A stretch of DNA of 64,000 nt. Origin: Chara braunii (taxonomy: Eukaryota; Plantae; Charophyceae). The notes under the pieces are model-generated. The model saw only the letters and a program-made list of their open reading frames with translations, had not been told where the DNA came from and searched no databases. Position numbers and translations under genes: made by a program. Of the stretch, positions 1-64,000 are shown in pieces (positions within the stretch are counted from its first letter, which is position 1; each line of letters opens with the position of its first letter). The stretch lies in contig BFEA01000025.1 of assembly GCA_003427395.1 (NCBI GenBank), forward strand, positions 5,201,308 through 5,265,307. The letters are read 5' to 3'.

Positions 1-158
1 AACAGGCTGGGGCCTGTAGGCCCTGTCAGAAGGAAGCTTCCAGGCAAGAGCCTGGAAGTTTCCCTGTAGGGAAACAGGCTGGGGCATGTAGGCCCTGTCA
101 GAAGGAAGCTTCCAGGCAAGAGCCTGGAAGTTTCCCTGTAGGGAAATAGGTTGGGGCC
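1..158. repeat. 72-bp tandem repeat, about 2.2 copies (may extend left of the window)
   Basis: Unit AACAGGCTGGGGCCTGTAGGCCCTGTCAGAAGGAAGCTTCCAGGCAAGAGCCTGGAAGTTTCCCTGTAGGGA starts at 1 and 73, with a degenerate start at 145. Confidence 0.9.
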
Positions 159-664
159 TATACAGCATGTAACACTGGGCTGGGCCTGTGCCCAGAAGCT
201 TCCGGTAGGCCCCATGAGGCTGTGCCTTGTTGCAGCTGCTGGGCCTTGTTTGGTTGGGCCTCCCAACTGTCTGTGTATGATGCTGCGATTCTGGCCCAGG
301 GCCTGCATGTCCGAAAGGGCCTGGAAGGCCGTGGAATATCTTTGCTGCTCGGGCCTGTGTTTCCCTCAACCAACTGGCGCGTCACAACTGCCTGGACCCC
401 AAATACGAAATTGACAGCAATGGGCCTCTCGAGATTTGCTAGGCCCGCCTTCACTTAGGGCGGGCACATCTGTATTCAGGGCCCCTTAGGCCTGCCGAGG
501 ACCCAGATCCCCGCACTGGGCTAATTTGATTTGGAGTCATGGCAGTGAGAGAAGCAACATGGGGTCATTTGCTAAGGACAAAGGCTCAAAGATCCAGAAG
601 CCACTAATTGTTAACTTGTTAGTGCTTTTTTGTTTCTAAGTGGGAGTTAAGTTTAGTGTCTAAT

Positions 665-683
665 CGTCCTTCGGGACATCTGT

Positions 684-715
<32 letters not shown>

Positions 716-772
716 GGCCCCTGCACAAGGATGACACACATAAATCAAGAAATGGTCCAAATTCTTTAAAAA
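665..772 (+). pseudogene. U6: Full-length U6 snRNA retrocopy (processed pseudogene)
   Basis: GTCCTTCGGGACATCTGTTAAAATTGGAACGATACAGAGAAGATTAGCATGGCCCCTGCACAAGGATGACACACATAAATCAAGAAATGGTCCAAATTCTTT matches plant U6 including the ACAGAGA box. It is followed by a short A tail and flanked by the 16-bp direct repeat AAGTTTAGTGTCTAAT (649-664, 773-788). Several differences are CpG transitions. Confidence 0.93.
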
Positions 773-794
773 AAGTTTAGTGTCTAATTATACG

Positions 795-903
795 GCCGAT
801 GTAGCAGAATCCGAGTGGCAACGGCAGATAGCGAGGGTTTGCGACGGGCGAAATGCTGAATCGCCATCGCTTCCAGTTTTTCTTTTATGAAACTAAGAAA
901 GAA
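795..903 (+). mobile_element. Short retroposed insert of unknown origin with 16-bp TSD
   Basis: AGTGTCTAATTATACG at 779-794 and 904-919 flanks 109 bp ending in A-rich AAGAAAGAA. Confidence 0.6.
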
Positions 904-1649
904 AGTGTCTAATTATACGCTTGCAGGCCACTGCAAGAAACCACACAACGAGATCACCAATTTTCAAGAATGCAAAATCTCACAGAAGACCAAACATGAT
1001 CGAGCCGAGTTGAACGCAGAATACCAAAGCGGAACACCAATTAGGAGCAAAAAGAACACCCAAAAGTCTCTTGATAGAGAAACCCTGACTTCTTGCCTCC
1101 AATTATGAATGCAACAACAAGGTAGTTGCCCTACTGCGGTATGACTGACCTACTCTACCTCCTACTACCTCTACTCCTGCTAGCCTCTACCACCTCACTC
1201 TCTGTCCATGTGTCGATCGCCAAATGCTGCTTGAAGACTATGCTCACACAATCTTGCTCCGCCAACACCAGGTGAAAACCACCAGTCCCCACTGCCTTCC
1301 CTTTTCCTGACCCCCCACTCTTCCCTGCACCCAGCTGTGGCTGGCGCTCACAGTCAACACAGTTGCTCTTCTCCTTGGCCACTGCTCTCCTGGATGCTGC
1401 ACAACAGCGCTGACACCTTGCAGAATCTGCCAAACCTGGTGGCCTCCAGTCTTTTGTCTTCTTGTGGAGGCAGCATCCAGACCCAGTAGGCAGTGCGCGC
1501 GGCCTGCTGGGGCTGTCTGCAGGTCCCAGCTGCTGTAAATAACTCACAGGCTGGACTTACGGGTTAATTACAGGAGCTGGCACCTGTGGCCAGAACCAAA
1601 GGACCCCTTGCTGCCCTTCACTCAGGGCCAGTGACAATTTCTCAGGCCC

Positions 1650-3050
1650 ACCTTCACTTAGAGTTGGCTTCCCCTCATTTCCAGCGGCAGACAGAGGCTG
1701 TGCAGGCCTGGAGCCTCGCGCTCCCACACCCCCTTTGGTTTAAAAGTTGCCTGAGAACCACTTTCCTCCTGCCATTGCTTTCCCTTCGGGGGCCTGTCGT
1801 AGTGCCAAACAATCGGGGGTGCAGATTTCATCAGTTCCTCTCTCATGCACCACCGGTCCTCTTTTGGATCCAGGTGGTATATGAAAGCCACTCTGGACTG
1901 CATTTGTGGCTTTGTTGGTCTTCCCCTTCCTGGAGGCTTTGGGCACCAGCATCACTTTATGCTCCACAATACAGTCCATGCCGACGTGCCCATCCATGGA
2001 AGGGGGCAGCATCGATCATCGTGTGGGAAACAGATCAGTTCCGGAGAAAGGGAGGAGTGTGGAAGCATGGAATACGGAGTAAGTGCGGAGATGAGGAGGG
2101 ACATCTATCGTGTAGAATGAGCCATCAGGATCGTTCCCTACAATGTGTATGACAGTCGAGGGAATGAAATACTGTGGCATTAAGTTGCGTGAGATGTCCT
2201 GTTCCGCTGTGAACTCAGATGACTTAACCCATGCCCTATCACCCACCTGGAATGTCGGCATCCGTCTATGATTTTCTGATCCTATCATTGCCCGTTGCGC
2301 CGTCCGCTACTGTTTCCTGCAGCTTCTTCTTGTACTCTCAAGGGCTTACTCTATACTTCCAGGTGCTGCAGCAGACTTAGGAAGTCCGGTGGTGTCCTAG
2401 GTTCCGATCCCAAGTGAAGCTGGTTAGGTGTGAAACCTTTAGCTGAGTGGACAGCATTATTATAAAGACACTTTAAGACAGGCAATTTTTGGCAGCTTAT
2501 CATCCCAATCAAGTCGATTAGGTGTAATGTGGTGCCTAAACAGCTGCTGCACAAACCTGTTCAAATGTTCAGCTTGGCTGTTTGCTTCGGGGTAATTGCC
2601 TGATGCCATCTTTACCTCTGGCAGGCATAGTTCGCTTGTAAAATGCACATCTTTGTTGCTTACTATGGCTTTTGGCAGTCCAAAATCCTTAACCCAGTGA
2701 TTGGCAAATTTGGAGATAACGAACTCTGTCTTAGCGGTATGAAGCGTGCAAATTTTGAAAACGTATCACAATTACAAAACTAATAAGATATGCTTGATTC
2801 CTTTCCTGCTGGTTATGAGTGTGTCTATGGCGTCCATGGCCAGAGAATGACCAGGAAGCGGGCTTGAGTAAGCCGAGGAGTGTGCGCGAGGCTTGTCTCT
2901 CTGACAAACCTGACAACTCTCAACAGACATTTGAGCATCCCTCTTTATACTGGGCGACCAGAAACGCCGCAACAGATCAGCATGTCTTCTTGAACCCAAA
3001 GTGGCCTGTGGCATCATTGCATTCTCCTAAGAATAGGCTCTGTAGAGGCT
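1650..3050 (-). mobile_element. Degenerate Ty3/gypsy fragment: integrase and chromodomain-like C-terminus
   Basis: Broken ORFs give RRFWSPSIKRDAQMSVESCQVCQ (integrase zinc finger), YPEANSQAEHLNRFVQQ (core), FQVGDRAWVKS...VFHAS (C-terminal) and EDRWCMREELMKSAPPIV. These are homologous to pol of the element at 20.5-29.4 kb. Confidence 0.85.
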
Positions 3051-3051
3051 C

Positions 3052-3430
3052 CTTTTTTATTTTATTTTTTTAAACACACCCCCTGCAGTGCAAGTGCTGC
3101 TGATAAGAGCAGGCATCACTAGCACCCGGGGAGAGGCTCCATCTATTGGTGGGGAGCGTCACCTGCTGGAAAATGGGTCCAGCGTCCCTTACCCAGAATG
3201 AATCAAGAGAATGTCAGGAAATATGACTGAGAAGGACGCCTGCCAGCATTGATTACTCTGTCCCCAGAGGATTGACTGTGCAGGTTGTTGGGAAAAAGGG
3301 GATAAACCTCTTCGCCCTGTACCAGGCGCCAGATTACTACTGCTGAGAGACTAGTTCCTCCCTCTCCCAACTACCTTTTACCCAAAAAACTTTACCCCCT
3401 CATCCCGCACTATCAATCCCTCTGTTTCAC
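3052..3430 (-). mobile_element. 5'-truncated LINE 3' end (UTR plus poly(A))
   Basis: Poly(T) at 3053-3071. It shares GGGTCCAGCGTCCC and CAGCATTGA with the adjacent LINE 3'UTR and carries the TGACGCTCCCC...GGAGC terminal motif of other LINEs here. Confidence 0.6.
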
Positions 3431-3432
3431 TC

Positions 3433-6400
3433 TTTTTTTTTTTTTGGAAACCGGGTCCAGCGTCCCATTATACATGAAAGGCACAGATTGCTTAGGATAC
3501 TCAGACTGCCAGCATTGACTACCCCAAGCAAAAGAACGGGGGGTTAACTGAGCAGCAAATAAGAGACATATATGTACATCAGCGGCGTCCTCCCCAGGGG
3601 GCTCCAGGGATGAGTTCCATATGTGGGCATCTATAGGTGTAAAGAATTGTACATAATTACTGTACATAATTATGTATATGTATGTGTGTATGCAGATGTA
3701 TGTGGATGTAACGGAGACCGGGTTAAGAATTTAACGTTCAGGACAGAATCTCTGCCAGAGAAAGGGCATGAGGTGGGAAGGGGTCTGGGAAGTCCGAGGG
3801 AGGGCGTAGTGGGAACGAGGGTTCTATGCTTGTCCAGTCTTTGAAAACTAGACTATAGTCTCTCATTTCTTCGAAATCCCGCAGTCCCTCTCCCCTATCT
3901 CCACTCCATTCTACTTTTGCAATCCATCCTTAATCCATCCTTCTCTCTCCCCTCCTACCCAGTCTGTGCAAAATGCTGTAATCCGTCTCCTAACATCTCC
4001 AATTTGTCTAAGAAGGTCTAATTGTGATTTTGTGTCTGACCATCTTTGTGTGAGTTCAAGATGCACCTGCTGCTGAATCTGTTCTGTAATCTCTAACCCC
4101 TCCACTCTTACCTTCTCCATGTCCAGGGTGCACCTCTGCCACCAAAGTGCCCATATCACCGCCCTCCTTCCCAATCTGTACATATTTTCTACGAAGGTCG
4201 TGGCTGTTCCTGCCAACGGCCAATGCCCAACCAATATGGCTTGCCATGACCAGGGCCAGGGGATGTCAAATTCCATTTTCCGCCATATGCGGTCCCACCA
4301 TCTCCATATGAATTGGGCAATCGGGCATTGCATGAAAATATGTTGAATGGTATCCGCCTTCTTATGGAAAGGGAAAAGACTCTGGCACCGCTGGCACCAT
4401 GGAAGCAGCAAACCTCTTTGTTCGAGGTTAGTACGGTCAGTCAACCAGTCGTTGGTTGGCAAACAACTGTGGGCAATCTGCCACTGTAGGGAGGTGATTT
4501 TCATGGGCTTAGATTTTTGTTCCTTTAACCATTGGATCGACAGGAGGGTGCGGTCCACATTGAGGTGTCTAGCCCATCTATCGTTAATCGCGTCTCTCAA
4601 ATGCCGTTTAGGTCTGAGCATTTTGTAGGCTGATTTGACCGACAACTGGTGCAGGCTAATTTGACCTACTTTGGGGGCTCCTCTCTTTTGGGGGGGATTC
4701 CATGTCCATTCTACCGGGTCCAGAGCCAGAGCCTGGATTGGTTTGAATGACTGGAACACCACCCTCTGTCCCTTCTCCTCTATAAATCTCACTCGGTGCA
4801 CTGCTGCTTTCTCTTTCCATTCGAAGGGTGCTCTATTCCCTTGGAGGGTGCCCAATTTGGTGATAGTGTAGTGTTCGATCAGGACTGTTTGGGGTGAGAC
4901 CATATGTATCTGGCCAATCCTCAGCGGGGTCTCTGTGCTTGCCACCAATCGCCTATTCTCAAGGTGGGGCCACGTTTACGAACTCGGTACCACTCCAGTG
5001 GGATGGCTTCAATAAGGTCATCCAAAAGCTCCTCTACATAATGGCAGTACCTTAGGGTTTCCTGCAATTGGTCTCCTGTTCTCCAGTCCTGTCTCTTGTT
5101 GTCCTAGAGATCCCCGACCCTAAGTACACCACGTTTAACCCAGTTTTTCCAGGGAAGGGATGAGCTTGTCATGATGCAACCTCTCAAATCTGTTACCCAT
5201 CGATTTCCAAAGAGGGGTTGTTGGTAGACTTCCTCCCAACGGTTGGGGTGGGTCCTGTTTGGGAGTGGAAGTTTACGCCAGGTTTCCAATAGAGATGGCC
5301 AAAAGTTGTCCATTGTTTGACCCCCGCCATCCAGCCCCTCCCTTCCTTGTGGGAGCTTACGTGGGATCGTCCAGAATCGGTCCTCCAGCCATGTCAACGG
5401 GTGGATTGTATGGGGGGTTGTCGGGGCCAGCCGGGCCAAATGTTCCAGAGCTAAAACACACCACGGGCTCTGGGGGCCGAAAATGAGCTTTTTAATCCAT
5501 TTTTACCGTAGTGCTTGCACCTGCGTGACTGGGTCAGTTATTCCCAGGCCTCCCCCCGCCTTAGGCTGGATAATTGAATCCCACGCCACTCGGCTAATTA
5601 CATTGGTCTGCTCGCCATCCCCCCTCCATAGGAAAGCCACTGCCTTTTTCCTTAAGCTCCTCAGGGGCGCTTTGCTCAATGGACACAGTAAAGACTTGTA
5701 CCATAATGTTGCAAATATTATGTTGTTAAGTACTAGTGTGCGGCCGAACAGGGGTGTGTGCTTGTTTCTCCAGTTGTTTAATTTATGCTGAGCCGGGGCA
5801 CTGATCCATTCGTCGTTGATTGGTGGTCATCCCTCCGTAGTCGTGGATACCCCTAGGATTCTTACTGGGGTCTCTAACGACATCCATGTAATGCGTGGTG
5901 ACTCTGGAGGGCGTCCCCCTTGATAGTGAATCCACCATCCTTGTGTCTTGGACCCCCAATTGACTGTCATGTCAGAAACCCTGACAAACTTTTCCATCAT
6001 TTGTTGAATTTCCTCCATGTTGCGGTGTGCGGCCTCTGCCATTATTGTGAGATCATCTGCAAATAGGGAGCACACCGGGATTGTGTCCTCCGGAATGCAT
6101 GTGACTCGGATTTTAGTAATATTTTTGTTTGCCCGAAGGTTGGCAGCTAGTGCCTCCATAATGACTAGGAAAAGGAAGGGGGCAATTGGGTCCCCCTGGC
6201 GGACCGACCGCTCTAAGTGTAGGGGCGGCACAAGGCATCCATTGACTTGGACGCATGTGGTTGCATTTTGGTGTAGGATTTGTATCCAGTGCCTGAAGTC
6301 CGGCCCAAAGTTAAATTTTTCCAGACATTTGTCCAGAAACAACCAGTCCACGTGATCATAGGCCTTTTCGAAGTCGATGAAAATTGAGGCTGCGTTTTGA

Positions 6401-7495
6401 CGAGAGTGTCTCGTGAGCTGGAGTATCTCATGCATCAACATGATGTTTTCTTGTATGTTCCTATTCTCCATGAAACCGGTTTGGGAGGGATGGATGATGT
6501 CTTCCGTTACTGGGATCATTCTGTTTGCTAAGGCTTTAAACAACATTTTGTACACTACTGTGAGGAGTGTTATTGGGCGGTAATTTCTGATATCCATCTT
6601 ATCCCCTTTTTTATATAGAAGGGTTAGTATCCCTCGCCCTACCCTTTCTCCCATCTCACCTGTGAGCCATACTTCATTGTAGAAGTCCATAACATCCTGG
6701 CTAAAAAAATCTCCTGTGGTTTCCCATAACTCCTTAGGGAAGCGGTCAATCCCTAGTGCCTTCTCCTCCTTCATTTGTAGGAGGGCGGTCCATATCTCTT
6801 GTTTAGAGAGTGGGGCCTCTAAGGATTCGCATTGTTCAGGTGTCAATGTTTTGTTTACCGCTTCCAAAAAATATTTTATTAGGTGATCGTAATATGGCGC
6901 ATCCGGCTTGTCCACATGAGAGGAAAACAAATCTTTGTAGAAATCGTATGTTATCTTAGTGCAACGGGGTATGGTCACGGTCGGGGCCAATTTCCTGACT
7001 TTCGGTTCGTAAAGTGCCTCGATCATGGTCCCTTGGATTCGTGTTCTGGCCAGGCTGAAGAAGTGAGAGTCCATCGCTCCTTCAGTGTAGAACCTGGATA
7101 GCCTTGCCCTTGTTTGGGCTCCCTGCCATTGATACTGTGCGTGCTTCAAAAGTTGGTCCTTCAAATCTTGTATGCGAGTTTGTAGTTCAAAGGTCCTTTG
7201 TTCCTACCCTTGCGAGTTTTGCTTCCGTTCTGTGTCCACAAGACTTTGCATAATCGTGATTTCTTGCTGGTATCGCTGTGCAACTAAATATTTGGAATAT
7301 TCTTTGCATTTTTTAGCCATAAAAAATGGTCCGTTGTTAAACCATGCGATTTGCGTTTTTTGTTGAGGGCGGTAGCCTTTGCAGAAGTCCCAAGCCTGCT
7401 GCAGCTATTTCTGGAAGGATTTTGATGGAAGCAGGGAGGTACTGAGTTTATAGTAGCTGGACTAATAGGCACATGGAGTCTTTCCTTCTCCCATC
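3433..7495 (-). mobile_element. 5'-truncated L1/Tx1-like LINE (ORF2 RT and C-terminal zinc finger), disrupted
   Basis: ORF 5827-7164 has YKKGD..NYRPITLL, IDFEKAYDHVDW, SVRQGDP and FADD. ORF 3911-4948 has CQRC...HIFMQC (zf-RVT). Poly(T) at 3433-3445. Stops and frameshifts lie between the ORFs. Confidence 0.93.
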
Positions 7496-7496
7496 C

Positions 7497-7558
<62 letters not shown>

Positions 7559-8296
7559 TCCGGTCTTGCTAGCTCTCTGTCTTGGCAGATTTGAGCGGCT
7601 GGGATCAGACTCGTACTAGCGAGCTATTCTCTCTTTTTGTGGTTGGATATGTCTTGTTGGTTTTGTTGATTATACATGGCCTAATTCATTGCCCTGCTTT
7701 AGCGCATGGGCTGTTTGGATGTTTCCGGGTGGCCACGAGTTCTGTTTGGGGGGAATGTATGTTTTGTGGGCCGGCATGGAAGCCTTTCCCAGTTTTTTTC
7801 GGACCCTTAGCAGGGGGGGTCGGTACGTTCCTGCTGGAGGAGTCTTCTATGTTAGGTAAGTTGTCTCTTATCTTCCTCCTCTTTGGCAGTGACGCGATTG
7901 TGTAGTTTGAGATGAATGTCGGGAATGCCAATGCTGTTATATTTATTTGTTGTTGATAAATGAGTTTTTGGTTTTGTGGGCCGATGCGGAAGGCTCTCCA
8001 AGTTTTTTCGGATCTTTGAGGGGGTTGGGTCGGTGCCCTCTTGCTGCAGTAGTCTTCTGCCTTAGGTAAGTTGCCTTCCACCCTCCATCCCCTTATGGTT
8101 TGGAATATATATATTTATACATATGTATATGTGCAAGTGTGCCACTTTGGCGGCAGACGGGTGTGTGGGCACTTGGCGCTGAACCACACAAATGTGGCCA
8201 ACCTTGCATTTTCTATTATATTGCCTGTCGATACTTTTTCGTTATGGATGGCTTGTGATGATCTGTGAAGGTAATGAGAGAGAGAATCTGGGGTCT

Positions 8297-8327
<31 letters not shown>

Positions 8328-9024
8328 ACACCCCGAGAGAGAGAGAGANNNNNNNNNNNNNNNNNNNNNNNNNNNNNNNNNNNNNNNNNNNNNNNNNNNN
8401 NNNNNNNNNNNNNNNNNNNNNNNNNNNNNNNNNNNNNNNNNNNNNNNNNNNNNNNNNNNNNNNNNNNNNNNNNNNNNNNNNNNNNNNNNNNNNNNNNNNN
8501 NNNNNNNNNNNNNNNNNNNNNNNNNNNNNNNNNNNNNNNNNNNNNNNNNNNNNNNNNNNNNNNNNNNNNNNNNNNNNNNNNNNNNNNNNNNNNNNNNNNN
8601 NNNNNNNNNNNNNNNNNNNNNNNNNNNNNNNNNNNNNNNNNNNNNNNNNNNNNNNNNNNNNNNNNNNNNNNNNNNNNNNNNNNNNNNNNNNNNNNNNNNN
8701 NNNNNNNNNNNNNNNNNNNNNNNNNNNNNNNNNNNNNNNNNNNNNNNNNNNNNNNNNNNNNNNNNNNNNNNNNNNNNNNNNNNNNNNNNNNNNNNNNNNN
8801 NNNNNNNNNNNNNNNNNNNNNNNNNNNNNNNNNNNNNNNNNNNNNNNNNNNNNNNNNNNNNNNNNNNNNNNNNNNNNNNNNNNNNNNNNNNNNNNNNNNN
8901 NNNNNNNNNNNNNNNNNNNNNNNNNNNNNNNNNNNNNNNNNNNNNNNNNNNNNNNNNNNNNNNNNNNNNNNNNNNNNNNNNNNNNNNNNNNNNNNNNNNN
9001 NNNNNNNNNNNNNNNNNNNNNNNN

Positions 9025-9096
<72 letters not shown>

Positions 9097-9684
9097 AAGG
9101 CACCGTGTGACCCTTCTGCACCCTGCGCATCTTACTGGTCATAGCGAGATCCGTCAGGTCTCCACCGGTGAGCTCCATAGGAATATTTGACATCATTCGC
9201 TAAATTCTGTTGCTAACTTGCTAGTAAAGCAAATGGGTATGTACGAGCCTCTTCAGCGCTACCACGCACTTGTCTGCTGCCATGGCTACCAATCCATCCT
9301 CATCATGAGTGCATCAAGGCCAGAATGATAGCTTGTATACATTATTGATCAGGGTGCATTGGGGTTGGGGGGGGGGGGGGGTAGGGAAGAAGATGGTAGA
9401 GGTCATTGTTCCTGACAATGATCGAAAACCTTCTTTTGAGTTTAAAAACTTCTTTTTTCAGTTCTTTTTTTTTATAGTATGCGTATTCTTTCGGTGAGCA
9501 TCTCACAGTCGAGCAGAGTACACAGGTGTTCTGGATCCACTTTTGTCCTTTTTTTTTTTGTGTTAACATCTGGTTGCATCTGGGTAGTCGAAATCATTTG
9601 CATGACGATGTATATGATGTCTAATGTGGTTGAATTTCATGACAAGACTACTTGAGTGTGGTTCCCACTCTGTTCTACTGCATC

Positions 9685-9743
9685 TGGATTCGAACTCAGG
9701 TCTGTATATCGACAGTTCATGGGTGTGCGAACTGAGCTAGTCC
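9685..9743 (-). mobile_element. tRNA-derived SINE head (degenerate)
   Basis: The minus strand reads A-box TAGCTCAGTTCG and B-box GAGTTCGAATCC at tRNA-like spacing, without a full cloverleaf. A second B-box GGTTCGATTCC lies on + at about 9758. Confidence 0.45.
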
Positions 9744-9906
9744 ATCAGCAGGTTGCAGGTTCGATTCCTGGAGTGGGCAATTTCGTTTCATTCAAGAGAT
9801 TGGACTTGAACGTGGAAGGTAATGGATGGAATGAGTCATCTTTTTGTCGTGTTCTAGCTCTGGACCCTTATACTTCGATGATACCCTGTTTTACTGCAAT
9901 GAACAG

Positions 9907-10193
9907 ATCTATTGGCCAATGGTTTTGGATGAACTACAAGTCTCCTTCCACGTGGAGCCAAGACAGATACTTGATGCTGCTCCTTTAGGCAGAATCCCCG
10001 GTGGTATGGGTATGCACAATACACCCCCCTTGGACAAACATCTTGGTGGTGTTTGGCTGCCTGGGGCTATGCTCAATGCTGCAGAGTGTTGCTTGATGAA
10101 CGGCTCAGATGATCGCACAGCAATCGTCTGGCAGGATGAAGGGAGAGAGAACTTGCATAAAATGTCGCTGGCAGAGCTTCGCTCGCAGTGCAG
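9907..10193 (+). CDS. AAE17: Acyl-activating enzyme 17/18-like (AMP-binding family), internal exon
   Basis: AG/GT bounded. Encodes IYWPMVLDELQVSF...GGVWLPGAMLNAAECCL...AIVWQDEG...MSLAELR. Ends in phase 2, compatible with the next exon. Confidence 0.88.
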
Positions 10194-10629
10194 GTCAGTG
10201 GGAAGGATGTGCTGAGCCTTCCTTTCAACGGAAACCTTTCCCGTTGCCTACCTCTGTTTGTCTTCTCTTCTTCTTCTTTTTGGCCATTTCTTGTTCTTGC
10301 TGTGTGCCTACACCACCTCCTATTTCGCTTTATGTATGTATGACAGGTAGTCATTACACTTCGGGCACAATTTTCCGCGCTTTGTGATTACTCCATCTCC
10401 ACCGGCCTCAAATACTGAGAAGTATTCTCTCCCTCCTCCTTTCCTCCCTTCCTATAGAAAGAAGTTTGGAAGAGAAGGCAAGAATGCAATGCTAGTTGCT
10501 ACCGTGGCACCATTTCTTACCCTTTTTCTCTCTCCCCAGGTGTCGGCAGAATACGAATATGAGTTGCTCCCCATTCAAATTCTCCTGTTCCCCTGCCTCT
10601 TGTCCCCTCTTTCCTGATCTCTTCTGTCC

Positions 10630-10667
10630 CTGTCTCTTATACACATCTAGATGTGTATAAGAGACAG
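10630..10667. other. Nextera mate-pair junction adapter (assembly artefact)
   Basis: Exact CTGTCTCTTATACACATCT+AGATGTGTATAAGAGACAG (two Tn5 mosaic ends back to back) between two copies of an 81-bp segment. Confidence 0.98.
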
Positions 10668-10784
10668 GAATACGAATATGAGTTGCTCCCCATTCAAATT
10701 CTCCTGTTCCCCTGCCTCTTGTCCCCTCTTTCCTGATCTCTTCTGTCCTTCCCCTCCCTCCATCTCCCCCCCCTCTTCCTCCCT

Positions 10785-10815
<31 letters not shown>

Positions 10816-11138
10816 CCCCCCCCCCCCCCCCCCCCCCCAACCACCTCTCCTCCCATTTCTGATTCTTTTCTAGGCATCTTCTGGAAAAGGCTGGTAAGTA
10901 AGCCGTATGCTTAGTATGGGCAAAATGACATCATGAACGCTGGCGCTTGCATGAATGGACTACATGGATTGCTATGGAATACCTTTGCTTGGAAAGAAAT
11001 GAATGTTTTAATGAAATAAACTTTAATAAAGTGAATTCAATTGAATTCCTCATTGTGTAAAGAGAATCATCCAAGTGTGAAAATAAGTGAACAAGTGTTG
11101 GAATGACTCTTGTTTGCCTCTTGTTTGGCTTTGTTCAG

Positions 11139-11343
11139 CTCTGTGGCCTTTGCATTAAATGCAGCAGGTTTTCAGAAAGGAGATGCAGTTGCTATTAGCA
11201 TGCCCATGACAGTGCAATCAGTGGTCATATATCTTGGAGTCGTCCTTGCTGGGTGTGTAGTTGTGTCGATTCCAGACAGCCTCCCGGCTCACCAAATCGC
11301 AACACGTCTTAAGATCTCGGATGCGAAGGCCACATTCACTCAG
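11139..11343 (+). CDS. AAE17: AAE17/18-like exon
   Basis: AG/GT bounded, 205 nt (1+68 codons). Encodes [47 protein letters not shown]...[15 protein letters not shown]. Confidence 0.92.
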
Positions 11344-11434
11344 GTGGGTTATCAGCTTCTCACTTTTGCTCGACAAGCTCTGTCGACGTGAATCTGCACT
11401 CTCCGTGCTTTTTTTCCCGGGCACCATCTCCCCG

Positions 11435-11534
11435 GTCTTCACCCGAATAGAACATACGGTCGTTACAGCTGTATCTAGACTGAAGTTGGCCCAAATGCAG
11501 GTACAATTACTGCACGTTCTGTTCGGGTGAAGAC
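11435..11534. mobile_element. About 100-bp fold-back/MITE-like element
   Basis: Inverted arms GTCTTCACCCGAATAGAAC / GTTCTGTTCGGGTGAAGAC. A related inverted copy lies at about 41981-42083. Confidence 0.55.
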
Positions 11535-13736
11535 GGTAGCGAAGTTTAGGCCCCATATCCTACCTTCAGTGATAGTTAATGATCTTTCTGGTAATAGTTT
11601 AGTATTCCTTGTTGACATTTTCTTTCACATTCTTTTTGTTTATTTTGCTTCCCCGTACTTGTTGAGTATAGGCAAGCTGCAGTGTTACTCCCTGAGCTCA
11701 GTGACTGGGCTTGAATACATGAGGTCGTTGCTGTGTCAAACGCCTGGTTTGCAACTTTGCATTTATTTGTAAGTTATGTGATGAATACATAATAGACATG
11801 GTTGTGGCAGACCACGCCCAGGACTGTATCTCGATGCAGGACACCAGCCTGGCGGATTGGATCCGGTCATCTAGACAGATACGGACACAGGACACCAATC
11901 TGGATGGATACATAATAGACATGTTTGTGGTCCAACTCCGGACCTGTCTGGATCATGTGCACAGATGTGGAGTCTGTGGACATACCTCTCCGGATTCCTT
12001 TTTTTTTTTTCCATTTTTTTTTCGTTAAAAAACACGAGCTTTATATGTTATGAAAAATGACCGAGGCCGGGGTCCTCACAATTTAACCAGGGGTTATCCT
12101 GGGAGCAATACCCAGTTTAGCTTACGAGCATCTGCTCGCCCCAGATCTCCTTTGAAACTCTTATAACCCTCTGTGCGCCTCTCAGGTTTCTCCAGCTGTC
12201 AGATAATTATGAGACTCAAGAGCAGTGGGTTGAACCCCGGGGGTTCGTGTGTCACCATCCCTATTGTAAGTTGACCTGTTAAACCGCCAGTACCTTCCCC
12301 ATATGTCGGCCGTTGGCCCTGCTTGCCAAGTATTTGGGATGAATCTGGTCAGCGCGTGTGCCCGGGGACGGCCTCCATGTTAACCGGAGGGCAATTTTTG
12401 TTGCCTGGGAATGGTACTGGCGGTTTAAACCCCGCAGATCCCTTTGGCCCTCTCTGCTATGGCATACTAAGCTCTTAAACCCTGACCCCAGTACATGCAC
12501 AGTCCGTCTCCTTTTAGAACACCCTACCTCCTGCTGTACCCTATCCTTTCTTCTCTGTTTTTTAAGGAAGGAAATCTCTACACCCTATCTCTGGCAAATT
12601 GTGGCAATCCTCCGACCTCGATTGCGCCCGGATTCCTGTTCGGAATCTTCGGATATGAAACGAGAAAAAGAAAAGAAAAGAAAACCATTCTTTTTTTTAG
12701 TTGGAAAGGCCTGTGGGAAGTCGTGGAAGCAAGGTTGGGAGAGGTCTAGGAAAGGCCTGGGAAAGGTTTAAACGTTAAAGTTAAAACATTTAGAGGGGCG
12801 TACATCAGAGGGGGAGGCATGCTTGGGAAGTTGGGATGCCAAACAACGTACGTTGGAAAGAGTAAACTCGGCAAAGAATCGCACATTCCAAAGAATCACG
12901 AGTTCACAACTCAACGCAAACATAAGAAGGGTTGCCTAGGATAGCTGATGATGACAACAGAAATTAGGAAGGCTCCACTCTAGGTCTTACATTTCACAGT
13001 AAATGCAGAGCATTCATGACTTGTGGCTCCATGCCACGCTACCCTGCTACCTCACTGTGCATGTATGGACAATAGCCATTCCCACATATCTTTATACTTC
13101 CACGGCCTCACACACAACTCTCCTCATACCCCAGTTGAGGACTTGTGATAGAGCGGTGAGGTTCATTTTTTTTTTGACGTGCAAAATGGTGGCGATAAGT
13201 TAACGAAGTTCAAACAGGAATTGGAAAGTAAAGACGAGCCTATTACGAAAGGCCTACATGCGGCCCTGTTTCAACAGCAGACAGGGCCACTTTAAAAACG
13301 AGGCTGTGTTATTGCAGGGCAGCTCAGGGCATGAAAAAATGCTCTGGGCCTCCCAAAAGAAATTTCAGCCCATTCCAAGTGGGATCTGGACCCAGTATCT
13401 GGACACCGGACTCCAGTTGGTCCAGATAGCGATCCGGTCCGGATGTCTGGATCGCTATCACGGTCATAGATAATGTATTTTTTTCGGTAGCGATAACAGT
13501 TAATGTATTGTTTCAACCATCTTCTTTTTCCTTCTCCTCTCGTTTTTCTTCTTTTGTTTCGACCATGAGATGTCATCCGAATCTTGGTTTTGTTTCGTTT
13601 TTTTTTCAATACAAAAAACAGGTTTTTATTGTCATGGCTCCTTGTCCGAAGACATTTCTTGTTTGGGAGAAGTAAAAATATTATGAGCAGTTGGGAAATA
13701 GTGCCCAACCTGCCACTTTCATCTCGGCATGAACTA

Positions 13737-13915
13737 TTGTCTATGAGATCGGTACCATTGTCTATGAAATCGGTACCATTGTCTATAAAATCAGTACCAT
13801 CGTCTATGAAATGCATTGAAATCAATACCACAGTCTACGGAATCAGCACCCTTGTATATGGAATCGGTACCATTATCTATACAGTAAGTAGTAAGTACCC
13901 TTGTCTATGGAATTC
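13737..13915. repeat. Degenerate 21-bp minisatellite
   Basis: Unit about ATTGTCTATGAAATCGGTACC, with 3-4 good copies followed by decayed ones. Confidence 0.75.
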
Positions 13916-14321
13916 GTTGCCGTCTTAGGGTTATGTTTTCAACTTTTCAGTGACAGATGCGGAACTATGGGCCTTATAACGGGCCCTACAATCTGTCGAT
14001 TTTCCCTTTTTCCCATCTCACCCCTATTAGGCAAATGCTTCTGTGACTTCTTTACTGTGCAACACGGCTAAATACAATCTCTTTCATGTGGGTTTCGAAC
14101 CCCAGGAGCCAGAATTTGCTCATTCTGCAATGTGATGTTTTGCATCCGGATTGTTGTTTTTTCCCTGCCTTTCCTTTTCTTTTCTTTTCATGAAACATTG
14201 CTCAGTTTTTTTTGACATTGCTCGTGACTGTTGCCAAATTTTGAAATTTCCTTCCAAAATTTTCCACGCTGCTGGTATTCTTTCTTCAGCATGCAACATC
14301 TCTGACATCTCTGGCAAACAG

Positions 14322-14362
14322 GATGTCATTTTGCGCGGAGCAAAGGTGCTTCCTCTTTACAG
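14322..14362 (+). CDS. AAE17: AAE17/18-like micro-exon
   Basis: CAG|GAT...TACAG|GTGAG, 41 nt. Encodes DVILRGAKVLPLY, continuing FTQ as in the plant AAE17 FTQD.I.RG....PLY motif. Confidence 0.88.
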
Positions 14363-14655
14363 GTGAGATAAAGTGAACGTCGAGCATCTTCCTGCAATCA
14401 TTGCTCTCTCTCTGGTTATTGGAACCATTGCCTCCTTTGTTCCTTGAGTGCTGCCCCCTGCTTCCCGCTTTCTGGCCTTGGATCTCAGCTCTCTGTCTGT
14501 CTGTCTGTCTGTCGGTCGTCGCTCTGTTCGCCCGTCCGTCCGTCTGTCCGTCTGTCGGTCCGCTGTTCCGTCAGTCTGTCGGTTGGTCCACCCGTGCATC
14601 GGTCAGTCGGTTGGTCTGTCGTTCTGTCTGTCTGTCCCCATACCTTCTCCTCTTC

Positions 14656-14721
<66 letters not shown>

Positions 14722-15735
14722 NNNNNNNNNNNNNNNNNNNNNNNNNNNNNNNNNNNNNNNNNNNNNNNNNNNNNNNNNNNNNNNNNNNNNNNNNNNNNNN
14801 NNNNNNNNNNNNNNNNNNNNNNNNNNNNNNNNNNNNNNNNNNNNNNNNNNNNNNNNNNNNNNNNNNNNNNNNNNNNNNNNNNNNNNNNNNNNNNNNNNNN
14901 NNNNNNNNNNNNNNNNNNNNNNNNNNNNNNNNNNNNNNNNNNNNNNNNNNNNNNNNNNNNNNNNNNNNNNNNNNNNNNNNNNNNNNNNNNNNNNNNNNNN
15001 NNNNNNNNNNNNNNNNNNNNNNNNNNNNNNNNNNNNNNNNNNNNNNNNNNNNNNNNNNNNNNNNNNNNNNNNNNNNNNNNNNNNNNNNNNNNNNNNNNNN
15101 NNNNNNNNNNNNNNNNNNNNNNNNNNNNNNNNNNNNNNNNNNNNNNNNNNNNNNNNNNNNNNNNNNNNNNNNNNNNNNNNNNNNNNNNNNNNNNNNNNNN
15201 NNNNNNNNNNNNNNNNNNNNNNNNNNNNNNNNNNNNNNNNNNNNNNNNNNNNNNNNNNNNNNNNNNNNNNNNNNNNNNNNNNNNNNNNNNNNNNNNNNNN
15301 NNNNNNNNNNNNNNNNNNNNNNNGTTTTTTTTTTTTTTTTTTCCCCGCCGCTGGGGGCCTTTTTGCACCCATTCTAGACTATCTAAACCACAGAAAACAA
15401 AATGTGGTTGGTAGGCCCGATTTCACCGATTTCGAATCGGGCCCGATTTGGATCTTCCATCTCAAAGATTGAGGGCCCAGATGGCCACGATTTCAAATCG
15501 GTGAGGGCGGGAACTACTGGCCCCCGTTCCCTCCCCCATACTCACGCTGTACCCCCAATATCCCCCCGTTCCTGCCCTGCAGTTGTGACACTCCGCCGGA
15601 CTTCGACGCGCAACTTCGATGAACCCCACCAGCACCTGCCAACGCCCGCCATCGCGCGTGACCCCGCCGTCACCCGCCAACGCCCGCCATCGCGGTTCTT
15701 CGCCATCGACAAGGTAAGGGACTTAGTTGGGAAGC

Positions 15736-15792
<57 letters not shown>

Positions 15793-15824
15793 TACATACA
15801 TAGATGGATACACACACACACACA

Positions 15825-15870
<46 letters not shown>

Positions 15871-15895
15871 AATACATATATAGGTATATGCATGC

Positions 15896-16003
15896 TCCTG
15901 ATGAGTCGGTGAAACTCCGACGAAACAGTTTGTCACAGCCCCTCGTTTGTTGTCCTCTTCTCTCTCTCTGCCTACGGTTTACCGGGCAGTTCTATTTGTG
16001 ACG
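15896..16003 (+). mobile_element. 108-bp insert with 20-bp TSD starting within a hammerhead ribozyme motif
   Basis: TSD ATATATAGGTATATGCATGC at 15876-15895 and 16004-16023. The insert starts TC-CTGATGA-GTCGG-TGAAACT-CCGAC-GAAAC and has no poly(A). Confidence 0.85.
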
Positions 16004-16714
16004 ATATATAGGTATATGCATGCACATGGTCCAACTAGTGGTTAAAATACAGCAACGTAGTAGCCACACGGGTGGACTCCCAGGTCCGTAGGGATACTAG
16101 AGTTAAAACATCTGGTACCCTTTCGACCCCCTGGACGCCAGACGAAGAATCATCTGGGCGTACCGACCTCAGTTTTACCGACTATTGGATAGACATTGCA
16201 CCAGGATGGGACTAAGCCACATATACACACGCACAGGAGCACTTAATATGGACCTGATTCGTAAAAGGCTACCAAGGCTTTCCTTGAAAAAGCGCCGCCG
16301 GCCTCCGCTAGCTCCAAGCAACCCCGCAAAAAGGACTTCAAATGCATGGGCCGTTTTTTCGTTTTCTTCGAACAGACAGGCAGTATTTGCACCGGGCTAG
16401 GACCATGGTACAGGTACCGATGGGTAATCTGGACCGATTGACAAACGGCTGTTCACCTGAACCCCGTTCCCGTAGTTTTTCGAAGAGAACACCCACGCGG
16501 CCCTTTCAACTTGGCCCGCCTCGAGAAGTGCTGCTATCCTCCACTATATTTACTGTCTGCGGGTTTATTCCCCCATCTCGTTCTTGGCTGAATGACTGTA
16601 CTGCTTTGTGCGGAGGCTCTTTGACGATTGCTGTGAATGCTTGGCCATGGCGACTTTGGACTTGGATGGTATCATGTATGCTGACCTCGCGGAGAACCAG
16701 AGCGACGAGGAAGC

Positions 16715-16864
16715 AGTACACCCCCCATCCCTCTCCCTACTAAGCCTTTACCTATGAAGGAAATGTTTGGAAGCTTGGACTGTTGTCGCAGTATACCCCC
16801 CATCCCTCTCCCTACTAAGCCTTTACCTATGAATGGAAATGTTTGGAAGCTTGGACTGTTGTCG
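16715..16864. repeat. About 75-bp tandem duplication
   Basis: CAGTA(C/T)ACCCCC...GGAAATGTTTGGAAGCTTGGACTGTTGTCG occurs twice with small differences. Confidence 0.85.
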
Positions 16865-16899
16865 CATGTGGTTTGCTGTGAACGCAGGTTTTCGAAGTA

Positions 16900-16947
16900 T
16901 CCCTCTGATGATCCGTATGGTGGCAACGGTGAAAAACGTTTTAGGGG
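16900..16947 (+). ncRNA. Minimal type I hammerhead ribozyme motif (slightly degenerate)
   Basis: Stem I TCCCT/AGGGG, core CTGATGA, stem II CCGT/ACGG with a T-T closing mismatch, GAA, palindromic stem III AAACGTTT, UUU cleavage triplet. Confidence 0.65.
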
Positions 16948-17155
16948 CGGCCACACCCTACCTGCATGCAGTTTGCGACTTGCTTCGTCACTTTCCTGCT
17001 GATTATTCAAGCGTCATCATTGAGCCTCTTCATCGTGCTGTGTCGACTGCTTGATATTCATCGTTCTTTTCATCTGGAAATCAGACTCGAGCTGTCCCGT
17101 AGTCGTCATTACCTGTATTTTTTATCATTTAGAGTAGTATCTCACACACACACAT

Positions 17156-17201
<46 letters not shown>

Positions 17202-17365
17202 ACACGCACACATATACAATTTCCCCTTTTCTTTAAATGCAGAAAAATAAAATTTAAAAGAATAAAAGCTGATAAATAATGAATTATAAATAAATAAATA
17301 AATAAAATAAAAAATAATAATAAAATAAAAAATAATAATAAAATAACAAACAAAATAATAAATAA

Positions 17366-17646
17366 CTAGGCTACCAGAGTGGCCCGGGGTCACTTGCCCG
17401 GCCGGGCCAAAAACAATTAAAAAATAAAAATAACAAATAAAAAATAAAAAATTTATTTTTTATTCTAAATTAGGTGTAGAATTTCGATGTGACCCTGAGG
17501 CAAAAGTTGATCCGTTTATTTTTCTGCATAACATAGTTTTTTTTTCGGATTTTTTTTTTTTTTTTTTTTTTTTTTTGGCTGGGACCTTCCCCGGTCCTTG
17601 CACGGGCTGCCCACCCGGGACCCGGGCGGCCCGGCTGGTAGCCTAG
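17366..17646. mobile_element. hAT-type MITE
   Basis: 12-bp TIR CTAGGCTACCAG/CTGGTAGCCTAG and 8-bp TSD ATAAATAA. An inverted sibling lies at 49635-49938. Confidence 0.9.
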
Positions 17647-19700
17647 ATAAATAAATAATAAAATTACAAAAATAATTTTATAGTAAAATAATAAAAAATT
17701 AAAATGCATATACTGCAGTACTTCAAAAATCAAAATCCCAACAAGAACTATTAAAAACTAAAACATGAAAAAACAAAAACTAAAGAGCAACATAATCAAC
17801 AAAATGTTTCAAAAAACATACCGTGTGTGTATGCCAGCAAAACTGGCAAGGTTCGGATGAAGGACCTACCCCTGTTGGGGTAGGTCCAACATCCTTGGAC
17901 CTACCCCACCAGGACCTTCATCACAACGGGAACGGGGAGGGACACACACACACACACACACACATATACATTTCCCTTCTCTTCAGATACAGAAAAATAA
18001 AAACTTAAAAGAATAAAAACTGATAAATAATGAATAAAAATTAAATTAATAAAATAATAAAACAATAAAATAAAATAAATAAATTAATAAATAAATAAAT
18101 TAATAAATAAATTAATTAAAAAAATAAAAAATAAAAAATAAAAAATAATTGTAAAATAACAAACAAAATAATAAATAGATAATAAAACTACAAAAAATAA
18201 TAATTAAAAAACAGTAAAATTAAAATAATAAAAATTGAAAATTGAAAAATAAATGCATATAAAAAAAAGTTGTAAAAGAGAAAGGCAATAATAATAAGTC
18301 AAAATATAATAGTACAAAAAGATAAGATAAGACAACCAGATACATATCAACAATCAGTACCTTCCCAATATAACGTAATTCGGCTAGACTAAAAGATATA
18401 ACAAAAATACGTAGGCACACTAAGCTCCATAATCGAGAATAATCATAAAAAAATAACCGAGATTAAATACCAGCAGGTGTATATATACAGATATACCCTC
18501 TCTACTGAGCGAACCCATTACCCATGCCGTAGCCCTCAATGAGCCATATGCAAACCTCCACTAGGAATTCGGAGCTCCTATCGGTAAAGCAAAACGACGC
18601 AGGCAACCTTTATCACCACATCAACTACAAAATTGCTGTCCGGTTATGGGTACACTTGCCTATGTATGAAACCGGAAATGCACACACATAACGAAAACAC
18701 CAAATCACTCACATCAAAATACGAAGGCCACGCGTTCTCACGAAAACGTACTAATGACCATTACGGAAACGACAAATAACTAAAAACACCACTCCGAAAC
18801 GACATAGACGATACACAAAAAACAAATACCCACGCCTACAGGACAAAACGGAATACGACGATACCCTGCGCCTCCATAGCCAGTCCTTCGCGCCAACAAC
18901 GAAAAAGACACACACAACTGCACATGATCGCGCGCAGCAAGTCAAGACAAGAAGACGAAACTACCCTGACCAAAACTAAGCTCGCACGCTAAGAGCTAAG
19001 ACCAAAGCCCGCCATCTGCTAAGTAACCTCCTGCAGCACATACTTTCGCAATATTGCAAACACTTGGGTGCAGACCCCCTTACCATACTGCAACTACACG
19101 GCTACCGCTACAGATCTCCTTTTGAAAAAACATTCCTACCCACTGGCGTGCACCCTCCACCATACACACATGGCACCATTACAACCCCGAAACTCAAAGC
19201 AATACTCATACACCCCCGTTATATCCCTGCTATTCGTAGCCCATATCATGGCTCGTTCTGCTATACATACATCACCCGCACGACCATATTCCCCCTCGTG
19301 CTACAGCATACGCCGTCGAACACGTCTACATATGCAACTGCATGCATGCTCGCGCTGCTGCATTGCGACGACAGCACATACACTACGACCCCCTGCACCA
19401 CGTAACACCAGTCCCCCCAGTATCTCTCGCTGAAGCACGACTGTTCAGCTGAGAATACAGTGTGTACCTGGGCGCGGCCGGTCGCAATACAGTGCATCGC
19501 ACGCTGTGCTTACACCATGAGTAACTGATACTTCGCTACGAAGGAGACACTCCTGCCATGGCGGCTGCTGACAATCCAGCGACACCGCCAATGACGACGC
19601 AGGTAAGACTCACTAACTCCATGTCCCTCAAAATGCCCACTATACCCCCCATTCCCTCTCTTCTCCTCCCCTTCCTAACAGGAGCATTTTTACTAAGCTA

Positions 19701-19756
19701 ACCCCTTTGATGAGCTGCTATGGGTGCTAGGCGGCGAAAAGCGCGCTTAAGGGCGT
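19701..19756 (+). ncRNA. Minimal type I hammerhead ribozyme motif (C3U variant)
   Basis: Stem I CCCT/AGGG (extendable past a bulge), core TTGATGA, stem II GCTGC/GCGGC, GAA, perfect palindromic stem III AAGCGCGCTT, UUA triplet. Confidence 0.72.
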
Positions 19757-20080
19757 GCACCTCCCATATGGTTGGGTCCTCCGACCCTCTCCTAACCCCT
19801 GCTAACTTACTAATACTAATTCTAACTGCTCCCCTCTAAAATCTACCCCTTGTTGTGTGAACCCTGTGTCGGACTAATATGATGGGCATAATGGCCGTCT
19901 ATTGTCCCATACTATTGGGATGGCTGTGTTCTATACACAAACCCCCCGCACACACGTGTAGTAGTGTATATTTCGATGTTCGAACGGAAGATTCATTCGA
20001 TTTTGCTCATCCTATCGATGGAAGTAGCGTGAGGCCAGCCGCGCGGTTAGCGACTTACCTGTCGGCCGGTGCGTTGCTCA

Positions 20081-20127
<47 letters not shown>

Positions 20128-20145
20128 CGGACGATGGATCGTCCG

Positions 20146-20194
<49 letters not shown>

Positions 20195-20282
20195 CGTNNN
20201 NNNNNNNNNNNNNNNNNNNNNNNNNNNNNNNNNNNNNNNNNNNNNNNNNNNNNNNNNNNNNNNNNNNNNNNNNNNNNNNNNN

Positions 20283-20324
<42 letters not shown>

Positions 20325-20534
20325 CCGGCGCTGGGTGCCTTCTTGCCCCCTTCTAGACTATCTAAACCACGGGAAAAAAATGGGGCCGGTAAGCCCGATT
20401 TCACCGATTTGAAATCAGGCCCGATCTGGATCATCGATCTCAAAGATCGACGGCCCAGATGGATGCGATTTCAAATCGGTGAGGGCGGGAACTACGGGCC
20501 CCTGTTCCCTCCCCCATGCTCACGCTGTACCCCC

Positions 20535-21200
20535 TGAAACGGTTTTCACCTTAGCAGTAGCAGATGCAGATCCCAGGGCTCGATCCCTAGACCTTACCAT
20601 ACCCGTGTACAATATCAAGTCGACCCCTGTGTGTTTGAACCCGTGACCTGTGTTTTGGTAGTTGACTGTTGCCTGTCGTAGGTCTGTGCAGCTGTAGGGG
20701 TTCGATCTGTAGGTCTGTCGACTAGGGGTTATAGTTGTGTAGAGGCCGTAGCTGTGGCAATTCTGAAAGGTCAAGGTCGTAGCTGCTACAGTCCGGAAAG
20801 GCCAAGTCCACAGACTTCCGGAAGGTCCGGAAGTGGCCTTTCGAGTTTGTCTCACTTTACTCACAGCAGACCAGAGGCAAGTGGGCAAGTGGTGAGTCCA
20901 ACTTCGCTTAGTCAAGGGTACTCAGTCCCAGTCTTACTTTGTACAGTCAGCAAGTACCATGAGGGACTGTGTGGACCATGGGCCTGGTGGAAAAGGGCAG
21001 ACCAGCGACTTACAGAAGTATAAAGCAAGAGGCAGCGTCCAGCCATTCATTCATTCCTGCTTGAGCCGGAAGCGCTGCCCAGGCGTCTTGTGCGAGGTGG
21101 TCTGCAGAAGCCCGAGGTTGAAGTGGGCTGAAGGGAGATAGTTCGTCCATAGCTGGTAGTGGTAGAGCGGCCATAGCCGCTGTAGCTTAGAGATAGAGTT

Positions 21201-21267
<67 letters not shown>

Positions 21268-21508
21268 GTATTGAGTTTGTGTGCGTGGGATATCCAGGGA
21301 GATCCAGAGTCAAGTGCGTGCAAACGGTTGTGTGATTACAGTGTCGGACAGAGGATGTGTGAGCGCTCAGGCGCCATAGCCAGTTGGAAGCAAGTTTGTA
21401 TCCAAACTGTGTTCTCGACTTTAATATCTCTGAGCTTTGTGTGGACTCACAGCGCCAGCGTGGATTGACATCTGTTTACATGTATGGGAAGTGAAGAAGA
21501 AAGCGAGT
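20535..21508 (+). repeat. 5' LTR (last ~9 nt and PBS not visible)
   Basis: Starts TGAAACGG, aligns to 28455-29423 and contains an internal (TG)n. Confidence 0.93.
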
Positions 21509-21538
21509 GGAGGAAGGTGACGTGCACCTGCAAAAGAC

Positions 21539-21601
<63 letters not shown>

Positions 21602-22751
21602 CGATACAAGATTGGTTGTGCGGTCTAAGACAAGAGGTGGAGGCCATAACCGCCGAAGCTCAGACATACGGTTACCAAGGAGAAAGAAGACGAAGTAGAG
21701 GAGGAGGGAGAGACGAAGGAGAGAGAAGCCATAGCCAGGGAAGAAGAAGGAAGAGACGAAGGAGGAAAAAGAAAGACATAGCCGGGGTGAAGGAAGAAGA
21801 AAGTGAGGAAGAAGGAAGGAGGGAGAAGGAAGGAGGGAGAAGGAGAATATTGGAGGTTGGTGAGAAAGAAAAGGGGTGACAACCATAGCCGAGTTAAGCT
21901 TCGACTACGGTGTTGACCGGGGGTTGACTGAAGCGTTGACCGAGGAGTTGACCAAGGCTGACTGAGGCGTTGACTGGGAGGTTGATTGGCGTTGACCAAG
22001 GCGTTGACCGGAGCTGTTGACCACGAAATTGCCCAAGCTGGAGTTGGTATATTCTCGCCAAGCCTTCAGTCTATCCCCTCGCCCTATGGATGTGCACTCA
22101 CCCCGTGGCACTTGCTAAGTCTGTCTATCTCTTCTTTTTGCATTGAGTCTCTTCTGTCCAGGTGATAGGAACTCTATGTATGAGGCCGTAGAGCTTTGTT
22201 GACCAAACCCACACTGGCTGAGTAGGGCTAAAGGTCGTGTCTGACGACTGACTGACCCGGAGGACAAACCCTCCCAAGGACTAGTACGGACCGGTGGGCT
22301 GCTCAATGTGGCATGGTAGGCCCAAAATCCGAGTTGTGGGCTGCACAACAAGCTGTCTAAGTCTTGAGAGGACTTGCTGATCACGTCGTCCTGTTTGCGA
22401 CGTTAAAAAATTCATGAGGAGCTATGGGGGATCTCCTTAAATGGCTCCTGATCAGTGCTGAAGTCTTGTAGTGACAACTTAGTAATAGGTCTAGGCTATG
22501 AGACCCTAGTTGATAGGGTCCTGAACTGGAGTGAAAGCCATGTGGGATTGACCGCATGTGCAAGGCTTCTGGGTCTGGATTGTAAAAGACAGTGGTGGCG
22601 AAAGCTTCCGTCGGCCGTGGTAACCTGGCTGGATCGAAGGGGAAGATCTTGTGGTCCTTAGAGAGTCAATAGGTCAGTAAGTTAAGTCAGTTAGGGGTGG
22701 AAGTCTAAGTGGTGAGGAGTGGAATTGTTACTTGGTTGTACATCTTTCACC

Positions 22752-24699
22752 ATGGTGGACGCACGTAGTGGTAAGAGCACCACCCCGTACACTAAGGCTC
22801 AAGAAGAGCAAGCCGTTGACGTTCTAAAAGAAAGAAAAAAAAAAGGCTAAGAAAAAGTTGATCAAGCAGGCCAAGAAGTTGGGCTTGATGGAGGAACAGG
22901 CGAAGAAAAAGAAGAAACTGAAGGAGGAGATGGAGAAGTTGAAAAAAGAAGAGGAGGAGAAGTTCAGGGCAGTAGAAGAAGAGGAAGTTGAAGTAGAGGA
23001 AGAAGTTCCCTTGATCAGAACGGTCACAAGAGAGAGAGAGGAGAGACCAGTGACACGAAGAAGGAGGACCCATGGATGGAGAAGAAGATTTCAGAGTGGG
23101 TCTCTAATTTGTCCCTGGGAGAAGAGGAGGCGGCGATGTTATATGTCTCTAGGGTAGAACAGGAGGTGGTCATAAAGGAGCTGGAATTCGAAGAAGACCC
23201 CCTCAAACGTCAGACGATAGAAGAGGAGAAGAAGTTAGAATGGAAGTTGTGTTTGACCAGGGAAAAGAAGCAAAGGATAGAGGCGGCAAGTAAGGCAGCG
23301 AAAGAGTTGGAGGGGGTGAAACAGCAGCGGGTGTAGATGGAGGCGTAGGCGGATTGGCAGGGGAAGATGGAGATTATGACGAGGAATATAGAACTCTTGG
23401 CACAGGCTCAGGAAGAGCAGTTCCAATTCGCAATAAGTCAGGATATAGGTCTGCGATCAATACGATTTGGGTTTAGAGAATTCGCCCGCGAGATGATGAT
23501 GCACGTGGGCTAAAAAATGAAGGCGAGGTTAGAGAACACAAAGCGATTCTGTACAGGCGCCATAGAAGGCGCCAAACTTGCTGCTCCAAGGGAAGAGGAA
23601 GTCCGTCCCCGTAGAGAGCCCGTTAAGGTGAAGTTTCCTGACCCCTACAATGGGAAGAAGGAGGAGAACTTTGATAACTGGCAGGCGAACGTGAACTCTT
23701 ATGTTCACCTCCAAAAGATAGCCTCTGAGGAGCATGTCCTCATCGCCTTCCATGCCCTTAGATGCGAAGCAGCTAGCTTCGCCAGGTCACTCGCCCGCAC
23801 TGCTAACGATATGGTCGCATACTCCCTGATCACCCCCCTGAGTGACTTCTTTAAGTTACTACACGAGAGGTTCACAGATGTCACGCGAAGTGTTAGAGCT
23901 TGACAAACTGCAGACCATCCATTCCTGCCAATGGAGGAGTGCTAGAGTACTCAAGAGCGTCATGGATGAATTGATCGACGTCCCTGACCATGGGGTCACT
24001 GAGACCCAATTGGTCAACCTATTCTATCGTGCCATGCCCGAACCTTTGCTCGGGCACATTTTTGAAAAGAGTAGGGAGTCTTCCATGACCTATGATACCT
24101 AGAGTAGGGAGGTGGTAGCTTTCGAAGTTCAGTCCATGCCAGTTTCCACTTTTTGGCATAAGGACCTTGATAAGGGGAAGAAGTGGAAGGGCCATACCAT
24201 CTCGGGTCAGGTTAAGGGCAAGGATCACCTGATCCTTACATGGGATGAGGGTGGTATGGAGGAGGTCCCTTATAGTCAGATAGAGTGGGGCCTCAAAGAG
24301 GATGACAGTAGTGTGAGCCAGGGGAGGACTTATGCTGCTGTCGCGGTTGGAGGGAGGCCGCAAGGAAGAGGAGGAGGCCGGGGCCAAGGGGGGCGGGCCT
24401 CTGGTGGTCGAGGACAGGGCGCTCAGGGGGTTGGCGGCAGAGGAAACCGCCAAGAGGGAGGTAGGGGTCAAGGTCCCCCGCCAAATCGTCCGCGTTCCAG
24501 TCGATCACCTCCCAGGAGGGGTGGATGGCACCCTGGCTGGCCACAAGGCAGATCCTGGGAAGATCTGGGCCTAGATCAGAAGAGGATAGACCAGGATCAA
24601 TGCATTTCTTGCGGTGATCCAGGGCACGTGATTAAATACTGCGCCAAATATAGAGAGGCCCGGTATGTTGCACATGCAGCAAAAGGCAACCGCTGGTAG
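22752..24699 (+). pseudogene. gag: gag (disrupted)
   Basis: Starts MVDARSGKSTTPYTK, followed by coiled coil, PVKVKFPDPYNGKKEENFDNW and the CCHC knuckle CISCGDPGHVIKYC. Several stops and frameshifts. Confidence 0.9.
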
Positions 24700-27600
24700 G
24701 GGTCGCAACTGCCCTTACCCCTAGACCATATGGAGAAGAGTGCGCGCACCACAGAGAAACTCCCAACCCACATGTGTCTATTGCAAAGGTTGCTGGCCAG
24801 TGCCTAGAAAGTTGTCAAGAGACTGCTTGTGTTAGGGTCTCTCTAGGCACTTCCCTCACAGGCGTGGCATAAGAATTGAAGGAGAGGATGCCTGCCTGGG
24901 CCAAGATGAAGAAGGATAGTAAAGGACAACTAGTCTTAGTAGATGTAGAAGTTTTTAGTGGCAGAGTAGGGGCCCTTATAGATAGTGGGGCAACTCGCAA
25001 CTATATTAGTATGAAAGCGCTGCAAAAGTTAAAGCTGAATCTAAAGGTCCAGAAGCTAGAAGACCCTATAGTCAGCACCCTCGCAGACAATCGCACTATC
25101 CGAGTCGAGGAATATGTAGAGGGAGTCCAGACGTACAATCGCCTAGAGAAGGATGGGAAGGTAGAGACAGTTCTCCATTCCCTGACTCTCCTCGTAGAAG
25201 ATAGCCTCCCATTTGACATGGTCCTAGGAATGGAATGGGGAGAGGTAGCAGGTGCCACACTACACTTGAGAGAGCACGAGTCTAGACTCCCTAGCCCATC
25301 AGGCGAAGTTAAGACTGCCCGCCTGTTTCATGTGTCAGGGGTAGACAACACCTTAGCATATTGCTGCCTCAGTGCTCCCGCGTTCGCGCGACTAGTGAGA
25401 AAGGAGCAACTAGAAGAACAGGTTTTCGTAGCCTATGTTAGGCCTGTCATTGAGCCTAAGGAAGAGAAACCATTGACCCAGTTATTGCCAAGTTGCTGGA
25501 AGAGTATACAAACTTAGCTAAGCCGCCTACATGAGTAGTGCAGCGGCCCATCCAGCATCGTATTGAGATAGAGCCTGGTAGTAGAACTCCTAAGGGAGCT
25601 ATCTACAAAATGTCCCCAAGGGAGTTAAAGGAGTTGCGCAAGCAGTTAGACGAGCTTTTCGAAAAGGGTTGGATTAAGCCCAGTTCGTCTCCTTTTGGAG
25701 AGCCTGTTCTGTTTGTCCCCAAGAAGGAGGGAAAGTTAAGAATGTGTATTGGCTATAGGGGTCTTAACGCCATCACAGTGAAGAATGCAGAACCACTGCC
25801 CCGTTAAGAATATGTATTGACTATAGGGGTCTTAACGCCATCACAGTGAAGAATGCAAAACCACTGCCCCGTATAGATGATTTGTTAGATCGGGTGCAGG
25901 GCTGCAAATATTTCTCTAAGATAGACTTGAAGTCAGACTATCATCATACAGAGGTCCATCCTAATGATCAGCACAAGACGGCGTTCAGGACTAGATATGG
26001 GCACTATGAGTTTATAGTGATGCCCTTTGGACTAACCAATGCGCCAACTACATTACAGCGTCGTATGAATGATCTGCTTAGGCCATGGTTAGATCGATTC
26101 GTGGTAGTGTACCTAGATGATATCCTAGTCTTTAGTAAGACCCTCCAGGAGCATGAGGGCCATCTGAGGCAGGTCTTGGAGAAGCTGAGAGAAGCTAACT
26201 TCAGGATCAACGCGAAGAAGTGTGAGTGGGCCAAGATGCAAGTCCTGTACTTGGGCCACATTTTAGATGGTGATGGCATAAAACCTAAGGACAATAAAAT
26301 AGCAGCGATTAGAGACTGGCCGACTCCCCGCACATTGACAGAGTTACGGTCGTTCTTAGGATTGGCCAATTACTACAGAAAGTTCGTCAGGATTTTTTTT
26401 ACCATCGCTGCTCCCCTTCGCAGGTTGCTAAAGAAAGAAGCAATCTGGAAATGGGATAGAGATTGTGCGTCGGCCCTAAAGAAGTTGAAGCGGGCCTTGA
26501 TAGAGCATCCAGTTCTCAAGGTAGCCGACCCATCATTACCTTTTGTTGTCACCACTGACGCAAGTCAGTACGGTATAGGTGTTGTTCTACAACAAGATGG
26601 TGGCAATGGGTATAGACCTGTAGAGTTCATGTCTGCCAATGCCTTCAGAGAAGGTAGCGACATCTACCTATGAGAGGGAACTCTACGCTCTCAGGCAAGC
26701 ACTAGACCACTGGAAGCACTACTTGCTTGGGAGACTCTTCAAAATGTATTCAGACCACAAGACGTTGAGGTGGTTGAAGACGCAGGCCAAGATGACACCT
26801 AAGCTGACTAGGTGGGCCGCAAAAATAGACCAATTTGACTTCGAACTCAAGCCAGTCAAAGGGAAGTATAATGTAGTTGCGGAGAGCTGATTACTTTGGA
26901 GTGATAGTTCACTATCTGGATGTAGGGCGAGACCTGCAGCAGAAAGTTAAAGAAGCCTATGCACATGACCCTATTCATAGTGATCCCTTCAAGAGAGTTA
27001 AAGAGTCTCTAGATTCTGAGCCAGACTACCGTACTACAGATGGGCTGTTATTCGAGAAGACTAATGTAGCGGATCGATTGTGCGTTCCCAACAGTGAACA
27101 AATCCGAAGTCTGATCTTGGGGGAATGCCATGATACAGAGGGACATTTTGGGTGGCAAAAGACATTAGCCAACCTCATGCGCGCGTATACTTGGCCTGGC
27201 ATGAAGGCTGACTGCATAGAGTATGTACGCAGTTGTAAGGTGTGCCAGCGAAATAAGACCACTACTTGAGCCCCTCTTGGTCTTCTCAGGCCCTTGCCTA
27301 TTCCCGATGCGACCGGAGACTCTGTATCCATTGATTTCATGGATGTTGGGGTCAGGAGTAGGCATGGCAAGAGCCAAGTCATGGTGATAGTTGATAGATT
27401 TAGTAAGTATGCATTATTTGTTCCTTTGCCTTCTGAGACACGTACAGATTTAGTGATACAAAAGTTCTTCGATTATTGCGTCAGTGACCATGGGCTACCG
27501 CTGTCTATAGTTAGCGACAGAGATACCCGGTTCACTAGTCAGAACTGGCAGGAACTAATGAGTGTATAACTCTAAGTTGATGATGTCATCTGGCCATCAC

Positions 27601-28416
27601 CCAGAGACCAACGGTCAGACTGAGCAGATGAACAAAGTCCTGCAGCAGGTTCTGAATGTACATTAGACCAGACCGAGTTAATTGGGATGAGATGCTCCCA
27701 AAGGTAGCCAATGCCTATAATAACAACGTGCACTTAGCCACTTGTCGCACTCCCAATGAATTGCGTAAGTCCTTTAGACCGCGTAGACCGTTTGAGGGAC
27801 TCAACCGGGATCAGATTCAGAGGCTACCGCCCGGAACTAGGGAGTTCGCGATACAACATGAAAAAGAGATTGCTACCGTAGTAGAGAACCTCAGGAAGGC
27901 CCATCATAGAATGATAGAGCAAGCCAATAAGCATCGTCGCTCATCGCAGTTCCAAGTAGGCGACTTAGTCTGGGTTAAGTCAAAAGAGTTTGCTCCTGAG
28001 GAAAACATATCGCAGAAACTGTTACCTGCGTATAGAGGACCGTGGCCTGTCTTGGAAGTCAAGGGCGGAGAGGATGGACCGTCCTACACCATAGAGATTC
28101 CAGCACACCTCCACACCTACCAGTCTTTCATGCGTCGAAGTTGTTGTCTTGTACCACAAGTTGACAGTTTCCATCACGGAGGCCCATGATCCCTCTGGAC
28201 ATGGATGGAAGGTACGACATTGACAGCCTTGTAGGTGAAGATGTGTTCAGAACAGGAGGTAGAGGTCATCCACAGAAACAGTACAAGGTTCGATTTGCCT
28301 ATCAAGAGGCGGAAGACGACCGCTGGTTTACCCGAACAGAGCTTCTAGAGACCGCTCCCGATATAGTCCGAGCCTACGAGAAAGATAAGACAGGTCAAAG
28401 TCCTACCTTGCACTGA
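24690..28416 (+). pseudogene. pol: pol: protease, RT, RNase H, integrase, chromodomain (disrupted)
   Basis: ALIDSGAT, YLDDILVF, TDASQYG, GHFG...CKVC, SIDF...SDRD...HPETNGQTE, RGPW and the chromodomain-like QYKVRFAYQEAEDDRWF. Confidence 0.95.
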
Positions 28417-28454
28417 AGTATTCTTGGAGGACCTCGAATTTAGGCCGGCGGGAG

Positions 28455-29121
28455 TGAAACGTTTTTCACCTTAGCAGTAGTAGATGCAGATCCCAGGGTT
28501 CGATCCCTAGACCTTACCACACCCGTGTACAGTATTGAGTCGACCCCTGTGTGTTTGAACCCGTGACCTGTGTTTTGGTAGTTGACTGTTGCCTGTCGTA
28601 AGTCTGTGTAGCTATAGGGGTTCGTTCTGTAGGTCTGTCGACTAGGGGTTATAGTTGTGTAGAGGCCGTAGCTGTGGCAATTCTGAAAGGTCAAGGTCGT
28701 AGCTGCTACAGTCCCGAAAGGCCAAGTCCACAGAATTCCTGAAGGTCCGAAAGTGGCCTTTAGAGTTTGTCTCACGTTACTCACAGCAGACCAGAGGCAA
28801 GTGGGCAAGTGGTGAGTCCAACTTCGCTTAGTCAGCGGTACTCAGTCCCAGTCTCACTTTGTACAGTCAACACGTACCATGAGGGACTGTGTGCACCATG
28901 GGCCCGGTGGAAAAGGGCAGACCAGCGACTTACAAAAGTATAAAGCAAGAGGCAGCGTCCAGCCATTCATTCATTCCTGCATGAGCCGGAAGCGCTGCCC
29001 AGGCGTCTTGTGCAAGGGTGGTCTGTAGAAGCCCAAGGTTGAAGTGGGCTGAAGGGAGATAGTTCGTCCATAGCCGGCAGTGGTAGAGCGGCCATAGCCG
29101 TTGTAGCTTAGAGATAGAGTT

Positions 29122-29182
<61 letters not shown>

Positions 29183-29432
29183 GTACTGAGTTTGTGTTCG
29201 TGGGATATCCAGGGAGATCCAGAGTCGAGTGCGTGCGTACGGTTGTGTGATTACAGTGTCGGACAGAGGATGTGTAAGCGCTCAGGCGCCATAGCCAGTA
29301 GGAAGCGAGTTTGTATCCAAACTGTGTTCTCGACTTTAGTATCTCTGAGCTTTGTGTGGGCGCACAGCGCCAGCGTGGATTGGCATTTGTTTCCATGTAT
29401 GGGAAGCGAAGAAGAAAGCGAGTCTGATTGCA
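28455..29432 (+). repeat. 3' LTR
   Basis: TGAAAC...GATTGCA, preceded by AGGCCGGCGGGAG. Confidence 0.93.
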
Positions 29433-29613
29433 TCCCCCGAGGTCCCCTGGTTCCTGCCCTACAGTTGTCTCGCTCCGCCGGACTTCAACGCGCAACTTCG
29501 ACGAACCCCGCCAACACCTGCCAACGCCCACCATCACGCGTGACCCCGCCGTCGCCTGCCAATGCCCGCAATCGCGGTTCTCCGCCATCGAGAAGGTAAG
29601 GGGCCTAGTTGGG

Positions 29614-29683
<70 letters not shown>

Positions 29684-29686
29684 GCA

Positions 29687-29753
<67 letters not shown>

Positions 29754-30057
29754 GTGCGCGTGTAGTAGTGTATATTTCAATGTTCTAGCGGTAGATTCGT
29801 TCGATTTTGCTCATCCTATCGATGGAAGTGCTCTCTCTCTCTCTCTCACACACACACACAGTCATGCTTTTTTTTAGTGTATAGCGAATATGACAACACA
29901 CACACACACACGCACACACGTGTAGTAGTGGATATTTTGATGTTCTAGTGGAAGATTCATTCAATTTTGCTCATCCTATCGATGGAAGTAGCGTGAGGCC
30001 AGCCGCGAGGTTAGAGACTTAGGTTAGAGACTTACCTGTTGGCCGGTGCGTTGCTCA

Positions 30058-30124
<67 letters not shown>

Positions 30125-30168
30125 AGCAGATGCTCTCTCTCTCTCTCTCAACAGATGATGGATCGTCC

Positions 30169-30229
<61 letters not shown>

Positions 30230-30473
30230 AGCGTTCACATTTTTATTGCAGATTCGGGGTCCTCTACGGTAGCGCAGCAAAACCCCGGCTTCACCAAAAA
30301 AAAAAAAAATTCCCTGCTGGGTTTTGGGGCCGCCTGGATTTCCCGGGCGGACCCCCCCGGGCCTGCCCGGCCGGGGGCCGCCTGGCCAGGCGGCGGCCTA
30401 GCCTAGAAAGAAAGAAAGGGGAAGAAAAAAAGAAGAAAATAGAAAAAACAAAGATAGAAAAAAAGAAGAGAAC

Positions 30474-33253
30474 ATGTTCGCGGACGATCTAACGGTCCTA
30501 ATCAGAGCGTCTGACTCCTCATTCAGGACACTAGCTAAAGCAATGGAAGCGTTCAGACTAGCCTCAGAAATGAAGATCAATTGGGGAAAAACAATTGGCT
30601 GGTGGCTATCCGAGGAAGAGCCCCTTTCACTCCAAGGCGACGAGGCGGCTATGACATGGCAAACGTCGGACACACCCACCCGCTATTTGGGCATACTAAT
30701 GACAAAGGAAGGAATGGCTCCCCAAATGGGCCCATCCATGCTGGCCAAACAGATCAATAAAATCGGAAGGTGGGGCAATGCCTTCACGTCCCTTATTGGT
30801 CGAGCGCCAGTCCTCAATACATCGGTCTTTTCAATGATGTGGTACATAGCCTCCATTTGGACAGTCCCGGGCAGCTCGGTTAAGGAGCTGAACCGAAGAG
30901 CTAGGCTTTATCTATGGACAGGAGACCCCAACAAGGACAAGGGCATATCTAAGATTGCCTGGCACTATGTTACAAGAAGGCCACAAAACGGAGGCCTAGG
31001 AATTATTGACCCCGGAACAGAAACGAAAGCCCTGCAAGTCAAATGGATCATCAAACTGCTGATGAAGCCGGACAGCGCCTGGAATAATCTGGCACTGGAT
31101 AGTATCAGATCCGTGGCCCCAGTTCTCTCCCCGGACAATATGTCAGGTCTGTTTTGGGTAATGAAAAAAGAATGGGTGATAACCACAGGACGTAGGAATC
31201 GAACGAGGAATAACAGACTCGATGACGGTTGACCACCCACGCCTTACTGGCCGGCACTACTCCGATCCTGGAGGAAAATATTTCCCAATAAGATAAACAG
31301 ACCCAAATCCAAGGATGAATTACTAAGGCAACCGCTCTTCGGGAATGAATGGATAACAAACGAGGCGGACAACCCACTCTTCCTAGAACAGAGGTGGTTG
31401 TCCTGGATCAAGAACGACATCTGGAAAGTTGACCACTTATGGAAGGAGGATAAAAAGGGCTGGATAACGGAACAAGAAGTCAGCTCCTGACTGAAAGGAT
31501 GCCACAGACGAGGGACCATTCTCCAGTATATACTTAGCTGTATCCCGCAGGAATGGACAGATATCCTGGTAAAAGATGAATCGTGGAGACCGGGTGAGTG
31601 GGGACTTATGATTCAAGATGTAACCCCCTCTAGAGCCTTTCAATTCTCCCATTTGCGCAAGGCTCACACACTAGGGCCACTTTCCTCTCTTTCCCGATTT
31701 CCCTCACCAATACTGGTACGCCAACTATCTTGAACTGCGATGTAGAGTTGCCAGTCTTAGAATCCTTCCTGCTCCGGAAAGTAAGGGTCCTAGGGGCATG
31801 GCCAAAGTCAGTCTTCAGACCTGACACTACAATCCGTAGCTTGGAGTTCGATCCAGCGGAATGGGCGTGGACGCCAAATAGGGCCAGCAACATTAAGACC
31901 AAAATTCCAATCCAGGATTACACAGTCAAACTTGGGTACAGACTGTCTCTAAAGACCAAAAATCCAGACCCTATTATCAAAAACAGATGGCGGAACCTCG
32001 TCAGGCAGGAAGCAGACAACATCACACGAATCCACTGGGAAAAATTCAAACGCATCAGACCAATCAAGACTAGACGTTTGCAGTGGCTGATTGCGTACGC
32101 AGCCCTACCGGTGAACCAATGGCTACACACTAGGCGGAAAGCCGCAGACCTCAACAGCTCGGAGTTATGTACAGTCTGCACCGAAGGCCCTGTAGAAGAT
32201 ATAGTTCACTGCCTAGTGCTTTGTAAAGAGGCTACTGAATACTGGGCAAGAGCTTCATCACTCTGGGACTCCCTCTTCACATCTCCCTTCCCCGATCAAC
32301 CCATTCAACTTCTCCTCTTGACTAACATCCCTGATCAGGCGCAAAAGGCAGAAAGGATCTGGTTTGAACTCATCAGGAAAGTGACCCTATGGGTCATATG
32401 GAAGGAGAGATGCAGCAGGACAATTGAAGGGCGGTCTAACCCACGGGAGAAGGTGTGGATAGAAACCAGAACATTGATACAAGCTGAGATCCTCTGCAGA
32501 TGGCGGAAGACCAAACAAGCTTGGACAGAAGATGAAGAGCAGCGTAACAAGGAGAGGCAGAGATTCTACAGGAATTGGCTGATAAATGGCAAGATTGCAG
32601 AATTGCGAGAGGACCGGGTATGCTGGAAGGAGTGGCACAATTCAGTACCAGAAAGAGGCTTTCACCAGCAGGCAACGTCTGAGGGCATATTCGCATCCTA
32701 GGCCTCAATCGAATGTAAGCGGCCCCTCAGGGGCCCAGGGGGTACGAACAAAGAGGAAATATGGGAGAGAGAAGGACAAGTTAGAGTAGGTGAAAATACG
32801 GGAGCATGAACGCGGGTTACAAAGGAAGGCTTTATCGCAGGGGGCCGGAAGCAATGCCTGCCAATGTCCAAGATCGACAATTGGAGGTTGGGCGCACAGG
32901 CGAGGGGTTTAGGGTTTAGGGTTTTATCGTAGATCTTCCAAAGGGGCAGGGAGGTGTGTGGGGAGGAAACAGGTCGGCAAGGATAACGGATGAGCTCTTT
33001 CTAGGGACAATGGCGCTATCTGGCAGACCTGGACTCCAGGTCTGAGAGGAAAGAGAGGGATAGGGCAAGCTGACAGTCAATCCTCCACCGCGGTGGAGCA
33101 ATCAATGCTGTTCAGGGATCCTTCGGCCTGACGGAAGGAAGCGTGTGTGAGTGTTCTTGATGTAATGTATATTTTGACTTGCCGGTGGAATAGGAACCGG
33201 ACTGACGCTCCCCAGAATAGGAACCAGGACCATTAAAAAAAAAAAAAAAAAAG
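30474..33253 (+). mobile_element. 5'-truncated L1/Tx1-like LINE
   Basis: Begins at FADD of RT. Contains GGLGIID and zf-RVT CTVC...HCLVLC, then a 3'UTR with the conserved terminal motif and poly(A) at 33235-33253. Confidence 0.93.
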
Positions 33254-33592
33254 AGAAAAAGGAGGAACCTGGAACTGACCTTTGCCCCACAGTACATATG
33301 TGCAATGAGTCAGATTCTTGTAAACCATGACTACCTCTTACAACTGCTCTGGTTGCCTGGAGGTCCTCCCTTTTCTGGGTTTATCCCTTGGACTGGTGAT
33401 CCTATGGCCAGAGCTTTGTTTTTTTCCTGTGTCTGCACAGATTGACTTGATTCTTCTCCAGGAGGTAGCAGATGTTTGCACCACCAGGGCCAGCAGGCCA
33501 GTTTTCACCTGAAGGAAAGTTCCCCATGGAGTACAAATCGAACTGGCTTTGCAGGCAGGCTGGTACCTAGAAAACCTGGTGTGTGTTTGCAC

Positions 33593-33732
33593 GGCCGCGA
33601 AATCGGCTGGGAAGGATTTGGCACTGGGGGCGCAAAATCGGCTGGGAGGGGTTTGGCACTTGGGCCGCAAAATGGGCTGGGAGGGGTTTGGCACTGGGGC
33701 CGCAAAATTGGCTGGGAGGGGTTTGGCAGTGG
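33593..33732. repeat. 35-bp minisatellite x4
   Basis: Unit GGCCGCAAAATCGGCTGGGAGGGGTTTGGCACTGG, contiguous with no spacers. Confidence 0.9.
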
Positions 33733-33943
33733 CAGTTAAGGAGCTCGTACTGCATTCTTAGATATCTTCATTCAATTTTTACACTCTGTGGAGTGTACCT
33801 GTTGGCAACGCACGACCAGGAACTGATGTTGAAATGGTATGGGCAGAGGCCGGTGTGAACATCCCCTAAAGCTGGAGCGTTGCCCAGTTCAATTACAGCA
33901 TGCCTGTAGAATTTGAGACCATGGCCTGTTGTTGGCCCTTCTT

Positions 33944-36900
33944 CTTCTTCTTCTTCTTTTTTTTTTTTTTTTTTTTTAATAAAACAGGTCCTTATGCTCC
34001 TGGCTCCTTTCCATTCTGGGGAGCGTCAGTTCGGTTCCTCACCCCTGGCAAGTCAAAATTGAATACAACATAGTATACACACATGCTTCCTTCCGTATGG
34101 CCGAAGGACCCCTGACCAGCTTTGATTGCTCCCCGGGAGGAGGATTGACTGCTTGCCCTGCCCACTGGTTCCTCTCAGGCTCCACCCGGGACCTGTCAGA
34201 TAGACCTATGCAAAACCAAGAAAAGTGGGAGGTTCCGCTTCCAGTTGTGTTTCTGAGTCTTCCTCCTCTCTCGCTCGTCCAACTGTCTCTGCTGTTGCTC
34301 ATCATAATATTGCCTCTTCCTGGGTTCTCGACTTGACATAAACTCATGGCTGGGCCTGGTAGCACCTCTTGCATCTCATCCTGTTATCTGTAAGGGTGGC
34401 GACCTTGCCCTTTAGAAGCAAATCTCTCAGGAATGTGCGTCTCTTGCTTGCTTGTCTTTATGGTCTGTGTTTCATAGAAGCCACTATCTTTCGCCATCTG
34501 CTCTGGATTTCAGTCTCCACAATACTCAGCAATAGAGACCACATTTCTTCCCGTGCCACCTCTGCTCCCTCGATTGTCCGTGTGCATCTGCGTTTCCATA
34601 TGACCCATAGTGCCAGTTTCCTGAGAAGATTTTTTTGAACCAGACTTCCCTGCTGCCCTTGATGTTGCTAGGGGTGTTAGAGAAAAGTAGGATAGTCAGA
34701 GGGGGGATGTTGGGGGGTGGTGTTGCGAAGAGGATCCACCAGAGTTCCGGAACCTTGTTCCAGATCCAGGTCGCTTCCGAACAGAGTAGAATGCAGTGGG
34801 GGATGTCGTCGGGAACGTTGTTGTTACACAATGCGCAGGGTGCTGAGCTAACTGGGTCTGAGTGTTTCCTTCTCTCGAGAAGCCATTGCATGAGCCACTG
34901 CATGCTACGAATTCTGATCGGTCTGATGAGAAGATATTTGGTCAGTGGGATGGTGAAGGAGGTCGCGGAGTCTAAGTGAAGGATGTTTCTCCACTTCTCC
35001 ACCAGGCTGGGATTCGGGTCTGTGGTCTGCAGTTCGAGGTCATACCCAAACTGTACATCATATTCCGTTATCGTTTTTGACTTCCTGGTGGTGCTCTGCT
35101 CCCATATCCACTCCTTTGGGTCGAATTCGAGCTCCTCAATTTCTAGTTCAGGCTGGAAGATTATCCACGCCTTACTGTGGAAGACTCTTACCTTTTGAAG
35201 CAAGAAGGTTTCTACCCGTTCGTTCTGTGGTGCATTGTTTTGGGCTTCTAGTTCGTACAGACTGCGTTTGGTGATGGGGTAGGATGTGAAGTTGGCCTGG
35301 TAGCTGGTTGGATCTGGTCTAGATACAAAGCGGTAGGCTCTTGTGGGAGGGGTATGGGAGATGGGTTGGCCCCAATCTCCTGGTTTCCACCTGTATTTCT
35401 CTCTTAGGAGGGATGTCCATAGGGGAGGGATGCTTTGGTGGATTTCCGCTACGTTGGTGCTCATGGAGTGACATCCCTTCAGGGGAGTCCGGAGTTCTTG
35501 GTCGGATAGCCAGTCCTGTCGCTCCTCAGACTACAGATGTTTGAGCTGCCATACTCCTCTCTCTACCCAGGATAGCCATATGTGATCCTTAGGTCGAAGG
35601 GTCCAGGGCTTGCCCTTTGTGTCTTTGATCCAGGGCTCGCCCTCTGTGTCTTTGATCCAGGGATTGCACCCAGGGGCTGCTTGAGGACTTCCTCTTTGTT
35701 GCTTGGTGTTCCTCTCTTGTTTGGTGCCAATCGGCACCAGGGCTTCAGAATCGGTGTCCAGTAAGTGTTGGGAGTGGGATTGGGCTGAGTAGACAGTGGT
35801 TGCTGGGTTTTCCTCGTAGATCTCTCTGATTGGAGCGGCCAGTCTTTTGCCATAACCCAGAACAGGCCACTCATGTTAGGTGGAGAGGTTACAGGTGCCA
35901 GGTTCCTTATGCTGTCTAAGGCCAGTTTAGTCCAGGGAAGTGATTGCATGGTTAGGATCTTGACCATCTGAAGGGCGATTGTTTGCTGTTTTGGGTTAAT
36001 GATGCCTAGAACCCCTTCGTGCGGTTTCCTGATGACGTTTTTCCAGGCCACTTTGTTTATGCAGGTAGTTTTGTTGGGGTCTCCTATCCACAGGAATCAT
36101 CTGGCCCTAGCCTTCAGTCTCCTCAGGTCGTCATCGGGCGGGGACCATATGGATGCCATGTACCATAGCGTGGAGAATATTGTCGTGTTAATGACTAGTG
36201 CTCGGCCCAGCAGGGAGGCCTGGGCTTTTTTGCAAGGGGCTAGGCGGGTTATTGCTCTGGCGATTAGATTCTCCTCCATCTCTTGCCAGATGCCATCTTT
36301 GTTGATTATGATGCCCAAATACCAGAGTGCTTGGTCACCCGTGGACCTTGACATTGGGATGGATACGTTCGGGGGTTGGGGGGGGGTTGTCTTTTGCTAA
36401 CCACCAGCCTTCCGTTTTGGACCAGTTCACCTTCATTTCTGATGCGAGTCGGAAGGCTACCAAAGTTGTGACCAGGGTCTGAAAGGAGGAGTTGTTTGCG
36501 CGGATGAGAACCGTGAGCTCATCGGCGAACATCAGCGCAGTGGGTAGGGCAAAGTCATAGATGGGGCTGTAGTTTTGTTCGGTGAGGCAGTCTATGGAGG
36601 GGTCTTTGCGGAGGAAGGAGGCTATGGCTTCCATGATGAATATAAAAATTGGGGGCACAAGCGGGTCGCCTTGGCGAATGGATCTTGATATCGGGTAAGC
36701 TTCCAACAATATTTTGTTTAGGACTCTGCCCATGGCGTCTCCGTAGAGCTCTCGAACCTACTCTTTGAAGTTTGGGCTGACTCCCATCTTCTCCATACAG
36801 CTATGGAGGAAATCCCAATTGACTTGATCATAGACTTTTTCAAAGTTAAAAAACAGGACCGCAACTTGCATTCGTTTTTTTATGATCTTCTTTGCTGCCT

Positions 36901-38660
36901 CATTCAAGGCCATCACATTGTCTAGTATGTACTGTCCCAGAATGAAACCTGCTTGGTCAATGTAAAAACATTTGTCTGTGAGTTTTATGATCATGTTGGC
37001 TAGTGCTTTTGCTAGGACTTTGTAGGGGGTTGTGAGGAGTGAGATCGGTGTGTAGTTTTTTAGGTCTTCTTTTTCCCCTTTCTTGTGGATTAGAGAGACC
37101 ACACTAGTGCCTAAAAACTGACTTTCCCCATTACCGGCCAGAAGTAGACCCATAACTCTTCGGATAGGCCATCGATTCCTGGTGCCTTGTCGTTACCCAT
37201 CTGGGCTAAGGCTGCATGAAGTTCCCCCAGGGTAATTGGTTTGTCCTTGTCCTTTGTTTGCTCCTGCGTGATCGTTCTGTCTAAATATGACAACATATGT
37301 TGGTGGGCGGTGATGTTCGTTGCGGGAGGGGGGAAAGGGGTCTTGGACTCGTAGAGGTCGGCGTGGAAGGATCTGGCAATCCTTACCATGTCTGTGCCGG
37401 CTGATTTTGTTTACCCTGCTCCGTTGGGACTTTGAGCCTCTCAATCATGTTGTTTCTAGCATTGGCCTTGACTTTAGAGAAGAAGAACAATGACATGGAT
37501 TCGTTGAGGCTGTACTCTGTTATTTTGGCGCGTAGTTGTGAGCCCCTAAGCTCCCATCCCCTCCCAACTCATCTTTGGTGGATGTGAGTAGGTCATGTTA
37601 GAAGTTGTCAATGGGGTCTGAGATGAGGTTAGCTTCCACAATAGACATAGCAATGTGGAGTTCTTCCTTTCTAATTTTTGTGTTCTGCTGCTATGCTTCT
37701 CGACTCAGACGAAGCAGTCTGGGATAGGTCCACATAGCTGTCTATGAACCATTGGTGTCGGTTATGACACCTCGCTTCATTCTGTTGCATTAGCAGCCAG
37801 TTCCATCCGACTGCCTCTGTTAGACGGTCTGTGGAGAGGAGAGAGTTGTTTAGTCTATAGAAGCCCTGACCTTTTTCTACCGGGAAGTTGAAGTTGAGGA
37901 GCAGGTAGGTGGGTTTGTGATCCAGCCTTTGAAGGCTGATGCTGGTAGAATTCCGGCCTCCTTGATTGCTCCCTGCAGGAGCTCGGAGATTAGGAAAAAG
38001 TCAATCCTTGAGAGTGACGTCCGGTTTGCTCGGTTTCTTTTGATTAGGGAGAAGGCTTTCGCGCGGGGATGAAGGGTTCAAAACGGATGGATCAGTTCGA
38101 ACTCCGTCATAATGTTTTGGATGTGAGTGCCGGCTCGTGTGGGGCCCAGCAGTAGGGATCGGGAGATGCGATCTAGGCTAGGATCCAATGTCGTGTTCCA
38201 GTCACCTGCTATGATTATTGGTAGAGGATTCTGGAAGAGCTGTTTAATTCTGTCAAAAAACACTAGCCGTTTGTTTTCTCCGTTGGGCGCGTATATGTTC
38301 AGAATCCTAAGCTCTTCTCCTTGCCACCTGATTTCGATCCAGGACCATCTACCTTCTGGTATTAGGGTTTCTGTGCCTCGTTTGCTCAGACCATCTTTGT
38401 TGGACCATAATGTGAACGGGGAACCGCCCAGACTTTTTCCCACTGTCCTCTTTACTCTAGCGTGGTTTGTGAGGATGGATAGGTGGGTTTCTTGCAGTAG
38501 GATTATGTCTGGTTTCAATTTCTTCTTGTCCTTGAGGCCTAGCCGGATGTCTCAAAGTTTATCTTCCTTGAACAAGATGTTTCCCAATCCGTTGACGTTC
38601 CAGCTGTGGATTGTCAACCCTTTTGATTGCCAGTCTGTTCTGACTGACTCAGTCAGTGTA
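33944..38660 (-). mobile_element. L1/Tx1-like LINE with whole (decayed) ORF2: APE endonuclease, RT, zinc finger
   Basis: SWNVNG, LQETH, NIYAP, GDWN, RQGDP, FADE and CALC...HC. Poly(T) at 33957-33977. 17-bp TSD TGTTGTTGGCCCTTCTT (33927-33943, 38661-38677). Confidence 0.95.
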
Positions 38661-39759
38661 TGTTGTTGGCCCTTCTTGTTTTTTGTTTTTGTGTTTTTTA
38701 ACCAGTTGTCGATTGGCCTATGGCCGACCATCTCCCCCTGAACACACAATGCACCCTGATTATGAATATATACAAGCTATTTTTACGGTCTGATACAGTC
38801 ATGATGAGTGGTGCCCTGTGTTCGGGGGAACACAGTAACATGATTACCTCACCTGTATGCTGTCTGCAACTTCGCATCCATGTCCACATGGCAGCAGCTT
38901 CGATGTTCGTCTCCCAGTCCAACCCCTGCTGCTTCCTTTCTTTTCCCGCCTATCTTGTTGCATAGTTCGCATTGTCGTTCAGATGAAACGAACATTCCTG
39001 CTCATCGTGCCCATACAGAGTAATTACAAGAGATCATAATTTGCGTGCCATATCCTGCTGAAACGTTGGAGATGCGATATCGTCAAGCAGGACGTGAAGA
39101 ATCAGACAGCTTGGCAGAGGGAGCACTTAGGGCACATAATTTCACCTACTCAGTCCTAGTTTGCATTGTTCGTATCCTTTTTCCTTATGGAAAGCTCATC
39201 TTCCTTTTCAGTCCCCACCTTTTTGTTCCTTTCTCCTCTTCCCTTCTCCCACTTTGCTCTTGCCAGACTTGCCCCCTTCCCGCNNNNNNNNNNNNNNNNN
39301 NNNNNNNNNNNNNNNNNNNNNNNNNNNNNNNNNNNNNNNNNNNNNNNNNNNNNNNNNNNNNNNNNNNNNNNNNNNNNNNNNNNNNNNNNNNNNNNNNNNN
39401 NNNNNNNNNNNNNNNNNNNNNNNNNNNNNNNNNNNNNNNNNNNNNNNNNNNNNNNNNNNNNNNNNNNNNNNNNNNNNNNNNNNNNNNNNNNNNNNNNNNN
39501 NNNNNNNNNNNNNNNNNNNNNNNNNNNNNNNNNNNNNNNNNNNNNNNNNNNNNNNNNNNNNNNNNNNNCTCCCCCCCCCTTTCTGCCCCCTCCTTGAAGG
39601 AATAGAGCTGATCCTTGAACTGATCAGTTTGATCTCAGATTCAAATCTGAACCCCTTAACAGATCCTCCATTGGTTCAGAAAGCAAGTATGAAGGACATT
39701 TGGAGAGAATTTTGGACGGCATTTTGCTTCCATTGTAACGACCTGCCAAACACGGACTG

Positions 39760-40835
39760 AGACAAAGCTGATTTCTGAGTTTTGCTCATAGAATGTATCC
39801 CTTACTGAGTTTCCCGCTTGTTGTGTGGGTGCGTGGTTGCTAGTCTGCATGCCTGTCTCAGTGATTGTCGGCTTGAGTGTGTGTGTGACCCGCAAGGGCA
39901 CGTGTTTGTTCGGAACGCCCAAAGGGCTGGTACTAATTACCTGTGGTCGAGGGTTGCAGCGGGGAAAACACTCAAGTGGCGGGGAAGAGGCCCACAACGA
40001 GCAGCGGAAAACACTCAAGTAGCAGGTAGGCCGGTACCCCACCAAGTAGAGGTAGATGTGCCGGGTTCTCGAGGCCGAGCAGAAGAAGACAAAAGTTGGC
40101 ATTTTTAGAGGCCCAGTAGTTGTAGGCTAGGTCTAGGCGGGTACCAGTTCAACCAGTCTGAATCTAGGGCCTGTACGGGCAATATCAGAGTCTGCAATGA
40201 TGTTTCCCTCCGAAAGGGAGGAGGTACCGGTTGCTTGGAGGCCGTGCGGCCTAGGAAGTCACTCGCCAAGAGCCAAGCAGGCCGCTATATCTCCAGGAGG
40301 GGCAAAGTGCTCCTCATTGTTGGTGTGCAAGTTTGGCGACACACTGGTTGAAGCGCTGGCTGGAGCAGCGCTAGCACAGAGCTGCGCTGCTGGGGAAGGA
40401 GCAAGGACAGGAGGAGGAAGAAGACCAGGACTAGGCAGGGGGAGCGCCAGAGCATCACCTTGGTGGGTGCTGCAGCAGGAAGGCCCCAGTTGAGGTAGAG
40501 CTACACCAAGAAGCTTCGAGGCAGAGTCAGGCATGGCGGCCTGAGCTAGAGCAGCCATAGCTGCTTTGTGTTGTCCTTTGCACAGCAGGACGATGCCCTG
40601 GTAGTCCGCCATAGCCTCGGCATTGGAGGAAGGAGGAAGAAGGGCGGCCATGGCTATGGGGGACCTCATGTGATACCTGCAGTAGAAGAGGGATTCGGAC
40701 ATTGATTCTGGTTCAACCATTCAACGTTATTACTATTACTTCTTGTTTGAATAAGAGGGAAGGAGATAAGGAGGAGGAGAGTGGTTGGCGAAGAAGAGCA
40801 TTATCATTGATCTATGCTGGTGTACATCATCTTCT
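39760..40835 (-). mobile_element. Interspersed repeat of unclear class (decayed ORF remnants), copy 1
   Basis: 39950-40835 is colinear and highly similar to 58915-59841. No diagnostic domain recognised. Confidence 0.6.
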
Positions 40836-41453
40836 TCTTCTTTCTTTCTTTCTTCTTCTTCTTCTTTCCCTCTCTCTCCTCTCAAGTTCATTCATTTCTT
40901 TTTGCAATTGGACGGGATTGTACTTTCTGATCAATGTGTACTTCGAAATTGGCCAGGATCATAACACCATGACATACATGTCCTATTCTGTGGAAGGCGA
41001 ACCAGCCATGCAAGCGAGCTCCAAGATTGCAAAACCTTAAACCATCAGTACAACCGGGCCTGGAGGCGCTCCATTGTGCGCCAAGCTTTTCTGAACCGCC
41101 AGAGGCACACCTTTTTGTTTTTGGCTGGCGCCACCAGCCAATGTGGTCCACTAGGTCTGACCCACAAAGTTTTCGGAGTAGGCGACAATTTTCTGCAAGG
41201 CTGTGACCATGTACTAGCGGTTTAAGAGGAATTGCTGCTCTTTGAAGTATATACTACTCTTCCATTACCTGTATTACTTGTGGAAGATGAATCTGCCATG
41301 CTAGTGAGCTTCCAGGCTTTCAGCCTCAGAAGAATTGTGTTCCTTTTGTGAAGTACATATGCTAAACATGTGCTCTGTATGTAATTGGAATGTCCTTTGT
41401 GAAGACTGATTTTCTGGCACGTTCTTTGATGACTGTGTATGACTGGATTGCAG

Positions 41454-41594
41454 CCGTGTTGCTGAGGCATGCTGCCCCAAAGTAATTGTTGTTCCAGCAA
41501 ATGGTGTCTATACAAGTGTTACTCTAAGAGACTGCGATCTAGCGTATGGTGATTTTCTTCAGAAGGTTGGAGATGGAGTACCTGCTAAGGAAAG
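41454..41594 (+). CDS. AAE17: AAE17/18-like exon (absent from the ORF track)
   Basis: TGCAG|C...GAAAG|GT, 141 nt, phase 2/2. Encodes RVAEACCPKVIVVPANGVYTSVTLRDCDLAYGDFLQK, matching the family pattern RV.EA..P..IV.P......LR..DL...DFL. Confidence 0.85.
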
Positions 41595-41596
41595 GT

Positions 41597-41678
<82 letters not shown>

Positions 41679-41762
41679 NNNNNNNNNNNNNNNNNNNNNN
41701 NNNNNNNNNNNNNNNNNNNNNNNNNNNNNNNNNNNNNNNNNNNNNNNNNNNNNNNNNNNNNN

Positions 41763-41826
<64 letters not shown>

Positions 41827-42729
41827 CGTCCATTCGTCCAGGAGGATTTTCAAATCAGGGAAACTGAAAAGGAACGAAAAAAGTTGTAGCCCTGCCTTAG
41901 GCTGCCTATGAAAAGGGAGGAGTGGTTCGGGCGCAAGGAGCTTCTGCAATACCAGGATCCAGTGTGTACAACTGTGTTTCCCCGAATAGAACGTACAGTC
42001 ATTATAGCTGTATTTGGGGCAACTTTCAGTCTAGCTACAGGGAGACTGACCAAGTCACTATACACTCTATTGGGGGGACGACGGTAGGCATGGATGTGTA
42101 TTTTGATGCATTTAGTATTGTACTATTTTGTTATGTGCTACATAGCACATACTATATACTATATACTATGTACTACTATTGTTCCATTGAATGATGAACT
42201 GGGATGCATACTGCGCATAGGAGGCACTTTTTTGTTTTTTTGTTTTTTTTTTGTTTTTTTGTAACAAACAAAACCATATGGTTGTGGCTCCTTATCCATT
42301 CTGGGGAGCATCAGTCCGGTTCCTATCCCCCGGCACGTCAAATGGAATACAATGAGCACTCACTCACACTCCTCCCCCTTATGGTAGGAAGGTCCGAGGG
42401 ACGGCATTGATTACTTCCGGGAGAGGAAGGATGTATCACCCCTCACCCCTACAGAAGTTAGCCTGTTCTACTTCTGCTCTTTGGTTGCTATACTGATTTC
42501 CTCTTTGCTCTGATACTTGTCACTTGTCTACTTGGGCTCTTTTTCCAGACTGTTCCTCTCAGCTCCTTGTCTGTCAGACGCTCCTTACTTGCTGGAACTG
42601 CTGGTTCAGTCTTCTGCGGTAGTCTATGCTCAAACCCTGTCAGGCTTTGTTTCAGAGAGTCTTGCACAAGTCTTAAACTGTAGCCAACTTTTTTACTAGT
42701 TCGCTCCTGCCTAAGATAGCCTCCATGTC

Positions 42730-43360
42730 ACCCACAACCGAACGAGTAAATATCCATCTCTCTGCAATGTACCCACTTCGCCCCCCCCCCCCCCCCCCCC
42801 CCCCCCCNNNNNNNNNNNNNNNNNNNNNNNNNNNNNNNNNNNNNNNNNNNNNNNNNNNNNNNNNNNNNNNNNNNNNNNNNNNNNNNNNNNNNNNNNNNNN
42901 NNNNNNNNNNNNNNNNNGCCCAGCCACCCCCCAAGCCTCAACACCTACCCTACTAAGAAAGCCTTCACCGGAGTTCAAACAGACCCCTCCCCATTTTCAA
43001 ACGATACCTGGAACCTTGACCAGCCCCAGCAACCACAACAGGTGTAATCAACAGCTATGGTATAGAAACATCCGCCAAGGACAGGCTAAAGGCAAAGAGG
43101 CATTAAAAGAGGGTTTAGGGTTTTAGCACCAAATACAGGTTAAGAACAGGCTAACTTAGGCAGGGGTGAAGGGCAGTACATCCTTCCTGCGGGAAGTAGT
43201 CAATGCTGTCCTTTGGGCCTCCACACCATGAGGGGGAGGAGCGTGAGTGAGTACTTGTAATATTTTATGACTTGCCGGTGGAATAGGAACCGGACTGACG
43301 CTCCCCAGAATGGAAAAGGAGCCGGAACCATAAGGTCCTGTATTAAAAAAAAAAAAAAAA
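42730..43360 (+). mobile_element. 5'-truncated LINE (3'UTR only)
   Basis: 17-bp TSD AAGATAGCCTCCATGTC (42713-42729, 43361-43377), poly(A), and a 3' end nearly identical to 49120-49335. Confidence 0.9.
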
Positions 43361-43396
43361 AAGATAGCCTCCATGTCTTAATCTTTGACTTGCTTC

Positions 43397-46300
43397 ACTG
43401 GGAGTGTCGGCTACCAATGGAAGGGAGACCGACGACAGGGAAGACACCTTAGATGTAAGACCAGTCGTGGCCATATACAGCCCAAGAGCTTCCTTGAAAG
43501 GCAACCTCCAGTGAAGACCCTGGTGGCAGATCGCACAGCTACCATATACAGCCCTCGGCACAAGCGTATTGCCAGAATTACCAGCGGCAAGCCTGGCAAT
43601 CACCTTTGCCCTGAAAGTACACAGGATGGGACAAAAAGAATTGGGGGACAAACTGCTGGTCCTGCAGGAGGAAGGAGAAGAGGCGACTCTGCAAATAGTG
43701 TCCGCACCTTCTCCTTGATCACACCAAGATCATTAGAACCGGTGAAGCAGAAACACTGAATCATAGATGAGAGGGGAGAGCAAAATGATGGGGGGGGAAA
43801 GGAATTTAAAAAGGTAAAGAAAAGAGTGGAACTGGACATAAGATCTTGGAATGTGCACGGCTTGGCCACCGTTTTGTCATCCCCAGCGAAATGGTTCAGC
43901 TTGACAGCTAACCTTAAATGGTTTGACAATGACCCTCCAGATATAGTCTGCATTCAGGAAACACACCTCACTGACTCTGATGAGCACCAAGCCACACAGC
44001 ACGAAATAGAGAGAAGGCTGAGACACGTATGGAGAGCTGAATGGGTAAGCATCCCCAATTCAGCCTCGGCAGGTGTACTAATCCTCCTTAACGGAAAATC
44101 CAAAGCATTACACCACCTACAAGTAAGCCAAGTGACCAAGGACCTCGTAGGGGGCAGATGGATAAGGATGGATTTCAACTATATGCAGGAGGAAATAACA
44201 CTACTAAATATATACGCTCCAAACACGAGCGCCCAAAGAAAGGAATTAATAGAAATAATCAAGCAAGAATACCCGAATCACCAGCATATCATAGCAGCCA
44301 CGGACTGGAATGCTACGGTGAACCCGCTTCTCAACAGGATTTCCCACGCTAGAGAACCGTACGACGAATCAGACACCCATACAATGATAGATCTTATCAC
44401 AGAGAAGAAGCTAATAGACCCCTTCGAGGGGAAGACATCCGGAAACTAAGAGATTCACTTGCACTAGGAAAACTCAACAGGGAAGAACATCCTTTTCCAG
44501 AATTGACTACTTTTTGATCTCAGAATCAGTTTCTGGAGCTGTACTACCCACCACTGTATTCAGACCTCCCTTTTTCGGAGGCTTTGATCACAAACAGATA
44601 GGCTTGATACTGAATTTTGGCGTAGACAATGAATCAGGTCGAGGTTTCTCCAAGATCAACGACTCTTTATTAAAATTGGAAAGTTTTAGAAAAGTAGTCA
44701 AGCAATCATGGGAAGAATGTTCCCTGCAGAAACAAGAGGAAAGCATACACCCAAACTTCGGAAAAACCCTAAAATACGTAAGTAAAGAACTAAGCAAGGA
44801 ATCAAGAAGGGAAGCCAAAAGAAGAGGGGAAAGGCAAGAACTCCTAGAATCCATAGTGGAGACAGCCGAATATAACTTGATCCACAACCCAGGCTCCCCA
44901 ATGTACAAATCCCTACTCTCAGCAGCAAAGGAAGAGTTGGCACAATGGGCAGATTGGAAGAGAAGGGGCCTGAGCATCAGAGCTAGGATAAAGGATTGGG
45001 AGTGTAATGAATCCATGACGAAATTATTTTTCCAAAGAATCAAATCCAACTGGGGAAACAACAGAATTCTTGAGCTGAGAGATGAAAGGGGGATACTAAT
45101 CGGAAAAACCTGCTACAAATAGCCACAAATTTCTACAAGAAACTATATACATCACAGTCAACCAACGACAACAGAGGAACTATTGTGAGAGCGAGGGAAA
45201 AGCTCCTGAGGCACCTTGAGACCTGTATCAAACCGGAGGCAACAGCTTACTTAGACAAAGACCTCGCTCTAGCAGAAGTGCATAGAGCACTGGGTTCCAT
45301 GCAACCCAACAAGGTCCCAGGCATAGATGGGCTAACGAAGGAATTCTGGCAAGAACATTGGCCACTCCTAGGAAGTGACCTCTTGCGCTTTTATCAGGAA
45401 GCCTACAAGAAGGGGGGATTAGGACAGGACATTAGCACCGGGATTGTAACGCTACTCTACAAAAAAGGGGAAAGAGAGGACATCAGAAACTATAGACCAA
45501 TCTCTTTGCTGTCAGTAGAATACAAAATCTTAGCAAAGATCCTAGCCAACAGAATCAAAGAAGTAACCGACAAATGCTTTCATATGGACCAAACAGGATT
45601 CATCCCAGGGAGATTCATCCTGGACAGTGTAATCTGTCTGAACGAGGCAAACAAATTAATAAGGGACAAGAAACTAGAAGCCGTGATCGTGGGACCAATT
45701 TTCAGAAAGTGGGTGAAGGTTTTGTATGCAGAGGCAATGGGGAGGGTCCAAGTTAATGGTCACCTATCAGAATCATACAGAATGACGAGGTCGGTAAGAC
45801 AAGGCGACCCACTGGCTGCCCCAATATTCCTTTTCGTCATGGAGGCAATAGCAGCCTTCCTGAGGAAGGACCCCTCAATAGAAAGACTACAAGCCCGGGA
45901 TGATGGAAGAAACGACCAATTCCAACTCCCAACAGCGATGCTGTTCGTGGATGACCTAACGGTGCTTATAAGAGCGACAGACTCCTCATTTCAAGCACTG
46001 ACGAGAGCCATGCAAGCTTTCCAATTAGCATCAGAAATGAAGATAAATTGGAAGAAAACGGTAGGGTGGTGACACGCGGAGACCCCCCCCCCACCAGACA
46101 CCGAAGCAACACAGGGGTTGCAATGGTTGGATCGCCAAACCCCCTTTAAATTCCTTGGAATATCGGTAACCATGACAGGGATCAGTAACTCAATAGCAAC
46201 GAACCTGCTGGCAGCCGTCATGAACAAGTACTTGGGATGGCAAAAGATATACACCTCTCTGGCGGGAAGAGCACTAGTCATTAACTCGTCAATTTTCTCC

Positions 46301-49300
46301 ATGGTCTGGTACACAGCGTCAGTTTGGGACCCACCCACAACTTTCACGAAGGACCTTAGGAAAAAAGCAACAGCTTACTTATGGACAGGGGACGCATCCA
46401 AGAACCAATTCATATCCAAGGTCGCTTGGAAATACGTAACCAATCCAGCAGAGGAAGGAGGGCTCAGCCTCATTGACCCCGCAACAGAATACAAAGCTCT
46501 CCAGACAAAGTGGATTCTGAGACTGATCCTCAAATTAGAGCTACCATGGCAGAAAATGGCCCTTTAACAAATAAGAAACCTACTACCGTTTAAAGCACAT
46601 GACAGCATCGAAGGCCATACATGGCTCATGAACAAATATTGGTCACCTAGAAGAGAAGGAAACAGACCTAGGCAAAGAGGACGAATGCCGAACTCAGACC
46701 CCCCAAGCGGGCATTGGACAAAGCTGATATCAGTGTTGAGGGAAGCCTTCCCACAAAGGAAAAGAGGCCCAAGGTCAAAGGAAGAAATCCTGAGACAACC
46801 CCTTTTTGGGAACGATCTATTGAAGGACCAAAATGGAAAGACATGGTCCCTCAACGGGAGAGGCAAGAGATGGAGGACCTGGGTGGAGAGAGGCATATGG
46901 AAGATCGAGCGCATATGGGACGAAGGAAACAGCAAGTGGAAATCAGAAAGAGACCTTAGAACAAAACTGAGAGGCCACCACAATTTACAGAAGAACTTAG
47001 AAGTATTAATAGACAGCATTCCAATAGCCTGGAGGTCAACCTTGAAAAGGAACAGAGTCTGGAAGAAAGGAGAGTGGGCAACATTGAAAGCCCAAGAAAC
47101 CCCCTCAGTAGCCCTCCGCCTCATATGCCACAAGGGAACAGATAGGAACATGGTTAAATTTGAGGTACACGAATTGGAAAACACAGACAAAGCAATAGTG
47201 ACGGTCAGAAAGGACACGCTAGCCAATCTAGACTTTGGTCTACAGGATCTCAGGAAAGTTAGGGAACTAAAAAACGAGCAGAAGAGACAAAAGAAAGAAA
47301 GAAAGGGGATAGAAACTCCTACCTGGTTGTTCAGGCCAAATAAAGACATTTCAGAGCTAGAAATCGACCCCAATGAGTGGGGCTGGTACGAGAACGGAGG
47401 GAGGGGTAGAGCTAAGAAGTGGATTGCACTGCATGAATACACAGTGAAAAAAGGGTATAAGTTAAGACGCAAGCTAGAAAACCCGCAACCGGTCATAGCG
47501 GCAAGGTGGGAAAAAACCTTACAAATAGACCTCGCCCCCTTGAGCACAATTCCATGGGCTTACCACGCATCGATCAGACCCCAGAGAGTAAGAAGTCTAC
47601 AATGGCTGATAATTTACATGGCGAACCCTGTCAATGCCTGGTTGGAAGCAAGGCGAAGAACAGAAGATAGAACGGAATCCTCGGCACATTGCCAAATGTA
47701 TCAGGAACAGGAAATTGAAACACTAATCCACTGCCTACTGGACTGCCAGCACGCCAAAGCCCTGTGGACCAAATGTAAAAAAGCCTGGTCCAACATTTCT
47801 CCCAACGTTTTCCCGACAAAGCAATTCTACCTGTTGACAGCAATAGACAGGGAAAACTTAGTCACCGAACAAGACAGGGAGATCGCAGAGCTTCTGCGAA
47901 GGAGAGCACGATGTGGGGGCACAATAGGTAAAAAGAAGATAACAATAAACGAATTGTGGGAAGAAGCACGGGGAACGGTAGAAACAGGCATAAGAGTGGA
48001 ATGGAAACGAGCCCTAGAGAAGATAGACAGAGAAATAGAGGAACAAAGAAGGACTAAAATACGGAAGGAATTTGAAGAAAAGTGGCTGAAGGGGGAACGA
48101 TTGGCAAGGATAACCGGAAAAGCCCTTCGCTTTACGGACTGGTGGGATTCAGACCATCCAGGGATAGGGCGGAATGGACCTAACACAATAGATCTAGTCT
48201 GATAAAAGAAGAGCCTAGAATAATCAATCATAGTCTCAGAACAAGAAAAGCGATAGGACATAACGCCTGACATCTACCAAAAAACAAACCTCCCCTAATG
48301 AACCATCCTCAAGAATGGAGGCACGAGACAGGAAAGAAAACGTACGTGGGATAGCATAATAGGGTAGCCCAGAGGAAAATAGCAGTAAGAGCAGTCTTCC
48401 GGGAGGAAAAAAGAGTAGACAGCCAAAGAGAGAGCGTCACAAAGTTCAAAGGCCATAGCCTGGTATTAGCACTACGGGAAAGAAGTTCAAATGCACCTCA
48501 AGCAGACCGACAGTCACTCATCAGCATCCCCGAACCTTCACACATCATTAGGGATCCCCCATAGATAAGGGCAATAGCCAGGCCGAACACATCAGAAGGA
48601 CACAGGCTAGAATACTAACCAAGTCACAGCACTTCAAGTAGGCAGGCCCAAGGACCACAGACAAGTAGTGCAAATAGTCCAGACAGAGTAAAGGGTTCTA
48701 GTAAAGCCACTAGAGAGAGGCTGTCTAGTCCAGTTTAAGCATCAGGGACCACCCAATAAAGATACGGTCTAAGAAAAGGATCAATAGGGATCAGGGTTTT
48801 AGCCCATATTTAGACCCAAGGTCGATAGAGTCCAAACTCCAATTTTTTTAGTGGGAGTATCAGCAATTACCCAAAAAGGGACAGGGAAATTTAGCTAGAG
48901 GTTAGGGATCTAACAGAAGTAGCTAGCAATGAACATGGACAAGGTTTAGGGTTTCAACATGACCACGGAAAGAAGCCTAACCGGCAGCTTCGGCAAGTTA
49001 AGTAAATCTGTAAGTCAAGGAGTTGAGAGAAACAGGCAGGTAGAGACTCAAGGAGGCAAGCTACAAATCACCAGAAGGATAAGGCAGTCAGACTAGCTTT
49101 CAAAAGTAGCAGTTAAATAGAGCAGGCTAACTCAGGCAGGGGTGAAGGGGGGGTATATCCTTCCTTCCGGAAGTAATCAATGCCATCCTTCGGGCCTCCA
49201 CACCATAAGGGGGAGGAGCGTGTGTGAGTGCTTATTCAGTCTTATTGTAATATTTTCTGACTTGCCGGTGGAATAGGAACCGGACTGATGGTCCCCAGAA

Positions 49301-49349
49301 TGGAAAAGGAGCTAGAACCCTAAGGTTCTGTTTTAAAAAAAATAAAAAA
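43397..49349 (+). mobile_element. L1/Tx1-like LINE with complete decayed ORF2 and a long 3'UTR
   Basis: APE (SWNVHG, IQETH, NIYAP), RT (NYRPISLL, RQGDP, FVDD), zinc-finger remnant and poly(A). TSD AATCTTTGACTTGCTTC (43380-43396, 49350-49366). Confidence 0.96.
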
Positions 49350-49634
49350 AATCTTTGACTTGCTTCTGAATTTCTGATCCTACCGATTCCTACGTTTTTA
49401 AGTTATTTGTACAGGTTCGTGGGGCTGTGTGGAGGGGGTTGTGAGCCTTCTCTTGTAGGAGTGATTGGGGATAGTGGTGTGTGATGGGGACTGTTTGGGG
49501 CGTAGGAGGCGGTTATTGAGGGGTTCGTGTAGGATGGGTGTTGGGATCTTGGTGAGGGTTGGTCTGTGTTTGGAAGTTTGATGTTAGGGGGTAGAGGGGG
49601 ATGCTGCTGATGTTGAGTGATTATCGGAAGAATT

Positions 49635-49938
49635 CTAGGCTACCAGCCGGGCCGCCCGGGTCACCCTATTTTCCCGGGCGGCCCGGCCGTGCAAGCACCA
49701 GGGAAGGTCCCAGCCAAAAAAAAAAAAAAAAAAAAATCCAAAAAATCTGCAAAAAAAACTATGTTATGCAGAAAAATAAGCCGAACAACTTTTGCCTTAG
49801 GGTCAAATCAAAATTCTTTACCAAGTTTAAAATAAAAAAAATAATTTTTAAATATTTTTTATTTTTTTTATTTTTTTATTTTTTTATTTCTTTTTGGCCC
49901 GGTCGGGCCAGTGGACCGGGGCCACTCTGGTAGCCTAG
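49635..49938. mobile_element. hAT-type MITE
   Basis: TIR CTAGGCTACCAG/CTGGTAGCCTAG and TSD GAAGAATT/GAAGAATC. Confidence 0.9.
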
Positions 49939-50600
49939 GAAGAATCTTAATAACATCAGCAATTTCATTTCCTTTTTCCGTTAATTTATTTCTGTCAGGC
50001 AGACCTCTGAACTCATCGGGCTTGAGCGGGTGGGATGATAAGCCAGTTCTTGAGGGTTAGGCTTCCGCCCTTTATAGTTCGTAGGTTTCCTGATCCTAAT
50101 TTAAGGACTCTGAAATTTTGGGTTATTTCTGGCCTTTGGTCAGGGGCGTTTTGAATTTGTTTTTGTTTTTTTTTCAAAGCGTGTGTATTCTGTTTCTATT
50201 ATGTTCTTTATTGTGATGATTGGGTTCTCGGGATTGTTCTTTTCCATAATCCCAAAAGTGTTCCTTTTCTGCTGATATGGGAGAAGAAGAATGGTTCGAA
50301 ACCTTTGAGGGGTGGGTTTTGTTCAACTTAGAGGAATAAAGTGCCGGGGCTTATCGTGATAATCTTATTAGATAAGGTACTCCAGGTGTTCTTTATTTCC
50401 TGCCATAGCTTCCTGGCCTCTGGGCAGTCGATAAAGCAGTGGTTTAGAGTTTCTGGGGTTTGTAGAGCGCATAGAAGGCACTTGAAACCAGAGGTGGGAT
50501 TCTTTTTTAGAGTCTCTTTTTCTGTTTTCAAGTTTCAAGTTTTTTCAAAACTTTTTTTTTTTTTGAACTAACCTATATTCTTCTCTCAATATGTCTCCCA

Positions 50601-50912
50601 CTACCTACCTACCTACACGCAGTCACTAACAGCCGAAGCAACCACAGGGTTATAACCACAGGGTTATGGGTCTAAGGCTACCACCTCTCTGCTCTGTGCG
50701 GGGAGCAGCACCCTGGCTCCTAACACCTGGCGCGAGCTGGGGAGACCAATCACCACTTCCCCAACCAGCCAGGAGGCCCAAGCCGAATATCTCTGGTGGT
50801 GAAGCCGAAGCATATCACAGGAAGGCGTGGGGGATTGAATGGACAACGTGGGGAATCGAACCCACAACCTCCTGAATACACACTTACATGCTTCAACCAA
50901 CTGAGCTAGCCC
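50601..50912 (-). mobile_element. tRNA-derived SINE with (GTAG)n tail
   Basis: Minus strand GGGCTAGCTCAGTTGG (A box) ... GGTTCGATTCC (B box), then an about 230-nt body ending in GTAG repeats. Confidence 0.75.
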
Positions 50913-51051
50913 ACTTGGGCAATTTCAGCATTATTTCTTTATAATTCTTTCAGAGAAAAAGAGCAACTTGAAAGCCAGATTCCGTACCATGCTGTGTGCT
51001 GAAGGTTCGATAAATGAGTGATCACTGATCACTGATTTTCTCATTTTCTCG

Positions 51052-52758
51052 TGAGTACGGACGCCACCCGGGCGGGCGGGGCTGGTTGGGACGCCCGGGC
51101 AAACCGGGCGGGCAAAAAAAACAGCCCAGAAATTATTATTTTTTTTTTTTGAAAGCGGGGTCCTTCTGTGCTCGGCGAGAGGACCCCGAATCTGCAATAA
51201 AAAACCTGGTTTGGGGGGGGGACAGGTTGTCTGGGTGCGNNNNNNNNNNNNNNNNNNNNNNNNNNNNNNNNNNNNNNNNNNNNNNNNNNNNNNNNNNNNN
51301 NNNNNNNNNNNNNNNNNNNNNNNNNNNNNNNNNNNNNNNNNNNNNNNNNNNNNNNNNNNNNNNNNNNNNNNNNNNNNNNNNNNNNNNNNNNNNNNNNNNN
51401 NNNNNNNNNNNNNNNNNNNNNNNNNNNNNNNNNNNNNNNNNNNNNNNNNNNNNNNNNNNNNNNNNNNNNNNNNNNNNNNNNNNNNNNNNNNNNNNNNNNN
51501 NNNNNNNNNNNNNNNNNNNNNNNNNNNNNNNNNNNNNNNNNNNNNNNNNNNNNNNNNNNNNNNNNNNNNNNNNNNNNNNNNNNNNNNNNNNNNNNNNNNN
51601 NNNNNNNNNNNNNNNNNNNNNNNNNNNNNNNNNNNNNNNNNNNNNNNNNNNNNNNNNNNNNNNNNNNNNNNNNNNNNNNNNNNNNNNNNNNNNNNNNNNN
51701 NNNNNNNNNNNNNNNNNNNNNNNNNNNNNNNNNNNNNNNNNNNNNNNNNNNNNNNNNNNNNNNNNNNNNNNNNNNNNNNNNNNNNNNNNNNNNNNNNNNN
51801 NNNNNNNNNNNNNNNNNNNNNNNNNNNNNNNNNNNNNNNNNNNNNNNNNNNNNNNNNNNNNNNNNNNNNNNNNNNNNNNNNNNNNNNNNNNNNNNNNNNN
51901 NNNNNNNNNNNNNNNNNNNNNNNNNNNNNNNNNNNNNNNNNNNAAGAAGAAGAAGAAGAAGAAGAAGAAGAAGAAGAAGAAGAAGAAGAAGATGGGCGGA
52001 AGAGGAGGAGGAGAAGAGAAGAGGAAGGAGAAGAAGTTGAGGGGGAGGCGGGGGAGGAGAGAAGAAGAAGAAGAAGAAGGGAGCAGGTTTTTTTTTTTTT
52101 TCTTACCTGTCGTTTATCTCGCGACCTATCGCTGACGAATGGAACAAAAAAAAACAGAAGAAAAAGAAGATAGTCGGAAGAGGAGGAGAGAAGAAGAAGA
52201 AGAAGAAGAAGAAGAAGAAGAAGAAGAAGAAGAAGATGATGATGAGAGGGGGACGAGCGACGGGCGACTCCACGACGCTGGCGACGGGCGACAGGCGACT
52301 CCACAACGCTGGCGATGGGCGACGGGCGGCTCCACGACGACGGGGGAGTGTAGCTCCCAGGCGACAACGGGCGGCTCCACGACGACGGGCGGCTGAACCA
52401 CGAACTTCGGCGGCTGGGGAAAACCAAGGCCCCGTTTGGACAGCCGATGCAGGCCGCCCCAGCCAGTCGGCTGTTCAAACGGGTCCTCATTTTCCCTCCA
52501 AAAATCAAACGGCCCTCGGGCCGTCACAATTTCAAAAAAAAAAGCTGGCCTCACGGGCCCGACGCGCCGTTTTTTGGGCCTGGTCGGACCCGGTAGGCCC
52601 TGGGGACGCCAGAACATGGCGATTCGGGGTCTGAACCCCCCCCTCGACAAGGTGTGCTGGGGGTGCCCGGCCCCCAACCGGGCCGCCCGCCCGGCCAGGC
52701 CGCCCGGGACCTCCCCCGGGCAGGCGCTGGTCGGCCGGGCGGCCCGGTTCCGTACTCA
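51052..52758. mobile_element. Non-autonomous TIR element with GC-rich subtermini
   Basis: TIR TGAGTACGGA/TCCGTACTCA. The left end resembles the reverse complement of 30245-30400. No clean TSD. Confidence 0.55.
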
Positions 52759-53094
52759 GATTTTCCTATTTTTCTCACAGAATTTGAAGTTTCAACTTTG
52801 AAACAGAATCATTGGTGATGAATCTGATGATGTCATCGATAGTCAGACATTGAAATGCCATCTTTTAACGCCTTTAACTCGTTGAGCTGTTTGTTCCGTC
52901 CAATTATAAAGTCAAATTCAAAACATAAGCAAGAGTTTGGTGGCACCTGTTCAAAGAGGTCCAAGCCTCCAAAGGGGGGGAAATGGAGTGATAGAGATGA
53001 GAAAAACAGAGATCAGAAATGTCATCTTCCTGACAACTTCCTGTCAGGGTCGTGTGGCTGATGGCTTGCTGTGGTTTGCTGCCACGGACTGCAG

Positions 53095-53168
53095 ATGCGA
53101 TGTCTACCAAGCTGCCTCACTTCCAGTTGGAGCTTTCTGCAATATTTTGTTCAGTTCAGGGACCACAG
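53095..53168 (+). CDS. AAE17: AAE17/18-like exon with AMP-binding P-loop
   Basis: TGCAG|A...ACAG|GTAAT. Encodes CDVYQAASLPVGAFCNILFSSGTTG in phase with the preceding exon. Confidence 0.9.
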
Positions 53169-53532
53169 GTAATGAAGGTGCCTGAGTTCTATATTTTGGA
53201 GCTTTTCCGTTTTTTGAGAAATGGTGCACTCATGTGTTTCAGGCAACGCAGGCTTTTAGAGTCTGGATGAACAATTGTGCATCACTTGCTTCTGAATTGA
53301 TTGTATCTCAAAGCAGAGCAGAACAACTGTGCTGTTGGCTGTGCTCCATTTGTTGAGGTTGAGTCAAAGGGAGATGTACGTACTGTACTATGGCATGGCA
53401 GCATCCATACCTTCGTCCCTTGGGGGACTTACCTGTCGACTTACCTGCAACCCCATAGCTCCATCTTCGTCTTCAGCGCGTCCGTATCTGCATCAAGACA
53501 CCACCTTTCTGCAGGTCAGTACCTGGTTACAT

Positions 53533-53586
<54 letters not shown>

Positions 53587-53713
53587 NNNNNNNNNNNNNN
53601 NNNNNNNNNNNNNNNNNNNNNNNNNNNNNNNNNNNNNNNNNNNNNNNNNNNNNNNNNNNNNNNNNNNNNNNNNNNNNNNNNNNNNNNNNNNNNNNNNNNN
53701 NNNNNNNNNNNNN

Positions 53714-53796
<83 letters not shown>

Positions 53797-54927
53797 GAGT
53801 GTTGAGACTGGGTTGCATTGGACTACAGACCGACATTGGACAGAGGCACTGGGGATACTATTTTGGAGACTGATGAGTGACATTTGAGTTGATGACATCT
53901 CCATTCCTCCTCCTCCTTCGTCTCTTCCCCCTCCTCTTCATCTATGGATGTTTGCTGGCCTGGCGCACTTCGTCTGTGTGTTTGATGAGTGTGTTGCAGT
54001 CAGTCTGCGTCATTTTGAGGCAGATTGTGGTATATCGGTCTTCCGCTATGCTATCTTTGCTCTATCTCTTTGGGTCGGTTCTTGGTTCTGATCTTTGCCT
54101 TGTAGGCATGCGACACACACACACGCAATCAGTTTTATGTCTGTCTATTCCTCCCTCTGATTTTTTCTAAGTATTTTTCTGTGTGCCCAACTGAGCACCC
54201 TTAAGTAGTGCCAAACAGTGGGTGGTTCCTCGTTTGGAGTGCCAACTGCACTCTTAGGGGGGCCGCTCAGTTCGGGATGTCTGTTTTGTCTGTGGGTGAT
54301 GGCGGATGCTCGTCGGAGTGTCTCCCTGGCTCAGTGGGTGGTGGGAACCAACAGTCTGCGGGGTGCGTCGTGATGTGAGTAGGTCATGTGCTGTTTTGCT
54401 CCGTGTTGGATGTGTGGACGGCCTCGTCTGCGCTCCGCCGCTGCCCTGCTGCCTGTCCCGCTTGCTTCGCATGTGGTTCTTTGCAGGTTGATGTGTTTGC
54501 TGTGTGGTGTGGCCGTGTGGTTAGTGTTGCCTTGCGCTTCGCTGCTCCGCTGCCTTGCTGCCCTGCTGCTGGTCGTGCCTTCCATGTTTGCTGCTTGCGG
54601 GCCTTGCTGGATGGTTGCCTTGTTGCTGATGCCTTGTGCTTTGCTCCACGGTTGCCGAGCTGCTGGCCCGCTCGCCCTGTCGTCCATTGCAGTGCGGTTG
54701 CCCTGTTTGTGTTGTCTTGTGCTTCACTACACGGTTACCGCGCTGCATGTCCCACGTGCCATGTCGTTCCTTGCAGTTGTTTTTGGCGTTGTGCAGCCCT
54801 GTTGCCTCTACTGTGTTGCCAGGTGCTGCACAGGGTTGCTGCCCACTGTTATGTTCCGCATGAGCACAGTCTGCCTTCAACAAGGGTCAAAGGGTTCATG
54901 ACCCAAACCATCAAATACGGAGATTCT

Positions 54928-54987
54928 GCAGATTGTCGAGGGTTCAGCCTCCTGATGAGTCGGTGCAACTCCGACGAAACATTCTGT
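54928..54987 (+). ncRNA. Complete type III hammerhead ribozyme
   Basis: GCAGATTGTC / stem I GAGG-gttcag-CCTC / CTGATGA / stem II GTCGG-tgcaact-CCGAC / GAAACATTCTGT. The core is intact, with predicted GUC cleavage after 54937. Confidence 0.9.
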
Positions 54988-54998
54988 CATCATCAGTT

Positions 54999-55278
54999 AA
55001 ACAAATAGCATGTTTCATTATATAAAGAGCAAAAGGAGGCCGGGAATCCCTCCACATCTCAACCCGGATGACTGTGGCCATTACCCAGATTAGGCTAGTA
55101 TTGCGGGGTGGTTCCTGTGTTCCTACCTTCTATCTGTTCACATCATAGTTGCGGTGCACCGGTGCGCACTGTGCTGTGCGCTGGAATGACAGTGTGCGCA
55201 CTGTGCGCCGTGCGCAGTGTGGTGCGCGCGCTGAGGGAGGTGCTCTATGTGTGCAAAAAAAAAAAAAAAAGACAGGCC

Positions 55279-55332
<54 letters not shown>

Positions 55333-55426
55333 NATGACAGTGTGCGCACTGTGCGCCGTGCGCAGTGTGGTGCGCGCGCTGAGGGAGGTGCTCTATGTGT
55401 GCAAAAAAAAAAAAAAAAAACAGGCC

Positions 55427-55510
<84 letters not shown>

Positions 55511-57751
55511 CAACAAAGGGTCCCCTTTATGTCAGTTCGAGGGCCCCTGCAGGTACCTTGAGTGGCTCCTACAACGCATGTGGAGCCATTGAGGGCCGCT
55601 GCTTCAATGAGAAGGATGGCCTCGTCATGCATGAAAGACATGGGGGCAGACCACCAATATATGCTGTGGATTCGAGTTCAGGGCTGTAGCTCGGCAGTTA
55701 TGGGTCACCAGTTCAGCTAGACCCTGTTCGTGTCTCCACGTGATTTTCAGGGCCTCCCTCCACCACTCACCAAATGTATATAATATTAGTAGAATGAATC
55801 TTCTGCTAAAACATGGAACCATACACCGCCATATGCTATGTACTCACCAAATGTATATAATATTAGTAGAATGAATCTTCTGCTAAAACATGGAACCATA
55901 CACCGCCATATGCTATGTCTTTTGTGCATTTGGTGAGTAGCGGAGCAGGCCCCACTGGACGTATTCGTAAGAAAACAAAAACAAGAAAACGAGAGAGCCA
56001 TGGGCATCTTCATCCTAACCCATATCTGCCGACATGCAGACCTGAACGCCAATGTTCAGCATATATTGGTGGTCGGCTGGCCATAGAAAACGCAACTTGT
56101 GATCTCTGCGAAGCTTCGCGGGGCAGGTCGTTATCAGGCGACTACCCCTTCTTGCGAACTTACCCCACCACTGTGTGGGATTTGTAGAAGGGAGCGGGAA
56201 GAACATCTTTCATACCCCGCCTAAAAAAAAAGATGGAATGAGCCCTATTTTTTAAGTATTTTATGCTTCGCCATTCTGAAACTTTTGGGGGAAGGGCCTG
56301 CCGAAATCGAAATTTGGCAGCCCTTACCCAAAAGAAAATTTTGAGCTGGGGGTGCGGCCGGTTTCCGAGCTTGCACGGTGAGTTTAACATTTTTGCCGAG
56401 TTGTGGGCCCTAAGAAATTACGAAACCCTTCAAACCCCTACTCTCTTTTTTTTTTTTGGTGGACCTAATTTTTCCAGTGCGCTGTGCGGTGCCCTGCGTG
56501 CGGCGCGCAATTCGTGCGCAAATCCGCGCACCGAGGTGCGCCGCAACTATGGTTCACATGCTATTCCTGAAAAAAGGAAACTGGATTAACAACCAACAAA
56601 TAGTAATAAAGGAAAAAGCTCTATCTAGGTCCCCATTTACCCTTCTAAACGCCCCTAGGTCCTCCTCTGTCTAACTTCTCCTTGCCTCATTCTTTCTTCC
56701 TGGTCCTTGCCTTAAACCCTAAACCCTACTGTTGCTAACCTCATTCCCTTTGCTATGGCCTTCTCACCCTCTCTGTCTCCACGAAAAAACGAGGCCTGTA
56801 GCCGGGATAGTTGCTACTTTACCATTCCCTAGGGTTCCTGTCTTTCAGGTCCTGCGCTTGGTCCGGTTGCTGCCTCATCTGCCACTGTGGTCTTTTCCAC
56901 TGTGCCCAAATCTCTGTCTCCATTAGGTTTAGGAGGATCTCCCTTGCTTCCTGTTCATGCATCGGTCGCTTCCCTATTGTAACCTGACAGCGTCTTTTCC
57001 AAATTGTCCATACTGTGTACTGTCTTATGAGATGAAATAGTTGCTTCACGAAAGCTTGCGAATCTCTGGGGCAGTTGTGTCCCAAAAGCAGGGTCTCTTT
57101 TTCTTGCGGGAAAGGCTTCTGCATCATCTGCTCCAGAGGGTTCTGGCTATTTCCCATAGGCTCTCTGCCTTTGGGCATGTCAGCAGGCCATGCTCCATTG
57201 TTTTCACTGAACCCTGCTGGCAAACTGAACACAAGGCATTGGAGGGGTCCCTTCTTGCTCGGCTTCTTTTTTCGTTTAGCCAAGCGTTTACTGGCAAGGC
57301 TATGTGGGCAATTGGCCACTGCAAGCTTCTGACCCGGCCAAGTCTGATCCTATTGACCGTTGTCCATGGTATTGTTGGTAATTGCTCCGGGGAGAACCCC
57401 ACTCTGTTCTCCCACCGCTTCGTGAGCACCTTCTTCAGAGAGTGGTGCCGCCTTCTCAGTCGATAACCAATTCGCGTAGTGTACTTTAGTATGCTGACTC
57501 TTTTGGAAATTCTCAACCTTCCTCCTCTGAGATTCCACGCCCATTCCACCGGGTCACCATTTAGTTCTTTTATTGGACTGGTTGGGCTAAAAATCGTGAA
57601 ATCCTCCATCTTCCACTACTCTTACTTTTTTGTACGTGTCGCGCTTGGATGGTGATCGGAGTCTTGGAATCCTGGTCCAAGAGACAGGTGGTGCTTCCTA
57701 GGTTCGTGATGAACCAGCCGGGAAGGAGTGGCTGAACACAGACATGTACAA
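54999..57751 (-). mobile_element. 5'-truncated LINE (zf-RVT region plus 3'UTR), no poly(A)
   Basis: DPVEWAW, SLQWPIAHIALPVNAWL and CSVC...HGLLTC. Candidate 8-bp TSD CATCAGTT (54991-54998, 57752-57759). Confidence 0.75.
55144..56551. mobile_element. Non-autonomous hAT-type DNA transposon
   Basis: TIR CATAGTTGCGG/CCGCAACTATG, perfect 8-bp TSD GTTCACAT, and GTGCGC subterminal repeats. Confidence 0.92.
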
Positions 57752-58251
57752 CATCAGTTCTTATTGTTTTATTTGTTTGCTTTCTTCTTTTTCAACTTGG
57801 CTCTCTATGTCTCTTCCCTTGTTGCCTTGTGCTGCTTGTCTGCCCACCCGCCTCCCCCATGTCATCCACCCTTCGTGCAATTGGTCGTTGTCTAATGCCT
57901 TGTTGCTTGTTGTCATTCGCTTCGTGTCTTGCTTTTGTGGCCTTCGTATGACATTCCATGGGTATTGATGACGGACGCAGGAGAACACCTGGTGCTGGCT
58001 ACTATGCCAATGATGATGATGGCTTTGTCATCAATTCTACCCCTTCTCCCTCCTTCTCTTCCCTTCTTCGCTATCCATCTCACGTGTTCTTTCTTCGAGG
58101 GACCCGCTATATTCCTTTGGTCTTGACTGTAGGGATTGTTGGTTTGTGGCATTAGTCAATCCTACAGATGGGTAGTGCAGTGCAAACAGCATGTGAATGG
58201 ATCTATGTGGAGGTTCCCGTGTTTTGGGGTTGCTATGGTTGCTGACACATT

Positions 58252-58292
<41 letters not shown>

Positions 58293-58316
58293 ACACAGAC
58301 ACACACACGCGCACAC

Positions 58317-58379
<63 letters not shown>

Positions 58380-58904
58380 NNNNNNNNNNNNNNNNNNNNN
58401 NNNNNNNNNNNNNNNNNNNNNNNNNNNNNNNNNNNNNNNNNNNNNNNNNNNNNNNNNNNNNNNNNNNNNNNNNNNNNNNNNNNNNNNNNNNNNNNNNNNN
58501 NNNNNNNNNNNNNNNNNNNNNNNNNNNNNNNNNNNNNNNNNNNNNNNNNNNNNNNNNNNNNNNNNNNNNNNNNNNNNNNNNNNNNNNNNNNNNNNNNNNN
58601 NNNNNNNNNNNNNNNNNNNNNNNNNNNNNNNNNNNNNNNNNNNNNNNNNNNNNNNNNNNNNNNNNNNNNNNNNNNNNNNNNNNNNNNNNNNNNNNNNNNN
58701 NNNNNNNNNNNNNNNNNNNNNNNNNNNNNNNNNNNNNNNNNNNNNNNNNNNNNNNNNNNNNNNNNNNNNNNNNNNNNNNNNNNNNNNNNNNNNNNNNNNN
58801 NNNNNNNNNNNNNNNNNNNNNNNNNNNNNNNNNNNNNNNNNNNNNNNNNNNNNNNNNNNNNNNNNNNNNNNNNNNNNNNNNNNNNNNNNNNNNNNNNNNN
58901 NNNN

Positions 58905-59841
58905 CGTGACATTGAGGATTGCAGCGGGGGAAAACACTCAAGTGGCGGGGGAAGAGGCCCGCAACACTTGAAGCAGCGGGGAAACACTCAAGTAGCAGGT
59001 AGGCCGGTTCCGCACCCTGAAGAGGTAGATGTGCCCGGTACTCGAGGCCGACCAGAAGAAGACAAAAGTGGCATTTTTAGAGGCCCAGTAGTTGTAGGCT
59101 AGGTCTAGGCGGGTACCAGTCCAACCAGTCTGAGTCTAGGGCCTGTACGTGCAATATCAGAGTCTGCAATGATGTTTCCCTCCGGAAGGGAGGAGGTACT
59201 GGTCGCTTGGAAGGCCGAGCGGCCTGGAAGTCACCGCCCAAGAGGCAAGCAGGCCGCTATATCTCCAGGCCGGGCGAAGAGCCCAGCCTCATTGTCGGTG
59301 TGCAAGTTTGGCGACACACTGGTTGGAGCGCTGACTGGAGCAGCGCTAGCACTCAGCAGTGCTGCTGGGGAAGGAGCAAGGGCACGGAGGAGGAAGAAGG
59401 CCAGGGTTAGGGAGGAGCGCCAGAGGTACTTACCTGGCTATGGCGGCAGCCATCTTCATCACCTTGGTGGGCGCTGCAGCAGGAAGGGCCCAGCTGGGGT
59501 AGAGCTACACCAAGAAGCTTCGAGGCAGAGTCAGGCATGGCGGCCTGAGCTAGAGCAGCCATAGCTGCTTTGGGTGGTCCTTTGGGCATCTGGGCAAGGC
59601 CTAGTAGTCCGCCATATCCTCGGCCTATGAGAGTGTAGAGTGGGAGAGGCGGCCATGGCTATGGTGGACCTCAAGTGATACCTGCAGTAGAAGAGGGATT
59701 CAGACATTGGTTCTGGTTCAGCCATTCAACATTGTATTATTATTTCTTGTGTGAATAAGAGAGGAGGAGATAAGGAGGAAGAGAGAGTTTGGCGAAGAAG
59801 AAGCGCTTTATCATTTGTCTATGCTGGTGTACATCATCTTC
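58905..59841 (-). mobile_element. Interspersed repeat of unclear class, copy 2
   Basis: Colinear with 39950-40835. The left end is in a gap. Confidence 0.6.
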
Positions 59842-60858
59842 TGCAGTAACCCTGTTCACAAGTAGCCTGGGGCTCAGAACTCAGCCCCAGGAAACGTAGA
59901 TCTGAGTTGGTCTGCGCTGGGCTGTGTGACCAAGACACGCCCAGTCCTGAGTCTGTCGAGTGTGGCTGTGTGACCGAACGCTGCACAGGAAATTCAAGAG
60001 TCAAAGTCGATTGTAGAGTCAAAGGTACCGCACCCAGGCCCTTGGTTGGATACACTCACTTGTTGTGCGCAGGTACCCAGACAGCATCCTGGGCGGAGGG
60101 AATTCGGTTTCAGGCCAATCTGGGCCCTCATTCGCATTGAGATTTGGACGGCTGAAGGATACAGCATCCAGGGTCCAGACCCCGCGTCAACACTACATAA
60201 GAGCTGACTTCCTGGCTTTGACATTCATTCAGTCTTGCATCAATGCTGGCTTCACGCGTTGACTTTGACGCTGGTGCGACGCTGCGACACTGGCTGGACG
60301 CTGGCTCTATGCTGGCATATGAGAAGAGACGGCGACGCGCTGCTGGCTGGCATGGTGGCTGGCTGGCAATTGTCTTCCTGGCATGCTGACGTGGCAGCTG
60401 CCACACGCCGCCGCTGACGTGGCTGCTGCCACATGTACTCTGACGTGGCGGGGCTACGTGATTGATAGTGCTGTTCTGATTCATCGTCACTTAGGAAGGA
60501 GATCAAGACTGTGGGGTTATAGTAAATACGTACCTGGTATCTTGATGTCGACATTATCCAGTTCGCTGATGAAGACAGGCTGACGTGCCACGTGGCACAT
60601 TGAGAGAGAACTTCAGATTTGTGTTCGGGTTATTGATTATTGAGGTGGCGAGAGAGGAGGTAGCCCGAAGCAGGAGTGGGCATTGTTGATTTCTCCCCTC
60701 TCAATCTATTCTCCCCTCTATCTCCTTCGTCTGTGTATGATTTCCCATCTCATTCTATTTGGACACAATTATGATTATTTGACATTCATCAGCAGGTTGA
60801 TATCTATATGGGCTGGCATTGTTGACAAGTATCTTCGCCATCTGGGTTCATTGCAATT

Positions 60859-60870
60859 TGGTATCAGAGC
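60859..60870 (+). promoter_or_regulatory. Primer binding site for initiator tRNA-Met
   Basis: TGGTATCAGAGC, 3 nt after the LTR-terminal CA. Confidence 0.92.
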
Positions 60871-61885
60871 TATACTTCCGATGATGTGACGAACAATGAC
60901 GACTTGTATGACGACGGTGAAAGTGGTGACGTGGACAAGAGAGGGACAGCGCACGTCAGGTGTTGACGTGGCATTGGTATCTCGACAAGGGAAGACCAGC
61001 AGGATCGATCGCATCTGCGATCGGGACGACACTGCTGACGTGGCCGGTGACCGTTAAGGAGTGCTGATGTGGCATTGCTGACTCACCACTCGTTTACTGT
61101 GGTGAGAGGCTTAGGGTTGACGTGGCTTTGTCTGACATGGCACTCCATTACCTGGCTGACGTGGCATTGTACGACGCACTGGTACCGCTCCTGACGTGTA
61201 TTCCACTGATGTTGCTGACTGGACCATAGTGTTGACATGGCAGACTCAAGCGCTGCTGTGTTGGCACACCAGGGGATACACGTGGCAGGCATGAAAGTGA
61301 CCGATGACATCAACGCACATTGCTGACGTGCACCCCATTGATGATTATGATTGGACATGCTGACGTGGCATACTCTTCGAGTTGCTGAGTTGGCATGCTA
61401 GGGGTGACACGTGGCAGGCACGGTTGTGCCTAAGAGAGCGTTGCATTCCGATGACCGAAGCGTCACGGCTAGAAGACTGACGTGCCTGTGGTGCCAAACG
61501 TCAGATTGGGTGTTGATCATACAGGATTGAAGGAGAAGCAACAGCAAGGGAAGAACGCTAACTATTATTGTGATATTGTTGGCGGACTTACCTGTTGTCT
61601 TGTGTTGTGTTGTGTGCCTGTGTACTTGTGTGTGTTGATGATCATGCTGGCCTGAGTCACGGTACCTGAAATAGAAAAGAATGTCATCACATTGAAATTA
61701 GAACAGCAATCAGAATTAGTAAAATTCCTGTTCCTTGTTATTAAAACTTTTTGTTCAGATAGTGTGAATCTGGTTCGGGTGACCGTTAAAATTATTGTCT
61801 CTTTTATTTATTTTTGCGGTAGAACAACCTGGCCGACGAATTTTCTTGTTTCTGTCCTCCGAAAATTTCTTACTTCTGGAAATGT

Positions 61886-63722
61886 TTGCAAAAGTTTATT
61901 CTGACGAGATTCGTGATCACATTCTTGTTTTCTATTTCGATCACGCTCTCCGTGGGCGAAGGACCGTCTGAGCTTAAGACTCGGAGGCAGTCTGAGAATA
62001 AGAAACAAGAGTTGTTGGCCTTATGGAACCAGTTCTTGACAGAAGTACATCTGTTTGGACCGGATGTTGAACAACACATCCGTGATAGATTTGATTTGCA
62101 GACGGTTGAAGACCGTCTGAAGAAATCTATCACAGTTGTGGAGGTTGTGGCAACTGGGACCAGAGTTTCCAAACCGATTGCCCAGGGCCGACAGGCGTTG
62201 GACCAGTTTGCCTTGAAGCAGCTGGAAGAAATAATGGAAGCGACTCGTAAAGGCGAGACTAAGCCAGAAGTAACTGAGGCTACGATTAATGCAAATATAC
62301 AACAGTTGAAAGAAACATTGGCCGCGGAAGAAAGAAAAAAAGAAGAATTGGCCAGAAGAAGAGAACAGGAACAAAGAAGAGGACAAAGAGTTAAAGAAAG
62401 TAGACAAGTAATTGGAACAGAAGTTGGAGAACAAACTGACATGTCACATACATTGTCTCATATTGTGACATACCTTACCTTTCTGGAAGAGAAAATCGAC
62501 AGGCAGCAAACTCAGTTAGATGAGAATGCTATAGGATTACGAACCATCGCAAATATTGTGAAAGGAAAGAACCAGATAGAGGGTGAGGAAAAACAAGAAG
62601 AAAAAGAAGACAAGAAAGAAGTGCGAAAGTTGATGGGAGATGCTATGAAGTCTGTTGTACCAACAATTTAGACAACGACCAATGGGAATGGACCACCGAG
62701 TCCACCATCCTTTCCATCTCACTCTTCTCATTCATCTCTTTCTCCTAAATCTCCTCCTTCAACAACTCTGGGTAAGACAAGCGCAGAACCGGAGAAGCCA
62801 AAGAAGAAAGAGAAAGTGAAAATGAAATTGCCTTTTACGTTTAGTAACAAGAAAGACGAGAGCCTGTTGCTTTGGATTGCTGAAATCCAAACGTATGTGA
62901 GCACCGCCCCGGTCGAGCCGGAGTCTCAAGTTGTTGGCCGAGGCTAATGGCGCGGGGTTCGAAGACATCGGCGAGTGGGAAAAGACCCTGACATTGAAAC
63001 TGTTCTTGGCAAAGATCAAGGACCGCTTCCTCGATAAGACGACGGTCGATAAGGCGTTTGACCAGTTAACATCAATTGGTCAAAAGCATTGGACGTCGGT
63101 CAAGGCTTTGTCCCGAGAATTCGATCGATTACTGCAGGTCCCAGGATTGAACCTGCAAGACAGCCAAGTGTTGTACATCTACTCCTGCGCGTTGCCTGAG
63201 CCCATCCGGGGACACCTGGTGGCCGAAGCAAAGTCAGGTAAGTACAACTATAGGCAATTTCGCCACCTTGCTCTGCAAAGGGAGCAAATGACTTCTCAAG
63301 TCAAAAACTCCTATGCAGCCGTAGTTAAGTCTGGAGGAGGAGGAGGAGGAAGGCCGTACAATGGGAAACGAATTCTCTGGTGACAAAAGCGCCAGGACCA
63401 CACCCTTGTCGTCTTTGACGATGACACAGTGGAAAAGTGACCATTAGAAGATAAGGATAATAACAGTGACTCCAGGAAGGGGGAAGTCACTGGTGTTGTG
63501 CCCAATAAGGGAGGGCCACCCAAAAATGGAACAGGGAAGAAACCGAGACCATTTCCATGACACCCTGGCATTGCCGATGGGAAGCCATGGTTGAAGATGG
63601 GAATGACTCGCGAGACTTGGCAGGAGCGCATGGACAATGCACAATGTCTTAAGTGCGGCACACCGGGACATGTGATCGGATATTGCCCTATGATCCGTAA
63701 CCCAAAAGCGAGCAACCAGTAG
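61886..63722 (+). pseudogene. gag: gag (disrupted)
   Basis: Coiled-coil ORF 61886-62671, KVKMKLPFTF, AFDQLTSIGQKHW and a CCHC knuckle, ending in TAG at 63720-63722. Confidence 0.85.
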
Positions 63723-64000
63723 GAGTAGCATCTACTCCTACTGAGATTAAGGGTAAGGACGAACAGACAGGTAAGGCGCCTACGAACCCTTCCTACCCTT
63801 CTTCTCATATGGCAGAGGATGATTCTTCCTTAGCCCATCATCCAGACCACCCTGACATTGTCTTATGTTCTGTCTCTCTGGATGACTCCCTTGATGAGCT
63901 AGGTAATGAATTGCTAGCCTTACGTAGCTCATTGGCTCGAAAAGCAAACTCTATTTTGCAGATGTTGAAATCGCACGAACACGAGTTGGTGCGTTGTTGG

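Follow-up and report, generated by a model that had tools for sequence, protein, structure and literature searches.

The closest described counterparts of the locus analysed here are Penelope-like elements (PLEs) of the Chlamys type, which target (CA)n, are frequently 5'-truncated and have inverted, 5'-truncated neighbours (PMC8557442). One of them, Chlamys-2_cBra from Chara braunii, has a zf-CCHC ORF and, in its 3' part, a hammerhead of canonical form (Craig, Yushenova, Rodriguez, Arkhipova 2021, PMC8557442). PLE hammerheads belong to type I; they act in dimeric form, and a palindromic loop caps their helix III of 1-2 bp (Cervera and de la Pena 2014, PMC4209133). The animal non-LTR retrozymes have been interpreted as derived from PLEs (Cervera and de la Pena 2020, PMC7229834; Li, Clavereau, Pollet 2026, bioRxiv 10.64898/2026.07.22.740005). 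The system is thus already known in kind, both hammerhead-bearing C. braunii Chlamys PLEs and (CA)n targeting having been described by Craig et al. 2021 (PMC8557442). The present locus is a compact example of microsatellite-targeted insertion by Chlamys-type PLEs, and shows two structurally different hammerhead types coexisting in retroelements of one alga.

The window, a stretch of 64,000 nucleotides from C. braunii (GCA_003427395.1, BFEA01000025.1:5201308-5265307), was compared with itself and with loci fetched from the same assembly (L003, L004, L006, L008, L010 and L011 among them); the sequence sampled amounted to 334 kb. Self-BLAST paired 15552-15863 with 29434-29739 and 19935-20193 with 29898-30217, leaving approximately 4.08 kb of extra DNA in copy 1 (15868-19948) versus 158 bp in copy 2, as the original prediction had proposed. 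Copy 2 had been taken for a plain (CA)n tract; while its tract at 29688-29739 does match that of copy 1 (15769-15867, 3' of an exon-like segment and (CT)n), the 158 bp contain a partial duplicate of the flank and the 37-bp tail of a hammerhead retroposon (29860-29896). The presumed host repeat matches between the two copies on both sides of the insert; its pieces, W and Y, are dispersed repeats present on at least five other scaffolds. The pieces of the insert are denoted B, C1, X and C2-D. Further (CA)n tracts read from the sequence of copy 1 lie between B and C1 (17143-17211) and between X and C2-D (17942-17963), and a CACACAC remnant at 19949-19955 precedes repeat W. In accord with the prediction, the inserts lack poly(A) and LTRs, and Pfam gave no match to the ORFs of the 4.08 kb; a 20-bp target-site duplication (TSD) is the only direct repeat found bounding the pieces of 15868-19948, and no tandem array was found there. 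We consider it likely that the 4.08 kb consists of dead retroelement copies stacked in one C. braunii (CA)n microsatellite, and that B and C2-D are 3' portions of Chlamys-2-type PLEs, probably from two different families of that type.

Three hammerhead motifs had been predicted in the insert, all on the + strand and close to insert ends. Their positions, strand and beyond-chance cores were upheld, each lying 78-200 nt from an end that adjoins a TSD or (CA)n, but each is damaged or incomplete and none is an intact ribozyme. The expected coexistence of types was also found, type III occurring at 15.9 and 54.9 kb and type I at 16.9 and 19.7 kb. Motif 2 (16901-16947, + strand) is a degenerate type I hammerhead with stem I CCCT/AGGG, core CUGAUGA and a helix III palindrome, AAACGTTT; it has a U.U mismatch at 10.1/11.1 of stem II (16912/16930), and its predicted cut, after 16942, is 200 nt from the 3' end of element B. 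Motif 3 (19703-19753, + strand) has the same stem I, a 5-bp stem II and the palindrome AAGCGCGCTT; its invariant C3, the partner of G8 in the PLE-type core, is replaced by U (TTGATGA at 19707), and cleavage is predicted after 19749, 199 nt from the 3' end of C2-D. A homologous hammerhead at locus L010, with the palindrome AAGCGCGGTT and a predicted cut about 211-215 nt from the 3' end, has the canonical CUGAUGA and, like motif 2, keeps C3. All three share stem I CCCT/AGGG, open in each case, and a short helix III inside its palindrome, whereas the G10.1-C11.1 closing pair of helix II is present in motif 3 and L010 and is U.U in motif 2. Relative to motif 2, stem II of motif 3 and L010 shows the changes U-A to C-G and U.U to G-C, and helix III is palindromic throughout, with differing sequence.

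In the 334 kb, the complete type I descriptor, which requires stem I, the core, stem II, a palindromic helix III and H17, matched only 16905, 19707 and L010:6983; it matched nothing in 40 shuffles. In the window, CUGANGA with stem II and GAAA occurred twice against 0.11 expected, or four times against 0.58 under relaxed rules. Rfam at E<=10 returned no match for motifs 2 and 3, and failed to recognise even the L010 example of the type I motif, canonical as it is. PLE hammerheads as described share with the present ones an open stem I, a 2-bp helix III within an 8-10-nt palindrome and, in motif 3 and L010, the G10.1-C11.1 pair; such a helix III would imply dimeric action. Those described belong to animal PLEs, whereas the present element is a Chlamys element of the green lineage, with a stem I of 4-5 bp and a long stem II loop (9-12 nt).

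The L010 hammerhead belongs to a complete Chlamys-2-type PLE, comprising a zinc-knuckle ORF1, an N-terminal GIY-YIG domain, a reverse transcriptase (RT) and the 3' hammerhead. ORF1 lies 5' of the hammerhead on the same strand and matches zf-CCHC (Pfam, 27 bits); the ORF with FYIGKT has homologues, P0143 and P0146, bearing zf-CCHC and a Pfam GIY-YIG; and the RT motifs LDKNPG, GVPMG..SSSP and RLVDD are present. This order, zf-CCHC ORF1 followed by a GIY-YIG/RT ORF, is that of Chlamys elements. At least 1.9 kb of non-coding sequence, A-rich and then A/C-rich, separates the RT from the hammerhead, whose canonical core lies approximately 200 nt from a 3' end adjoining (CA)n. The existence of a GIY-YIG/RT element not visible in the window, as predicted, is borne out by this element of the same genome with the same 3' hammerhead. 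The RT with N-terminal GIY-YIG and CxC linker, found in this full homologous element, is absent from the copies in the window, which are therefore fragments or passengers and not autonomous members.

Element C2-D (17964-19948, + strand) is approximately 1.98 kb long and non-coding. An A-rich part is followed by an A/C-rich part, the hammerhead and a tail of 200 nt, whose last bases, ...AAACCCCCCG, precede CACACAC. The L010 3' region has its parts in the same order. Positions 19504-19945 align with L010 6756-7242 at 65% identity over 494 nt (E=2e-41), and 19675-19939 at 70.6%; outside the last 440 nt no alignment to the L010 3' region was obtained, agreement there extending to composition and order of parts. 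About 100 nt 5' of the hammerhead is an ATG mini-ORF (19558-19608, + strand) with a splice-donor-like end, GCAG/GTAAGA, and a counterpart at L010 6812-6866. C2-D reads most simply as the 5'-truncated 3' part of a Chlamys-2-type PLE family, and not as a dedicated non-autonomous element.

Element B (15868-17142, + strand; 5' limit tentative) is absent from copy 2 and measures about 1.14 kb after subtraction of a nested insert and one TSD copy; its 3' end, ...GAGTAGTATCT, directly adjoins (CA)n. Its best local alignment with D is exactly the hammerhead region (z=5.5), and its sole PLE match is the 60 nt at 16899-16958, 72% identical to the L010 hammerhead (E=1e-4). An ATG-started mini-ORF (16647-16718, + strand) lies 5' of the hammerhead as the counterpart of 19558-19603 in D, the arrangement seen also in L010. 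In the BLASTN searches for copies that the prediction called for, D matched the 3' end of L010, the nested insert A1 had several copies, and B had no second copy in the 334 kb. With the match confined to 60 nt, the assignment of B to PLEs depends on its architecture; it, too, is probably a 5'-truncated 3' part of a Chlamys-2-type family.

Two further pieces lie between B and C2-D. C1 (17212-17822, + strand) is A-rich, and its first ~155 nt are 83% identical to C2 (17207-17363 versus 17959-18112). It is interrupted by a hAT-like MITE (17366-17646) with terminal inverted repeats CTAGGCTACCAG and an 8-bp TSD, ATAAATAA; an inverted copy lies at 49634-49938 and numerous copies occur in L004, and the MITE is an unrelated, probably later insertion. 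Piece X (17823-17940; 118 bp) is a unique stretch with self matches only, and contains an imperfect hairpin.

In host, position of the hammerhead near the 3' end, (CA)n insertion, 5' truncation and lack of poly(A), B and C2-D resemble Chlamys-2_cBra as published. Both have (CA)n on either side, in keeping with the bias of the Chlamys clade for (CA)n or (C)n, and insertion at (CA)n makes their TSDs unreadable. They differ in being non-coding 3' fragments of two families with both hammerheads mutated. Neither has, in the window, the pLTR or partial tandem, the adjacent inverted 5'-truncated copy or the 30-40-bp tail of the Chlamys clade, and autonomous masters of the two families were not found in the sampled loci.

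To account for this structure we propose that insertion begins with a nick made in the target, here (CA)n, by the N-terminal GIY-YIG nuclease. The RT would then start at the 3' end of the element RNA and, in most copies, stop early and leave a 3' fragment. The type I hammerhead ~200 nt from the 3' end, with its very short helix III in a palindrome, is thought to cut only as paired copies, as might arise in read-through transcripts of tandem copies. A1, a 108-bp copy of an unrelated kind, is nested in B at a TA-rich site with duplication of 20 bp, and the MITE would have inserted afterwards. Counting against this explanation, hammerhead cleavage was found to be unnecessary for PLE insertion in vitro, and no reads were seen to end at the cut site (Frangieh et al. 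2024, PMC11167929). A weaker idea is that in Chlamys-2-type PLEs the type I hammerhead may sit in an intron after a conserved ATG mini-exon, such that splicing would compete with self-cleavage on the same transcript. At least two PLE fragments have accumulated in one (CA)n tract, and a third hammerhead element in the sister copy of that tract; such repeated hits support the view, already published, of simple repeats as the recognition targets of these nucleases.

C1 and C2 both begin ATATACA(A)TTTCCC immediately 3' of (CA)n, a shared 5' end that random 5' truncation does not predict and that counts against our explanation. It would be expected if B and C2-D were dedicated non-autonomous ribozyme retroelements, with a defined 5' end and a PLE 3' recognition module, copied in trans. 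Such elements have precedent in Chlamydomonas, where non-autonomous Chlamys elements have 3' ends in common with autonomous ones (PMC8557442), and they would fit the absence of a Pfam-matching ORF in 1.98 kb and an alignment with autonomous L010 limited to the last 440 nt. However, the non-coding sequence that precedes the L010 hammerhead is itself at least 1.9 kb long, so a 5'-truncated autonomous copy would look identical; the L010 stretch that might bear the same 5' motif falls in an assembly gap, and the sampled loci hold no further copies that would define termini. We regard dedicated elements as the strongest of the alternatives to truncated PLEs, yet unlikely. The original prediction of non-autonomous ribozyme retroelements keeps its setting, a poly(A)-less, hammerhead-bearing, Penelope-like world, but the 19.7-kb piece, and probably the 16.9-kb piece, is most simply a truncated PLE.

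Fewer events might also be envisaged, the 4 kb having arrived in one or two, by a complex PLE insertion or a local duplication of a '(CA)n + C' unit, with the internal (CA)n tracts as junction products. C1 and C2 with their preceding (CA)n are 83% alike, complex tandem or inverted insertions are known for PLEs (PMC8557442), and with W and Y, both dispersed repeats, on its flanks, the whole locus is built of repeats. Against this, B and D, with an identity of ~70% that is confined to the hammerhead, are too unlike to represent a single element in two copies, A1 and the MITE have TSDs of their own (20 and 8 bp), and an independent family A3 tail occupies the same tract of copy 2. The separate TSDs make at least four events certain, and arrival in one or two is improbable. 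That the motifs are chance CUGAUGA...GAAA matches in repeat-rich DNA, unrelated to ribozymes, is very improbable: although Rfam is silent on motifs 2 and 3 and weak on motif 1, and every motif is defective at a conserved position, motifs 1 and 3 have complete or canonical hammerhead homologues elsewhere in the genome, the shuffles gave 0/40, and the best B-D alignment coincides with the motif. The motifs are not chance occurrences.

The nested insert belongs to a distinct group, family A, with type III hammerheads. Family A1 (15896-16003, + strand; 108 bp) begins inside stem I of the hammerhead, ends ...TTTGTGACG and is bounded by a perfect 20-bp TA-rich TSD (15876-15895 and 16004-16023), which is not part of the element, since the flanks of other family copies are unrelated (TA)n. 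Full-length copies (103-108 nt), 96-99% identical, lie at L004 23815-23922, 23983-24090 and 9023-8921 and at L006 1666-1768; a further copy at L006 1278-1379 is 93% identical, and the copy at L004 9036-9108 is 5'-truncated to 73 nt. Motif 1 (15898-15931, + strand; Rfam Hammerhead_3, 20.2 bits, E=1.3) is the 3' two-thirds of a type III hammerhead, with core (CUGANGA ... GAAA, 15898-15925), stem II and the 3' strand of stem III. Because the insert begins inside stem I, only half of that stem is left and the 5' third of the motif is missing, including the cleavage site and the 5' strand of stem III; to judge from its sequence this copy cannot self-cleave. Over 41 nt, motif 1 and the complete motif at 54949-54989 share 93% identity. 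The insert starts 11 nt 3' of the expected family cut position, which would fit copying of an already self-cut RNA, or an RT stalled at the terminal hairpin.

The fourth motif lies in family A2 (54125-54998, + strand; ~870 bp), which aligns with L011 in two stretches: 54142-54962 with L011 21329-22131 (84.6% identity over 824 nt) and 54926-54998 with L011 22143-22215 (97%). The hammerhead (54929-54986, + strand; Rfam Hammerhead_3, 42.9 bits, E=1.9e-7) is a complete type III, having the same CUGANGA ... GAAA core intact, a stem III of 7/8 bp, a predicted GUC cut after 54937, a stem I of 4 bp and a stem II of 5 bp, with a fold of -17.4 kcal/mol against an MFE of -20.2. The Rfam gathering score of 48.5 bits is reached neither by it nor by motif 1 nor by L011 22147-22202 (46.0). 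A2 was said to end in (CA)n; it does touch a short (AC)6, but at its 5' end (54113-54124). The copy 2 tail (29860-29896, + strand; 37 bp), flanked by (CA)n on both sides, is assigned to family A3, and is 91-94% identical to tails at L003 31195-31238 and L008 50614-50657 and 50883-50918. A3 is the (CA)n-seeking sister of A1.

In the 334 kb we counted 19 copies or fragments of family A, the short ones beginning 2-12 nt 3' of the cut site. They include head-to-head inverted truncated pairs (L004 8910-9110, L006 1036-1381) and a near-tandem pair with type III motifs (L004 23815/23983). By our own classification, a (CA) or (TA) tract with 5 or more units lies no more than 15 bp from an end of 17 of the 19, the background being 1.5% of positions. 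The (CA)n targeting is narrower than proposed: (CA)n flanks both ends of B and C2-D, whereas A1 occupies a TA-rich site and its closest relatives lie in (TA)n.

Short, non-coding and hammerhead-bearing, inserted at microsatellites and grouped head-to-tail or head-to-head, family A resembles the MRC1-like non-autonomous Chlamys elements of Chlamydomonas reinhardtii (PMC8557442) and animal non-LTR retrozymes (PMC7229834; bioRxiv 10.64898/2026.07.22.740005). It differs from both in its type III hammerhead, the viroid and plant-retrozyme type; animal non-LTR retrozymes, moreover, have tandem ~170-400-nt type I units, of which 15868-19948 holds no array. Plant LTR retrozymes (Cervera et al. 2016, PMC4918200) are likewise non-autonomous, non-coding green-lineage retroelements with type III hammerheads, but family A lacks LTRs, PBS and PPT and shows TPRT-like insertion, a long TSD and 5' truncation. 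That these are plant-type retrozymes, LTR-bounded, non-autonomous and Gypsy-mobilised with type III hammerheads in their LTRs, is barely credible, the type III hammerhead of the 15.9- and 54.9-kb family being opposed by the absence of LTRs or long direct repeats bounding any piece, a 20-bp TSD, variable 5' truncation, inverted head-to-head partners and microsatellite sites.

We tentatively suggest that family A may be a non-LTR 'retrozyme' lineage of streptophyte algae riding on Penelope-like enzymes, self-cleavage setting the RNA 5' end before reverse transcription; it showed no sequence similarity to the 3' ends of the sampled PLEs. If so, it would form a bridge between the type III retrozymes of plants, which have LTRs, and the PLE-derived type I retrozymes of animals. 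We found no description of this short type III family in the literature searched, and it merits a genome-wide one. The window also holds a LINE RT, matching C. braunii proteins at 66% and 58% identity.

The geometry of the original prediction, some 4 kb of extra DNA in one of two adjacent copies of a repeat, was borne out by self-BLAST, which paired 15552-15863 (an exon-like piece, then (CT)n and (CA)n) with 29434-29739, and 19935-20193 with 29898-30217; between these flanking matches lie approximately 4.08 kb in copy 1 and 158 bp in copy 2. Copy 2 had been described as a plain (CA)n tract, which it is not: part of the flanking repeat W is duplicated at 29759-29829 of its 158-bp spacer (29740-29897), and 29860-29896, surrounded by (CA)n, is a 37-bp tail of A3, a (CA)n-seeking subfamily of hammerhead retroposons, so that the "empty" site had been struck as well. 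Two matching copies of a "host repeat" are indeed present, but the term is loose because the flanks, W and Y, are dispersed and recur on at least five other scaffolds. Repeat W (19956-20080) has further copies in loci L004, L008, L009 and L010, with (CA)n in front of it at every left flank read (both window copies and L008 50171), and repeat Y (20535-21508) has copies of 71-75% identity at L004 43802-44774 and at L008 8263-8920 and 50919-51574. A near-perfect hairpin at 20083-20193 and 30060-30230, in which an inverted pair of 11-nt arms stands between (CT)n and (AG)n, attracts strong but spurious Rfam microRNA matches.

The insert itself is composite. Following a (CA)n tract (15769-15867), it comprises piece B (15868-17142), in which a short retroposon, A1, and its target site duplication (TSD) are nested at 15876-16023; (CA)n (17143-17211); piece C1 (17212-17822), interrupted by a hAT-like MITE (17366-17646); the unique, hairpin-rich piece X of 118 bp (17823-17940), lying between C1 and a further (CA)n tract (17942-17963); and piece C2-D (17964-19948; D for short), succeeded by CACACAC (19949-19955) and repeat W. 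At least four insertion events, those of B, D, A1 and the MITE, certainly occurred. C1 and C2 are 83% alike and begin at the same base after (CA)n; this shared start would reflect either local duplication or a non-autonomous element whose 5' end is fixed. No Pfam match was obtained for the insert's four longest ORFs, and no second copies of B, X or the C heads were present in the 334 kb of Chara DNA sampled, all from loci of assembly GCA_003427395.1; the C. braunii genome is roughly 2 Gb. Piece X carries an imperfect inverted repeat, GATGAAGGACCT ... AGGACCTTCATC. The MITE has inverted ends CTAGGCTACCAG and an 8-bp TSD, ATAAATAA; further copies occur at 49634-49938 (minus strand) in the window and in large numbers in L004, and the same family is found in the A-rich 3' region of the Penelope-like element (PLE) of L010 (L010 5179-5290).

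That the hammerhead motifs, all on the plus strand at 15.9, 16.9 and 19.7 kb (motifs 1, 2 and 3) and at 54.9 kb, exceed chance was upheld by our own descriptor scans. The pattern CUGANGA, stem II (at least 4 bp) and GAAA matched twice in the window against 0.11 expected, and a relaxed descriptor four times against 0.58. On both strands of the 334 kb, the full type I descriptor (stem I of at least 4 bp, core, stem II, palindrome A15.1-U16.1, H17) retrieved just three sites, 16905, 19707 and one in another locus, and it yielded no match in 40 dinucleotide shuffles of all 334 kb. At the Rfam gathering threshold the window returned no hammerhead, U6 being the only RNA found. Under permissive settings motif 1 reached 20.2 bits (E=1.3) against Hammerhead_3, and the fourth motif (54930-54985) 42.9 bits (E=1.9e-7), below the 48.5-bit threshold; motifs 2 and 3 did not score at E<=10, a setting at which Rfam overlooks the type I motif even in its canonical L010 copy. 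Minimum free energy folding returned the hammerhead fold for none of the motifs, and at 54.9 kb an alternative hairpin is favoured over the predicted catalytic fold by 2.8 kcal/mol.

Motifs 2 and 3 are decayed members of a kind already published, the (CA)n-targeting, hammerhead-bearing Chlamys PLEs of C. braunii. The best local alignment of B (16024-17142) with D (17966-19934) coincides exactly with these two motifs (z=5.5), and the last 440 nt of D (19504-19945) match L010 6756-7242 at 65% over 494 nt (E=2e-41), rising to 70.6% over the inner 265 nt of the match. The anticipated long copies joined to reverse transcriptase (RT) and GIY-YIG ORFs are represented by L010, which holds a near-complete PLE on the strand that matches its D-like 3' end; the window contains no Penelope-like ORF. 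The L010 element encodes a zinc-knuckle ORF1 (Pfam zf-CCHC at 27 bits), an ORF with the motif FYIGKT, and RT-like pieces bearing CPC, LDKNPG, GVPMG..SSSP and RLVDD. An assembly gap is succeeded by approximately 1.9 kb of non-coding A-rich and A/C-rich sequence, and the element further includes a short ATG-started ORF with a GT donor-like end, a canonical hammerhead (CCCT, CUGAUGA, 5-bp stem II, GAAA, palindromic helix III, AGGG) and, some 211-215 nt beyond the hammerhead, a 3' end adjoining (CA)n. The GIY-YIG and RT pieces of L010 themselves gave no Pfam match and PDB sequence searches with them were blank; the former was identified through motifs read by eye and through two homologous C. braunii-type proteins, P0143 and P0146 (1,279-1,344 aa), that carry zf-CCHC and, over the aligned stretch, Pfam GIY-YIG. 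This architecture is as Craig et al. (2021, PMC8557442) describe, and the ribozyme of L010 and the type I pair shares the design of the PLE hammerheads of Cervera and de la Pena (2014, PMC4209133), type I ribozymes whose helix III, 1-2 bp long, is set in a palindrome and which are thought to act as dimers.

From the predicted cut to the 3' end the distance is 200 nt in B, 199 nt in D and about 211-215 nt in L010. Motif 2 retains its core, with U.U at 10.1/11.1, and motif 3 has U in place of the invariant C3; mutation of C3 abolishes cleavage by a PLE hammerhead, the change tested being C3G rather than C3U (PMC11167929). Between motif 2 and motif 3 or L010, stem II changes from U-A to C-G and from U.U to G-C, and the helix III palindrome is kept with its sequence changed (AAACGTTT versus AAGCGCGCTT). 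Judged from these three sequences, the paired changes in stem II and helix III are suggestive, not statistical. The pieces of the D and B families may also, less probably, be read as non-autonomous elements, with ATATACATTTCCC as a candidate 5' stop. That C1 and C2-D are minus-strand elements with a common 3' end at (TG)n was rejected, the homologous L010 region lying on the RT-ORF strand.

An ATG-started mini-ORF ending in a GCAG|GTAAG-like splice donor, the donor some 100-120 nt upstream of the type I hammerhead, is conserved between D (19558-19608) and the L010 PLE (6812-6866), with a counterpart lacking the GT in B (16647-16718); the hammerhead may lie within an intron, the transcript beginning in the upstream repeat. 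L011 holds a second Chlamys-type PLE (ORFs 10001-10906 and 10912-13758), and some 650 nt before its ORF1 a type I motif was read by eye (9324-9382; bulged stem II, ACGCGT palindrome, 5-bp stem I); this motif gave no Rfam Hammerhead_1 score at E<=0.5.

Motif 1 and the 54.9-kb motif, 93% alike over 41 nt, belong to a different set of sequences, short non-coding type III hammerhead retroposons (family A) for which no description was found in the literature searched. The 334 kb of Chara DNA contained 19 copies or fragments in three subfamilies; the window has one truncated copy and one complete motif. The truncated copy, A1 (15896-16003), lacks the cleavage site and is therefore no active ribozyme. 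It has six relatives in all, among them copies 96-99% identical to it at L004 23815, 23983 and 9023 (minus strand) and L006 1666, and others at L006 1278 (93%) and L004 9036 (73 nt, 5'-truncated); (TA)n is the setting of four of the five relatives whose end reads ...TTTG(TG)AC(G). A1 had been assigned to a (CA)n target; its actual target, at the 5' margin of piece B, is rich in TA. The 20-bp repeat bounding it (15876-15895 and 16004-16023) is a true target duplication, since the flanks of other copies are unrelated; the same different, (TA)n-containing flanks dispose of the 20-bp repeat as part of a 128-bp tandem (1.16 units). A3 ends in ...ATATGACAA and sits in (CA)n, as at L003 31236 (followed by (CA)35), two copies in L008, L011 17287-17377 and the window tail at 29860-29896. 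A2, the 54.9-kb element (approximately 54125-54998), starts directly after (AC)6 and is 84.6% identical over 824 nt to L011 21329-22131.

A complete type III motif (stem I of 4 bp, stem II of 5 bp, stem III of 8 positions, GUC or GUU at the cut site) is found in longer copies (L006 1080-1381 and 1572-1770, the window at 54.9 kb, and L011 22147-22202 with 46 bits), and nine short copies have their 5' ends 2-12 nt downstream of the predicted cut. At L004 8910-9110 and L006 1036-1381 a copy lies head to head with an inverted partner that is more truncated, an arrangement typical of PLEs according to Craig et al. (PMC8557442). Compared with the PLE 3' regions of L010, L011 and L012, family A tails gave no match. 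The A2 copy at 54125-54998 starts with CAATCAGTTTTAT and ends with CATCATCAGTT, its two ends sharing an overlap of about 7 nt from one unit, as though copying had gone roughly once round a circular or head-to-tail template. The homologous copy in L011 extends past this end point, and L011 22084-22179 is a 48-bp tandem duplication of the 5' half of the ribozyme.

The predicted enrichment next to microsatellites held, though not for (CA)n alone: by our own classification, a (CA) or (TA) tract of at least five units lies no more than 15 bp from at least one end in 17 of the 19 family A elements, against a background of 1.5% of sampled positions, neighbouring copies being non-independent such that a nominal P overstates the case. 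The bias is plain all the same and agrees with the literature, the Chlamys clade overall inserting at (CA)n and (C)n with frequent 5' truncation and reaching very high copy number in C. braunii (PMC8557442).

On the observed homologies, termini, targets and ribozyme defects, published PLE biology allows a mechanism to be placed in which a GIY-YIG nuclease would nick simple-repeat DNA, and reverse transcription would begin near the RNA 3' end and mostly abort, leaving 3' fragments like B and D. The type I hammerhead would, as a dimer, process read-through transcripts of tandem copies; insertion of a PLE in vitro can dispense with hammerhead cleavage (Frangieh et al. 2024, PMC11167929). That family A copies tend to begin immediately 3' of the cut site suggests a cleaved template or stalling: short copies would derive from the 3' self-cleavage product, or from an enzyme halted at the terminal stem I hairpin.

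An exact-pattern scan of metagenomes for the type III core and stem II retrieved no algal copies and only two contigs, L001 (8195-8223, minus strand) and L002 (3461-3489, plus strand), each with an unrelated, intergenic type III hammerhead identical to motif 1 over the 29 nt of core and stem II. Convergent use of a favoured stem II and loop probably accounts for this likeness; the contigs, with ORFs densely packed on one strand, are at a guess phage. Elsewhere in the window, LINE-type (RVT_1 and zf-RVT) and Ty3/Gypsy-type (RVT_1 and RNase H) ORFs occur at 3911-7164 (minus), 25846-26673 (plus), 31730-32701 (plus) and 45185-48202 (plus), the best protein matches of the LINE RT ORF being from Chara braunii (66% and 58% identity), and a U6 spliceosomal RNA gene, which marks the window as eukaryotic, lies at 666-766 (Rfam, 103 bits).

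Follow-up and report, generated by a model that had tools for sequence, protein, structure and literature searches.

A type III hammerhead ribozyme motif in a dispersed non-coding repeat element of Chara braunii

The hammerhead motif and the element that carries it

The DNA analysed here, hereafter the window, is a 64,000-nucleotide stretch of the Chara braunii assembly (contig BFEA01000025.1). A type III hammerhead ribozyme motif with an intact core lies at 54930-54985 on its + strand. Rereading of the sequence confirmed that the core nucleotides GUC, CUGAUGA, and GAAA are intact, as claimed in the initial annotation, and that the three helices have the lengths given there (4 bp for stem I, 5 bp for stem II, and nine positions for stem III). 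The cleavage triplet GUC occupies 54936-54938, and the predicted cut falls after C54938 and before 54939; the two other core strands are CUGAUGA at 54952-54958 and GAAA at 54976-54979. Helix I (54939-54942/54949-54952) consists of 4 bp (GAGG/CCUC) with a 6-nt loop, GUUCAG, and helix II (54959-54963/54971-54975) of 5 bp (GUCGG/CCGAC) with a 7-nt loop, UGCAACU. Helix III (54928-54936/54979-54987) comprises eight pairs, one of them a terminal G-U, and one U.U mismatch. Helices I and II are closed by loops and helix III is open. All 11 invariant core positions are present, together with the A15.1-U16.1 pair, formed by A54979 and U54936, and the nucleotide at position 17 (H, not G), which is C54938.

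When the Rfam model RF00008 (Hammerhead_3) was searched, as proposed in the initial annotation, it matched 54930-54985 end to end (model positions 1-54) and the pairs were checked. The match scored 42.9 bits, with an E value of 2.4e-8 on 301 nt and of 5.2e-6 on both strands of the whole window. This score, although significant on the window, is below the Rfam gathering score for Hammerhead_3 of 48.5, which explains why a default Rfam scan returned the U6 gene only and no hammerhead. The pattern CTGATGA..CGAAA occurs three times in the window, compared with 0.23 occurrences expected. In an isolated 64-mer, the hammerhead fold was calculated at -18.8 kcal/mol and an alternative hairpin, the minimum free energy (MFE) structure, at -20.6 kcal/mol. 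As judged from its sequence, the hammerhead is probably cleavage-competent.

We found that the motif does not stand alone but is one arm of a dispersed repeat element. Block order common with a second locus (L006, on another scaffold) and RNA folding delimit a whole non-coding element of ~0.88 kb, predicted to form a rod, at 54122-54996 on the + strand. Its conserved 5' block (54122-54384), recognized by homology with L006, follows a short (CA)n at ~54110-54124 and holds the left rod arm (54295-54364), a diverged reverse complement of the hammerhead block that pairs with the right arm. An A-poor, variable centre (54385-54890) contains degenerate repeats of 83-109 nt and has an RNA fold z of -2.59. 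The right, or 3', rod arm is the hammerhead block itself (54923-54994, with the tail TCATCATCAG to 54996), which belongs to a subfamily designated B below and was recognized by homology with L006 and L005. The long ORFs of the element are all of low complexity.

The segment 54172-54384 is 78% identical over 219 nt to L006 84237-84019(-), and a weaker 5' extension matches 54122-54146 to L006 84308-84284. The arrangement of the 5' and hammerhead blocks in L006, both in order and in orientation, agrees with that in the window, and the 5' edge follows a short (CA)n at both loci. The L006 copy, which is decayed, is split by an 8.8-kb LTR retrotransposon, whose LTRs lie at 83835-82723 and 75946-75037; when this insertion is discounted, the blocks are ~430 nt apart, compared with 505 nt in the window. 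Since the centre does not align between these two copies, the unit length and the ends are approximate. The 5' block was found together with the hammerhead block in two copies only, those of the window and L006. The window copy lacks ~40 nt that L005 and L006 have in common after the tail, and from this comparison its 3' end may be truncated.

No direct repeats or LTRs were found flanking the hammerhead, and an exact tRNA-Met primer binding site (PBS) search of the window gave none within the element. The sole exact site, at 60859, lies 5.9 kb off and adjoins an LTR and gag that belong to a different element. The lack of a gypsy-type LTR/PBS context reported initially thus stands. No second hammerhead was detected in 53790-56300 at E values up to 10, and the single type III motif is not surrounded by tandem units. 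Because each copy has a single hammerhead and is not arrayed in tandem, the locus does not account for how a unit-length or circular RNA would be released. A search of the element found neither a tRNA-like head nor bacterial-type promoter or terminator sites. No clear target-site duplication (TSD) was found around the focal copy; the pair AGGCATG/AGCATG was considered, but it is weak and lies 10 nt beyond the assumed ends, and it was not counted. Upstream of the element, the strings CTGATGAG (53866-53882) and GCAGATTGTG (54016-54030) resemble pieces of a hammerhead and may be scraps of older copies.

Related copies and the predicted RNA rod

We searched for relatives by blastn with the 77-nt hammerhead block as query in 302 kb of C. 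braunii sequence, comprising the window and seven assembly stretches (L005-L011, 238 kb) picked via matches to the reverse-transcriptase and retroelement proteins of the window. Eight copies of the block were found, and the focal motif accordingly belongs to a dispersed, hammerhead-bearing repeat family of C. braunii. Among these eight copies, the focal one alone has the full core and all three helices. Four of the loci (L008-L011, 88 kb) contained no copy of the block, no hammerhead reached the Rfam gathering score in the 238 kb outside the window, and a metagenome scan for the family motif gave 0 matches.

Four copies constitute subfamily A, one in the window (15896-16003) and three in L006 (near 8984, 23814, and 23982). 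The unit is ~110 nt long, and its start falls within the ribozyme motif, at the helix I 3' strand; since these copies have no cleavage site, they cannot cut themselves. The three copies in L006 extend ~70 nt beyond the ribozyme and end beside (TA)n. The sibling in the window is a 108-bp retroposon copy on the + strand, which starts inside the hammerhead (TCCTGATGAG...), adjoins (CA)n, and is flanked by a perfect 20-bp TSD (15876-15895 and 16004-16023). This duplication and the (TA)n or (CA)n tracts that A copies abut are signs of retroposition in the relatives. The sibling (15898-15925) has the loop UGAAACU, as claimed, but it represents only the 3' two-thirds of a hammerhead and lacks the GUC triplet and the 5' strands of helices III and I. 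The 5' ends of the A copies (15896 in the window; 23818, 23979, and 9025 in L006) all fall within a 5-nt span, 8-13 nt downstream of the would-be cut, in loop 1 or the helix I 3' strand. The ribozyme cut alone does not explain where these copies start.

Subfamily B consists of the focal copy and two others, which have in common the loop 2 sequence UGCAACU and the tail TCATCATCAG. The copy at L006 74683-74758(-), whose GAAAC core is changed to AGCAC, is 86% identical over L006 74685-74755(-) to the focal block (54923-54994), and the copy at L005 21783-21859(-) is badly decayed and matches that block in part. A third type, at L005 31127-31203, has CAAAA instead of CGAAA and is followed by (CA)n. 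Homologues, which the initial annotation had asked for, do exist, and one of them has a compensatory change: a helix II G-C pair is replaced by A-U through a double change in the L006 B copy. At the site of the helix III mismatch the window has T and both other B copies have A, which indicates that the U.U is a derived defect.

Type III hammerheads with helix II and loop 2 identical to those of the Chara sibling were observed in two phage contigs (L001 3338-3366(-) and L004 3908-3936(+)), and the same helix II pattern is matched at L002 5000-5028(+) and L003 4493-4523(+). The viral scan gave no match other than phage hammerheads with this helix II and loop 2, and these were rejected as relatives of the element. 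The likeness probably reflects a widely conserved loop 2 consensus and not common descent.

The + RNA of 54165-54996 folds at -337.9 kcal/mol (z -4.74), compared with -261.6 kcal/mol (z -1.11) for the - RNA. In the outer helix, 54295-54364 pairs with 54923-54994 through 57 pairs, 46 Watson-Crick and 11 G-U; the symmetric positions contain 0 A-C mismatches against these 11 G-U pairs (binomial p about 0.001). The arm duplex was calculated at -80.2 kcal/mol in the + RNA and at -52.6 kcal/mol in the - RNA, and shuffled hammerhead blocks against the same upstream DNA gave a mean of -53.5 and a best value of -62.1 kcal/mol. The differences between the arms are transitions, all of which keep the + strand pairing. 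The excess of G-U could alternatively come from a strand-biased mutation process. When the rod pairs were compared with L006, 37 were unchanged, 8 were changed on one side, 2 were changed on both sides, and 10 were broken. Five G-U pairs are common to both loci, which indicates that those pairs predate both insertions. The L006 arms (-52 kcal/mol) are not above the shuffled controls on energy alone, and no arm was found for the L005 copy; since neither is better than background, the rod rests mainly on the window copy and on homology.

The equilibrium pair probability of all three hammerhead helices is practically zero in the full-length RNA, where imposing them requires 12.9 kcal/mol; with the left arm removed, the hammerhead fold has a probability of ~8%. 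The + RNA is thus predicted to form a rod, like those of retrozymes and viroids, that hides the ribozyme. The proposal that the RNA self-cleaves within an intron is weakened by this prediction, in which the ribozyme strand is locked in a -80 kcal/mol duplex with the upstream arm. In the Avsunviroidae PLMVd and CChMVd, the hammerhead strand is paired in a long helix to a partly complementary opposite strand, and the most stable fold leaves the ribozyme inactive, so that its action has to be transient. The Chara hammerhead strand is likewise predicted to be paired in a long helix and inactive in its most stable fold. The opposite strand of these viroids encodes a working ribozyme of the other polarity, whereas the left arm of the Chara element encodes none on the minus strand: its complement has no working core, having lost it or never had it. 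The Chara element is, furthermore, genomic DNA and not an infectious RNA.

Possible origin of the element

Since the motif is an arm of a ~0.9-kb non-coding element with a predicted rod that hides the ribozyme, it is most likely part of a mobile element rather than a device of a host gene. Type III hammerheads, a length of 600-1000 nt, and a lack of coding capacity are described for plant retrozymes (Cervera, Urbina and de la Pena 2016, PMC4918200). The ~0.88-kb element has these three features and is, in addition, highly self-paired in its predicted fold. It resembles the plant LTR retrozymes (PMC4918200) in that both are non-autonomous, non-coding, self-paired elements of several hundred nt to 1 kb with type III motifs in the green lineage. 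Unlike them, it does not have two direct LTRs of 300-400 bp each with a hammerhead, so that there is one hammerhead per copy and not two; it has no tRNA-Met PBS, no 4-bp TSD was seen, and the host is a streptophyte alga and not an angiosperm. With the metazoan non-LTR retrozymes (PMC7229834; bioRxiv 10.64898/2026.07.22.740005), for which an origin from Penelope-like elements has been proposed (bioRxiv 10.64898/2026.07.22.740005), it has in common the lack of LTRs, non-autonomy, and a proposed dependence on Penelope-like elements. The metazoan elements form tandem units of 170-400 nt with type I hammerheads, whereas the Chara element is a dispersed single copy of ~0.88 kb with type III. In C. 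braunii itself, Chlamys subclades (Chlamys-2_cBra, with a 3' hammerhead) and PLE-X families are reported to carry canonical hammerheads, and Chlamys elements in general to have an insertion bias for (CA)n (Craig et al. 2021, PMC8557442). Compared by their published description (PMC8557442), Chlamys and PLE-X share with the Chara element the genome, hammerheads, (CA)n, and frequent truncation, but no reverse transcriptase or GIY-YIG ORF is attached to the Chara element.

On balance, we consider it somewhat probable that the focal unit is an old copy of a non-autonomous, retrozyme-like non-LTR retroposon that was processed by its hammerhead, stabilized by its rod, and copied by a partner. The hammerhead would process the element transcript, either transiently during transcription or in transcripts longer than one unit. 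The rod would then stabilize the element RNA, which an autonomous element could reverse-transcribe into DNA with its machinery. The main candidates for this partner would be Penelope-like Chlamys elements, because hammerheads have been published in C. braunii subclades and because of the (CA)n preference of Chlamys. A search around the motif and a Pfam scan of ten long ORFs revealed no ORF for a Penelope-like reverse transcriptase or for GIY-YIG, and truncated tails would have none; the mobilizing partner is therefore inferred only. The window copy would be an old insertion that kept its core by happenstance and acquired the U.U in helix III. Should host transcripts be cut at all, this would be a side effect, and one disfavoured by the sequestration of the ribozyme in the rod.

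The initial annotation placed the motif on the sense strand in an intron of an acyl-activating-enzyme (AAE) gene. The sole basis for this gene is a putative exon of 40 aa at 53048-53169 (+), which ends with FSSGTTG, is preceded by AG and followed by GT, and lies 1.76 kb upstream of the hammerhead. The motif is indeed on the same strand as this piece, but the gene is unproven, as it consists of one 40-aa piece without a homologue. Searched singly, the exon had no match in Pfam or in PDB. A match from an exhaustive search, P0121 (DUF7732), was discarded as spurious, since it is a repetitive protein sharing only a 14-aa repeat. A language-model Atlas placed the exon near AMP-binding fragments (score 0.90), which is a lead only. 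Regular expressions for the AMP-binding boxes A5, A7, A8, and A10 and for 'PK' continuations found none downstream on the + strand. The remaining 10.8 kb of the window holds no plausible downstream exon on this strand and is filled with repeats, including an LTR, PBS, and gag on the + strand.

An exapted ribozyme that cuts the AAE pre-mRNA from within its intron and so modulates the gene would account for the SSGTTG-ending piece with its GT donor on the same strand, for the Atlas lead, and for a core that is intact in the focal copy while its relatives are decayed. We regard this as very improbable, because the exon lacks a homologue in Pfam, PDB, and the exhaustive search, chance alone would yield its nine-position motif about 0.5 times in 64 kb translated in six frames (a rough estimate), and no further AMP-binding motif or exon follows it on the + strand of the window. 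Moreover, the motif sits in a repeat element, its helix III mismatch is derived, and the ribozyme is predicted to be sequestered in the rod. The amniote intronic hammerheads HH9 and HH10 (de la Pena and Garcia-Robles 2010, cited in PMC5680766) are comparable in being on the sense strand and, possibly, in being intronic. They are described as conserved at orthologous sites across species (PMC5680766), whereas the Chara hammerhead is a repeat copy and its host gene is putative. The reading as an intronic regulator is thus unsupported, and on present evidence the motif should not be taken as a regulator of an acyl-activating-enzyme gene.

Two further explanations accept a repeat origin or a loss of function. 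The inverted arms might be explained by a Penelope-like (Chlamys) element of which only a tail remained after severe 5' truncation, with an inverted truncated copy beside it. The 3' hammerheads described for Chlamys-2_cBra and the inverted 5'-truncated copies described beside Penelope-like insertions (PMC8557442) are in line with such an event, as is the short (CA)n at the 5' edge. It is quite unlikely, since the left block, the arm, and their spacing recur in L006, which indicates that the arrangement was inherited and not made at this locus. In addition, the sequence that follows the hammerhead in other copies does not recur in inverted form to the left of the left arm, the arm differences are the pairing-preserving transitions noted above, and no Penelope-like ORF is nearby. 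The motif might also be a dead relic that kept the consensus letters by chance and lost cleavage through its 4-bp helix I, the U.U, and competing folds. The score under the gathering threshold, the MFE structure of the isolated 64-mer, and the pair probabilities of the hammerhead (low without the left arm, ~0 with it) point in this direction, and with B copies that differ by ~14%, unchanged survival of a core of ~15 nt would not be unlikely. The full set of invariant core positions with the A15.1-U16.1 pair and C17, and helix lengths that fit the consensus geometry of Rfam, argue against a relic, and the tertiary contacts of the ribozyme do not enter into nearest-neighbour energies; we therefore consider a relic unlikely.

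Beyond the old retroposon copy that we favour, a bolder form of this idea is that the 0.88-kb unit represents a living or recently living non-LTR retrozyme of a streptophyte alga, with a type III hammerhead, a viroid-like rod of which one arm is the hammerhead, Penelope-type integration, and circular RNA intermediates; we hold this to be possible but rather doubtful. If true, the element would occupy an evolutionary position between hammerhead retroposons associated with Penelope elements and, in land plants, the LTR retrozymes and hammerhead viroids. In the published division, type III hammerheads belong to the LTR retrozymes of flowering plants and type I to the non-LTR, Penelope-derived retrozymes of animals. 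A charophyte type III hammerhead with a rod and a non-LTR, microsatellite-associated lifestyle would blur this division. The element would then be a concrete and testable candidate for the origin of plant retrozymes, and perhaps of hammerhead viroids.

Other features of the window and of the Chara loci

A U6 snRNA gene is located at 666-766 (+) of the window (103 bits). More U6 copies and a U2-like match were observed at L006 53994-54092, L011 18932-19040, and L011 17254-17369, and the weaker of these U6/U2-like matches may be retroposed copies. Shortly downstream of the element, 55186-55510 consists of two tandem units of 148 nt that are 99% identical, each ending with a run of A16-18 and then (GA)n; a weak match to these units lies in L005 18530-18664. 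The arrangement is like that of a poly(A) retroposon that has been duplicated, or of a duplication made in assembly.

Retroelements are frequent in the window. A nearly full-length LINE at 43760-48200 (+) has endonuclease-like, reverse-transcriptase, and zf-RVT parts in consecutive + frames, and other LINE pieces lie at 3911-7164(-), 31730-32701(+), and 57124-57609(-). The segment 24876-28189 (+) encodes a gypsy-type protease, reverse transcriptase, and RNase H with 87% identity to Chara proteins. The best matches of the reverse-transcriptase ORFs of the window are C. braunii proteins, with 66% identity for the LINE and 87% for gypsy. At 60387-63383 (+), an LTR, with 75% identity to those of the retrotransposon that splits the L006 copy, is accompanied by the exact tRNA-Met PBS at 60859 and by gag-like ORFs (61.9-63.4 kb).

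At 20071-20201 and 30048-30236, (CT)n...(GA)n palindromes enclose a short stretch of unique sequence. Both gave sub-threshold matches to many miRNA models on both strands, which are most likely artefacts of low-complexity hairpins. A duplicated segment lies around these palindromes (20.5-21.5 kb and 28.4-29.4 kb, 95% identical). An exon-like segment ending with ...FFAIDK and then GT occurs at 15552-15769 and again, with 89% identity and 13.9 kb apart, at 29434-29651; as far as can be judged from the sequence, this repeat suggests a tandemly duplicated gene or pseudogene.
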